Source: Octopus sinensis
Lineage: Eukaryota
Length of the DNA stretch: 64,000 nt
Assembly (NCBI RefSeq): GCF_006345805.1
Contig: NC_042998.1
Coordinates: 99,448,001 to 99,512,000, forward strand
Reading direction: 5' to 3'
Part shown: positions 1-64,000 of the stretch, one piece after another
How the letters are laid out: every line of letters begins with the position of its first letter
Position numbering within the stretch: the stretch's first letter is position 1
Position numbers and translations under genes: made by a program
Notes under the pieces: generated by a model
Seen by the model: the letters and a program-made list of their open reading frames with translations, nothing else
Told to the model about the DNA's origin: nothing
Databases searched by the model: none

Positions 1-254
1 TGCAGGGGACTGCAAAATAAATGACACCATTTGTATGAATGGTGAGGCTCTTGTTTACAATCAGTGTGCACATGTCAACAAGGCTGGATACACTTTCACA
101 GTGGACTGCAAACGATAAAGAGTTAGTCATTCTTACAATCAGTTTGCACACATGTCAAGACAAGGGGAAATAAGAACTCACATACACAATCACACGTAAT
201 GAGCTTCCTTCAGCTCCCATCTACCAATTTTACCCAGACAGTATTGGTCAATCA

Positions 255-715
255 ACAACAACAACCCTTTCTACTATAGGTACAAAGCCTGAAATTTGGG
301 GGAGGGGGATAGTCGATTACATCGACCCCAGTACTTAACTGGTACTTGATGTATCGACCCTGAAAGGATAAAAGGCAAAGTTGACTGCAGTGGAATTTGA
401 ACTCAGAACATAGCTATAGATGAAATACCACTAAGCATTTTGCCCGGCATTCTAACGATTCTGCTAGCTCACCACTTTTACAACAATAATAATGGCATAA
501 AATTTTGGCACAAGGCCAGCAATTTTGGGGATGTGTGTTAGTTTAGTTCATCAATTCCAGTGCTCAACAGGTACTTATTTTACTAACTGCAAAAGGATGA
601 AAGGTAAAGTTGACCTCAGGAGAATTTAAACTCAGAATATAAAGACTTGGGGTAAATGCCACTAAGCATTTCGTTTGATATGCTAACATTTTGCCAGCAC
701 ATCATCTTAATGATA
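255..715 (-). mobile_element. Two adjacent tRNA-derived SINE copies (family with GACTTTGCCTTTCATCCTTTCGGGGTCGATAAA core)
   Basis: Same family at 20468-20700, 29548-29960, 35333-35560, 41740-41935 and 54965-55185; A/B-box-like head (GGCGAGCTGGC...GAGTTCAAATTCC). Confidence 0.8.
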
Positions 716-1345
716 GTATAAAAAAGATATGGAATGCTTCACGAATTTACATATCCTTGCTTAGGGCCATGCTTATCTTCTCCGCATTGCTTCAGTTTTA
801 GAATATGTGGTTCCAGGTTCAGTCTTCTACTATAGCTGTGGACCATCCAAAGCTTCATGGGTGGATTTGACAGACAAAAACTGAAAGAAGCCCATTGTAT
901 CTATATTTATCTCTACATATGTGTGTGTGTGTGTGTGCTTGTCCCTATCATCACTTGACCACTGGTGTTAGTTTGTTTTCAACGCTCTAACTTAGCATTT
1001 TGGCAAAAAAAAGACCAATAGAATAAGTACCAGACTTTAAAAAAGTACTGGGGTCAAGTTGTTCTACTAAACACTTCAAGGTGGTGACCTAAATATGTAT
1101 GTATGTATATAAAACCCTCATATCAAATATGCATTGATGAACCTTACACTTCATTCAGAAATCAGAATGTATTTGGATGTGAGTAATTTTCCTTAAAATA
1201 TTTGACTGAAGAATGTGGATCCTTTATTGAAATGCAATATGGAGCTTGTTAAAATATTTAGTTATAGCATCAGTTCATGTCACTGTGATACCAATAACAC
1301 AAAAACAATAAGAAATGAAACATTCATACAAGATAAAGGATTTAC

Positions 1346-1480
1346 CTGTACATTAATGATCCAATAGGTTTCAGGTTTAAATGATTGGATTTTATCATGC
1401 CGCTCCACACAGAAGCCCAATGTAGGTGATTGACAAGGACCATATGACACTAAAGTACTATCCAAATTGCCATACTTGCC
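1346..1480 (-). CDS. TOP3B: TOP3B coding exon 5 (gene continues beyond the left edge)
   Basis: cttttacag|[45 protein letters not shown]|gtaaat; 135 nt; type IA topoisomerase GPCQxPTL motif. Confidence 0.96.
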
Positions 1481-1910
1481 CTGTAAAAGATGCATTCTAC
1501 TTAACAAATCAAATTTAAAATGTTTAATACAAGAATTTTTCATAAGAGGATTATGTTGTTTAATAGATAAACTAGAAGAGCAATTAAGTAAATTAATTAA
1601 TAATTTTAAGTTTCTTCAATCCATAAATGTGAGATAAATTTCTGGAAAGACTATTATAGGTGGAGTTAATATGTTAAGAAAGAAAGGTGGGAAGTCACAA
1701 AAAGAAAATAACTTCTGACACTGGGAAGACAGAGTCTTGGAAATGTTATTATGAAAGGAACATGTGTGGAAAAGAAACTACTTATTCTATGCATACTCAA
1801 CAATTGAAGTGAATGGTTGGTTTGATGATATTTGGTTCTTGAGAAAGTCCTGCATAAATTATTACTGATAAAAGTAAAATTCTGTTCATTTGATTTATAT
1901 TATAATATAC

Positions 1911-2078
1911 CTGAAAGAATTTGGTTTGGAATCGAGTGAAGGCACAACCAACTCGCAGATCTAACTCTTGTCTGGCATCAACTGACATTGCTTCATTCTC
2001 ATTAGGTGTACCCAAGTTATTCATAGCTCGCTTCACATCTGATTCTGTGATAGCACTAAAGTGAGCACGATATATGTT
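1911..2078 (-). CDS. TOP3B: TOP3B coding exon 4
   Basis: ttttttccag|[56 protein letters not shown]|gtatat; 168 nt. Confidence 0.96.
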
Positions 2079-2842
2079 CTGGAAAAAAGAAAATTTATTC
2101 TTAATTTAACACTCATATTCATTTGTAAAAGCTGAAAGGTTAAAATTTTTTTTTAAAATGGAAATAGCTAGATGATGACATAGTTGCAGATTTGACAGCA
2201 TAGAAGCAACATCTCTTCCTTTGACATGGATTCTCTCATGGATAGAATCCATTTCAATGTCCTTTTTAATAAGTGTGAATAAAGAATGTTCAGAAGGCAG
2301 TTCATTTACAACGGAACATTGTAAACTTTATTTAAATAAAACAAATGCTGGCAAGTAGTAACATTGATTAATCTGCATGTGAATGCGTACCAAATACACA
2401 TGTATGCGAGACAGGAAAAATCTCATGACTTACTTCGTACACAGAAGAGTTATGTGGAAGCTGTTGTAAGCTAATAAGAACAAGGATGTACTGCTCATCT
2501 TGAAGCAGAGTTGTAGCTGATATCATTCAAGTGAGTTACATGCAGTTGGTGGTGGACACACCATATTCAGAAATAGTGGCATCTAAGTAGTTATTTCAAT
2601 TTTACGTGTAAAACCCAAATTCTAAAGTTCTACTCCAAATCCAGTTTTAGTTTTCTATTACATATAATTGACATACTTCATTATTTTACTTTATCCATTT
2701 TTTCCAAGCTAGCAGGAGTGGAATGGGTGTTTACAGTCGGATACTTTAACAACATGCATGGGATAGGGAAGAAGATATTCTCTGTCATGTAAGCTGAGGT
2801 AAGCAGAGTTAGAAAATCTAATGAAATACATTTTTGTATTAC

Positions 2843-2956
2843 CTTGTCAGAATTCCTCTTCATAACAGGAAGAACAGCATCAATGACTTCAAAGCAGATA
2901 TTCTCACCTTCTTTATCACAATCCAGCCATAATACTAAGTAATCAGAACCTTTGCC
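2843..2956 (-). CDS. TOP3B: TOP3B coding exon 3 (TOPRIM acidic DxD motif)
   Basis: tcatttag|[38 protein letters not shown]|gtaata; 114 nt. Confidence 0.96.
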
Positions 2957-3934
2957 CTAAATGATAAAATAACATACAAGTTAGCTTCAAAGTAATATGT
3001 GTTAAGAGTCTTAAAAAAAAAAATTTTTTAAAAACACAACTTTGGTAGTATGAAGGGGTAAAAAATAAACTGAATAAAATCCTGTCAACACTGAAAAGAA
3101 ATATTCAATCAATAAATGGGCTTAAAAAGTAATTTTAAAACTTAAATCTTGTGTACCAAGTTTCTTAGGTTACTCAAAGTAAAACAGAGTTATCCATCTT
3201 GTGTGTATTCAGACATGCAGCAGAGAGGGACAGTACCAAACTAAAATTCGTAAATAGCTGCAAACTTCACATGTTGAAACAAAAGTTTTTAGAAGTCAGT
3301 TATACCATTGTTTCTGACTGACTTCTCTTGTAGGCTTATATTTTTAAAAGAAACTAAAACATTCTTTAGAATTAAGAAATAGTTTTATCAGGAGCAACCA
3401 TTAACATCAAATATGTTCCATCATTCAGTGCTGCTCCAAAATGAATCTAAATTCACTTATCTTCTCTCTTTGAGTGTTCCTGCAATATATTGACTTCCAA
3501 CCCTTCAAACTCTACAACATTACGTTAATATTCAATCATTTTGATTCAAGAAGACCTTCAATAAGATTTAAACAATTGCTTTCTTCACTGCAAATGATAA
3601 TGAAAGAAAAAGCGTATATACACAATATATGAATAAAGATGTACATATCCATATGCATTTAGTTTCCTGTGAAATGAGATTTCTGTCATCCTAGATTTTT
3701 ATTTGTAACTGGTAGTATTAGTACTCGAGTAATTAATATCAAACAGTCAACTTTAATGCATTCTCTAAATGAGTTGCACTTGGCAGAAGCTGGTTTCTCT
3801 TTTAATTAGTTGCTCTCTGTTATTTATACTTGGCAAAAGGATAGTAAAACTAGTCAGCTAAATCCTCATTCCAAATTGCCAAAAAAGGAACTTGTGGTCT
3901 AACCCAAGGGCTCTATTCCATAGCTAGATTAGAG

Positions 3935-4298
3935 ATGTATGTCTATGACTGCATATGCATAAAAGGGTAAAAACCCACTTTGGTCATGAACAACCATGGG
4001 TTTGCATCTAAAAGTTCCCTTCCAAAGCACAAGTCCGAGCAAGGTTGTTTATGGAAGACCAGCAGTCGCCCATGCATACCAGCCTCTCCTCTCCATGACA
4101 TTGATGTATCCAAGGGAAAGGCAAAGGCCAATACAGCTTGGCACCAGTGATATCACAACTCATTTCTACAGCTGAGTGAACTGGAGCAATGTTAAATAAA
4201 GTGATTTGCTCAAGAATACAACACAGCCCAGTCCGGGAATCAAACTCACTACCTCATGATTGGGAGCCTGACATTCTAACCACTGAGCCATGCGCCTT
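3935..4298 (-). mobile_element. tRNA-derived SINE, second family
   Basis: Head ggcgcatggctcagtggttagaatg...gagtttgattccc; copies at 42134-42440 (+) and 60290-60595 (-). Confidence 0.85.
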
Positions 4299-4559
4299 CA
4301 CATACACATATATAGTCATTCATAACTGACACTGTTCTCAACTCCCAAAAAATACAATTCAGTACCAACAGTATATAAGTATTCTATGTAAATAAATACA
4401 CACAGGTATGTTTGTGTGATTAAGAAGTTCACTTCACAAACAAATGGTTTTCATTTTGATTCCAATGTGGGTCACCTTGGATAAGCATGTTCTATTATAG
4501 CTTTATATTGCCCAATACTCTGAGGATGAGCATGATAGGTGAAAACTGCAGAAGCTTGT

Positions 4560-6955
4560 CATATATCATCATCGTTTAACATGTTTCCCATGCTGGCATG
4601 GGTTGTACAATTTGACCAAGGTTGAGAGAGCCGGCAGCTGCACCAGGCTCCAATCTGATCTGTAAATATTTCTACTGCTGGATGCCCTTCCTAATGCCAA
4701 CCATTCCGAGAGTGTATTGGGTGCTTTTTACGTGCCACCGGCACAGGAGCTAGTCAGGTGGGCCTGGCATCAATCACGTTTGGATAGTGCCTTTTACATG
4801 CCACCAGCACAGGAGTCAATCAGTGGGTACTGGCATCGGCCACATTCAGATGGTGCTTTTTATGTGCCACCGGCATGGAGACCAGTCACGCGGTCCTGGC
4901 ATTGATCACACTCAGAGGGTGCTTTTTACATGCCACCAGCACAGGAGCCAGTCAGGGGACACGGGCATCGACCACGTTTGGATGATGCATTTTACGTGCC
5001 ACTGGAACGGGAGCTAGTCAGAGGGCACTGGCCACAGTTAATGATTTTGGCTTTGATTTTACTTGATTCAACAGGTCTTCTCAAGCCTATCATATCACCT
5101 GACACATCAAGGGTACTCTTAAATGGGCCAGACATGCAACACTGGCATTGGCCATGGCTGTCATCTAACTTTAGTTGCTGGATCTTCTCAAGCACAGCAT
5201 ATCTCCAAAGGTCTCAATTTCCTGTCATTGCCTCTGTGAGGCCCAATGTTCAAAGGTCATGCTTCAACACCTCATCCCATGTCTTCCTGGGTCTACCTCT
5301 TCCACAGGTTCCTTCCAGTTAGGGAGTGGTACTTCCTCACACAGCTGTCCTCATATGTAACACATGACCATACCAGAGCAGTTGTCTCTCTGGCACATCA
5401 CATTTGATGCTCCTTATACCCAACTTTTCTCTCAGGGCACTTACACTGTGTCGTGTATGCACACTGACATTACACATCCAACAGAACATACTAGTTCATT
5501 TCTTTCAAGCCTACGCATGTCCTCAGCAGTCATGGCCCATATTTCACTCCCGTGTAGCATGCCAGTTCGCACATATGCATCATACAGTCTACCTTTCATC
5601 CTGAGTGAGAGACCCTTAGTTGCCAGTAGAGGTAGGAGCTCCTTGAACTTTGCCCAGGCTATTCTTATTCTAGCCGCTACACTCTCAGAGAAACCACAGA
5701 CTTGATTGCCTAGGTAGTGGAAGCTATTAACTACTTCTAGTTTTTCCCACTGGCATGTGATGGAATCTGTTTACTGTACATCTTCAGTGTTTATTGCTCC
5801 TGTGCATCTGCTTCACACAAAAACTATCTACTCAGTTAACCTTCCTTTGATATTACTGCACCTTTTATGTGTCCATAGCTTACACTGGGTACACTGTATT
5901 GAGTTTCTACCCACGTCTTTTCTACAGATCGAGCAGGGCCATCTACCTGAAGAGGTTTGTGATTTGACAGCCTTCCTACTTACTGAGACTTTGGTTTTGC
6001 CTAGGTTAACCCTAAGGCCTTTTGATTCTAGACCTTGCTTCCACACCCTAAACCTCGTCTCTAGTTCAGCTATTAGAGCAAGGTCATCAGCATAGAGGAG
6101 CTGCCAGGGACAGCCTGTCTTGAATTCCTCTGTTATTGCCTGGAAGACTATAATGAATAAGAGGGGACTGAGGACTGATCTTTGATAAACCCCTACTTCT
6201 ACCTGAAATTCTTCACTATACTTGTTGCCAACCTTCACCTTACTGATAGCAGCCCTGTACAGCTCTTACCAACCACTCATCTATCCCCAGGCTTTCTCCA
6301 AGTCAACAAAAGCCAAGTACAGAGGTTTATCTTTGGCTTGATATTTACCCTGAAGTTGCCTTACCAGAAATATAGCATTAGTGGTACTTCTGCCTGGCAC
6401 AAAACCAAACTGCATCTCATCTAGGCTAACTCTCTCCCTAATTAGTTGGGCTATGACCCTCTCTGTAACTTTCATCACCTGATCCAATAATTTGATACTC
6501 CTGTAGTTATTTCTATCTAAGACATCACCTTTCCCCTTGTAGCAGTTGACTAAGGTGCTGCTACACCAGTCATTGGGTATGACTCCCGATATTTTAAGCA
6601 TCTCAGTGGTGATTCCCAATGGGCCAGGTGCTTTCCCTGTCTTCACATCCTTAATTGCTTTATCTACCAGGGTACTGTCGATTCAGGTAGCTGGTCCCTC
6701 AATTGGGTCAACCTTTGGCAGATTCTCCTCCTCCCATTCATTCTCCACATTCAGCTGTCTTTCATAATGGCATCTCCAAGCCTCTTTTTTGCAGAATCAT
6801 TAAATGCAAGGGCACCATCATCCATGCGGACACATTTCTCTCCTATGACAAAATAGTTTTCTCTCACTCTGTCTTGCAATCTGAAATACTTCAGTTGTTT
6901 GGTCCTCATGTCACTGAACATTGGCAAACTTCTTTTCTGCTATTCCCTTGGCTAT
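4560..6955 (-). mobile_element. Degenerate RTE LINE copy in TOP3B intron 2
   Basis: Broken RT ORFs 5828-6238 (LLYADD) and 6281-6646; 3' tail at about 4560 with a 66-bp repeat array. Confidence 0.9.
4720..5030. repeat. 66-bp tandem array (about 4.6 copies) in an RTE 3'UTR
   Basis: gtgctttttacgtgccaccggcac module at about 4720, 4786, 4852, 4918 and 4984. Confidence 0.85.
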
Positions 6956-7202
6956 GTATGTATATAGACACAGAACAGAGTTCTGTATAAGTATGTGTCT
7001 ATGTGCATTTATAGTCATACCGTCTACACCTTTATCTTCCATAACATAATAGTTGATAAGTATAAATTGATAAAGTAAGTGTCATACCGAAATAAAGCAC
7101 TGGGGTTGATATGATTAAGTAAACCTTTGAGTTGGGTAGAGTGTCCCAACATGGTAACAGTCAAATGACAGAAATCAGCAAAAGAATAAATGTATAATTT
7201 AC

Positions 7203-7280
7203 CTCTTTCTTTAAAAAGTCTGGCATATGAAGATTTGGTGAAGCTTCTTTTTTCACAGTAGGGGCAATAAATAATTCCAC
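7203..7280 (-). CDS. TOP3B: TOP3B coding exon 2
   Basis: ttttactttcag|VELFIAPTVKKEASPNLHMPDFLKKE|gtaaat; 78 nt; follows a 14.0-kb intron. Confidence 0.93.
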
Positions 7281-8047
7281 CTGAAAGTAAAAGAGAGTAT
7301 TAGTTGAATATGTAATTTATAGCATATGATATTAAAAAAAAAACTTTATTCAATTTAATAGCCAAGCTTTCAAACATTGAACTGGTAGATATCTTAAATA
7401 GTCTTGATCATATGTAAGCATTTAAATTAAAGTTAAGGCTGCAATAATGTTAATATAACAATATCATGTCTCGCAGAAATGAATTAATTTAATTCCTTTT
7501 GTTATGAGAACTGTGTCTGACACTTGCAGTGACGAACTGATTCTACATTTTTTCCACCTTCAATATTTAAATCATTGCTTATTTAATTTGCATGATTAAT
7601 TTTTAAGAATCACAACTGTATTATTTATTATCTGCTTGAGATGTATGTCTAACCTAGTGCAGTTCATCATTTCTCATACCCTGATACCAAATGGGAGTTA
7701 CAGTTTTAGTGATTGTCCAAGAAAATTTCCTTGAATGAGGGAGTACCTGATAACTCAAATGCACATGGCTCAAATATAAATTAATAGAATATTTACTTTG
7801 TAGATATTCTTTTAAGCCTACAGCAATATGTGAAACCATTCTCCCAGTAACTTATCATCCATTCTAGATGATATTGCAGTATTTATATAGGTTTATATCC
7901 AATCTTATTAAGCCAAGTACATATGTCATTATCATAGTATCAAAAGGATTTGTCTAACACTAAACATTTCTAGAACATAGTTGTTAATAACTGCTTAATT
8001 GCATCAGCTCCATTGTTTTTACATGTTATTACTTCCAGCCACTCAGC

Positions 8048-8452
8048 CTGGGCCAAATTAAGGCCCATAGAGGCCCTAAGCACTTAGAAGGCTTTGGTGT
8101 CCTCAAGTATATGCAAATGGTTCAAAATGTAAACAATAATAAACCATAAAATAAATTTTTATTTTTCAAAATGAAACAAAATTAACAGTAAAATGGAAAA
8201 TAATGTTTAATTTTGTATGCTCCCACTTATATTTGAACAGTATTCTCCTTCATTTTTTTTTAATTGCAAAGTTTTCAATGATATCGTTAAAATTAATTTT
8301 ACGTAAAACTTCTGCTTCTATACTTGGTAGAATATTTCAGCAAGTTTAAAGGGATTTCTTTCATGCTGTAAACCATTTTCATTTCTGTGGTGCCCCCGTC
8401 CCTTGATGCCCTAAGCACCTGCTTATTTTGTGTAATGGTTAATGTAGCGCTG
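8048..8452. mobile_element. Degenerate hAT-like non-autonomous element
   Basis: Ends ctgggccaaattaa / ttaatgtagcgctg resemble CAGGGCCGGATTAA-type TIRs; internal (g/t)gccctaagcac repeated. Confidence 0.4.
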
Positions 8453-11400
8453 CAGCCAGGGTTATACATCAGCAAAGTATTAAGAACAGTCCTAAATTTG
8501 ACAAATGTTATCAATATACCCTCATTTCAACACCTCAGTTTCTTTAGGCCATGTGTGCACTGTATGAAGCTAATATCAGTTTTATCCTAGCACACTTCAT
8601 ACATCTTACATAGTATTTCACACCTTCACAGTAACCTGGCTATCATATTTCCATTTTTAACCAATTTCTTGTAGCCTCTGGGCCACAATATACACCATTA
8701 TGCACTTCTTTTATCATCAATGTTCTCAAAACATTGGAAGAACAATTAATTCTCGATTACATAAGATACTATCTGATTGTTAATTTACATTTAATTGACT
8801 CAAACAACCTTTATGGCAATGGAACAACAATTGGTTTAATTACTATTTAAACTTTTCTTAATACAGCAAATAATATATAACAGTTTCTACATCATGATAA
8901 ACCATCATCATCGTTACATCCATCCAAAATAATAATATGACTAAATGCCAACAATGATAACGCATCAACTGGTGGTATTTCAGATTTTTTTTTTTTTTAC
9001 ATAAAACATTCCATAATGAAGAACCGTCGTTTGTATGATTTACCTAATAATACATACAAATGATAATTTTGGGAAACCACAGATTTTGCTAAAAATAAAT
9101 TCTAGGACTAATGAATATTTCCAGCCAAACAAAAATGCTACACTCTTTGAATACACCATATAATCACCAAAGTGTCTCTTTCATTATCTAAATTTCTGCT
9201 ATGACCTCTTTTGAGATGTCAACTCTGGACCAATTCTGCACTTTGATATTAACATTAATTTTGTGAAACAATGTAAGAGACAACATGTGAACCAAATAAT
9301 GATCAAATATATAGCATTAGGCATGGCTATGAGGTTAAGAAGTTCACTTTGCAACCATGTGGTTTCAAGTTGAACCCACTGCACTGCACTTTGGGCTAGA
9401 GTTCTCCACAATAGCATCAGGCTGATCAATGTCTTGTGAGTAAATTTGGTAAGTGGAAACTACAGGAAGCCATTTATATATGTATGTGTGTGTGTGTGTG
9501 CACTCAAATGTATGGATACTGACATTCCTTGGTTTCACTTGTTACTACCGGTCATATGATGTTTATCTTCTTTGCCTTATGAGCAGTTGCTGTGTATTTT
9601 GAAGACCAGTGCAATAAAAAAAAAACAAAACAAATCCCTTACTTGAAAAAATAGTTGAGGCAACAGGAAGAGCATCTTGCCTCAAAAACCTTTCATAACC
9701 AAGTCCTCATGCACCCTAGCATGGGAAAATGAACATTAAACAAATATCTCCCATAGAAACTGACATGCCCAAGAAAACGTCCTGGTTGCTTCCTAATCAT
9801 TGATGGTTTTACATTCATAATTCATCCATGTTAGCATAGAATAATGGATATATGATAATGATGAATTCTCATAACTAAACACCGATTCCTTTGTTTGTCC
9901 ACATTCTCCCAAAAGACAATTCACCAATCTTTAACAAAAACATATAATGCAGCAAATTGGCAGAATAGTTAAAATGTTACAGATAAAATATTGCAGTATT
10001 CATTTTGGTTCTCTGTGCTCTGGATTTAAACCCAGTTGAGGTCAGTTTTGCCAATCATCCTTTGCAGGTTGATTCATCCCAATCTCCTTCAAAGAAAAAT
10101 CAGCTGGCATCAGACATAGGAGCAGCCTTAACACTTCTGCTGTGGAGGACAGGTCACTTTCAATATAGCAAGGCACCAAGTATCTTGGTCCTTTGTCATC
10201 TTGTCTGTGTGTGTATGTATATATATATATCTGCATGTGTGTGTGTGTGTGTGCACGTGCATATTTGTATTTGTTACTCCACTACTGCTTCTCAACTGGT
10301 GTTGGTTTGTTTACATCCTGTTAAGTTAGCTGTTTGGTTAAAGACACAGAAAGAATAAGTGCCAAACTTACAAGTTTTACCAATTGTAAGCCATTTTAAT
10401 AGTACATGTTTTTACCCACAAAAGCAACAATTATAATTAGATTTGTATTTGTTTCTATCAACATGTGACACAATATTATAATCAAAGCCATTAATACTTT
10501 CTATATTTTGCTTTTGTTTCAGTCATATGATATATAGAAATATAGAAATTGTAAGTTGTAGAATGAATTCAATGCATGATTTCAACTTTGGATCACTTGA
10601 TTTAATCTATTTTAATGTCTTTCTTTTTATACACATTCAGTTGATTCTATGTCATCTACGAGTCTCATTTGAATTACATCAACTTTGACGGTGTGTTCAT
10701 CAATTCTCATTTTTTTTCAAATTATCAAAAATGAGTTGATTTACCTAATCCTTAAGAAGAACTTTGATTTTGACAATATAAAAATCTGACTCTTTCAGTA
10801 ATCATTAATTTCTTTTGACAATGAACTGATGATATGAGAGATCTTATGTGGCTAAAATTAATTTCTTTGATTGCCAAGAGTTTTATTATAACAAAATTTT
10901 TTCCTGTGGCCATCATACTTTTGATGGAAATAAAATGTTATTTGTTTAGCATCATTAGTCATCATCATCATTTAAAGTTCACTTTTCCATGCTTGCATGG
11001 TCAGATGGAATTTGTTGAGGCAGATTTTCTGCAATCAGAAGCCTTTCTTCTCATCCAACCCTCACCTGTTTCTAAACAAGGTAATATTTTCCCATAGCTA
11101 GAGATGTTTCTCGTGCAACACTGGAAATGAATAACCTTGCTTTTATGATAATGATGCTCATTTAAAACTATTGCATATCTTGACAAAGATACATACAAAC
11201 ACACACATGCATATATAAGCTTCTTTCAGTTTGTCTACGAAATTCACTCAAGGTTTTGGTCAGCTTGGGACTATAGTAGAAGGCATTTACCCAAGTTGTT
11301 GTGCAGTGAAACTGAACTCAAGACCACATGGTTGGGAAACAAGATTCTTAACCTCACAGCCACACCTACACCTATTAGTGCCTAAACTATTTTTGTACTC

Positions 11401-11948
11401 ATAGCGACAAAGCATTGTAGCCAAACTTCTGTTTTATTCAGGTCACTGAGTGCAAGATGATCATCCTGATTTAATATCTGCCAGCAGGGGTTGGACAGTT
11501 CAACAGGATCAAACAAGCCAGAAAACTGCATTGAACTTTAATGTCTGCTTTGGAACGGTCTCTACAGAATGTACTGAGTGAGGTCGCCAAGTAACAAGAC
11601 AAAAAAGTCCCTTCCATATGTATGAATGTAAAACGTATGCAACACTATAATAAAAACAACAATGATATCACATGTAAATATCTAAGTTAGTTGATCCTCT
11701 TAACACTAGTCAGTAGAACAAAGACCTATATTCAAATATCTCAAGCAGTATTTTGTAATTAGGGTAATATAGAAGAATCTGAACCAGCATACTTTTAATT
11801 ACAACTGTTTGCTGCACTTACTAACCCTTTCTTTCAATTAGTATCAAAAGAGTTACCCTGTCAAAGTAATGAAGGGATTGGCATGTCTAAAGTATTCCGG
11901 AATGCTATGAAGAAACTCTGTGTGTGCATATGTGCTTTATGATTTCAA

Positions 11949-14807
11949 TCATCATCATCATCATCATCGTTTAACGTCCGTTCTCCATGCTAGCATGGGT
12001 TGGACGGTTCGACCGGGGTTCTGGGAAGCCAGAAGGCTGCACCAGGCTCCAGTCTAATTTGGCAATGTTTCTACAGCTGGATGCCCTTCCTAACGCCAAC
12101 CACTCCGTGAGTGTAGTGGGTGCTTTTTACGTGCCACCTGCACAGGTGCCAGGCGGGGCTGGCAACGGCCACGGTCAGATTGGTGTATTTTATGTGCCAC
12201 CGGCACGGAAGCCAGTCGAGGCGGTGCTGGCATCGGCCACGAGTCGGATAGTGCTTTTTACGTACCACCAGACCAGGGATCCTGGCTGGTTCAATTCGAT
12301 TTCGATTTCGCTTGCCCCAACATGTCTTCACAAGCAAAGGGGGTTGGCAAGGGTGCCTGTCGTACGGTCGCATTGGAGTATTTTACGTGCCACGGCCACG
12401 AGTCGGATAGTGCTTTTTACGTACCACCAGACCAGGGATCCTGGCTGGTTCAATTCGATTTCGATTTCGCTTGCCCCAACATGTCTTCACAAGCAAAGGG
12501 GGTTGGCATGGGTGCCTGTCGTACGGTCGCATTGGAGTATTTTACGTGCCACGGCCCCGAGTCGGATAGTGCTTTTTACGTACCACCAGGCCAGGGATCC
12601 TGGCTGGTTCAATTCGGTTTCGATTTCGATTTCGCTTGCCCCAACATGTCTTCGCAAGCATGGGGGGTTGGGATGGGTGTCTGTCGTCGGATGAGGTTCT
12701 ATATCGACTTCGCTTGCCTCAACCGGTCTTTGTGTCCAAGGGAGGAAAGGCATTCATAAGTGGGCTGGGCTCACTTGTCCTGCCTGGTCTTCTCACGTAC
12801 AGAATATTTCCAAAGGTCTCGGTCTCTGGTCATTTCCTCAGTGAGGCCTAAAGTTCGAAGGTCGTGCTTCACCACCTCGTCCCAGGTTTTCCTGGGTCTA
12901 CCTCTTCCACGGGTTCCCTCAACTGCTAGGGATTGGCACTTTCTCACACACCTATCTTCATCCATTCTCGCCACATGACCATACCAGCGCAATCGTCTCT
13001 CTTGCACACCACAACTGATGCTTCTTAGGTACAACATTTCTCTCAAGGTGCTAACGCTCTGTCGAGTATGTACACTGACATTACACATCCATCGGAGCAT
13101 ACTGGCTTCATTCCTCACGAGCTTACGCATGTCCTCAGCAGTCACAGCCCATGTTTCGCTGCCATGTAGCATGGCTGTTCGTACACACGCATCATACAGT
13201 CTGCCTTTTACTCTGAGCGAGAGGCCTTTAGTCACCAGCAGAGGTAAGAGCTCCCTAAACTTTGCCCAGGCTATTCTTATTCTAGCAGTTACACTTTCAG
13301 CGCACCCACCCCCACTACTGACTTGGTCACCTAGATAACGGAAGCTATCAACTACTTCTAGTTTTTCCCCCTGGAAAGTGACGGAAGTTGTTTTCTGCAG
13401 ATTTTCGGAGGTTAATGCTCCCGAGCATCTGCCACATACAAAAACTATCTTCCCAGTTAGCCTACCTTTGACATTGCTGCACCTCTTATGTGTCCATAGC
13501 TTACACTGGGTACATCTTATAGAGTTTCTACCTACACCTTTTCTACAGATCGAGCAGGGCCATCTTCCTGAAGATATTTGTGGATTGTCTACCTTTCTAC
13601 TTATTAGTACTTTGGTTTTAGCTAGGTTGACTCTAAGGCCCCTTGATTCTAAACCCTCCTTCCACACCTGGAACTTCTCCTCCAGTTCTGATAGTGACTC
13701 AGCAATAAGAGCAAGGTCGTCAGCGTAGAGGAGCTCCCAGGGACAGCCTGTCTTGAATTCCTCCGTAATTGCCTGGAGTACTATGATAAATAGGAGGGGG
13801 CTGAGTACTGAACCCTGGTGGACCCCAACCTCTACTTTGAATTCTTCTGTGTACATGTTGCCAACCCTAACCTTACTTACGGCATCTCTGTACATGGCTT
13901 GCACAGTCCTCACCAGCCATTCATCTATCCCTAGTTTCCTCATTGACCACCAGATAAGGGATCGGGGGACCCTATCAAAAGCTTTCTCCATGTCAACGAA
14001 AGCCAGGTACAGGGGCTTATCTTTGGCTAGGTATTTCTCCTGCAGCTGCCTTACCAGGAATATAGCATCAGTGGTACTTTTTCCTGGCACGAACCCAAAC
14101 TGCATCTCATCTAAACTAACTCTCTCTCTAATTAGTTGGGCTATGACCCTCTCCGTAACCTTCATTACTTGATCCAACAGCTTGATACCTCTGTAATTAT
14201 TTGTATCTAGGGCATCACCTTTACCTTTGTAGCAGTTGACTAGTATGCTGCTGCACCAGTCATTGGGTATGACTCCTTCGTGTATCACCTGGTTGACTAT
14301 ACGGGTGACTAGGTTATAGCCGACACTGCCAGATATTTTGAGCATCTCTGCAGTAATTCCTGATGGGCCTGGGGCTTTCCCTGTCTTCATGCTTCTAATT
14401 GCCTTAGCTACCACGGAACTATCAACTCGGATAGCTGGTCCCTCTGTAGGGTCAACATTCGGCAGACTCTCTTTATCCCATTCATTTTCCTCATTCAGTA
14501 ACCTTTCATAGTGGCGTCTCCAAGCTTCTCTCTTTGCATCCTCATTTAGCGCAAGTGAACCATCCTCCATGCGAACACATTTCTCTCCTACCACATCACG
14601 ATTCTCTCTCACACACTGTCTTGCAACACGAAATACCTCAAGTCTTTCATCCTCACGGCGCAGGACATTGGCAAATTTTCTCTTATCTGCTTCCCCTCTG
14701 GCTAGATAGACCTGTCTCCTAGCTTCCCTTCTGGCAGTCTGATACCCTTCCCTGCTACCACCGTTCTTCCAGGCCTTCCAAGCCTGTTTCTTTTGTCTAA
14801 TAGCCCT
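11949..14807 (-). mobile_element. Young 5'-truncated RTE-clade LINE (RT ORF, about 820-bp 3'UTR, (GAT)n tail) in TOP3B intron 1
   Basis: Uninterrupted 684-codon ORF with RT motifs (GVHQGSVLSPLLF, LLYADD, RLRWYGHV); no endonuclease domain; 3' end is a GAT microsatellite. Confidence 0.95.
12235..12700. repeat. 159-bp tandem repeat (about 3 copies) in the RTE 3'UTR
   Basis: ggccacgagtcggatagtgc unit starts at 12235, 12394 and 12553. Confidence 0.9.
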
Positions 14808-14825
14808 GAAGTAGCAATAAATCAA
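12771..14825 (-). CDS. RTE reverse transcriptase ORF (truncated; annotated start lies in flank) with inserted PHD finger
   Basis: YADD at 13716-13727; C-x2-C...C-x2-C-x4-H-x2-C...C-x2-C at about 13424-13563. Confidence 0.9.
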   Translation of the reverse strand: MIYCYFRAIRQKKQAWKAWKNGGSREGYQTARREARRQVYLARGEADKRKFANVLRREDERLEVFRVARQCVRENRDVVGEKCVRMEDGSLALNEDAKREAWRRHYERLLNEENEWDKESLPNVDPTEGPAIRVDSSVVAKAIRSMKTGKAPGPSGITAEMLKISGSVGYNLVTRIVNQVIHEGVIPNDWCSSILVNCYKGKGDALDTNNYRGIKLLDQVMKVTERVIAQLIRERVSLDEMQFGFVPGKSTTDAIFLVRQLQEKYLAKDKPLYLAFVDMEKAFDRVPRSLIWWSMRKLGIDEWLVRTVQAMYRDAVSKVRVGNMYTEEFKVEVGVHQGSVLSPLLFIIVLQAITEEFKTGCPWELLYADDLALIAESLSELEEKFQVWKEGLESRGLRVNLAKTKVLISRKVDNPQISSGRWPCSICRKGVGRNSIRCTQCKLWTHKRCSNVKGRLTGKIVFVCGRCSGALTSENLQKTTSVTFQGEKLEVVDSFRYLGDQVSSGGGCAESVTARIRIAWAKFRELLPLLVTKGLSLRVKGRLYDACVRTAMLHGSETWAVTAEDMRKLVRNEASMLRWMCNVSVHTRQSVSTLREMLYLRSISCGVQERRLRWYGHVARMDEDRCVRKCQSLAVEGTRGRGRPRKTWDEVVKHDLRTLGLTEEMTRDRDLWKYSVREKTRQDK

Positions 14826-15045
14826 GGTGAACTATCTGCCTGGAAAACACTTCAACTCCTCTTGGGAACAGTTGGGAATCAAGCTAACTTGCCTATTATC
14901 ATGAATTTTTTTATAATGTCAAATATCTACTCTGTATCCACTTATCAAATATTGATGTATTTTTCATACCAAAATTAAAAGGATTACTATGAATTTATAA
15001 CTATATTATGAATTGACTCTGCTTTCCTTCATTTACTATCTCATG

Positions 15046-15093
<48 letters not shown>

Positions 15094-15879
15094 TTGCACC
15101 CACATGCTTAATGACCAACGGGACAAATGACCAGCAATTATCAAAAATTCAGGTCCATGGATTTAGGTGATTCACAATGTCTTTATAAGCCTATTTTAGC
15201 TCTTAAAGAATTCTGACAATGATGGCATGGACACTTTTGGAGTCTTTGTAGCAAATCAGCTTCTTTTGTTTAGTCCCATGTTTCTGATTACTTTCAAAGA
15301 ATTTGTGTCTAATGTGGAATTTTTTCATCCAGAGCACACAATTACCTCAATAGTCAAGGAGGAAATAGTAATGTTAAAGATTCTGGATGCTTGTTTTGGC
15401 TGATCTTTGTATTACTGTCTTGGAACTCTGACTGGATGTGTTCCCTCTTACAATTCTCTACAGATAAGTATTTTCATCTTTGAATGGGATTAACCCATCA
15501 AACCTGTGATGTAACACCCCAGCCTAATGGTTTTGAATCTGATTCTCTTTAGAATATCATTATCTTTTACATGGTCTTGCTAACATATGCCCAAGATGGT
15601 TTACAGCTTTATCTGATGGAAGTATTCCAACTTCTCTATATTTTTTTTGTAAAAACATCCAAGTTTCACATGCAAGAGAATTGTGGGAACAGTTGTGCAT
15701 GTGATGATTTTATCACAACAGAAGACTCTTTTGTAGTTTCCCAAAATGAGCATGCATAGGAGGAATGCAATTCCAAATTCCAACAGATACAGTGGTGATA
15801 CTTCTCAGTTGAGAGAAATAATTAAATTGTCCAACCAGGCACTGTTTCTGTTCAAGATAGTCACTACTTCAACATCATC

Positions 15880-17645
15880 ATCATCATTTAACATCCATTG
15901 TCCATGCTGGTATGGATTGGACAGTTTGACAAGGGTTGGCAAGCTGGAAGGTTGCACTAGACTCCAGTCTGATTTGGCAAGGTTTCTACAGCTGGATGCC
16001 CTTCTTAATGCCAAGCACTCCGAGAGTGTAATGGGTGCCATTTGCATGACACTGGTATCTTTCCTGAATGTGATTTTGCTCGGCTTGATGTGTCTTCTCA
16101 AGCACGGCATAATGCCAAAGGTCTTGGTCATTATCTCTGTGAGACCCAACACACAAATGGTGCTTTTTACGTGCCACCAGCATGGATGCCAATTATGTAA
16201 CGCCATCATCAGCTATGATTATAACTTCATTTGGCGAGTCTTCTCAAGCACAGCATATTGTCAAAGGTCTCAGTCACTAGTAACTGCCTCTGTGAGGCCC
16301 AATGTTCGAAGATCATGCTTCAACACCTTGTCCCATGTCTTTCTGGGTCTACCTCTACCACAGGTTCCCTCCACAGTTAGAGATCAGCACTTCTTTACAC
16401 TACTGTCCTTGTCTATACGCATCACATGACCATATTGGCACAGTCGTCTCTAGCACACCACACCTGATACTTCTCGTACCTAACTTTTCTCTCAAGATGC
16501 TTACACTCTGTCAAACATGCACACTGACATTGCACATACTGGCTTCATTTCTCCCAAGCCTACGCATGTCCTCAGCTGTCACAGCCCATGTCACACTGCC
16601 ATGTAGTATAGCTGCTTGCATATAGGCATCATACAATCTGCCTTTCACTCTGAGTGAGAGGCCATTTGTTGCCAGCAGAGGTAGGCTCTCTCTGAACTTT
16701 ATCTAACCTATTCTTATTCTCACAGATACAATCTCGGAGCATCCACCTCCACTACTAACTTGGTCACCTATATAATGGAAGTTATCTACTACTTCTAGTT
16801 TACCTCAATGGCAGTTGGAGTTTATTTTCTGTACACTTTTGGTGTTTATAGTACCTGTGCATCTTCCACACACAAAAGCTATTTTCCCTGTTAATCTTCC
16901 TCTGGTATTACTGCACCTCTCAAATATCCAAAGCTTACATCAGGTGCATCTTATGGAGTTTCTACCTATGCCTTTTCTACAGATCGAGCAGAGCTGTCTA
17001 CCTGAAGGGATTTGTGATTTGTCTACCTTCCTACTTACTAAGACTTTGGTTTTTGATAGGTTAACTCTAAGGCCCTTTGATTCTAGACCTGGAACTTCTC
17101 TGGTTCTGGTAGTGATTCACCTATAACAGTAAGGTCATCAGTATAGAGTAGTTCCCAGGGGCAGCCTATGTTAAATTCATCTGTTATTGCCAGGAGGCCT
17201 ATGATGAACAAGAGGGGTCTGAAGACTGATCGTTGGTGAACCCCTACTTGTACCTTGAATTCTTTGCTGTACTAGTTGCCAACCCTCACCTTATTGATAG
17301 TGTCCCTATACAGGGGTTGTACAGCTCTTACCAACCACTCATCTATTCCTAGTTTCCATATTGGCCACCAGATAAGGGATCCCTGCCAAAGGCTTTCTCC
17401 AAGTCAACGAAAGCCAAGTACAGAGGTATTTCTCCTGCAGCTGCCTTACCAGAAATATAGCATCAGTGGTGCTACAGCCTGGCACAAAACCAAAGCTGAA
17501 TCTCATCTAGACTGACTCTCTCCCTAATTACTTAGGCTATGATTCTACATAACATTCATCACCTGATCCAACAATTTGATACTTCTGTATTTATTTCTAT
17601 CTAAGGCATCACCTTTACCTTTGTAGCATTTGACTATGGTGCTGC
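15880..17645 (-). mobile_element. Degenerate RTE LINE copy in TOP3B intron 1
   Basis: Colinear with 12771-14230, with many stops and indels; CAT-repeat tail at about 15880. Confidence 0.88.
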
Positions 17646-18517
17646 TACTTTTCTATTTTTTTTTTTGCGGGGTGGGATATTAACGTCTAGACCAAAAAGC
17701 ATCCATGAGTGTTCCTGGACATCTTTGTATATCTTTAGCACTGGGCTCTCCTATGTCATTATCATCAATATATTTAAGCTTAGAACAAACATACATTCAT
17801 TCCTCCAGTTACTTTGAAGGCTCAAAATCTCATTGTTACTGGACAGAAACTTCAGCATACTTAGCCTTTCTTTATTCACAGAAAACAAAATTCTGAAACA
17901 AATGTATAAAAGGAAGACAATGAAATATCGGAAATGTTCAGAATTAGATCATTTTCTGATGATGTATGTTAGGATACATATTAGCGAAAGCATTGAGTTC
18001 TTAAACAAAGGAACAAAAATCTCCTAATGGATTATTATAAGCATCTAAACTTGTTGAGTTTGCTTAGTTTCAAATGAAAATTTAAATCCTGAGTATGTTT
18101 GTAATGCAGATGATACAGAACCGTTTTGGAATGTTTGCAAAGAAGAACATCAACAAGTGAGGATACAGAATCCTTATGGGGTGATAAAGCATCAGAACTG
18201 ATAAAAAATGTTATTGGTAATTATCTTCTGCCTAAACAGCACAGCATTAATCCACCCCCAGAACAGTGACGATATGTTAAGTCTAAGCATCACACACTTT
18301 TATGAGGTAGCATGTACAGTTTAATAACACTGGCAAGTCAGTATGTAAGTTTCTTAATGATTTTAATGTTTACTGTGTTATCAATGCTTGGAAGTCTGTA
18401 GGAAAATGGATGGCATAAATTGTGGTCAGAAGTGATGTTTGAGTGCACCAGATGAAGACAATGGAAATGCTTTTGAAGGATTTTGAAATTCAAAGGAAAA
18501 ACAGATTACATACGAAC

Positions 18518-18567
18518 AGCTTTCGGCAAGACTTCCTTTTGTACCCACCCCCAAAAAACACCCCTTA

Positions 18568-18626
<59 letters not shown>

Positions 18627-18977
18627 ATACGAATCTGCAAAAAAAAATTGGCAAAAATCGGCATTTTGAAATCACCCCCACCCCACTAATTTCTTCATTT
18701 TAAACTTTTTTCAGACATTTTCTTCTTTTTTTTTTCCCAAAATATGCGGAAAAATATGGAGATTATGATTCTGAAAAAAATTTCCAAAAATTTTTATAGT
18801 TAGGGTTGGGATTTTAGGGTTAGGGAAAAAAGTGAAAAATGTAGAAATTGAGGGGTAGGAGGGGGGAATTTCAAAATGCCGATTTTTGGCAATTTTTCGG
18901 AATCTCCGTATCCGAAAACGGGGGTTTTATGGGGTGGGGGTGGGGAGAAAATGGGGGTGAGGATGTCTTTCCCAGCT
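18518..18977. repeat. Inverted-repeat element with internal (TA)n and TTAGGG units
   Basis: aaaaatcggcattttgaaat (18653-18672) versus atttcaaaatgccgattttt (18868-18887); TTAGGG x3 at 18800-18825. Confidence 0.75.
18569..18620. repeat. (TA)n microsatellite
   Basis: About 26 TA units; other TA/CA/TG tracts at 15049-15086, 36935-36990, 47426-47474, 48690-48725 and 51915-51995. Confidence 0.95.
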
Positions 18978-21280
18978 TTCTTATGCTCGTTATTTAATCC
19001 TATTGCAAAATATTTTGCCTTCAAAGATAGGTGAAGATCATGGAGAATGGATGAGTGTAAATGAAGATGCAACAACCGTTCATTAGTGCACTGACCCAGA
19101 AATTGTAGATTTGTTATAAGCCCACAGCAACAAGCCAGTGGAAAAGACAGCAACGAAACAAATATAGCAAAAGAGCCTCTATTGATAAATTCAGTTGACA
19201 GGATAAGTTCTAGCAGGTCTAGAACAACGAAGTTTTACAAGTGAACAAGAAATAACTAACATTTACATTCTGAGACAAACTCAAAGAAAGGCCAAAGCAT
19301 ATGAAATGGCTCAACTTGCAAGTTATGTTTTAAAAAAAAAATAGCTGAAAAGTCTGGAGCAGAGTAGTAATCATTTGACAATATAACGGTCTCAATCAAT
19401 ATCTGCTAACCAGATGTGCTGTCACCTTCATTAATATCTTAGTCACGTTTCAAAGAAAGAACCTCGATAGCCCTTCATATCAAAAAGATGCTAATCCTGA
19501 CAGCCTTCACTCCGAGACAATAATGCAGATGTGCTTAGTTACTTTTCGCTTCAGAAACGGCAGTGAAGAAAGTGTTTGTTAGTCATTAAAATTTCACTTC
19601 CTTTTCATTTAATGTTTCTTTATTAATCAGTCAGCCGTTGAGTTAATATTTTAAGTGTATTCTAACTACTTTTTAATTCAGTAAAACCACTAATCCAACA
19701 CTCTTCAGGTCCCAATGATGCCGGATTAGCGATGGTCGTTCCGTCTCTCCCTCTCTCTTTTTTCTCTCTATCTATACACACACACAGTTGGCCCGAAGTC
19801 AGCCTTGAACAAGCTATCCTGTCATCAAAAGCATTCAAACCATGACCATATATTTTCTCAAAGATCACCTGAAAGGGTAATCCAGAATTGACTTATGTTC
19901 TTTATCTTCTTGATGCTGTTTGGTTAGCGAAAAATTTGTTTGCCCTTTTTTTCCTCTTTTCATTTTTTTAAAAATCTTGACTCCAGAACCATTAGAACGT
20001 TAGACAAAAATACCTTGCAATATTTGTCCTAGCTCTTTTTATCTTCTGAGTTTACAACTCATCGCCAACTTCGCCTTTCATTGCACCGAAATCGATAAAA
20101 TATTAGTCAAGCATTTGTCAATTTAATCGTCTCCTGTCAAGGCTTTGTGCCTAGAAGGCGACCAGCTAACAGAATCGTTAGAGCGTTGGAATAAATGCCT
20201 TGCAGTATTTGTTGACCCAGTTCTTTACGTTCTGAGTTCAAATCCCGCAGAGCTCAACTCTGCCTTTCATCTCTCGAGGGTCGATAAATAAAGTACCAGT
20301 CAACTAATTTGTTGGCCATGTGCCTAAATTAGAAACTAAGGAAAAGATGTGAGAAGGGTGGAGAAGCTGGAATGAGACCAGAAGACTGGCAAAAATCAGA
20401 GCTGGTTGGAGAGATGGGGTTGCGGCCTTATGTGCCTGAATGCACGAAGAGAACTAGTGGAAAAAGGAAGGCGGCGAGCTGGCAAAATCGTTAGCACGCC
20501 GGGCAAAATGCTTAGCGGCATTTCGTCAGTTTTTACGTTTTGAGTTCAAATTCTGATGAAAAACTTTGCTTTTCATCCTTTGGTGGTAGTGGTAGTTGAT
20601 CGATGAAATAAGTATCAGTTGAACACTGGGTCGATATAATCCACCAGATCCCCTCCTCATAAATTTCAGGCTTTGTGCCTATAGTAGAAATAATTATTAG
20701 CCGCAAAAGACATTCTCCAATAACTGTGTAGTGTGATTAAAATAATTGTTAAACGATAATTGACCCCCAATTCGCAAATCGATTTGTTAAAACATGTCAG
20801 ATTTAGAGGGTGGGAAGAACCTACCTACCCATACACACACTTTCCAAAAAGCATTATGTGAATAAGGTGGATACCGCCAGAAATTGAAATCCGATTGCGG
20901 TCTTGTTTCAGCTGCACTATAATCTAGAGGTTCGACAGATAGAACCAATATTTCTCTCTCTTTATTGGTCTTAACAACGGAGGTGTGTGTGGATTGAGTG
21001 GGGTCATGGTCATGTTCAAAGAAAGCTGTTATAGTAGTCTGGGATAAAAAAGAGCATGAGGTTGGCATGAAAAATGTAGACGTTTGGAAAGTATGCGATT
21101 AGTGTATGCAAAATTTGGAACAAGTATCAAGTTGAACTGGTAATATAAAGCTAAGATTGCCCAAGCAGTAAGCAGTGTAGTAAGCCAGACGGATTGTGAC
21201 TAAAGCCACAGTAGTATTAGTAATAGTAAAAAAAAATTACTACTACAAATCTAAAATAGTAGCTTAAGTAAGTTACTTAC

Positions 21281-21514
21281 CGGATCGACTTTATCCCAGT
21301 TGTTGTACTTGCCAGTAAAATCCAGGGTCATGACATGACCACACACTGATGTAAATTTGAAGTAAGCCGGTTCGCCTTGAAATTTACCTCGATATTCATG
21401 CACTGAACAGGCTCCATTATAACCTTTTCGAGATGTCATGCTGTTGTTGGATAAGATTTTGGCTAACGAAGCAGCCAAAGATGGCTTTTCAGCCACCATA
21501 AATACAGTCTTCAT
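21281..21514 (-). CDS. TOP3B: DNA topoisomerase 3-beta, coding exon 1 (TOPRIM N-terminus)
   Basis: MKTVFMVAEKPSLAASLAKILS...TSVCGHVMTLDFTGKYNNWDKVDP matches the TOP3B N-terminus; ends at CCG|gtaagt; 234 nt, phase 0. Confidence 0.97.
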
Positions 21515-21720
21515 TTTTCACTTATAAAATATTCCTAAATACCGTATGCATAAACAGAATAACATTCATTTTACTCCTGGAACACCGATAGTTTGTACTC
21601 TTGAAATATGAAATATTCATTGAGGAACTTTCCGTATATATTCGGTTGACTTCGGATAATCTCGTAACTAATGTCGAATGATTTTCGTTGTCATACGTAA
21701 ACATCCGTTGTCATTCGTTA

Positions 21721-21728
21721 ACTTCCGG
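21721..21728 (-). promoter_or_regulatory. ETS-type motif (CCGGAAGT) upstream of the TOP3B start codon
   Basis: ACTTCCGG on plus strand, about 210 bp 5' of the ATG, in a CpG-retaining region. Confidence 0.4.
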
Positions 21729-23385
21729 TCATTGATATGTCGACTACTTAATTGTATTTATCATCTTATAAATACATTTTCTTAATGGACATTAAAAATA
21801 TTCTTGTGTCTTCTTAGAAATTAAAACAACGGCTTTTCAGCACTCAGACACTCCTCTAATTCTATTCCAATTATTTGAATTAGTAAAGGAACTTACATAG
21901 TCACGCAGTCTGCTAAATGCGCTAGTCAACAGCTGTATCTACATTTTCTCTCGTCTTAAATTTGGTGATCTTTGATTATAACGTGCCACTTACACTTTAT
22001 CAAACTATAGCTGTTGGTAGGATTTGAATTGGAAACTTCAAGGAATTTATTTATTTGTGAGGACGAGCTAGCTTGCTTATCATGGGGGATATTTTGAAAT
22101 ATAATTAAGAATTATTTTGTGTTGTTGTTGTAACCCATTTTTGTGTTACTTTTGTGTATTGAATTTGTTTTATTTTACGTTGTTGTTGTTAAAATAGCAG
22201 AGGTGGGGCTTCGATTTCTAGCAGAATGAGAGATCGTATAGATGCTCCTTTCGTAAAGAATTGAAATTATTCAATTAACGTTTTTATGAGTTTAAACGTG
22301 AGAATAATTCGTTCATTCCTGTCTTATTTTCTTTAAAAAATAAATAAGATAGCTTAATCCCTCAAAATGGAGCTTTGTAAGTTGGGGAAACTTTAAGTTT
22401 CCTTTCAGTTGTGCAAAAGAATGATACAAACAATAACATTGCTTTAAGGATTAAAAGTTGAAACAAACGAAGACAATATTATCATAGCAATAATTCAGAC
22501 AAATAACATTTTCCACAGTTCTCGAACACTGTCATTTACACCAAATAGAAGTAGTTTTATATTTTGGGACAGCGAAAATAAATACAGGATATTATTCACA
22601 AATAGCAATATAATCTTTCAAAAAAATTCTAGCTTGTCACCATGCTTATGTGTATCATTGTTCTATCTCCACTGATTCAGTTAAATATTTTGGGAGGATC
22701 ATTCTACCAACAAAAACACACGCACTGGTAATTTGCTCATTTCATTATTGTTAATTAACGCCTCTAGAGACGATGCCATGATAAAATGCACCCAATACAG
22801 TCTTTAAAACTGGTTGATGTTAGGGAGAGTGTCTTGTCATAGAAACTGTGCTTAAATAAAATATATGAGCAATACATGGTCCTATGATCCATCAAACAAG
22901 GCAGAAACTACGAATAAGAACTGACTTGGATAGGGATGTATCAATTTAAACCAGCATAGAAAGTGGATGTAAAGTTAAAACTGAACAACAGGAAAATGAA
23001 TAAGAACTCTAACACAAAAATTAACAAGACACAGAAGTATGGTGCAGGCTTCTGCTTGGCCAGCTCCTATCAAACTGTCTAAAACATGCCAGGATAGTAG
23101 GAGGACATTAAATGATGATGAACTATGCAAAAAATAATTCTTACGTACTCACAAAAATATCATCAGTGACTAATAAACTGATCAAAGCACAGATTCAGAA
23201 AAAGATCTTCAGCTGCTATCACTATTGTTATCAGCTACAGTGTGACAAATTCAAAGTGGTCCTTTATAACCAGAGATTACCTTCTTCAAGTATCTGACCA
23301 TCATTATGCTCTTTCTTCCCTCCCGTTTTTCTAGGAATAAGTCTGGTCAATTTTTATGGGTATTATGCTACTGTTTATTATAACA

Positions 23386-24275
23386 ACTAGCTGACATACC
23401 CGGTAATTCCTGGGAAAGCGGGGCTTATCCCTTTGTTCCGTTAATCCAATAGCAACAATACAAAGTATGTAGCCCTTGAAATGGTTTTCGTACATTTACA
23501 GAGAATACCAAACTGTCTTACACAGGATCTTGTTTTTAGGAATTCCCAATAAGTTATGAATACCCAAATTGTGAAGTCAATTATGTAATAACATGAAATT
23601 AGTTACTCGATGGTAAGAATTCAAATAAAGCAGCCCCAAAAAGGGCTTTAATGCGTTTCCAGAGTATATAGAACTTAGGAGGAAAGACTAATAAGATATG
23701 TATACTAAAATCATGCAGCATGTTACGTAACAACAGGCTAATCAGACATGAGATAATAACAATTCAAAGTAAATAACTCTGAAAAGTGCTTTTGTGTGTT
23801 CCCAGAGAATATTACTCTCAGGGGTGCTAGTGTTGGTATATTCATGAATAAGTCACTAACCGAAATAAGTGGATCTATTGTTTAGGAAAATACTATTTAC
23901 TTGTTTAAGGGTTGTACTGGATAAATTGCAGAAATAACTCTAACAGTTCAAATACTAAGAAATAAGCATATTCAATTTCATTTTTACCAAATAATTTAGG
24001 AAAATGAATGAGCTATTTTTCTTGGCTATATATAAGGATTCCTTCCAGGGGCAAATGGGTATTTCCCTTAGTTTTTAAAATAAAATATATTTAAGGATCC
24101 CTTCCAGGGGCCCTATTATCATTTTTTCAACAATCTGAGTATGCCATGAGGTGTCCAGACATGAGTTCTACTTGCGTATCAAGTTTCATCAAAATCAATA
24201 AACCGATGTAGGAGGAGTTAGCTAGCAACTCCACAAACATACCCACAGACAGAATTTCCCACATATGTCGTAAAT
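23386..24275 (+). mobile_element. Helitron-like non-autonomous element
   Basis: 5' actagctgacatacccgg; 3' aagtttcatcaaaatc...acaaacatacccacagacagaattt, typical of invertebrate non-autonomous Helitrons. Confidence 0.45.
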
Positions 24276-24539
24276 AATGGTTTTTGATATCGGCACAATG
24301 CCATGCAGTTTTGTGGTGAGAAACACTGATAATAGTATCAGTGCTTGACTGTTGCTTTACTGACACCTACCTACTGTAACAGTATTTGAACTCAAAATAA
24401 AAGGAACATAACTATATAGATGGGTCAATTCCACCATCTTTGAAACTCAACAGTGCTGTATGTGCTAGCATATTTGATGTACTAAATCATGAAATTTCAA
24501 TTGCCAGAGCAGCCGACTGGCTTCCGTGCCAGTGGCACG

Positions 24540-26770
24540 TAAAAAGCACCATTCGAGCGTGATTGTTACCAGTGTCGCCTTACTGGCACATGAAAAAACA
24601 TTTGAGTGAGGTTGCCAGTGCCACTGGACTGGCTCCTGTGCAGGTGGTATTCTCTGTAAATGCACAAAAACCATTTGAGCATGGCCGTTGCCAGTACTAC
24701 CCTACTGGCACGTAAAAGCACCCACTACACTCTTGGAGTAGTTGGCGTTAGGAATAGCATCCAGCTGTAGAAACTCTGCCAGATGAGATTGGAGCCTGGT
24801 GCAGCCATCTGGTTCACCAGTCCTTAATCAAATCATCCAACCCGTGCTAGCATGGAAAGTGGATGTTAAATGATGATGATGATATACTCTTAGTAACACC
24901 ATAATCCTGTGAAGCATCCTGGAATAAAACCAAAAACTATGCTTAGAAACTGGGATTTGTCCTGTTACTTGTATGATTTGGGAGCATCAGCTCAGACTGG
25001 TCATGTTGCTTGATTTTCCAAGTTAGATCCTGCATGTTGTGTTCTCTTCTGTGAGGACCCAGCTAGGGTGACTATTGGAGTCCATTAATCACAAGCCACA
25101 TGGTCACAGTGGATGAGGAAGTGTTTTGCAGAGATGGGGACTGACTGGGACACTGTTTGGAGGGTTGCCCAGGATGACCCAAGCAAATACTAAGAAATGG
25201 TGGATGAAATGGTGCATGCCACCATACCTAACCTGACACACTTAGTAACGGAGACAATCATCAAGTGACTAATTGTGGTAAAAATGGCATCAGAGACAAT
25301 CTTAAGGTTTTAATTGATTAAATACATAATGCATTAGGGATTTAGTCTGATTCTTAGTTGTACAGTGACATCTTCAGGCATAATTTAAACTTATCAGTAC
25401 TCATCAGCAAAGTATAGCCAAACTATTATTAAATTTACTCTAGTATTTGATTGGTATTTATTTTATTTATCCAAGAAAATTTGAAAGCAAGGTTGAGATG
25501 ACAGAGGACTAAGATATGTGGTATATTGCTGTACTTAAGAAGACCTGCCCCACCAAAATAGAACTGAGATCCTAAAACCAAGGTGTCACATAAAAGGCAT
25601 TGGTGTGGCTGCTGTTACCATATAAAAAGCACTGGTAATGGTGTCACATAAAAAGCACCATTCGAGCGTGATTGTTACCAGTGTCGCCTTACTGGCACAT
25701 GAAAAAACATTTGAGTGAGGTTGCCAGTGCCACTGGACTGGCTCCTGTGCAGGTGGTATTCTCTGTAAATGCACAAAAACCATTTGAGCATGGCCGTTGC
25801 CAGTACTACCCTACTGGCACGTAAAAGCACCCACTACACTCTTGGAGTAGTTGGCGTTAGGAATAGCATCCAGCTGTAGAAACTCTGCCAGATGAGATTG
25901 GAGCCTGGTGCAGCCATCTGGTTCACCAGTCCTTAATCAAATCATCCAACCCGTGCTAGCATGGAAAGTGGATGTTAAATGATGATGATGATGATATACT
26001 CTTAGTAACACCATAATCCTGTGAAGCATCCTGGAATAAAACCAAAAACTATGCTTAGAAACTGGGATTTGTCCTGTTACTTGTATGATTTGGGAGCATC
26101 AGCTCAGACTGGTCATGTTGCTTGATTTTCCAAGTTAGATCCTGCATGTTGTGTTCTCTTCTGTGAGGACCCAGCTAGGGTGACTATTGGAGTCCATTAA
26201 TCACAAGCCACATGGTCACAGTGGATGAGGAAGTGTTTTGCAGAGATGGGGACTGACTGGGACACTGTTTGGAGGGTTGCCCAGGATGACCCAAGCAAAT
26301 ACTAAGAAATGGTGGATGAAATGGTGCATGCCACCATACCTAACCTGACACACTTAGTAACGGAGACAATCATCAAGTGACTAATTGTGGTAAAAATGGC
26401 ATCAGAGACAATCTTAAGGTTTTAATTGATTAAATACATAATGCATTAGGGATTTAGTCTGATTCTTAGTTGTACAGTGACATCTTCAGGCATAATTTAA
26501 ACTTATCAGTACTCATCAGCAAAGTATAGCCAAACTATTATTAAATTACTCTAGTATTTGATTGGTATTTATTTTATTTATCCAAGAAAATTTGAAAGCA
26601 AGGTTGAGATGACAGAGGACTAAGATATGTGGTATATTGCTGTACTTAAGAAGACCTGCCCCACCAAAATAGAACTGAGATCCTAAAACCAAGGTGTCAC
26701 ATAAAAGGCATTGGTGTGGCTGCTGTTACCATATAAAAAGCACTGGTAATGGTGTCACATAAAAAGCACC
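24540..26770. repeat. Near-identical 1.11-kb tandem duplication
   Basis: 24540-25649 matches 25650-26770; the differences I noted are a GAT-repeat length change and 1-nt homopolymer indels. Confidence 0.95.
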
Positions 26771-27089
26771 CAGTACACTCTGTAAAGCAGTTGGCATTAG
26801 GAAGAGCATCCAGTTGTAGAAACCAAGTCAAAACTGACTATGGAACCTGATATGGCTAGATCTTGTCAAGCCAGCATGGAAAATGGACATTTGATAATGA
26901 TAAAAGTTAGTCTTGATGGGATTTGAACTCAGAACATAAAAGGAATTAATTAAATACTGCAAGACATCTTGTTTTATAAACTGTTTAAAGATTTAGCCAA
27001 GAGGAAGGCGCTGCAGTCATAATATTTGCAGGCCCTCTGTGGCTGGTGAGACAGAATCAATTAACATTCATCTTAAACAACTTGATGTC

Positions 27090-30000
27090 CCAGGAAGAAC
27101 ATCAGTATGGAGGAAATCACAAAAAAGTGGTTTGTGCAAGATCTAGGATACAATAAGGATGACAAGAGATGCGACAATGTTGGCATAAGTTGGTCAGTAA
27201 ATATAGGCAAGAGAGGAATTCCACGAGAAGTGGAATATTTTTCCAACTTCAGCTATGAAATTTTTCTGTTATCAAGGAACATTCTGTAGGCTGAGAACAA
27301 CTTTTGCAATGAAGATATGACATTTGGACCACTATCTGATTAGTGACTTCAGGCTTAAGGCCAGAAAGATCCAGAGACACAAGCCAATATGATAAAGAAG
27401 GCTGTGGAAGCTCAAGGATCCTTTAAACAGGCAGAAATTTAGAGATGTCCTTAATGAGGCTTTTGATAAAAAGGAGGGAGAGATAGAGACATATGACAAA
27501 GTGGACAACTGGAAGTTCCTACAGGACAATCTACTAAGGGCAACAGACCAAATTTGTGGTTGGAGCAAAGCCTTCGCTAGACCAAGAGTGATGTAATGGT
27601 GGAACAGTGATGCTGACATGGTCATAAAAAAGAAGAGACAGGTCTGGAAAGAATGGAAAAAAGCAGGTAGCAAAGAATCATAGCAGAAGGCTAAAAGGGA
27701 GGCTAGACATCAGGTTTAGCAAGCTAGGATAGAAGCAGAAAAGAAAGGGTTTGCCAAAGTCTACAGTTTGAAGATCAGAGACTTGAAGTGTTCCAGATTG
27801 CTAGACAACTGGGTGACAGATTGTGCGACTGCCGAGCAGCAATCCGAGACAAGGAGTAAGATGATGCTTGTTGCGGCAGTGATGCAGTGACACCTGGAGT
27901 TGAAGCCATGGTTCTGTCCAGGGCGGGACAGATGGCATTGCTCTGTTTCAGTGACGCCGTGTCGCCTGTGGTGGATTGGGAAGCGACGACTAGCCCATCC
28001 GCCGTGCTGGCAGCGATGCAACATGAAGTCAGTGGCGTAACCTGACTGGGTCCTCGACTGCGAGGAGAAAACGACGATCACCCTCTGTGCATTGGGCTGA
28101 CGGGTGGAAGAAGCGAAGAGCGGGTGGCCATGATGGCGATGGTGGCAGCAGCGAGAGCGCAAGGCACGTGCTGCTTGCAGTAGTGACGTGCCGACATCAT
28201 CCGCAGATGCCTGGTGGAAGCGGCATGCTGGGTGGAAAAGGACGTTGAGTCGGGGCTGGGGGGTGGGGAGCAGTGGTGAGAAAGGCATAAGAAAGAGAAA
28301 AAAAAACCCGTGATCGACCATGGAAAGCACGTGCAATGAGGTTGTCCTGGCTCTGCGAGCAAAAGTGTATGGGCGCACGGCGTGTAGTGGGTGCTTTTAT
28401 GTACCACTGGCACAAGGGCCAATCAGGCAGTACTGGCAATAGCCACACTCAAATGGTGCTTTTTACGTGTCAACTACTGCTAGACAATGTGTCAGTGAGA
28501 ATCAAGATACTGTATGAGAGAAGTGTGCATAGCTGGATAATAGTATGCTTGCAGTAAGTGATGTGGACAAGAGGAGTGGAAAGATAACTGTGAGACTGTT
28601 GAATGTAGAGAATTAATGGGACAAGGAAAGTCTCCCTCATGTGAACCCACCAGAGGGATCAGCTATCCTAGTGGACAGTGGTGTCGTAGATAAGGCTATT
28701 AAAACCTGAAAAAAAACAGGAAAACCCCATGTCCATCCAGAATCAGAGCCAAGATGCTCAAAGTATCAGATAAGGTAGGATACAGGCTAGTCACCTGCAT
28801 AGTAAATCATGTCATTCAGGAAGGTGTAATGCCCAAGGACTGGTGTAGCAGTATTACTGTTGGCTGCTACAAGGATAAGGGTGGTGTTTTTGATAGAAGC
28901 AATTATAGAGGCATCAAATTCCTGGACCAGGTGATGAAAATTACAGAGTTATAGCCCAATTAATTAGGAGCAGAATTAAGCTAGACACAATGCAGTTTGT
29001 CTTCATCAAGGGAAGCGGCACTACCAAAGCTATTTTCATAGTTAGGCAACTGCAAGAGAAGTACTTAGCTAAGAATAAACTATTATACTTGTTCTTGACA
29101 TTTGTTGATCTAGAGAAAGCCTTCAACTGTGTGATATGGTGGACTCTGAGAAGGCTTGGGATAGATGAGTGGCTAGTGAAAGCTGTACAGGCTATGTACA
29201 AAGATGCTGTCAGTAAGGGGAAAGTTAACCTTAAGTACAGCGAAGAATTTAGTATACAAGTAGGGATTTATCAAGGTTCAGTCCTTAGTCCCCTCCTTTT
29301 CATCATTGTCCTCCAGGCCATAAAAACCAATGATGATATTACTATCATTTAAAGTCTGTTGTCCATGCTGGCATAAGTTGGATGGTTGTGCTTTTATATC
29401 AATGAATTACTAAATAACAGACTTTCCAAATGGATTGAGTGAATAATTGATAATGACTTCTTCACTGCATGAATAATGATATTTTCACCTTTCTTTTCCA
29501 TATTTTCCTCTTCATAGTCTTAATAGTATTAACATTTCAGACAAGGCAGCATGCTGGAAGAAATGTTAGCACACCAGGCAAAATGCTTAGCGGTATTTCA
29601 TCTGCTGTTATTCCACTGAGGCCAACTTTGCCTTTAATCCCTTTGGGGTCGATAAATTAAGTACCAGTTATGCACTGGGGTCGATGTAATCGACTTAATC
29701 CCTTTGTCTGTCCACGTTTGTCCCCTCCATGTTTAGCCCCTTGTGGGCAATAAAGAAATAAGAAACATTAGTACGCCTGGTGAAATGCTTAGCATTATTT
29801 TATCTGTCTTGACATTCTGAGTTAAAATTCCATTGAGGTTGACTTTGTCTTTCATCATTTTGGGGTCGATAAATTAAGTACCAGTTATGTACTGGGTCAA
29901 TCTAATTGACTGGTCCCCTCCTCCAAAATTTCAGGTCTTGTGCCTAGAGTAGAAAAGATTAAAATTTCAGACAAGTATATGTATTACGATGTCATACACT

Positions 30001-30655
30001 AACAGTGGAGAGAACCTGTGGAAGAGGTAAACCCAGGAAGACCTGGGACAAGGTGGTGAAGCATGACCTTCGAATGTTGGGCTTCATGGAGGCAAAGACA
30101 AGCGACTGAGACCTTTGGAGATATGCTGTGCTTGAGAAGACCTGGCAAGCCGAGTGAGATCGTAGCTGATGCCTGTGTTGCATAACTGTCCCACTTAAAA
30201 ACACCTTTTAATTGTTGGGCAATATGCTGTGCTTGAGAAAACCTGTTGAGTCAAGTGAAGCTGTTGTTATGGCTGATGCCAGTGCCGCCTGACTGGTACC
30301 TGTGCTGATGGCATGTAAAAAGCACCATTCGAGCCTGGTCAATGCCAGTACTGCCTGACTAGCTCTCATGCCAGTGGCACGTAAAAAGCAGCATTTGAGC
30401 ATGGTTGATGCTAGCACCATCTGACTGGCCCCTGTGCTGGTGGCACGTAAAAAGCACCCACTACACTCTTGGAACGGTTGGCGTTAGGAAGGGCATCCAG
30501 CTGTAGAAATCTTGCTGGTTCAGATTGGAGCCTGGTGCAGCCTCCTGGCTTGCCATCATCATCATCATCATCATCGTTTAATGTCTGTTTTCCATGTCTT
30601 CAGTCAAACTGTCCAACCTATGCCAGCATGGAAAGCAGACGTTAAACGATGATAA
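27090..30655 (+). mobile_element. Old RTE LINE interrupted by nested inserts
   Basis: EN/RT linker fragment 27090-27830; RT fragments 28490-29320 (ORFs 28754, 28990); 3' end 29990-30655; SINEs and a GC-rich insert lie between. Confidence 0.75.
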
Positions 30656-31246
30656 AATTTCTTTATCAGACAAGTATTCGGGATCTAGACTTTATTGTTC
30701 ATAAATAAGAATGAAAAATATAGAAATTTACTGAGAGAATATAGCAACAAGAACAAGATATATTAAAAAAAAAAATATCCATAAAAGTGGCATTAATACA
30801 AACGTCAATGGGTTATCCCTGATTTTTTATAGTATATAAACTCAGTGTCTCTAGGATAGTAACAAGGCAACAGTAAGGTAGTAGACTTGTTTGACTGTCT
30901 CTCCTCTATAAAAAAATTGAACTTGCACCAAAATGAAAGTAACAAATTAAATCACTAGATAAAATTGGAAAAAAATAAAATTTAAGAGGAAATCAGAGGT
31001 ATTGGGTTTTTGTTTTAAAAACAAGCATTTTACAAGGTTGAGTTCTTTTATGCAATTGTTTACATTTGTACTTGTTTATGCTTTTTTTCCATAATTTTAT
31101 CTTTGAATCTTTTCAGCAAGAATTTTAGAATTTTTTTCAATTTGAATCTGTCTTTTTTTTTTGATCTTGACAAAGCAACTTCCTTCTTTTCAGAATTAAT
31201 ATGATATACATCTTCATGAGTTAAAGGTGTAGCAAGATTTATGCTT

Positions 31247-31862
31247 TTATCGTATAGTTGAGTTCTCATTTATCTCAAGAAGCAATAATTTATTCTTTCT
31301 ACACACCTTAGAAACAAATCTGTCAATCTCTCTCTGGATAATTTTATTTGGTTTATTAATAGATATTTTTTGAACTATCATATTATCTCCACTTTCTGAG
31401 TGTTTATTTAGTGTATCCACTGGAGCATTCTGTGTTGCAATTTGAATATATGATGAACTAGGTGATGTATTGTTTAATAGTTGTTGAGCATCTAAACATT
31501 TCTGTGTAACATTATCTTGCAAGTTTAAAATTATTCCTTTTGTTGTACTAACTGGATGAAGTGTCTTTGAATTAGATTCAGAACAATTTTGGTTCAATGG
31601 CTCTATGTCAGACCAAGTAAAAGGAGACTTCATCTCTTTATCTATATTGAATTCTGCATTGCTTTGAAGCTCAAGCATATTCTGGTGGAATAATTTTAAT
31701 AAAGCTAACCGTTTTTTTACATCAAATTTTTGTTCTAAGCGCAGACAAGAATATTGTTCAACTAACTGCTTCAACAGTATTCTGAAATCTTCGTTAGTTT
31801 TTTGGCATAACTGGAAAATATCACCCTTTGAGGGGCTGCTACATATCTCTGAAGAATTGACC
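31247..31862 (-). CDS. Unrecognised gene, terminal exon (possible frameshifted extension to 31060)
   Basis: ttttcttttcatacag|G-VNSSEICSSPSKGDIFQLCQK...EINENSTIR*; phase matches exon 2; total CDS 873 nt = 290 aa + stop; AATAAA on minus strand at 30691-30696. Confidence 0.8.
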
Positions 31863-32769
31863 CTGTATGAAAAGAAAAAAAAAAGAAGTCATTAGTCTGT
31901 AGAAACTTTTGAAAAATACAAGCAAATAATTATTAGAAGAGTGGTTATGAGTAAATTACTTCACATGAAAAAATATTTCTTAAAATATCTGAAACTTGCC
32001 CTTTCAGATGGGTTTCTTTTAGCTTATACATTCTATTCTTGGTGAGGGTACATGGCCTAGTGTTCAGGGTGTTGCACTCATGATTGCAGGATTGTGGTTT
32101 CAATTCCTGGACAAGGTGGTGCATTGTTTTCTTGAACAAAACATTTATCTCACATTGCTCTGTGATCGCTTCAACACCTGATGTGTGGTATACTGTGCAC
32201 CTGTTCAAGCAACATTGGTTTGATGGAGGAAGTGAGCTAACATACAGCTCATACATTTGATCATCATCGTTTAACGTCTGCTTTCCATGCTGGCATGGGT
32301 TGGACGATTTGATTGAGGACTGGCAAACCAGATGGCTGCACCAGGCTCCAGTCTTGATCTGGCAGAGTTTCTACAGCTGGATGCCCTTCCTAACGCCAAC
32401 CACTCCGAGAGTGTAGTGGGTGCTTTTAATGCCACCGGCACGAGGGCCAGTCACGTGGTACTGGCAGCAGCCACGCTCAAATGGTGTTAGTGACTAAGAT
32501 GTATGCTGATGATGGTAGTCTCTTGTACTTCAAAAAAAGACCATTCTGCTGTTTCTTGCTGAACAACCTGCACAAATGATTTGTTTATTGTGATCAAATG
32601 TATGAGCTGTATATTAGCTCACTTCCTCCATAAAACCGATGTTGCCTAAACAGGTGCACAATGTACCACACATCAGGTGTTAAAGTGATCGCAGAGCAAT
32701 GTGAGATGTGTTTTGCTCAAGAACACAATATACCTCTTGGTCTAGGAATTGAAAGCACAAACATTAATC

Positions 32770-33065
32770 AGCATATACTGAGGATGAAGAACTCAGCGCT
32801 GTACAAGAACCTTCCAATAGTTAGCTCGAAAATAACATAGAGGAGACTGAGGTTAGCTGGACATGCTCACCATCATTCAGAGTTGGTACTGCACTCAGTG
32901 CTTCTGTGGGAGCCCCTACATGGACACACTAGAAGAGGAAGCCCGAGGATGACTTACGTAATGCCCTAAGGATAGATACTGGTCTCTGGGAGACACAGGA
33001 CAAGGCAGTGATGATGAGGAACATAGACTGCTGGAGAGAACTTGTTCATGGATCTCGGGAATTTT
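32770..33065 (+). mobile_element. 3' fragment of a non-LTR retrotransposon
   Basis: RRLRLAGHAHHHSELVLHSVLLWEPLHGHTRRGSPRMTY, a LINE C-terminal motif. Confidence 0.7.
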
Positions 33066-34202
33066 ACCTGCACTAGATAGATATTTCTTCTGATTTTAGC
33101 ATAAATTCTCTGATCAAATATTTATGATTAAGATTGACTTCAAATTTAGTTGATATTTTTACTATCCATTATATTACCTTATGTAGGTATGTGTATAGAA
33201 AGTTCAATGGAATGTGAATGCTGCAATTTGTGCATTTATCTAAGCTCCAAATATATGTCTAACTGGGATTAGAATATCTTGTGAGCTGGAGTTGCATTTA
33301 TATATCCCCATTGTTGTAATGTTCACTTTTTCATGTATGCATGGGTCAGACAGAATTTGTCAAACCAGATTTTCTATGATTGGATGCATTTCCTGTTACC
33401 AACCTTCATATGTTTTCAAGCAAGGTTAATATTTCCTCATGGCCAAACGGGTTTCCATGGAAGACTGGAAAACAAACAACACCATTTCGTTGATAATGAT
33501 GCTTGTTTTACAACTATCACATGATGTCAAGACAAGTAGACAGAAACACACACACACATATATGCATACATATACAACAGGCCTCATTTAGTTTCTCTCA
33601 ACCAAATCTACTCACATGACTTTCTTTGGCATTGGAGTATAGCAGAAGACACTTGTTCAAAATGCCATGCAGTGGGACTGAATCCAAAGCTATATGCTTG
33701 GGATATCAAGACTTCCTAACCAGAGTCATATCCGCACCTATGAGTTTGTGTGTGTGTGTGCGCGCGCGTCAGTAGTTCATATATCCAAAAAGGAAGCACA
33801 CTCTAACACATTAGAGCAGTAGTATATTTAGTAGGTTGTTTGTTAAATGCAGTCAGAGAGAGACCATTCGTTTAGCTTAACTGTATAGGTGACTTGTCAG
33901 ACCCAAATGGTTGAAAGTACATCTGATGAGTTGCCTATACAGCTAAGTGCAAAACCAATGGCCATAACAGACAACCTTTAAAATATATATATATACTGTT
34001 TATTTGTTGGTTAACAAGGTTACCAATGATTTCTTGTGAAGAGATCTTCACAGTTGTTCAAGTGTTGGTACTTATTTCCATTTCGGAAATGAGTACCAAC
34101 ATGTTCATGTGCACAATAACACAAAAGAAATTATATTCAAGCCAGCATTGAAAAATGAATGTTAAAAAGTACAAGAAAAGTTTTAAAAAATAGGAAACTT
34201 AC

Positions 34203-34457
34203 TTGGAATATAATTTAATAAACCAATCAAAATCATGTTCTTTAATATTTTCAAAATTTTTACAACTATGAATTGAGTTTATAGCTGAAAATTGTTTGTG
34301 GAAGTCTTGCAGTTTATTTATTTTACAGTGATCACGACAACTTGAATTCAATTGTGGGTATAAATATTTAATGGTATCAATTACAAATAGGCAGTTAACT
34401 GATGATAATTCAAGTAATCTATACATTGACCAATTTGATAAGGTACTTGGTGATGGC
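34203..34457 (-). CDS. Unrecognised gene, exon 2
   Basis: tttttttgcttattttgcag|G-PSPSTLSNWSMYRLLELSSVNCLF...HDFDWFIKLYS-AA|gtaagt; 255 nt, open in only one frame; phase 2 at both ends. Confidence 0.8.
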
Positions 34458-35332
34458 CTGCAAAATAAGCAAAAAAAATAAGAGTAGTAAAGAATAATTA
34501 CTTACAAAAAACATAATGAAAGTTCTGGTGGCGAATGTCATTTGAACACATTCTCATGCAAATGATTAACACATCAATTTGTAAATAAAAACAGTTAACA
34601 GAGAGTTGTTGCTGTTATCATCATTTTAATGTCTGCTTTCCCATGATTGCATGGGCCACATGAAATTAGTTGAGACAGATTTTCAACAACTGGATGTGTT
34701 TCCTATCACCAACCCTCATCTATTTCCAAGTAAGGTAATTTTTCCCCTTGACTAGACATGTCTCCAAAATGAAGGACACTGCTTGCAACTATCACATGAT
34801 GAAAGGCAAGGAGGCAGTAATACAAACATATATACATAGTCAGTGTATTATACAAACAATTTGGACTGGTATATTTTAATTTTATCACCCTTGAAAGAAT
34901 TATTAAATGCAAAAAGAGTGTAGAGAGCTGGAACAAATATTGCAACACAGTTTGACTTGTGCTCTGAACACTGAACTAATTCATCATTTGAGGAAAACAA
35001 AAATGTGATTGTCATGGCTGGAATGCCTGTTCATTATAGGTCTGCTTGACTAGAATTGACCTGGGGTCAAACAGCAGCTGCTACTACTGCTACTGCTCAT
35101 AGAATCTGCCAATACAATGCATTTACTCTTCATATTCACAAGTGAAAAATTAGAGATCAGAAAGCAAAACTCCCCTAGAGTTATGGTGAAGCCTTTATTG
35201 ATAAGAAGATGCATAATATGGAGTAGATTGGGTAGTGGGGGTCTTCTGTGTTGTAAAGGCATAAGTTTTGTAAGGGTATCTTATATGTGCTGAAACTCAA
35301 ACAACAGTTTGAGGGGTGGTATCTGCATTAGG

Positions 35333-35560
35333 AAGGCGGCGAGCTGGCAGAAACGTTAGCATGCCGAGCGAAATGCTTAGCAGTATTTCGTCTGCTGCTA
35401 CGTTCTGAGTTCAAATTCCGGTTGACTTTGCCTTTCATCCTTTCAGGGTTAATAAATTAAGTACCAGTTACACACTGGGGTCGATGTAATCGACTTAATC
35501 CGTTTGTCTGTCCTTGTTTGTCCCCTCTATGTTTAGCCCCTTGTGGGTAATAAAGAAACA
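35333..35560 (+). mobile_element. tRNA-derived SINE, well-preserved copy
   Basis: aggcggcgagctggcagaaacgttagc...gttcaaattcc...gttgactttgcctttcatcc...taaagaaa. Confidence 0.85.
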
Positions 35561-36945
35561 GGTATCTGCATTAGGTAAAAAGAGGAAACTATTCAACAAC
35601 CAATTTCTTAGGTACCCTACGACCTAAGTACATTTTAGTGCTCATCTGACTTTTTTTTTTACATAATCTTTCTAATAATGGATATATTTTAGTGGAATTT
35701 TTAAATGAATGTTTCCTGAATACATTTTCAAAGGTGTAGATGATGAAAATTTTGATTGATAATTTTTTTATTATTTTTTTTCATATTTTCTTTTACATGG
35801 AAAAGAAGTTTATACTTTTAAAACCATCCTACTACTTGGCTCTTGATCATTGCACAACTTAAAAATTGATATTATTATCCTGATCAATATGAAAGTGAAA
35901 GGCATGCAGTGCATAGCCTTAGTAGGACATAACTATGGTTTAGTGCCCTCCTATCTCTGTTTTTACCATAACTTTATCTTTTTTTTTATTTACTTGTTTC
36001 AGTAATTAGACTGCAGCCATGCTGGGGCTTTGACTTGAGAATTTTTAGTCAAATGAATTGACTCTAGTACTTTTTTTAAAATCCTGGTACTTATACTATT
36101 GATATCATTTGCTGAGCCACGAAGTTACAGGGACACAAACACAAAATCCATTATGGCTAATCTTACTAATCAGTTTCGCATTAGGAGTTCAATGGAGTGT
36201 TAGCTAACAGTCCAATTATGTAATGCAGCACTCTTCTGAGATGGCAGGTATGAAATGAAATATTAAATGCCAACTCTGAAAAGCACAGGATTACATAATC
36301 AAACTGTTACCTGACACTGTTGAACACCTGGTGTAAAACTGATTGGTAAGATCAAGCGCAATACATAATTACATAATACTGTACACTTCGATAAATATAC
36401 CCACTCTACTAACAGATATAGGAGAGCATTTTTTCCCGACTTATGGATTCTTAGAGGGCTTACACACACTCACATACATACATACATTATACATATATAT
36501 ATATATATAAAGGGCGACATGTAATATCTTAATGTATAACTTTCTTTGATGAAATTATGCTCATAACATATAAATGCAAATTTGAAGCATAAATTTGTAA
36601 TTTACCTATTGAGTACTAATAGAAATGGCTACAAGTAAAGATTACCAATTTTTTAATAATAGATAATTATTATTAACTCTTCATTTTCTTGCTTTCAGTT
36701 AACTGAATGTGAATATAAATATATACATATCATCAGCGTTGGGCCACATGGAGGCAAAGTGGCTTGCATTCCTCACACAAATGGCACCCGTGCCAGTGGC
36801 ACGTAAAAGCACCCATTACACTCTTGGAGTGCTTGATGTCAAGAAGAGCATCCAGCCGTAGAAAGCCATGCCAAATCAGACTGGAGCCTGTTGCAGCCTT
36901 CCAGCATGCTAGCCCAATCAAACCGTCCAACCCATATATATATAT

Positions 36946-36992
<47 letters not shown>

Positions 36993-38144
36993 TCTTTTAC
37001 TTGTTTTTACTTCATTTAGTCGAGCAAATCGACCCCAGGACTTATTCTTAGTAAGCTTAGTACTTATTCTATCGGTCTGTTTTGCCAAATCGCTAAGTTA
37101 TGGGGACATAAACATACCAGCATCGGTTGTCAAGTGATGTGGGGGGGGGGGAAACACACACACACACTTATATATATATATACATACAACCGACGATCTT
37201 TTTTCAGTTTCCGTCTACCAAATCCACTCACAAGGCTTTGGTAGGCCTGAGGCTATAGTAGAAGACAATTGCCCAAGGTGCCACGTAGTGGGACTGAACC
37301 CGGTACCATGTGCTTCGTAAGCAAGCTGGTACTTCCGGGACCTATATCGAAGTTACGCCTAATTATCAATGCTTTTATGTATATGTGTATTCATATACAT
37401 ACAAACAGGAGACATCGTCGTATAGCTAGCTGGTGACGATGTCACCTGGGGCTGAACAACAGTAGCATTCGTTCCAACCGGGACTGTCACATTAGGGTGG
37501 CAAATAATCTTTACTTTATATCATTTATTATCAACGTGAAAGTCAAAGGCACGATAAAGCGAAGTACAATACAAATCAAATGTATGGGTACACAATGCAA
37601 AACAAAAGCATTCAGTAATGATACTGAATTGTTGCAACCAAACGAAGATAGGAATTTTTTTATTGAGCCTTCTAATTTATATTGATAATATATGATATTA
37701 ATTAAGATAAGATCCTCGATTTATTTTTCAGTTGTATAATAATCACGAACAAGTTAGTAAAAAGAAATCGACAAGTTTTTGTTTTTATTTCATTAACATA
37801 ATCGTCATATCGGCGATCCTTCGGTTTAGGTATCTATTGCCTTTAATAACGTATGTCTGCAAAATTTCAGTTAAAAACGTGCACTAAGAAAAAATAATAA
37901 AGCCGGTAGTGGGAGCACTAAACTGAAGATATGTCGCCTTTATGAAATGTTGCTCCACTCGGTCGTAACATTTTACTTCCGAGCATGTTCATCAAGCAAC
38001 TGTGAGTTTTTAATTTAGGCATTTATCTAACACGCATAATGCTTCTTAACATCACTGTAAAATCATAACAATCAAACATGTAAACATTTGTTAAAAACAG
38101 TCAAGGTTTAGAAATACCATAGAGAAACGAAAAGTTACACTTAC

Positions 38145-38146
38145 AT
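38145..38146 (-). CDS. Unrecognised gene, putative exon 1 coding part: first two bases (AT) of a split start codon
   Basis: Minus strand reads ttccacgAT|gtaagt (consensus donor at 38144-38139). AT plus the first G of exon 34457 gives an in-frame ATG with A at -3. Confidence 0.55.
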
Positions 38147-38202
38147 CGTGGAAGTTGATAGTAACTAGGTAAGTTTTCTCCCCTTCGTTTGATGAGTATT
38201 CG

Positions 38203-38216
38203 CCAGCAGGTGGCGC
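38203..38216 (+). promoter_or_regulatory. CTCF consensus motif in a putative bidirectional promoter
   Basis: CCAGCAGGTGGCGC is an exact match to the CCASYAGRKGGCRS core, in a CpG-retaining region between two divergent genes. Confidence 0.7.
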
Positions 38217-38229
38217 AAAGTGTTACATC

Positions 38230-38301
38230 TAAGCCGCCATCAGTGCGAGGTATTATCGCTTATTCGCATCCTTCTCTCATGTGCAGCATTTGTTTTTCAC
38301 G
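38230..38301 (+). other. MED14: Candidate non-coding first exon of MED14 (start uncertain)
   Basis: Donor cacG|gtacgt at 38302; coding exon 1 has an upstream acceptor at 43035, so a 5'UTR exon is expected. An alternative donor tag|gtaagt lies at 38169. Confidence 0.35.
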
Positions 38302-40410
38302 GTACGTTCTTATTCTTTCATATCTATCTATCTTCGACTTTTCTGGGGTTTCAGCTTGTTGTAAATACTTTATTTATCTATTGAGGGTGTTTAATTTTGG
38401 GGTAAATCGTCAACTATCAGTGAAAGAATTTCATTTCAATATGTTGTTATTGTTAGGCATTATTACATGAGTTTGAACTAATGTAATAATAAATGGTATG
38501 TTGAGGTCCCACAAATTTCTAAAAAATATTGGTGAGGAGAAATGAAATTCTCAAGAGTTATATGACATACATGTGAAATAATTAAGAATAGAAACTGGTT
38601 CATAAGTTTAACTCCTCGTTCGTTGTTTACTCCAGCGGCCGGCTCTTATTTATTATTTTTCATATAAAGTGTTGGATTATTACGGTTGTTTTATTTTCGT
38701 AATGTAGTTTCGCTGGATAATATTTTTACCGTTTCCCATTGAAAATCTATGTCTATGAACAACACAACAATGCTTTCAAAACTTCGCAACTTCTGATATG
38801 AAGATGACAATCTCAAAACAAGCAAACTGTCCAGATTGACGAGCTTCGTGGAGGATTCTTACGTGGTTGCTCGAATTGCTAGAAATTGCAACCTAATTCC
38901 CTTCGAATCATATATCATCTTTAAATAAAATAAAATGACAGTTTAGATAATGTTGTTCTCTACATGAAAAGTTCGAGAGGATAAAACGCGATGGTTGGGA
39001 TCGGAATGACTTTAATTGTAGGTCAACTCAATCAGATATCTATATGGGTGTGGATGGGGGCTAAAATAACCTGTCCGTATTAAAAGGAAAAAAAAATTAC
39101 CATTCTTTAATAGTGCTCTATATAAAGTTAGCTGTGACGTGAAACATTCCGTTACTAGAAATAAGTTTTGTGTTAAATTTTAATTATTAAATCTAACATT
39201 TTATTTTATTACTATTTAAAAAAAAATTAATGAAATCATGTTTACAGCTATTTAGGATTTGTTTATTAGAATTGAAGCCAAGATTTAGTTTATTACATGG
39301 CATCTCAAACCAATTACAGATTGTATTGTGCTTGACTTCTCCGACAGATAAATTCTACTCTAGATGAAAGACTGTATGACAGTTTAGCATGAGAATGAAA
39401 TCGGTTTGTAAAGAATCTAGAAATTGGGTTCAAACCGTTCCGTCAGTGATTAGTGCTAAGTGGAATCCAAAGACGATTAGCTTTGCTAGAATATTCTCAA
39501 AGGTTGAATCCTTTGCCGATATCAAGAAGAATAAATAACTTTACTTTGTTTTTAGCAATAAAAAATACTTTATTTAGTCATTCAGGGATAATAATTGTAG
39601 GTAATTCGTTAACTATGAGTAAAAGGATTTGATTTCAATATATTGAAGGACAAGAAATTTCTAGTGTGTTTTGGAAGCGGGTATGTGCTTAGTTACTTTG
39701 ATGTATACTTGTAAAGGAAGAGAGAGATTTACGGTTGATTTCGGAGGTTGTCTTTTATGATTAGTTCCTTCCCTCTTGAAATGTTGGATGTGAGAGCAAA
39801 ATAGTAATTGAGGATACAATGATGTATTCTATATCTTGTGGAGACAAGGCCGACAAAGAAGCTTCTTTATATTTGCTAAACTTGATCCTCAGTTAAACCG
39901 TCCAACCCATGCCAGCATGGAAAGCGGACGTTAAACGATGATGGTGATGATGATAGAAACAACCAGCAAGTCAAAACCTTCATACTTAACAAAAAAAAAG
40001 GGGGGATACTACACGTTTGATAATGTAGTCCTAGATACACTGTGCTTGAACTGCCCCCTCCCCAAACAGAGTAGTCACTATCAGAATGTCTTTGATCAAG
40101 TTTGGCAAAGGACTAAGCAACAGCATTAAGAGGTTGGACAGTTTGGCAATAGAGACAAACTGAAATTTAGATTAAAATAAACTTAATGTAATTTTTTAAA
40201 TTTCATTTTTAGTAAATATTTATTTATTGAAATTATTGAATTTTGTTGATTGCCAGAAATGGTATATTGGTATACAATATTTAATTTATCTCTTGAATTC
40301 AAACATTTCTAGTCTTCATAAAACATACACTAATGATGCAGTTGATTCCACTTATCATTCACTATATATGTGTGATGGTTTTTGTGTCAATTTTTAAAAT
40401 TCTGTAAATA

Positions 40411-40663
40411 ATAATAATAACAGTGTTTTATAAGCTTAAAGCATATAAGCGATCACCATGCAATGACTAAAGAAAATAGTCTAATAATGGGGCATATAAG
40501 CCCTCGACAGAAAAAAGTAGGTTTTCCTATACACATGGGATTCAAACCCCACATCTACTTTTTTTCATTGAGGGCTTATATGCCTCATTATTAGACTATT
40601 TTCTTTAGTTATTGTGTGGTGATAGCTTATAAGCTTCATGCTTTTAAAATACTATTATTATTA
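40411..40663. repeat. Palindromic fold-back element (about 100-bp arms)
   Basis: actaaagaaaatagtctaataatggggcatataagccctc versus gagggcttatatgcctcattattagactattttctttagt. Confidence 0.9.
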
Positions 40664-42133
40664 TATATACAGATATATGTATATATATATAAGGTATTTA
40701 GAAGAGGAGCTGTGTCCATAACCTTTGTAGGTCTTCTCAGACAGGTTAGATCAATATGGATGGTGTTCAGCTTCAACAAATGCAAGATAAAAATAAGGTG
40801 GTAATGGGTTTGGGCAGATTGCTTGCAACAGAATGAACTTGTTAAAGTCACCCCTAGTTAAGATGGTGGTATTGACCCTTTTGTATGCTACCATCTTCCT
40901 TTGAAATGATCTTAAAACCTTCCAACAATTGACAAAATTATTTTACTGAATTATATGTTATTTTCAAAATTAATTGAAATAAATGCAGTGTATTTCAACA
41001 GAAAAATGGTAGCAAGAGTTAAACAATATATAGGATTGTGTATTAGGCCCACCAAAATTTTATTACACTACAAACTAGCATTTTATAGACACTGTTAAAT
41101 AAAACCAAGAGACATTATATCACCTTCTAAGTGATACTGAGTTAATATAAGCTCATTACTGTGCATGATTATAGATACTCTAGTCAAAAGTAGTTAATTT
41201 TTAGTTGCATTTCATAAACACCAAATGTGCTTGTCTATGTGATTATGACATGGGTAGTTTATTGGCTGTGGTTGTATTTTAGTTTCTGTTTAAGAACTTA
41301 AATTTTGGCATTTATGTCTTTTACTTGTTTCATTCATTAGATTGTGGCCATGCTGGAGCACTGGCATGAAGAATTTTAGTCTGATGAATTGATTCTAGTA
41401 CTTAATTTTTGTTTAAGCATGGTATTTTTTCTACGGTCACTTTTGCCAAACTGTTATGTTATGAAGATGTAAACAAACCAACATTGGTTGTCAAGTGATG
41501 GTGGAGGACAAACACAGAAAGAAGACACATATATACATGATGAGCTACTTTCAATTTTCCATCTACCAAGTCCACTCACAAGGTTTTGATTGGCCTAATG
41601 CTATAGAAGACATTTGTCCAAGGCGCCATGCAATGAGACTGAATCCAGCACAATGTGTTTGGGATGCCTGTGCCTTGTTCTAAAAAGGATTGGCACATTA
41701 ACTGGGAGAAGAAAGACAAATTGTATCAGATGACAGAACCATTACTGCTCTGGACAGAATGCTTAATGTCATTTCTGGCTTTACATTTTGAGTTCAAATG
41801 TTGCCCAGGTCTACTTTGCCTTTTATCCTTTTTGGGGTTGATGGAGTAAGAATCAGTCAAGCACTGAGGTTGATCTAATCATCTAGCCACATTCCCCAAG
41901 ATTTCAGGACTTGTGCCTATAGTAGAAAGAATTATGAGTACCAACTGTTTTGGTTAGTGTTTGATTTCCATCAGCCTGATGCTTTAAATCTATTTATGGA
42001 TGACAGAGATGTTGGGAAAATGGTCAGTTGAGCAGATATTTAAACATCTAAAAATGCTTTGTGTCTGTCTTATGTAGATGATTATAATTCCTTTTGTCTT
42101 TCATATTTTCTCATATTTACAGTAGCATTGTGA

Positions 42134-42440
42134 AGGTGTATGGCTCAGTGGTTAGAGCATAGGGGTTCACAATCATGCGTTAGTAAGTTTGATACCTGGA
42201 CTGGGCTGTGTTGTGTTCTTGAACAAGACAGTTTGTTTCACATTGCTCCAGTTCACTCAGCTGTAGAAATGAGTTGTGATATCACTGGTGCCAAGCTGTA
42301 TCAGCTTTTGCCTTTCCCTTGGATACATCAATGTCATGGAGAGGGGAGGTTGGTATGCATGAGTGACTCTGTTCTTCCATAAACAAGCTTGCCCGGACTT
42401 GTACTTTGGAGGGGAACTTTCTAGGTGCAATTGTATGACC
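42134..42440 (+). mobile_element. tRNA-derived SINE, second family
   Basis: A box tggctcagtgg, degenerate B box, tgtgttgtgttcttgaacaagaca core. Confidence 0.85.
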
Positions 42441-43063
42441 AAAGGTTTTTTTTTACAGTAACATTATAATGTAAATACACTATTATAACATTATCTTGTA
42501 TTTATGTTATCGAGATAAAAATGAGAGCTTCCTGTAAGTTTAAAAAAATAGATTAACAATATTTGCAAAATGGTCTATAACAACAGCATTTTCCCATGCC
42601 AAACAATAAATGGTATGTATGAAAGGGTCTATCTTATGGTGCTCTTTGTTACTAGGACACATGCAAATGTGACAAAAATCTGCTTGGTTAATCCCAAAAT
42701 ATAGGAAATGGCAATGTAAGAGCAGAGATCAGTGTGAGTAAACAAAAAAAGGCGCAACACAGCCTATGTTCTGATAAGGGACATTGTTTCATTTGTGGGT
42801 GTTTACAGCAGGAAACTACCATTTGAAAAGTTGACTGCATATCTGCATCAAGTGCTGCCATAACTCAAGTATTCACTAACGTACAAGAATCTGTATTGTC
42901 TTTTAAACCATTAATGACAGTAATTAAAAAAAAAAATTTATTAATGGTTTTTAAACTGTTTTTTTCACTGGTTTTAAAAGATTTACATTTTGCTTTGTAT
43001 TAAATTCATCTATATTTATCTTTTATTTTTTTCAGCTGTGAGTTGTAACTTTGAATTGCCAAG

Positions 43064-43206
43064 ATGTCCCCCATTGACAGTCAGCTTCCTATGCCGACTG
43101 GTCCGTCACAAGGGGGAGGTACTGGAGGTGGAAGTATTGCACTTAACACTCTTATTGACTATATTATTCAAAGAACTTATGCAGAAATGTCTGTACTGTC
43201 AGAATT
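43064..43206 (+). CDS. MED14: Mediator subunit 14, coding exon 1
   Basis: Acceptor ttttttcag at 43035; MSPIDSQLPMPTGPSQGGGTGGGSIALNTLIDYIIQRTYAEMSVLSE-TT|gtaagt; MED14 N-terminus. Confidence 0.93.
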
Positions 43207-44096
43207 GTAAGTGTATATTTTGTTATTCATAAGTTATTCATGTTATCATCATCATTTAATGTCCATTGTCCATGTTGGCCTGGGTTGGCTCGCTGGAAGG
43301 CTGCACCAAGATCCAGTCTGATTTGGCATGGTTTTCTATGGCTGGATGCCTTTCCAACCACTCCAAGAGTGTAATGGGTGCTTTTATATGTCACCGGTAT
43401 GGATGCCATATGCGTGACACTGGTATCTGCCATGGCCACGATTTTGCTTGGCTTGACAGGTCTTCTTCTCAAACATAACATAATGCCAAAGGTCTTGGTC
43501 ATTGCTTCTGTGAGGCTTAACACTCGTAGGGAGCTCGGCCATTTTGCTTCCATGAGGCCCAATGTATAATCATCACTCTTAAGAGTTTATAAGTATTTAT
43601 ATGTATTTTATGGATTTTGTAAGCTCAAATAAAATTTATTGACTTTCACATTTATCCAAATGTTACAATTTTAAATGTTGAAGAAGAACCCTATCTGAAC
43701 ATAGTACTTTATCTGAAAATAAATAAGGATAGGCATCAGGAAGAGTATTTGGCTGGAGAAGAGTGATTCAAAGATTCTCATCCAATCAGTAATGTGATTG
43801 CTGTGGATATGGTAAATGTGTAGTACTTATATGGATTATGAGATTGTCTCGCTTGCTGATATTTCATTAGCAGTAGATTACTCATTTTGAGGTCTCAGTT
43901 CTTCTATCAGCTGGGATAACTGTTGTTGATAGACTGTTATTTTGTTCAAAGAGCCACACTTCTTGCTCCCCAACTTTCTTGTCTCAAGGAAACACTTGTG
44001 TTGCTATTATTTTATGTTAGGCTCAAATATAATTTGCATAACGAAAATATCTTAATTGTTCAAATATCTTCATTTTCTAAAAATTTTATTTTACAG

Positions 44097-44123
44097 GCTT
44101 CCACGAAAATCAGATATGGAACG
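44097..44123 (+). CDS. MED14: MED14 exon 2 (27-nt microexon)
   Basis: ttttacag|G-LPRKSDME-CG|gtaaat; restores the conserved LLPRKSDxERKIEIVQF. Confidence 0.92.
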
Positions 44124-44245
44124 GTAAATAATACATTTTTTTCCATTAATATTTTAATGGCATGGGTAATACTTGTCTTGAAAGAAGTTGTTGGTGATGG
44201 GTGAAAGAGAGTTATGGAGAAATCTAGATGTAGAAATTGAGTGTA

Positions 44246-45007
44246 CGGTGATCCCTCGTTTATCGCGGTAGATTGGTTCTGAGACCGGCCGTGATAACTG
44301 GATTTCCACGAAGTAGGGACACCATATTTACAGTATTTATTTAACGTGTATTTGGACTTTTAAAACCCTCCCTGTACTGTTAACAACCCACCCATTACAG
44401 TAGTCTATTAATAACAAGGACAACTGTTAAGCAATGACACTTTAGATTAAAAAAAATAAAGATTGTTACTGTACTCAACACAAAAGAAGCTGAAGTCAAA
44501 TTTGAATGGTGATGGTCATGAATTTGTTGCACAGTAGAAGTGATGATGATGAAGCTGACGGCGGTGCCCTTTCCTGGGACATCTCTTCCACTTCTTCCAA
44601 AACACAAAGTTCAACGCAAAGAAACAAAAAAAAAAAATCACACACAGCACAGCGTAAAGTAGTACAGTAAACTACTCGGCAAGAAAGCTTGAAGTGAAAT
44701 GGCTGCGAGAGAGAGACAAGGGAAGATGCTGCGGATCTGAGCATTGGTCAAAGCACCAATTACAGGCCAGATTACAAAATAGAAAGCTGTGATTCGTCGT
44801 CTTTCTCCATTGCCATAATTACAGCCTGTCTTAAGTTCAAATACCCCTGTATATGCTTTTTTGCTATTTTACGCTTGTTTTGTTGTTCCTAGACTAGGAA
44901 ATAATAATTATTATTAATATTTTAATGGATTTAATGAAAAATCTTAGGAGTTATATATATATTTAAAATCCACAATAGTTGAACCGCAAAGTAGCGAGGG
45001 ATCACTA
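44246..45007. mobile_element. pogo/Tigger-like non-autonomous DNA transposon
   Basis: TIRs cggtgatccctcgtttatcgcgg / ccgcaaagtagcgagggatcacta, flanked by TA on both sides. Confidence 0.85.
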
Positions 45008-45631
45008 TATACAAAGGTTGTACTGGAAGTAAGGTAAAAGTGGGCAAAACCATGTTTTCAGTGGCTTCAAATACTTACAGCAGATTGAAGCAGACTTTCA
45101 CCTTTCTCTCCTTCAAATCTTGTCTCATCAACCAAGCTGGCCACTTTATACACACTTTCTGATACTCAGTCATCCATCATCTCCTATGTATTATGACAAC
45201 AGTTCAGTCGTGTAGCAAGTTCACAGGTTGTGGTGCATTTGTCTGCCTGAATCAATTTATTCTGTTGCTGGTGATTCATATCGTTGGTTGCAATTGATGG
45301 TCCTCCACTGCATGGTTTGTCTTTGATGCTGGTTTCCTGTTCTTAGAATTTCTTCATCCATCTGTGTATAATACTGTTTATGATATTTAATACAGTTTAC
45401 ATTAACACTTTATTTCATATTTAGTCTTGTTGAAAGATGATAATATTAAAGTTAAATTTAAAGTAATTTCGCTAAGCTAAAAGAGAACAACTTTGAGGTT
45501 TTGGGTTAATCAATGTTTGTGGTGTGTTTTAGGTATAGTGTAAACATTAAAATTGCTTTCACATATTGAGTAAACTTGTTGCATAGATGTCCTGTTTTAT
45601 TTTATATATTTATTATTTTTGTTTATTTCAG

Positions 45632-45737
45632 AAAAATAGAGATTGTCCAGTTTTCACAGAGAACACGCCAGTTATTTGTTCGCCTCTTGGCCTTGGTGAA
45701 GTGGGCTAATAGCGCTAGTAAAGTGGATAAATGCGGG
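45632..45737 (+). CDS. MED14: MED14 exon 3
   Basis: tttcag|A-KIEIVQFSQRTRQLFVRLLALVKWANSASKVDKCG|gtaaat. Confidence 0.97.
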
Positions 45738-46631
45738 GTAAATTTTTTGTCACTTATACGATTTCTTTCTTAAGAATTCAAATACATTTGTTGAGAGATT
45801 TTTAAGACAACAGCTGTCTACTCTTACCCAATATTTATTTTGGAATTAGTTTGTTACTTGATGATGTTGTTGATGATTTGTGCTACCTTTATGAATACCT
45901 ATGCTTATTTATCATATAAAACATCAATCACAGTCATTTGTATTGTAATCCTTTTTATGTTTGTCACTTGTGCAAACAATTTTCTATTTGCTAAGTAACC
46001 ATTTATATTACACTATCCAGACAATTCATTTGCTATTTTCCTAATTAAAACAATATATATTCAAGGTTAGAATTAGTGAGATTTAAAAGAAGAAAATTGC
46101 AAATAAAGGGAAAACTTCAATGATTATTTCTAATTTCATTTCTCTCTGTTTAATTAACTTATCCTTTATTTAATCCACATTGTTTTATTGACTCTACTAC
46201 CTCTACAATACTCGGCACATTTGCTTCTTGCTTTTTTTTTTTTTTACTACTTATCACAGATAAATCTTTGACACTACATCCTTCTAATAAGTTGTCTTCA
46301 TTTGTCAGCTGTTCTATAGCAAAATCGCTTTTTGGCATTCTAAGCCATAATCTTTAAACTAACCATCAAGATAAATATCCTATCAAACACTACTAACTAT
46401 CAGACAACATCATATATTGCTAGTTTATGAAAATATAAAAATAAGTACGTACTAACTTCATTTAAAAGCAAGTAAATGCTTTTTTTTTATCTCTACATTA
46501 ACAAAATAAAAATAAAAACGTCAAAGTAGATAGTGAAACTGCTTGGAGCCAATGACAGACCTTTCATCACATGTTTGTGACTGAAATACTGTCACTTCAG
46601 TAGCCCAGGCAATTGAAAAGTATTGTGTATA

Positions 46632-47424
46632 TCATCATCATCATCATCGTCGTTTAACGTCCGTTCTCCATGCTAGCATGGGTTGGACGGTTCGACCGGG
46701 GTTCTGGGAAGCCAGAAGGCTGCACCAGGCTCCAGTCTAATTTGGCAATGTTTCTACAGCTGGATGCCCTTCCTAACGCCAACCACTCCGTGAGTGTAGT
46801 GGGTGCTTTTTACGTGCCACCTGCACAGGTGCCAGGCGGGGCTGGCAACGGCCACGGTCAATTGGTGTATTTATGTGCCACCGGCACGGAAGCCAGTCGA
46901 GGCGGTGCTGGCATCGGCCACGAGTCGGATAGTGCTTTTTACGTACCACCAGACCAGGGATCCTGGCTGGTTCAATTCGATTTCGATTTCGCTTGCCCCA
47001 ACATGTCTTCACAAGCAAAGGGGGTTGGCAAGGGTGCCTGTCGTACGGTCGCATTGGAGTATTTTACGTGCCACGGCCACGAGTCGGATAGTGCTTTTTA
47101 CGTACCACCAGACCAGGGATCCTGCTGGTTCAATTCGATTTCGTTTCGCTTGCCCCAACATGTCTTCACAAGCAAAGGGGGTTGGCATGGGTGCCTGTCG
47201 TACGGTCGCATTGGAGTATTTTACGTGCCACGGCCCCGAGTCGGATAGTGCTTTTTAGTACTACACCAGGCCAGGGATCCTGGCTGGTTCAATTCGGTTT
47301 CGATTTCGATTTCGATTTCGCTTGCCCCAACATGTCTTCGCATCATGGGGGTTGGGATGGGTGTCTGTCATCGGATGAGTTCTATATCGACTTCGCTTGC
47401 CTCAACCGGTCTTTGTGTCCAAGG
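46632..47424 (-). mobile_element. Short young RTE copy (3'UTR only) in a MED14 intron
   Basis: Near-identical to 11949-12735 including the 159-bp repeats; differences are mainly small indels. Confidence 0.92.
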
Positions 47425-47877
47425 GAGGAAAGGCATATATTATATATATATATATATTATATATATATATATATAGGAGAAGTAGTGATTCTCCAGTCTG
47501 TTGCATGGTTGCCTCTTATGCTGATGTGCTGTATGGTCAAAGTTATTGTCTTCATTGATCACCATAGTTGAACATAATAACTTGAGGCATCTTCTTTGGT
47601 TTTCCTTATTTCTCTCTTATATGTTATAGTTTTAGCAGTCACTAGGTCATCATCAGATTTGACAGGTGAACTATTATCATCATATGCTTACCCAATTCAT
47701 ATACCTAATGCCATTGTTCCATACCTTAATTAATAAAGTTATCAATTTATCTTTAGTAGCATCTGTTATATTGTGTACATGTTTACTTTAAATGTTACAG
47801 TATTATAGCTGTAGACTTAACATTAACATTTTGTTTTGATACCTGTGCAACGTCTAAAATGAATTTGATATTTGTAG

Positions 47878-47972
47878 GAAATATGCAACTTTTTGGAACA
47901 GCAATCATTATTGTTTGTAGAAACAGCTGATGCTATGGCCAGAATGGCAAGAGAAACTTTAGTTAATGCTCG
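47878..47972 (+). CDS. MED14: MED14 exon 4
   Basis: ttgtag|EICNFLEQQSLLFVETADAMARMARETLVNA-CG|gtaagt. Confidence 0.95.
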
Positions 47973-48687
47973 GTAAGTTCAGTGTGCTTTATGCTTTTTC
48001 TTCATTTTTCTGTCTTTGATAAAGAAAATTGTGGCCTTTCTTTATATCCTGTTGTAATAAGTTTTCTTGTCTTGCAAAAATTATTACTGTTATTTGTCAA
48101 TGTTTATAACAAGCTTATCAGTGATTATTGCTTACAACTCCTAATTTTTGTGGCAATGATTTCTCCTTTCTCAGAAAATAACGTTATGGATATTTCTCCT
48201 CAGATATAACCTGTTTTAGTTTGGTTTGGGAACACACTGGATAATATACTACATTGTGCTAAATCAGATATGTACTTGTTTACTGCCTAGTATATATTAA
48301 GTAGTTTTGCTTTAGTAGAGACAAGTTGGAGTTAGTTTATTCCTGGGTTCCACTGCAAATTATTGGCAACATTTACAAAATTTTGAATGATGTGTGATGT
48401 TACAGGTATTTTGGTGTCTACGTATGTTTTTGAGTTTGGATCCAGCTTCTCCATCTGGATCATCAGTAACTGATGATTTACAACATGTTACTGGCATTAG
48501 TAAAAAATTGTGTAAAAAGTTTTTAGCTGAGACTTTGTGCAGCATATATCTAGTGTTTGTGTGTGCAGGTTAGATATTTAATATGAATGGATGTATAAGC
48601 ATCTTTCTCTTCTGTCTTGTATGTATCAGATGGCTCAACACATATGTATGTCCTTCAGAAACCTTTCTTTTGTTGTTGTTGCTCCCC

Positions 48688-48732
<45 letters not shown>

Positions 48733-49192
48733 GAGAGAGAGTGCAGTTGGTGTTAGGAAGGGAATCCAACTGTGGAAATTATGTCAAAGCAGACATAGAG
48801 CCCCCTGGCTCATCTTTTCTTATCATCCTAGCATCCTAGCATGGAAAAAGGGACTGTAAATGACAATGAGGATGATCAGGTGAAGAAAAACAGCTGTAGC
48901 GAAAATGCATTTAACTTGCTAAACAAAAGTTATTTTCCTGTAACAGAATGCAAACCTTTCAGCTAGGAAGTGAGTGCTATTCTATTAGTTTCTCTTAAAT
49001 ACTCTACTGGGTTAGGGAATTTCTGTAACTTAACCCCTTCATAATAAAGTTGTACTGGTAGCATATGATTTTGATCACTTTCACATTTAGAGACTGATAT
49101 GATATTAATTTGCCTAACCATTGTAACTTGTACTGAATGAAAGTGAGAGCTAGCTGGTGAATACAGTCTGTTTTGTTTTCTTTACATTTTAG

Positions 49193-49271
49193 TCTTCCAA
49201 ACTTTCCGTTGCCTTATGCTGTTGATGTCTTAACAACTGGGACATACCCCAGATTACCAACCTGCATTCGA
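49193..49271 (+). CDS. MED14: MED14 exon 5
   Basis: ttttag|[27 protein letters not shown]|gtaaga. Confidence 0.97.
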
Positions 49272-49310
49272 GTAAGATCAACTACTGCTCTTATTTTTGT
49301 TTGTGATATT

Positions 49311-49597
49311 TTGTTTGTTCCTTCTCGAGCCATGCATAAGGGCCGGTTTCTTGGTGTATAGGTTCCCCACCTGGACGGGACGCCGGTCCATCGCAGGTGA
49401 GCTGCAAGATGCAGGAGGAAAGAGTGAGAGAAAGTTGTGGCGAAAGAGTCAGCAGAAGTTTCGCCATTACATTCTGCCGGAGCCGCGTGGAGCTTAGGTG
49501 TTTCGCTCGTAAACACGCACATCACCCAGTCTGAGATTCGAACCCGCGATCCCTCGACCGTGAGTCCGCTGCTCTAACCACTAGGCCATGTGCCTCT
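49311..49597 (-). mobile_element. Young CpG-rich tRNA-derived SINE, fourth family
   Basis: A box tggcctagtgg, B box ggttcgaatct, cctgcgatggaccggcgtcccgtccagg segment; inserted about 40 bp after MED14 exon 5. Confidence 0.85.
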
Positions 49598-49930
49598 GTT
49601 TGTGATATATCTATCATGTAATTAGTACTGCTATACTGCAAAATATAAATTCACTACAATAACCATTTTTATTGTAGCACAAAAAAATATCTTATTTTAT
49701 ATTTGCAGTGAATATATTGTGATATCATTACTAATTCAACTATTATTATAAAACGGCTGGTGAAATAGTAGTGTCAAACTGAATACATTAAAGTATTTAG
49801 CTTTTTCTCCCTATTTTCAATTTAAATCCATTGATATTGACATTACATCTTATTACTTAGTATTTATAAAATAAATACTGGTAATAAATTTGGCTTTATT
49901 CAAATTAAAAGAAAATCTTTATAAAATTTT

Positions 49931-50360
49931 ACAAGGGTGGGCTGGAAAGTTGATAGGCTGACCATGAAGGAGTGATGCTAGAGCTGTGGAATCTTCCATG
50001 CATTAATTTCAACTCTTATTAATAATAAGTGCATTATTTCTGTGCATGATTATGTTTTAAACTGGTTGATCATCCTCCATATTCTCCTAATTTGGCCTCA
50101 TCTGACTATCATCTGTTTCCCAACACGAAAAAACGCTTGGCTGGGAACTTGTATCTCAGTGATGACGATATATCTGCTGTTGATGACTTTTTTGACCAAC
50201 AAGATGAAAAGCTTCTTCACTAATGAGATCCAAGGACTAACATATTGATGGGAGAAGTGTTTGGACTGCAATGGGGACTATCTTGAAAAATAAATTTCAT
50301 TTGATCACATTCTGTGAGAGCATCTTGGCCAGCCTATGAACTTTTCAACTTACCTTCACA
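49931..50360 (+). mobile_element. Internally deleted mariner element
   Basis: Residual HPPYSPNLASSDYHLF (50071-50118, mariner YSPDLAP motif) and WEKCLDCNGDYLEK*; TIRs share aaagtt(g/c)ataggctg(a/g)cca; TA flanks. Confidence 0.88.
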
Positions 50361-50432
50361 TAAATGAAGTTTTTAATAAAATGCTTCTTTCAAGAGTGTT
50401 CTGACAGAAAAGAAATATCTTGCCTTTTTTAG

Positions 50433-50562
50433 GACAAAATTGTTCCTGTTGATCCAATAACAGTGACAGAGAAACGCCTCACTTTACAAAGATTGAGTCA
50501 AGTTATAGAGTATCGGTTAGTGTGCAGTGAGCTTCCTCCACAAATGAGACGTCTAAAAATAG
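50433..50562 (+). CDS. MED14: MED14 exon 6
   Basis: ttttag|DKIVPVDPITVTEKRLTLQRLSQVIEYRLVCSELPPQMRRLKI-G|gtatgt. Confidence 0.95.
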
Positions 50563-51928
50563 GTATGTTCATACATCTGAATTATTATTTAATAGTTGTT
50601 TTTTTACATTGCTTTAAATTATTAATTTGATTTTTATATATTCAATGCTAAATTGTGAGCTTAGGTGGGTGCTGTAAAAACATACTAATATTCTTTTGAG
50701 TTTCATAATATAGACACATTACTATGTGTCTTTATATAACAAGGTCATGTGCCAATGTGGACATCTATGTACTTACTCAAATGCTTGAAATAGCAACTAA
50801 ACCTTTCTCAAATCATAACCATCTTTAAAAATAGTATATATACATTTGGCTAGTTTAATCTCTGATGTGCAAGCAAACAGGGTAATCACAACTGAAGGGC
50901 CTTTGATCATAGTTCTGCTCATTTGGGTTGATCTGGGCCTAAGTGTCATTAAGTTCATGTACTAATTAAATAGTTTCAAATTAGGTCTGTGCTAACTTTC
51001 TATGCTCTATGGAAACGTATTTTCCTCATGTTTATTTCACTTTTTAAATTTATTTTAAATCATACCTCTACAGTTGGTATTTGGTACAAAACTTAAAGCA
51101 AATAAAAGTAGCCTTTTCTCATAAATGAAATTTTTCCATAGATTGTTATATGTAGGGAATCTTAAGAGTAGTAATCAGCGTCATAAAATGATGACAAGCC
51201 ACTCTTTTATCAAAAACGATCACAAATCCATGTTTTTTTTTGTTCTTAATGGCAAACATGGTAACAAGGCATTGAACTAGCAGTGTTGTTAGAGCATTGG
51301 AAACACTGCCTTACAGTTTTTCTTTTGATTCTTTATATTCTGTGTTCAAATCCTGCTGAGGTCAACTTTACCAAGTATGGTGTCAGTAGTATCAACTAAG
51401 CTCCTCTTCTAAGGACTGATGGCTTTGTGCTTAAATTAAAAACCATTATTTTCTTAGACAGAAGCATGACTGTGTGGTTAAGAAGCTTGCTTCCCAACCA
51501 TGTTTTTCTTGGGTTCAGTTCCATTGTGTGACATCTTGGGCTAGTGCCATCTACAAACTCTAAGGCAGACCAAAGCCTTGTGGGTGGATTTGATAGGTAG
51601 AAACATATATATATATATATTTATATATATATTTACACACACACACAAGTGCCACCTGACTGGCTCCTGTGGCGGCGGCATGTAAAAAGCATCATTTGAG
51701 TGTGGTTGATGCCAGTGCTACCTGACTGGCTCCTGTGGCACATAAAAAGCACCCACTATGCTCTCGGAGTGGTTGGTGTTAGGAAGGACATCCAGCTGTA
51801 GAAACTTTGTCAGATGGGATTGGAGCCTAGTGCAGCCTCCTGTCTTGCCAGTCCTCAGTCAAACCGTCCAACCCATGCCAGCATGGAAAGTGGACGTTAA
51901 ACGACAATGATACACATACATATATTAT

Positions 51929-51968
<40 letters not shown>

Positions 51969-52411
51969 TATATACATACACGCACACACACACATATCTG
52001 TTTGTTTGTGTGTAAGTGTTGCATTTGTCACCACCTCCACTTGACTGGTGTTTTGCCAAAAGAAACTGATAGAATAAGTACCAGATTTAATAAAAAAAAA
52101 TTACTGGAGTTGATTTGTCTCATTAAACCCTTCAGCATGGCCTAATCTAATGACAAAAACAAGATAAAAGATTGTCTACTGAAATCTTAGGTCTTTTCAA
52201 AATCTGTTGATGGAAAGTTTTTAAAAAAATGAACCAAAACACAGGATAACTCTTTGATGAAATGCTTAATCTTTTTTCTACGCCTATTCTACTTTTCAAT
52301 TTTCTTGTGAACTATCAGTTATATTTTACTAACCTTGTTGAAGTTTTTAATCAAATGTATTATCTTATATTATAGTTAAAATTGATTTTCCTTATTTTGT
52401 TTATTGTTTAG

Positions 52412-52452
52412 AAAATGGTCGAGTAAAGTTTCTTGTGGAACATGAATTTGAG
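52412..52452 (+). CDS. MED14: MED14 exon 7 (41 nt)
   Basis: gtttag|AA-NGRVKFLVEHEFE|gtaagt. Confidence 0.95.
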
Positions 52453-52704
52453 GTAAGTTTAATTAGTATCTGTCTTTAGATAGAAGTGTTTATTTCTAAA
52501 GAGGCAGTATTAAGATAGATTAACTTCTATATACATTCAACATATTTTAATGTAATCATATTGATGTTTTAATTCAGTTTCTTTGTATTAAAAATGAAAG
52601 GTTATCTAATTTTAGTATTTTGATTATGTTGTGACTTTATCTTGATGTATTCTTTCTGGAGTATTTGTTACCTGTAAGAATATTTTTGATGTATTGTGAT
52701 TCAG

Positions 52705-52792
52705 GTGACACTAACTCTGATGGGAGACAGTCCTACTATACCATGGCGATTACTAGACATTGCTATTTTGGTAGAAGATCATCAAACTGGTG
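52705..52792 (+). CDS. MED14: MED14 exon 8
   Basis: ttcag|[30 protein letters not shown]|gttggt. Confidence 0.95.
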
Positions 52793-54527
52793 GTTGGTAT
52801 TGTTTAAATATTTCTCTTAATCAAGTTATATATATTGATATCTGATATAGATTGATTTTTATTCTTTTTTAATATTGATTTATGTTTTGACAAAAAGCCA
52901 AAATTTTTTGGGTAGAACTATAGACTGTTGAATCAAAGCCAGTATATCTCTTTGAAATGTTTCCATTACTTCTCAAAAAATCCCAAGCAATAGGGGATTT
53001 TAAGAATTTGTGTGAAATTCACAAGAAATTTGAAAGATTGAAGTTTTTTTGACACCAGAAGAATGGTAGACAATTGATATGGCAGTTAACCTAGTTAAAA
53101 CAAATAAATGTTGAATAACCAAGATTCCACAAATGTTCTTGAAGCTTCTCTATAAAAATGTTAAAAGCATAATTTTAGAAATGTTCTTCAGAATATAGGA
53201 AGCCAAATAGAAAGAATATTGCAGGGCAAATTTAGTGATGCACTAAGTTAAAGGATCATTTTTGAGTTGTAGACTATCCCTAGTGATTTGTGTATTAAAA
53301 AAATCATCTATAGGGACATCAGTGAAGTATTCAATGAAAAAGGTATCGATATTTCCCTAGGGTTGCCATAGAGTGACTTAAGCTTAGCACTGTAAGCTAA
53401 CGACGCTGTACTTTCTCAAATTTAGCTCATCATCAGCATCATCATTTAACACCTGTTTTCCATGATAGTATGGGTTGGACAGTTTGACTGAAAAACTGGT
53501 AAGCTTTGGCATGGTTTCTATGGCAGGATGCCCTTCCTAACACCAACCACTCTGAGAGTGTAGTTGGTACTTTTCATGTGCCACTGGCATGAGTGCCAGT
53601 TACATAACACCAGCATCAGCCATGACTATGATCTCATTTGGCTTGACAGGTCCTCTCAAGCACAGTATATTGCCATAGGTCTTGGTCCCTTGTCACTGCC
53701 TCCATGAGACCCAATGTTCGAAGGTTGCTTTTTACATGCTACCGGCACAGGTGCCAATTACGCAACACTGGCATCAGCTATGACTACAATTTTACATGGC
53801 TTGCTTAGGCATGACCAATACAAATAAAATGATTTGACTGCAGAAACAGCAACTGTTGGTATTAGAATACAAACACTTGCACAAATTGCTGGAATAAGCA
53901 GCTAAATTTTCCTCATATCACACTTTACTGTCTTAAAAAAAGGACAAATTAGATTATGTCCTGGTATGCTATACCTAGGAAAAGGACTGGGTGGTCATGT
54001 CTAGGCTGGCAGCTTATCAATTTGAACTACTGAATCTCTCAATTCTTTAAATACTTGCTATCAAATATGAAAATAAGCATAAATATCTATGACTAGTCCC
54101 ATGTCATATGTCATACAGTGTGGGAGACACTGTATAGTTGCTTGAACTGTTAGAACTATCAGCTAAATCTTCTTTAGCTCATACTGTCTTTACAAAAAGA
54201 TACTTTGAACACTGGACTTCACCTACACTCTGCCTTGGGTAAAATAAAGAGGTTGGTCATGTCTGGGAGGCTTTTGATATTTGATCTGACTAGTTAAAGC
54301 CAATATAGGGCTCATCAACAACAATTAATTGAAACAGTTTAATTAAAATAAGAATGTAATCCCTTAAAGATATTTATTTGAAAATTGATTGAAACATGTA
54401 GAATTAATTAATCTTAAGAGTTGTTATAGTCTTTCAATTTAATATTTTCATACGAAATTAGACCTATCACCTGTTCATTTTATATTTCTCTTGTTCATTC
54501 TTTTTTTTTTTTAAATATTTTTTGTAG

Positions 54528-54556
54528 ATGGAAAAAGCTTGGTCCACTCTCTGCAG
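54528..54556 (+). CDS. MED14: MED14 exon 9 (29 nt)
   Basis: tttgtag|AT-GKSLVHSLQ|gtaaac. Confidence 0.93.
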
Positions 54557-55488
54557 GTAAACATTTAATAGTTCTAAGTTTAAAGCATCGATTTACTTGT
54601 TGAATTTTAGTATTTACACATTATTCAAGTATTTTTGTTTGTAAATTTTATTTCAAGAGCTATATACATCATTATAGGTGGCACTTTCAACTTGGGATTT
54701 TCAGTAATAGAGAAATTTACAGATATTTTTTAATATAACACTTTCTTTTTCAATGTGTGAGCTAACATTCTCCTTGAATTTTAGTTTCTGTAAAATATGC
54801 TATTTACATTAAAAAAGTAGCTTAGTGTGTCAAATACTCAGCAAAAGAAACACTTAATTGGCTTCTAATTTAAAACTAATTGAAGCATGGTTCAAATATA
54901 TTAAAAAATAGTGCACACTTTTTTAATGTTTTATCTGAAGTTCCTTTCTCGTTATTACCATATATGAAGGCAGTGAGCTGGCCGAAGCGTTAGCATGCCA
55001 GACAAAAATGCTTAGTGGCATTTTGTCCATCTTTACATTCTGAGTCCAAATACCACACGGTCAACTTTGCATTTCATACTTTTGGGGTCAATAAAAATAG
55101 GTACCAATCAAGCACTGGGGTTGATGTAATTGGCTAGTCCCCTCCTACAAAATTTCAGGACTTGTGCCTACAGTAGAAAGGGTTATTACCATATATCAAA
55201 ATGTGTCTATTAATAATTTATTATTTTGTTTTATTGTTATGTGTTCATAAGGATCAATAAATGGTACATTTAGTGATTTTATAAGGAATAATCTCAGTCA
55301 AAAAATATTTTAGAGATTTTTCTTCAAATTTATACATATACTTGCATACATATTCAACAATTTGGAATATATCACTTGTAATAGTTTCAAACTGTTATTT
55401 TTTCCGTTCACCTAATTCATTTTAAACATTATGTTATACATGAATATAAAAAAAAATTACATTAAAGAAGTCATTTTTATTTTATTAG

Positions 55489-55567
55489 GTAAACTACATC
55501 CATAGACTAGTGCAGTCTCGTCTTCTGGATAATGAGAAACCTCTACATGATCTCTACAGAATGCTAC
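55489..55567 (+). CDS. MED14: MED14 exon 10
   Basis: tattag|VNYIHRLVQSRLLDNEKPLHDLYRML-C|gtatacttt. Confidence 0.95.
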
Positions 55568-57120
55568 GTATACTTTTTGTGCAAGGATGAATTATTTTTC
55601 ATGATTTTTATAAAAGAATTATCTGATACATTTGTTTAATGTCACAAAACACAATGAAAAAATTAGTGAACTATCTTTATTTGTGTTACAGGTTGTAGAA
55701 CTAATCTGTCTACATGCTCAGAATATAATAAATCTGCTCAGTTTGTTTCATTAATAGTGGTTAGCATTACGTAGAACATTTTTGTTAAATTAATGTGTAT
55801 AAATACTTTTGATAAATATATTGTCTAATGAGTAAGAAGTATCTTAGTACTAAAGCAGTATTTTGAAATAAGAAGGAAACTTACAGATTCTTTTATTCTT
55901 TTGTCATTTGACTGTGGCCATGCTGGAGCACCACCTTTAGTTGAACAAATCAACCCCAGGACTTCTTTGTAAGCCTGATACTTATTCTATTGGTCACTTT
56001 TGCCGAACCGCTAAGTTACAGGGATGCAAGCATACCAACATCGGTTGTCATGCAATGGTGGTGGGACAAGCACAGACACACAAACATATATATATATATA
56101 TGATGGGCTTCTTTCTGTTTCCTTCTACTTTATCCACTCACAAGGTTTTGGTTGGCTCGAGGCTATAGTAGAAGACTCTTGCTCAAGGTGCCATGCAGTG
56201 AGACTCATCCTGGAACCATGTGGTTGGTAAGCAAGCTACTTACCACACAGCCACTCCTTAGTAAAAGAAAAAATGTTATTTGTATTGTGAAGAGCAAGAT
56301 CTGGAACAATTATTCACATATTTATTCTTAACATGTCTAAGCAGGTTAATCTTGATTTGATCAAATCACGATTTCTGCCCCATTGCTTTTGTAGTGCTTC
56401 AAAATTTGAAAATTAAATGCAAAACATTGATTTTCCTATTTTGGTCATATTATTATAAAATCATCATCATTGTCATGCCGCCTGACTGGTTCACATGCCG
56501 GTGGCACATAAAAAGCACCCATTACACTCGGAGTGGTTGGCATTAGGAAGGGCATACAGCTGTAGAAACATTGCCAGATCAGATTGGAGTCTGGTGCAGC
56601 TTCCTGGCTTGCCAGTCCAACCCATGCCAGCATGGAAAATGGACGTTAAATGATGATGTTGATGAATGGTCTACCCTGGCACACATGTATGAGATAGGAC
56701 AAATGTGGAATTATCACTTCAGAAGAAAGTGTAACATAAAATGAGATGGAGGATACATTATTGGTTCTATATTTTATGAAAATACTTTGTCATAATTGGT
56801 AATGTGAATGAAACCAAAGATCTTGTTGACTTAAAACTAATTTCATTAATTATTTAGAATATATTACTAAGTATTTCTGGTGAATAGAAATGAGTAATAC
56901 TTTCAACATACTGTTTTAAAGCAAAACATCCCTCTTCTCTTTATTTTAGAAAGTGAGCCTTTGACAAGCTCATTAATGTTTTAGCATTTATTTGTCCATG
57001 CTAGCATAATTGTCAAAGCTAATTGATGTTTTGTATCTTATATGTACAAATGTGCAAAAGTAATTTCCTTTATTTTTTTCACAATAATTTTAAATATATT
57101 TCCTTAAGTCATCTCTTAAG
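55568..57120 (+). other. MED14: Candidate U12-type (minor) GT-AG intron of MED14
   Basis: Donor GTATACTTT (U12 consensus GTATCCTTT); branch-site TTCCTTAAG at 57100-57108, 13-14 nt from the AG; no long pyrimidine tract. Confidence 0.7.
55890..56258 (-). mobile_element. tRNA-derived SINE, third family
   Basis: Head aggagtggctgtgtggtaagtagcttgc...ggcaccttgagcaag; copies at 36990-37330, 41325-41660, 11215-11375, 33590-33740 and 51455-51600. Confidence 0.8.
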
Positions 57121-57164
57121 ATTCCTTCTGTTTGTCTTTACAACTGGAAGTATTGCACTCACAG
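57121..57164 (+). CDS. MED14: MED14 exon 11 (44 nt)
   Basis: cttaag|AT-SFCLSLQLEVLHSQ|gtatgt; highly conserved HSFCLSLQLEVLHSQ. Confidence 0.95.
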
Positions 57165-58314
57165 GTATGTATATACAGTTATTTAAATTTGATATATATT
57201 TCATTGAAATAAGGAAAACACCCTTGAGTCCTTTCACCTCTAAACCTAATCTCTATCAAACTGTAACTATTTCTGCACCTATTAAATCCTCCATCCACTG
57301 CCTCATTGCAATTACCTAGTATGCATTCACATACCACACCCTATTGCACTTCAATTCTGCCAGTTTTATGTTAATTACTCTTGGAAGCATATTTGTTTCA
57401 TTCCTGAGCAATCTCTGACAGCTGGGCAGTTGACTGAACTTATCCTTTTAGGTATTTCCCTCAACATCTCACAGCAAAAACTCAATTTTTTAAGTCCTTG
57501 AAGTAGTTGAGGTGAAAAAACAAGGCCAACAGCACTTGGAGAAACTCGCTCATTCTCAAAAACTGGAGAGCATTTATCTAATAATGTAACATCTACAAGA
57601 TTGCTATCCAAACCAAAAAAGATGACTTCATCTATTGTGAAGAACTACTTTTTAAACAGCAGCTGATATTTTTGGTCCCTTACCAAATAAATATCAGGGT
57701 TATGGTTCTGTGAAGAAAGCCTCCACTTTCACTGTTCACTTTGTATCCAACTTCCTACTGCTCAAACTTGACAAATCACCTCTGAATCTGTCTGTCTTCT
57801 ACCATTCTAGATTCACTACAACACCTACATATACATGGATGAGACTGTCCGTTATTCTTCCTGAATGATTCTCAACCATATGCAACCTAGACACTATATG
57901 CCAAACCTGCTTTGATTCAATGAACAGGGATCTCAAAAGCATCTTTCATTGAAGGTCTTATCTCTTTCAAAAGCAAGAAAACAAATGCTGCTCATATCAA
58001 GAAAATGTCATTGCACTTCCCATCAACATCTTGAGTAGCATGCACCTATAGCCCTTACATTTACTTCAAAAGATATGTATGTGTTACATTCAAATCCATG
58101 TCTGTTAATTCGTTCCAGACCTTATGTTAAATACAATTAGGCTAGATATGGTAAAAATGTTTTCTCTTTCTGTAAATGATAAAGATATAACTACTGAGAG
58201 GTATCAACTATTTTGATTAAATGACTTTACTCATATACCTTCTAAAATATTAATGAAATTGTTTATTCATCAGTTAATGTAACATAAATGTGTTTATTTT
58301 TTTTCTTTGTCAAG

Positions 58315-58403
58315 ATTCAACGTCTTGTTAGAGAACGGCTTGGTGATAGTGTTCGAGTAGAGGACTATACTCCTGGGAAATGTTTGGTTGTATCTTACTG
58401 GAG
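58315..58403 (+). CDS. MED14: MED14 exon 12
   Basis: gtcaag|IQRLVRERLGDSVRVEDYTPGKCLVVSYW-AG|gtatgg. Confidence 0.94.
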
Positions 58404-59488
58404 GTATGGTTATTTTTCACACTTTTATTTCTGCTTGATAAAAGAAGTTTTATATTTAATTGCAATATATGAGTCTAGCTTAAATGCTTTAAAACTGAGC
58501 TAGATTCTCTATGATGTAGATTATCTCATTATTCTCAATATTTTGTTGGGTGAACTTTGTCTTTGGTGTGCTTTTATTTATGTCCATTTCTTTTATGCTA
58601 GCACAGGTTGGATAAAAATGCTATTAACATATTTGTTTAACAATAAGATGTCTTTCCTGTTACTAATACTTACTTGTTTTTCAAGTAAGGCATCTCTTAT
58701 TCCACATGGCTGTGAAGGTATGAAGTTCACTTCCCAACCATGTGGCTTTTAGGTTTAGACCAATTGTGTGGATCAATCAAAGCCTTCTGAGTGAATTTGG
58801 TGACTGTTATATGTGTGTGTTTGTTTTCCTCTGCAATCACTTATATGAAAGTGGTAGGTGTTAGTGTTTCTTGTTAGCAAATCATTTGGGCATTTCACGC
58901 CTTTGAAGTCAGGTGGGGTAAGTGTTCCCTTAATTGAAAAACAAGCATGGGTTAACTTCAGAAAAGGCATCCAACTGTAAAACAATGCTTCAAATAATGT
59001 ATTCATCCAATCCATGCAAGCATGGAAAAAGAAAGGTTGTGAAATGAAAAAGAATATATGTGTATTATTCTTTAGCAAGAACAATACTGACCATGACTTA
59101 GATGTTTCAGCCTGTTGAGCCATCATCATACATGTGTGTGTGTACATATACTTATATATATATATATATATATATATTATATCCATACATATGTATGTAT
59201 ATAATATACACACATGCATACAAAGAGCTTCTTGTTAACTTGCACCTACCATATCCTCTGACAAGGCTTTGATAGACCCAGATCTATAATAGAAAACACT
59301 TCCAGGTACTGCACAGTTGGGACTGAATCCAAATCCATGTAGTTGAACTTCTCAACTGCACAGTTATACCTAAGTACCAGTTATATATTGGATTATATTA
59401 ATGAGCTATAGATACCTTCACCTTTGATAATAGTCAATGTTAATCAGCAATTATAATTGTACTAAAAATACTTCTCTATCTATTTCAG

Positions 59489-59520
59489 AGATCAAATTAA
59501 AAAAGAAAAAGATAGCAGTG
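59489..59520 (+). CDS. MED14: MED14 exon 13 (32 nt)
   Basis: tttcag|A-DQIKKEKDSS-G|gtgagt; phases bridge exons 12 and 14. Confidence 0.85.
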
Positions 59521-59954
59521 GTGAGTTTCAGAACTAATTTTTTTTTAATTAATTATTATTATTAATATAAATTCAGTTTAAACCTTTAATTCTAACTTTG
59601 CTGTCTTTAGATTAGCAATTTGAATATGAAGAAAACTTGGAAAAACATTCATGCTTCTATTTGAATTTCACAGTAGTATGTAAAATAATAATTGGCATTG
59701 GTAAAATATAATTAAAAGAATTAAAGATTTCTTTCTTAAAATACAATTATCAAACACCCCACAAAAATATTCTATTTTTGTATTTCATTCACACACCTGA
59801 GATTGTGGTTAAGGTCTTGTTAATGTAACTTTTTTTCAGTTATTAAGTGTTTGTCCCAGTATTTTAAGTGAACATTAAAATTTGTTAAACAGTCCAGTAA
59901 TATGCCAATTAGCTAAAATGGTTGACAAATTGTTTTTAAAATTTCTTTAATTAG

Positions 59955-60067
59955 TTTATAAACTAAGTGTTCATGTATCAGAAGAAGATGAAGGCAAACC
60001 GTTACAGATAAGTCACATTCCACTCATGACTGTTGAGGAAGCTCGAAAAGTAGGATTATCCATAAGG
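59955..60067 (+). CDS. MED14: MED14 exon 14
   Basis: attag|TT-YKLSVHVSEEDEGKPLQISHIPLMTVEEARKVGLSIR|gtaaga. Confidence 0.9.
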
Positions 60068-61025
60068 GTAAGAATCAGAGACAAGCTTTTCTATATTAAT
60101 ATTGGCTATTACTTTAATCTCCTCACGTATCTATCTCTGTTTCTCTTCACGCACGTATGTATGTTAGTATGTATGCATGCATGCATATCACAATCTTTTT
60201 TGTATTTTATCAAAGCTCATGGTTTCTAGGGAAAAAAAGGACTTTATTTTGAACCTGGTAGCTGAATCACATACAGGCTGTTATACTTTTTCAAACACTC
60301 TTGAAAAATAAATAAATAGAATATAAGTCAGTCCAGGCAAAGTTGTTTATGGAAGACCAGCAGTTGCACATCCATACAAACCTCCCCTCTCCACACCAGG
60401 ATGTTATCCAAGGGAAAGGTAAAGGCCGATGCAGCTTGGCACCAGTGACATCACAACTCATTACTACAACTGAATGAACTGGAGCAACATGAAACAAAAT
60501 GTCTTGCTCAAGAGCACAACAAACAGCCCGGTCCAGGAACCAAACTCATTATCTCATGATTGTTAACCCAATGTTCTGTCCACTGAGCCAAAAGCCATTC
60601 TAACTATTTAATAATATACCAAGCTGTTAAATTCATTATAAATTTAACAGCTTGCTATTATAAAATGGCATTGTGTTTTCAAAATATCATTACTAGATAA
60701 ATGTTATAAGTCTGTAACTATAGGTCAAGTTGTGGATCTACATAGGCAGGCATTAAGAACCTACAATAGTCATTGTTATTACTCAGCTTTCTCAATTTGT
60801 AAGTGTATCTGCTGTCATGTATGTATGTGTATCCAAATTTGCTATCCAGTACCTGTCATATGCTCTAGATGTAAGTTAACTAAAGCAAGAAGTATAGCTT
60901 TACTTTGTACTGCATAGATGGTTTGTAATTAGTGTTTATTTTTGAGAAGTAGCAGAAATGTTGCTAAAGCATCATAATTGATTACTCATACAGATTGTTT
61001 CTACATTCTAAAATTGTTAGCTTAA

Positions 61026-61246
61026 CCCTTTCGTTACTGTATTTATTTTGAGATGCTCTGTTTTTCTCTCAATCATTTTAAATATAACAAAGAATTTAGT
61101 AAAATAACTTAGTTATCATTAAATTAGTGTTAGGAACATTAATTGTGACTAAGGTTTGGTGAAAGATTTTAATTCAAAACTTATGAAAACAAGACATTTG
61201 TACTACAGAGCTAGGGCCGGTTTCAGCCGGGTTAGTAATGAAAGGG
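61026..61246. mobile_element. piggyBac-like MITE
   Basis: ttaa|ccctttcgttac ... gtaatgaaaggg|tagg; related TTAA-CCC-type ends at about 40875-41021 and 63359-63586. Confidence 0.6.
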
Positions 61247-61329
61247 TAGGTGTATAGTGTAAGCTTCATCTGTCTTTGTAATTGAAGTATACAAGAAATG
61301 TGTTATATATTTTGTACCTTTCATTGTAG

Positions 61330-61398
61330 AGTGAACATCTCTCCATTGAGAAACTCATCATTCAAACAATTGAAGTCCGTACTCATGCTAAACTTAAG
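61330..61398 (+). CDS. MED14: MED14 exon 15
   Basis: ttgtag|SEHLSIEKLIIQTIEVRTHAKLK|gtaagt. Confidence 0.94.
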
Positions 61399-61929
61399 GT
61401 AAGTCCTTTTACTTACACCATCATGATCATCATCATAAGTGTTAGATACCTTCTTTGTGTCTTTGTTCATGTCAACAATTACCTGTCCAAAGAATTTTTT
61501 ACTGTATATTTTGCTCATTCCTATCATTTGAACATAGAATTTTTTTTAATACCTACATTATACAACTGTTTTTTAAAATTTTTTCTCTAAAAGTGTTAGG
61601 AGTCTCAGATTTTCTTTTAAGAGGAGTATCTGTTTAAACATTTTGCAGCAATTAATGTATTAGTAATTTTTTCATAAAGAAAGTCTGAACACCATATTTA
61701 TGAATTTAGATAAAGTACCACTTGTCTTTGTCAATTGGTGTGAATTTATATATCGGCATACTAAATGTGGTTAAAGTTTTGTTTTGTTGACATGTTTGAG
61801 ATATCTTTGCATTTCTAGGCATGAGATATAGGTCATGAACCTAGAAGGGCAGAACAGATATGAAAATGATTTGCTAGTTAAGTGAAGTCCTTCTGCAAGA
61901 GGAAAACAAAATGAATTGCCAATAATGTT

Positions 61930-62075
61930 GGGAATAGAATCAGTGATGGATGTTATGAAGAAAAATGGGGTGAGATGGCTTGGTCATATGCTGAGGAAAG
62001 ATGAAGGTGACTGGGTGAGAGGAGTGCTGAAAATGATTATGGAAGGTAATAGATGAATAGGAAGACCCACAAAGA
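61930..62075 (+). mobile_element. RTE-like 3' fragment
   Basis: VRWLGHMLRKDEGDWVRGVLKMIMEGNR*IGRP. Confidence 0.6.
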
Positions 62076-62572
62076 TGTGGATGAAGACAATTGGGGATGA
62101 AATAAGGGTAGAGTGGTTTTGGTGAAGAGGGCAAAATGGAGATTAACTCCTGTTTTTGCTGGTAAAATAGCCTTAAAATGCTTGTTGTGTTTTTGATTCT
62201 GAATGGAGATACTTAGGCAATCTGGTTTATAAATTAGATCTTCAAAAGATAAATTTGCCCTTTTGCATACAGTAAGCTACTCCAAGGTGGTTCACTATCT
62301 GAATTTATATATTTTGGTCCAAAATATTTTTTTCAAAAATTGCATCATATGTTTCATCTTTTAGAGCATTGTTCTTGAGAACTTTTATGTCAAAGATTAA
62401 TACATTTTGCTTAACATCAAAGAAAGAAGACTATTTCAGTTAAAACCTGCTTAAATAAGAAACTTTCTAACTTTTAAAAGTTGAATTTAAATTTTTCATG
62501 TGTCCCAGATTTTCATAATGTTAGAACTGTAGCAAATTCATGCATATGTACTCTCTCTCACACACGCACACA

Positions 62573-62738
62573 CGAGGGGGTGCTGAAAAGTTCCTGGCTT
62601 TGGGTAAAAGAAAATACAGGAAGATCAGTTAATTATAATTTTATTCAACATCTTCCTCTCTCAGATTCACACACTTATTGCAGTGGTCCTTCAGTTTTTC
62701 TGAGCCTTTAAAACCAGGAACTTTTCAGCACCCCTTTA
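62573..62738. mobile_element. Mariner-derived MITE
   Basis: TIRs gggggtgctgaaaagttcctgg / ccaggaacttttcagcacccc. Confidence 0.85.
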
Positions 62739-62793
62739 TATGAAGTTTCCTATTAATGACTTGTTTTTCACAATATTTTTTTTTATTCTTCAG

Positions 62794-62833
62794 GAGTTTG
62801 CTAAAGATCTTCAAAAGTATGTTGATGGTCCCT
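62794..62833 (+). CDS. MED14: MED14 exon 16 (40 nt)
   Basis: cttcag|EFAKDLQKYVDGP-T|gtaagt. Confidence 0.88.
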
Positions 62834-63760
62834 GTAAGTAATCCTTCCATTTTTGTTTCCAAATTATGGTTTTGTAAAATATACTTTGCTTTCCAATTTT
62901 TTTTAATAAATTATATTTTTGTCTAGAATTCTAGCTTATAAAATCTCTTTCCATTGTCTGCTTCAGCTAACATGTCTGTGGCTAGGAAGTTTACTTTGTG
63001 ACCAAGTGTTTTTGGGATTCTTGTATGGCACCATGTGCAAGTGTTTTCTACTAAAGCCTCAAGAATTAACTTAACACTTGGTTTAACACCATTATATGGC
63101 CTTGGGGTGCTTTAACTGTAGCCCTCTCTGTTGCAAGCATTTGGAACAGATCTTTTTGAAAATAACTTCCTCCTTTCCTTCCACAAATCTCAGTAGCTCT
63201 GAAAAAGGTTATTGTCATTGCCCTTCTCTTCACAGATTCATAATACATGCATGCAGGCACATTTATGTAACAAAGATGTCAATTTCAGTTACATAGCCCT
63301 AATACTGTTTTATATGTTTTGGAAATTTCTGAACATCTATATAATGCAAGTGTTTATTTAACATTTTAGTATTTAAACTGGCCATATCCAGCCAAAATAG
63401 TCAACCTGCTTTATATTTAAATTGGCCATATCTGGCCCCTTACACTCATCATACAATGTCATTCTAAAAATAATCTATTACATTATTGAAATCTCTAAGC
63501 TAGTAGATAATTTACAAGTAATTCAAAACAATGTGAATAAAAAAGCATTACATTAGACGAAGTAATCTGAATACTAAATGGTTAAATAAATTGAAATATT
63601 AATGATAAAATATTGTATGAAAACTATAAAATTGTCAGTAAAAGTTTTTTAGGAAGCCTAGAAGTGATAGTAATCATGATTTCTGACCTGATTGTGCTTT
63701 ATGACATGCATTTGAAAATAATAGTATTTAAAGCATTTATTTATTATTGCTCATTTTTAG

Positions 63761-63886
63761 GTGAAATCAAAGACGTTCCAGCTGTTCTCCATGTACCAGT
63801 CTTAAATCCATTCACTTCTGCTGAAGTTTTGCGTGTTGCTATTGATATTCAGCGAGGAACGTTCTTAACATCTGTACCTTGCTCAA
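63761..63886 (+). CDS. MED14: MED14 exon 17 (gene continues beyond the right edge)
   Basis: ttttag|GT-EIKDVPAVLHVPVLNPFTSAEVLRVAIDIQRGTFLTSVPCS-A|gtaaga. Confidence 0.92.
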
Positions 63887-64000
63887 GTAAGACCTTACAT
63901 CATTGTTAACCATTATTGAAAATATTCATGTTGAAACTTCTGGGTTCTTAATTTAGATCCCTTTTGTGTTTCATTCTTTTGGGGTTGATAAATTCTCATA

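What the first reader, a model, noticed from the sequence alone, without database searches (positions are those of the whole stretch)
31060..38146. Unannotated-looking 290-aa gene with an intron-split start codon (AT|G), head-to-head with MED14; possible CXorf38/DUF4559-like HEPN relative
Seen: exons 34457-34203 and 31862-31247 have strong acceptors and donors and join in phase. Exon 2 begins with a lone G; 3.7 kb upstream, ttccacgAT|gtaagt supplies exactly the two bases that make an in-frame ATG with A at -3 (MPSPSTLSNWSM...). An ORF finder sees only fragments of this gene. Inference: the segment AINSIHSCKNF...IKLYSKVNSSEI...DIFQ resembles my unverified recollection of vertebrate CXorf38 (LLSLINSCDHF...IKCRNEIMHSSEM...DFQ). 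As I recall, CXorf38 is a DUF4559 HEPN-like protein whose gene lies next to MED14 on human chrX. If both hold, this is an ancient MED14 neighbour in which the HEPN RxxxxH motif is replaced by YSKVN, i.e. a likely pseudo-nuclease. Otherwise it is a lineage-restricted orphan. Met12 (34426) is an alternative start.
Basis: partly seen in the sequence, partly recalled or inferred. Interest (0 to 1): 0.78.

Follow-up and report, generated by a model that had tools for sequence, protein, structure and literature searches.

The report
Octopus orphan gene with spliced start codon
This is a real octopus gene, already in RefSeq as an uncharacterised protein, whose start codon is assembled by splicing. 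The proposed kinship with the vertebrate HEPN protein CXorf38 is no better than chance in every test I could run.

Summary
On the minus strand, AT (38146-38145) | G…(34457-34203) | (31862-31247) joins in frame to a 290-aa protein. That protein is identical to RefSeq XP_029658352.2, "uncharacterized protein LOC115232550 [Octopus sinensis]", so the gene is already annotated. Orthologues exist in O. bimaculoides (88% identity, same AT|gtaagt), an unnamed octopod and Argonauta hians (40%). Nothing outside octopods was found among 1.84 billion representative proteins. dN/dS is 0.4-0.6. MED14 lies head-to-head and TOP3B downstream in all three octopod genomes.

It is a published HEPN family with motif 162-RNEIMH-167, and it sits next to MED14 in lizard and squirrel. 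The homology claim fails every test:
- No Pfam DUF4559 hit at E≤10.
- hhalign P=0.41, scoring below shuffled controls.
- HMM scores equal to shuffles.
- No Rx4-6H or CxxC motif.
- Intron positions are not shared.
- No structural match, though the model is poor.

In vertebrates CXorf38 lies at the 3' end of MED14, whereas here the gene lies at its 5' end. Best reading: a fast-evolving, octopod-restricted helical protein of unknown function. A degenerate CXorf38 orthologue remains possible at about 10%.

The parts
38145..38146 (-). Last two bases (AT) of exon 1, the first two bases of the start codon. The 5' limit of exon 1 is not determined. The donor GTAAGT follows at 38144-38139.
   Evidence: The same AT|gtaagt is the CDS start of the O. 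bimaculoides RefSeq model. An in-frame TAG at 38167-38165 excludes an upstream AUG.
38197..38248 (.). Conserved non-coding block in exon 1 or the promoter. It holds a CTCF-core consensus (38203-38216, +) and GCCGCCATC (38233-38241, +; YY1-core-like).
   Evidence: 81% identical to Argonauta L005:7315-7365, while the surrounding intergenic DNA does not align. Each motif occurs once in 64 kb, against 0.01 and 0.06 expected.
34458..38144 (-). Intron 1 (3,687 nt, phase 2), which splits the start codon.
34203..34457 (-). Exon 2: the G of the ATG plus codons 2-85 and two bases of K86. It encodes most of the conserved N-terminal helical domain (DxxKYLYPQL, CxDxC, HxCKNFEN, FxWFIxLY).
   Evidence: The acceptor and the phase-2 leading G are conserved in O. 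bimaculoides and Argonauta.
31863..34202 (-). Intron 2 (phase 2, inside the K86 codon). It contains an inverted-repeat element, with arms at 32092-32263 and 32591-32760.
   Evidence: Position and phase are the same in Argonauta.
31247..31862 (-). Exon 3 coding part: residues 86-290 plus the TAA stop. It holds invariant NSS (88-90), FTWSDIE (167-173), a poorly conserved S/N/Q/T-rich linker (177-255) and a conserved basic C-terminal helix (256-286).
43064..43210 (+). First coding exon of MED14, the divergent neighbour. Further MED14 exons follow to the end of the window.
21251..21514 (-). First coding exon of TOP3B, the downstream neighbour on the same strand.
   Evidence: The order MED14 / gene / TOP3B is the same in O. 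bimaculoides and Argonauta, with Pfam Toprim and Topoisom_bac on the TOP3B product.

Best explanation
This is LOC115232550 of Octopus sinensis, a genuine three-exon protein-coding gene that is already in RefSeq.

Shown:
- Its first exon contributes only the A and U of the initiator AUG, so the start codon exists only after a 3.7-kb phase-2 intron is removed.
- The product is a 290-aa soluble protein.
- It has a conserved all-alpha N-terminal domain of about 175 residues (52% identity to Argonauta, seven cysteines).
- This is followed by a poorly conserved S/N/Q/T-rich linker and a conserved basic C-terminal helix.
- Relatives are detectable only in octopods.
- It evolves fast under weak purifying selection.
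- It keeps a fixed place between MED14 (divergent) and TOP3B.

Inferred:
- It acts as a non-enzymatic binding or scaffolding protein. The N-terminal helical domain would be the functional module, and the invariant cysteines and histidine (C41, C45, H64, C66) may hold a metal or stabilise the fold.
- It is transcribed from a promoter marked by a conserved CTCF/YY1-like block.
- It is not demonstrably a HEPN or CXorf38 protein and has no HEPN catalytic motif.
For: - Gene model: in-frame join with canonical splice sites. It is 100% identical to XP_029658352.2. The same split start is used in O. bimaculoides.
- Coding status: the ORF is kept in four octopods, down to 40% identity with Argonauta, and all length differences preserve the frame. 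dN/dS is 0.40-0.59 with an excess of synonymous change (P=0.001-0.05).
- Start upstream of Met12: residues 13-28 are conserved in Argonauta, where Met12 is Val.
- Restricted distribution: a HMMER profile search of 1.84 billion representatives found only octopod proteins. Word-indexed searches of 5.8 billion proteins found the same four.
- Architecture: AF2 secondary structure, with pLDDT 63-84 for residues 95-175, and identity by region of 52% / 14% / 35%.
- Not HEPN: plus no Foldseek hit.
- Conserved synteny within octopods.
- Conserved promoter block.
Against: - No transcript data were available here. Use of donor 38144 rests on two RefSeq models, plus my inference that a 2-nt coding exon cannot be predicted without transcript alignments.
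- In Argonauta the homologous exon ends in TT, not AT. The exact split AUG is therefore not conserved beyond Octopus, and initiation may be more flexible than the model implies.
- dN/dS near 0.5 is only weak constraint.
- The functional statement (non-enzymatic binder) is inference from the absence of catalytic motifs, not from any positive match.
- The structure model is poor (mean pLDDT 47), so a HEPN-like fold cannot be excluded.
Confidence: 0.72

Rival explanations
1. It is a degenerate orthologue of CXorf38. In this reading it is a HEPN-derived pseudo-nuclease that has stayed next to MED14 since the bilaterian ancestor. It would have lost the Zn-ribbon insert and the Rx4H catalytic motif (R to L/Y, H to N) and then diverged beyond sequence recognition.
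For: - CXorf38 is adjacent to MED14 in lizard and squirrel, and the octopod gene is adjacent to MED14 in three genomes. A single inversion of MED14 converts one arrangement into the other.
- Size is similar (290 versus about 320 aa), and both have an alpha-helical N-terminal half.
The hhalign alignment also pairs C66/C145 and F69/F148.
- DUF4559 exists in molluscs, in bivalve NLR proteins (PMC8298618).
Against: - Every statistical test is at or below the null: Pfam no hit, hhalign P=0.41 and below shuffled controls, HMM scores equal to shuffles, and the ungapped segment beaten by all shuffles.
- There is no Rx4-6H or CxxC motif in any orthologue.
- The vertebrate phase-0 intron at E157|V158 is not shared with the octopod phase-2 intron about 8 codons further on.
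- The gene lies at the 5' end of MED14 in divergent orientation, not at the 3' end in tandem.
- The adjacency prompted the hypothesis, so it is not independent confirmation.
Confidence: 0.1
2. The transcript is real, but translation does not start at the splice-assembled AUG. It starts at Met12 in Octopus, or the true first exon differs between tissues or species.
For: - In Argonauta the homologous exon 1 ends in TT, giving TT|G, with no in-frame AUG in the 24 open codons upstream. The deposited Argonauta model uses a different mini-exon.
- The Octopus leader contains upstream AUGs, ATGGCGGCTTAG and ATGTAA, if the TSS lies upstream of them.
- Residues 2-11 are less conserved than 13-37.
Against: - The split AUG has A at -3, whereas Met12 has T at -3.
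- It is the first in-frame AUG after an in-frame stop.
- Met12 is Val in Argonauta, so a start upstream of residue 12, supplied by an upstream exon across the same phase-2 junction, is required at least there.
- Both Octopus RefSeq models use the split AUG.
Confidence: 0.15
3. It is not a functional protein-coding gene. In this reading it is a non-coding or decaying transcript from the MED14 divergent promoter, whose ORF is carried along by recent common ancestry.
For: No domain, no homologue outside octopods, dN/dS of only about 0.5, a poor AF2 model, and a large low-complexity linker.
Against: - The ORF is intact in four octopods, including Argonauta at 40% protein identity, where neutral DNA no longer aligns.
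- Conservation is concentrated in defined blocks, with 52% identity in the N-terminal domain against 14% in the linker.
- Synonymous change is in significant excess (P=0.001 for O. bimaculoides versus the third species).
- Intron positions and phases are conserved.
Confidence: 0.03

Closest known systems
CXorf38 / DUF4559 (PF15112), a HEPN family of the Swt1-like group (Anantharaman et al. 2013, PMC3710099)
   Same: It is a neighbour of MED14 (versus 9, 11, 42). Length is similar, with a helical N-terminal half and a less ordered C-terminal half. A few co-linear identical residues occur around INSC.HF...SSE...FQ.
   Different: There is no significant sequence or profile similarity. The Rx4-6H motif and the CxxC Zn ribbon are absent. 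Intron positions differ. The gene lies at the opposite end of MED14 in the opposite relative orientation. CXorf38 is well conserved (55-60% identity between mammals and axolotl or reptiles), whereas this gene is 40% identical within Octopoda.
Taxonomically restricted ('orphan') genes of cephalopods
   Same: Homologues are detectable only within one order. There is no Pfam domain, sequence evolution is fast, constraint is weak, and a low-complexity segment is present.
   Different: The gene is held in a fixed position between two ancient housekeeping genes across the Octopus-Argonauta split. It has a well-conserved cysteine-rich helical domain, so it is not a very young de novo ORF.
Eukaryotic genes with an intron inside the start codon
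   Same: Exon 1 ends in AT and exon 2 begins with G, so the AUG is created by splicing. From my own knowledge, this is a known but uncommon gene structure.
   Different: Nothing mechanistically unusual was found. The exact split is not kept in Argonauta, where the homologous exon ends in TT.

Membership tests
CXorf38 / DUF4559 (PF15112) | Match to the Pfam DUF4559 profile | tested here: not met
   hmmscan of the O. sinensis, O. bimaculoides and Argonauta proteins at E<=10 gave no DUF4559 hit. All 120 listed CXorf38 proteins carry PF15112.
CXorf38 / DUF4559 (PF15112) | Profile-profile or profile-sequence similarity to bona fide CXorf38 proteins above chance | tested here: not met
   hhalign probability 0.14%, P=0.41. 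The score of 13.4 compares with a shuffled null of 15.3±3.0 and a reversed control of 21.1. The domain-restricted, insert-deleted test gave 13.2 against a null of 13.2±2.5. hmmsearch --max in both directions lay within the shuffle distribution. Caveat: the CXorf38 profile is tetrapod-only (Neff about 2.3).
HEPN superfamily | Rx4-6H motif at the start of the last core helix (human CXorf38 162-RNEIMH-167) | tested here: not met
No R.{4,6}H occurs anywhere in the four octopod sequences.
CXorf38 / DUF4559 (PF15112) | Zn ribbon inserted in the HEPN domain (CX5C...CX2C; PMC3710099) | tested here: not met
   No CxxC occurs in any octopod orthologue, only C41-x3-C45 and H64-x-C66. The squirrel CXorf38 orthologue P0006 has C77-QV-C80, and C60, C66, C77 and C80 are invariant in the tetrapod alignment.
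HEPN superfamily | Four-helix up-and-down HEPN fold | tested here: inconclusive
   AF2 models were poor (pLDDT 33 and 47). Foldseek against the PDB gave no hit below E=6 and no HEPN protein among the hits. The motif region, residues 59-92, has pLDDT below 50.
CXorf38 orthology | Shared intron positions and phases | tested here: not met
Podarcis CXorf38 has phase-0 introns, including one at E157|V158, four residues before R162.
CXorf38 orthology | Conserved microsynteny with MED14 | tested here: inconclusive
   Adjacency holds in both lineages. In vertebrates the order is MED14> CXorf38> in tandem at the MED14 3' end, followed by ATP6AP2 or MPC1L. In octopods it is <MED14 gene> in divergent orientation at the MED14 5' end, followed by TOP3B. 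No intermediate taxa could be examined.
Genes with an intron-split start codon | Exon 1 ends in A or AT, the next exon supplies the rest of the ATG, and there is no upstream in-frame ATG | tested here: met
   AT|GTAAGT...CAG|G with an in-frame TAG 7 codons upstream, in both O. sinensis and O. bimaculoides. It is not met in Argonauta, which has TT|G.

The most novel reading that the evidence does not exclude
The octopod gene is the last recognisable remnant of a bilaterian MED14-CXorf38 gene pair. It would be a HEPN RNase turned pseudo-nuclease that lost its Zn ribbon and catalytic R and H and was flipped to the 5' side of MED14. That would make CXorf38-MED14 one of the few microsyntenies retained in the rearranged octopus genome, and a natural example of HEPN inactivation.
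Probability: 0.1. Interest if true: 0.55.

Novelty: already known. Interest (0 to 1): 0.2.

Why it matters
As it stands, this is an annotated, uncharacterised, lineage-restricted gene with an uncommon but known structural quirk, so it matters little beyond octopus annotation.

Two points have some practical value:
- Any ORF-based or ab initio pipeline will miss or truncate this gene, because two bases of its start codon lie 3.7 kb away.
- A tempting 'motif plus synteny' argument for deep homology with a human immune-associated HEPN protein does not survive simple shuffle controls. That is a useful caution for similar calls elsewhere in the scan.

If the CXorf38 link were ever established structurally, it would date the MED14-CXorf38 pair to the bilaterian ancestor.

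Tried and rejected
1. Pfam scans of the three full-length orthologues at E<=10. The only hit was a chance-level PAH_ZNF598 match (E=0.08) in one of the three.
2. Word-indexed searches of 5.8 billion proteins, with the single sequence and with the 4-sequence profile at E<=10. Only the four octopod proteins were found.
3. A full HMMER profile search of 1.84 billion representatives. It found only O. bimaculoides and Argonauta.
4. A profile search against PDB sequences at E<=10. It gave three chance-level hits, none of them HEPN.
5. AF2 with 3 and then 4 sequences gave pLDDT 33 and 47. Foldseek against the PDB found nothing below E=6.
6. hhalign against an 18-species CXorf38 alignment, run full-length, domain-only and with the Zn-ribbon insert deleted, each with column-shuffle and reversal controls. 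There was no signal.
7. An intron-position test of orthology. The positions are not shared.
8. The supplement of the 2013 HEPN paper, searched for CXorf38 family alignments. The held file has none.
9. A literature search for the two LOC identifiers. No papers were found.
10. Invertebrate CXorf38 or DUF4559 sequences, which would have given a deeper profile and a synteny bridge, could not be fetched.

I considered FTWSDIE (W169-x-x-I172 with flanking S, T, D and E) as a possible LC3-interacting motif. I did not pursue it, because such four-residue cores are common by chance.

Full report
**1. The observation**

Reading the minus strand of the window, I joined AT (38146-38145), 34457-34203 and 31862-31247.
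- The product is 873 nt in frame, coding 290 residues (MPSPSTLSNWSMYRLL...EINENSTIR) and ending in TAA at 31249-31247.
- Both donors are perfect GTAAGT.
- Both acceptors have long pyrimidine tracts followed by CAG|G.
- An in-frame TAG lies seven codons upstream of the AT (38167-38165). The spliced AT|G is therefore the first possible in-frame AUG, and it has A at -3.

**2. The gene is already annotated**

- The 290-aa translation is 100% identical over its full length to XP_029658352.2, "uncharacterized protein LOC115232550 [Octopus sinensis]". The window is therefore O. sinensis DNA.
- The O. bimaculoides orthologue is XP_014774145.1 / A0A0L8HAB0 (285 aa, 88% identity). Its annotated CDS begins at the same AT|gtaagt in a sequence context that is otherwise identical.
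- A coding exon of two bases cannot be found ab initio. I infer, but could not verify here, that both RefSeq models rest on transcript alignments.
- "Unannotated-looking" is right only in the sense that an ORF finder sees fragments.

**3. Relatives and selection**

- Two further relatives were found: an exon-3 fragment from an unnamed octopod read set (P0003, SRR11869391, 74-76% identity) and Argonauta hians GAB1598927.1 (299 aa, 40% identity).
- A HMMER profile search that reads all 1.84 billion representative proteins found nothing else at E<=0.001. Two word-indexed searches of 5.8 billion proteins at E<=10 also found nothing else.
- Nei-Gojobori dN/dS is 0.51 over the whole CDS for O. sinensis versus O. 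bimaculoides (dS 0.10). On exon 3 it is 0.40-0.59 across the three species, with a synonymous excess at P=0.001-0.05.
- Octopus-Argonauta identity is 52% in residues 1-176, 14% in the S/N/Q/T-rich linker (177-255) and 35% in the basic C-terminal helix (256-286).
- Invariant blocks include DxxKYLYPQL, CxDxC, HxCKNFEN, FxWFIxLY, NSS and FTWSDIE.
- Intron 2 has the same position and phase in Argonauta.

This is a genuine protein-coding gene under weak constraint that evolves fast.

**4. The start codon across octopods**

- Exon 2 begins with a lone G after a conserved acceptor in all three genomes.
- In Argonauta, Met12 is Val, while residues 13-28 are well conserved. The start there must come from an upstream exon.
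- The Argonauta homologue of exon 1 is recognisable at L005:7315-7408, and its GTAAGT donor is kept. However, the exon ends in TT rather than AT (CGAT to CATT), and the 24 open codons upstream contain no ATG.
- The deposited Argonauta model instead takes ATGCTCAA|gtaaga from a mini-exon at L005:10001-10008. This lies inside an inverted copy of a MED14 exon (79% identical to window 63755-63918).

The phase-2 junction at the very start of the CDS is therefore conserved, but the exact AT|G split is shown only for the genus Octopus.

**5. Surroundings**

- MED14 lies on the + strand from 43064 (Pfam Med14 E=4.5e-20, RM2_Med14 E=4e-11).
- TOP3B starts at 21514 on the minus strand.
- The order <MED14, gene>, TOP3B> is the same in O. 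bimaculoides and Argonauta.
- A 52-nt block at 38197-38248, in exon 1 or the promoter, is 81% identical to Argonauta, while the rest of the intergenic DNA does not align.
- That block carries the window's only full CTCF-core consensus (CCAGCAGGTGGCGC, 38203-38216, expected 0.01) and its only GCCGCCATC (38233-38241, expected 0.06).

**6.

These checked out.
- The 2013 HEPN survey lists CXorf38 as a new HEPN family, "active", with a Zn ribbon inserted (PMC3710099).
- A 2026 preprint gives the human motif as 162-RNEIMH-167, with E39 and D134.
- I recalled the human sequence from memory. It agreed with those three numbered landmarks, and as a query it retrieved 225 proteins. All 120 listed proteins carry PF15112, and most are named CXorf38 homolog.
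- In Podarcis raffonei and Sciurus carolinensis the gene lies immediately downstream of MED14 on the same strand, followed by ATP6AP2 or an MPC gene.

**7. Testing the homology**

- **Pfam.** There is no DUF4559 hit at E<=10 for any of the three orthologues.
- **hhalign.** The octopod alignment (A3) was compared with 18 tetrapod CXorf38 proteins (A4). The result was probability 0.14% and P=0.41.
- **Shuffle controls for hhalign.** Run locally, the real score of 13.4 is below the mean of 300 column-shuffled controls (15.3±3.0; 73% of shuffles reach it). The reversed alignment scores 21.1.
I restricted the comparison to the octopod N-terminal domain and the CXorf38 HEPN domain, and also deleted the Zn-ribbon insert (residues 44-112). 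The scores were 13.2-13.4 against nulls of 13.2-13.9.
- **HMM against sequence.** hmmsearch with filters off, in both directions, lies within the shuffle distribution.
The ungapped match (IHSCKNF...DIFQ against INSCDHF...RDFQ) has 10 identities and a BLOSUM62 score of 13. Every one of 1,000 shuffled octopus sequences finds a 41-mer scoring at least that well somewhere in CXorf38 (null mean 24.2).
- **Motifs.** No octopod sequence has any Rx4-6H or CxxC.
- **Introns.** The vertebrate intron nearest the motif is phase 0 at E157|V158. The octopod intron is phase 2, about 8 codons further on.
- **Structure.** AF2 models were poor (pLDDT 33 and 47). Foldseek against the PDB gave nothing below E=6 and no HEPN protein.

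**8. Weighing the synteny**

Adjacency to MED14 in both lineages is real. However, it is what suggested the hypothesis, so it cannot also confirm it. The two genes lie at opposite ends of MED14 in different relative orientation, although one inversion of MED14 would interconvert the arrangements. The other flank also differs (TOP3B versus ATP6AP2 or MPC). I could not examine intermediate taxa. Bivalves do have DUF4559, fused to NACHT in NLR proteins (PMC8298618), so the family exists in molluscs. I put the degenerate-orthologue reading at about 10%.

**9. Verdict**

This is a correctly read, already annotated gene that is restricted to octopods as far as can be detected. It has a splice-assembled start codon.

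My best mechanistic guess, which is inference only, is a non-enzymatic helical binding protein whose conserved cysteine-rich N-terminal domain is the working part. The CXorf38/HEPN relationship is not supported by any test available here, and it is not strictly excluded, because the profiles are shallow and the structure model is weak.

Interest is low.

Noticed in passing
window 38197-38248 (CTCF core 38203-38216 +; GCCGCCATC 38233-38241 +): A 52-nt non-coding block between the gene and MED14 is 81% identical to Argonauta, while the flanking intergenic DNA does not align. It contains the window's only full CTCF-core consensus (expected 0.01) and its only YY1-core-like GCCGCCATC (expected 0.06). 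Argonauta keeps the CTCF consensus through a C-to-T change at the degenerate Y position. It may be a shared promoter or insulator element of the divergent gene pair.
   Followed up: partly
L005:9877-10040 (+), Argonauta hians: An inverted copy of a MED14 exon (79% identical to window 63755-63918) sits inside intron 1 of the Argonauta orthologue. The deposited Argonauta gene model takes its ATG and donor (ATGCTCAA|gtaaga, L005:10001-10008) from this copy. It could be an exonised duplicate replacing the lost split AUG, or an annotation artefact.
   Followed up: partly
window 39981-42261: About 2.3 kb of DNA between the gene and MED14 is present in O. sinensis but absent from the collinear O. bimaculoides sequence. 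Both flanks map to L001:8128, so this is probably a transposon insertion.
   Followed up: no
window 32092-32263 and 32591-32760 (intron 2): A long inverted repeat: 117-nt arms at 91% complementarity, plus 61-nt outer arms at 79%. The arms flank a 327-nt core that resembles the dispersed repeat seen many times in the window, so it is a foldback or MITE-like element.
   Followed up: no
window 12771-14825 (-); also about 5828-6646 (-) and 28754-29352 (+): An intact 684-aa ORF with reverse-transcriptase-like sequence, resembling a non-LTR retrotransposon, plus degenerate copies. A second dispersed repeat gives near-identical ORFs at 11987-12694 and 46670-47248.
   Followed up: no
window 38233-38222 and 38224-38219 (minus strand): If the TSS lies upstream of the conserved block, the O. 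sinensis leader carries two minimal upstream ORFs, ATGGCGGCTTAG and ATGTAA. The second is absent in O. bimaculoides and Argonauta.
   Followed up: no
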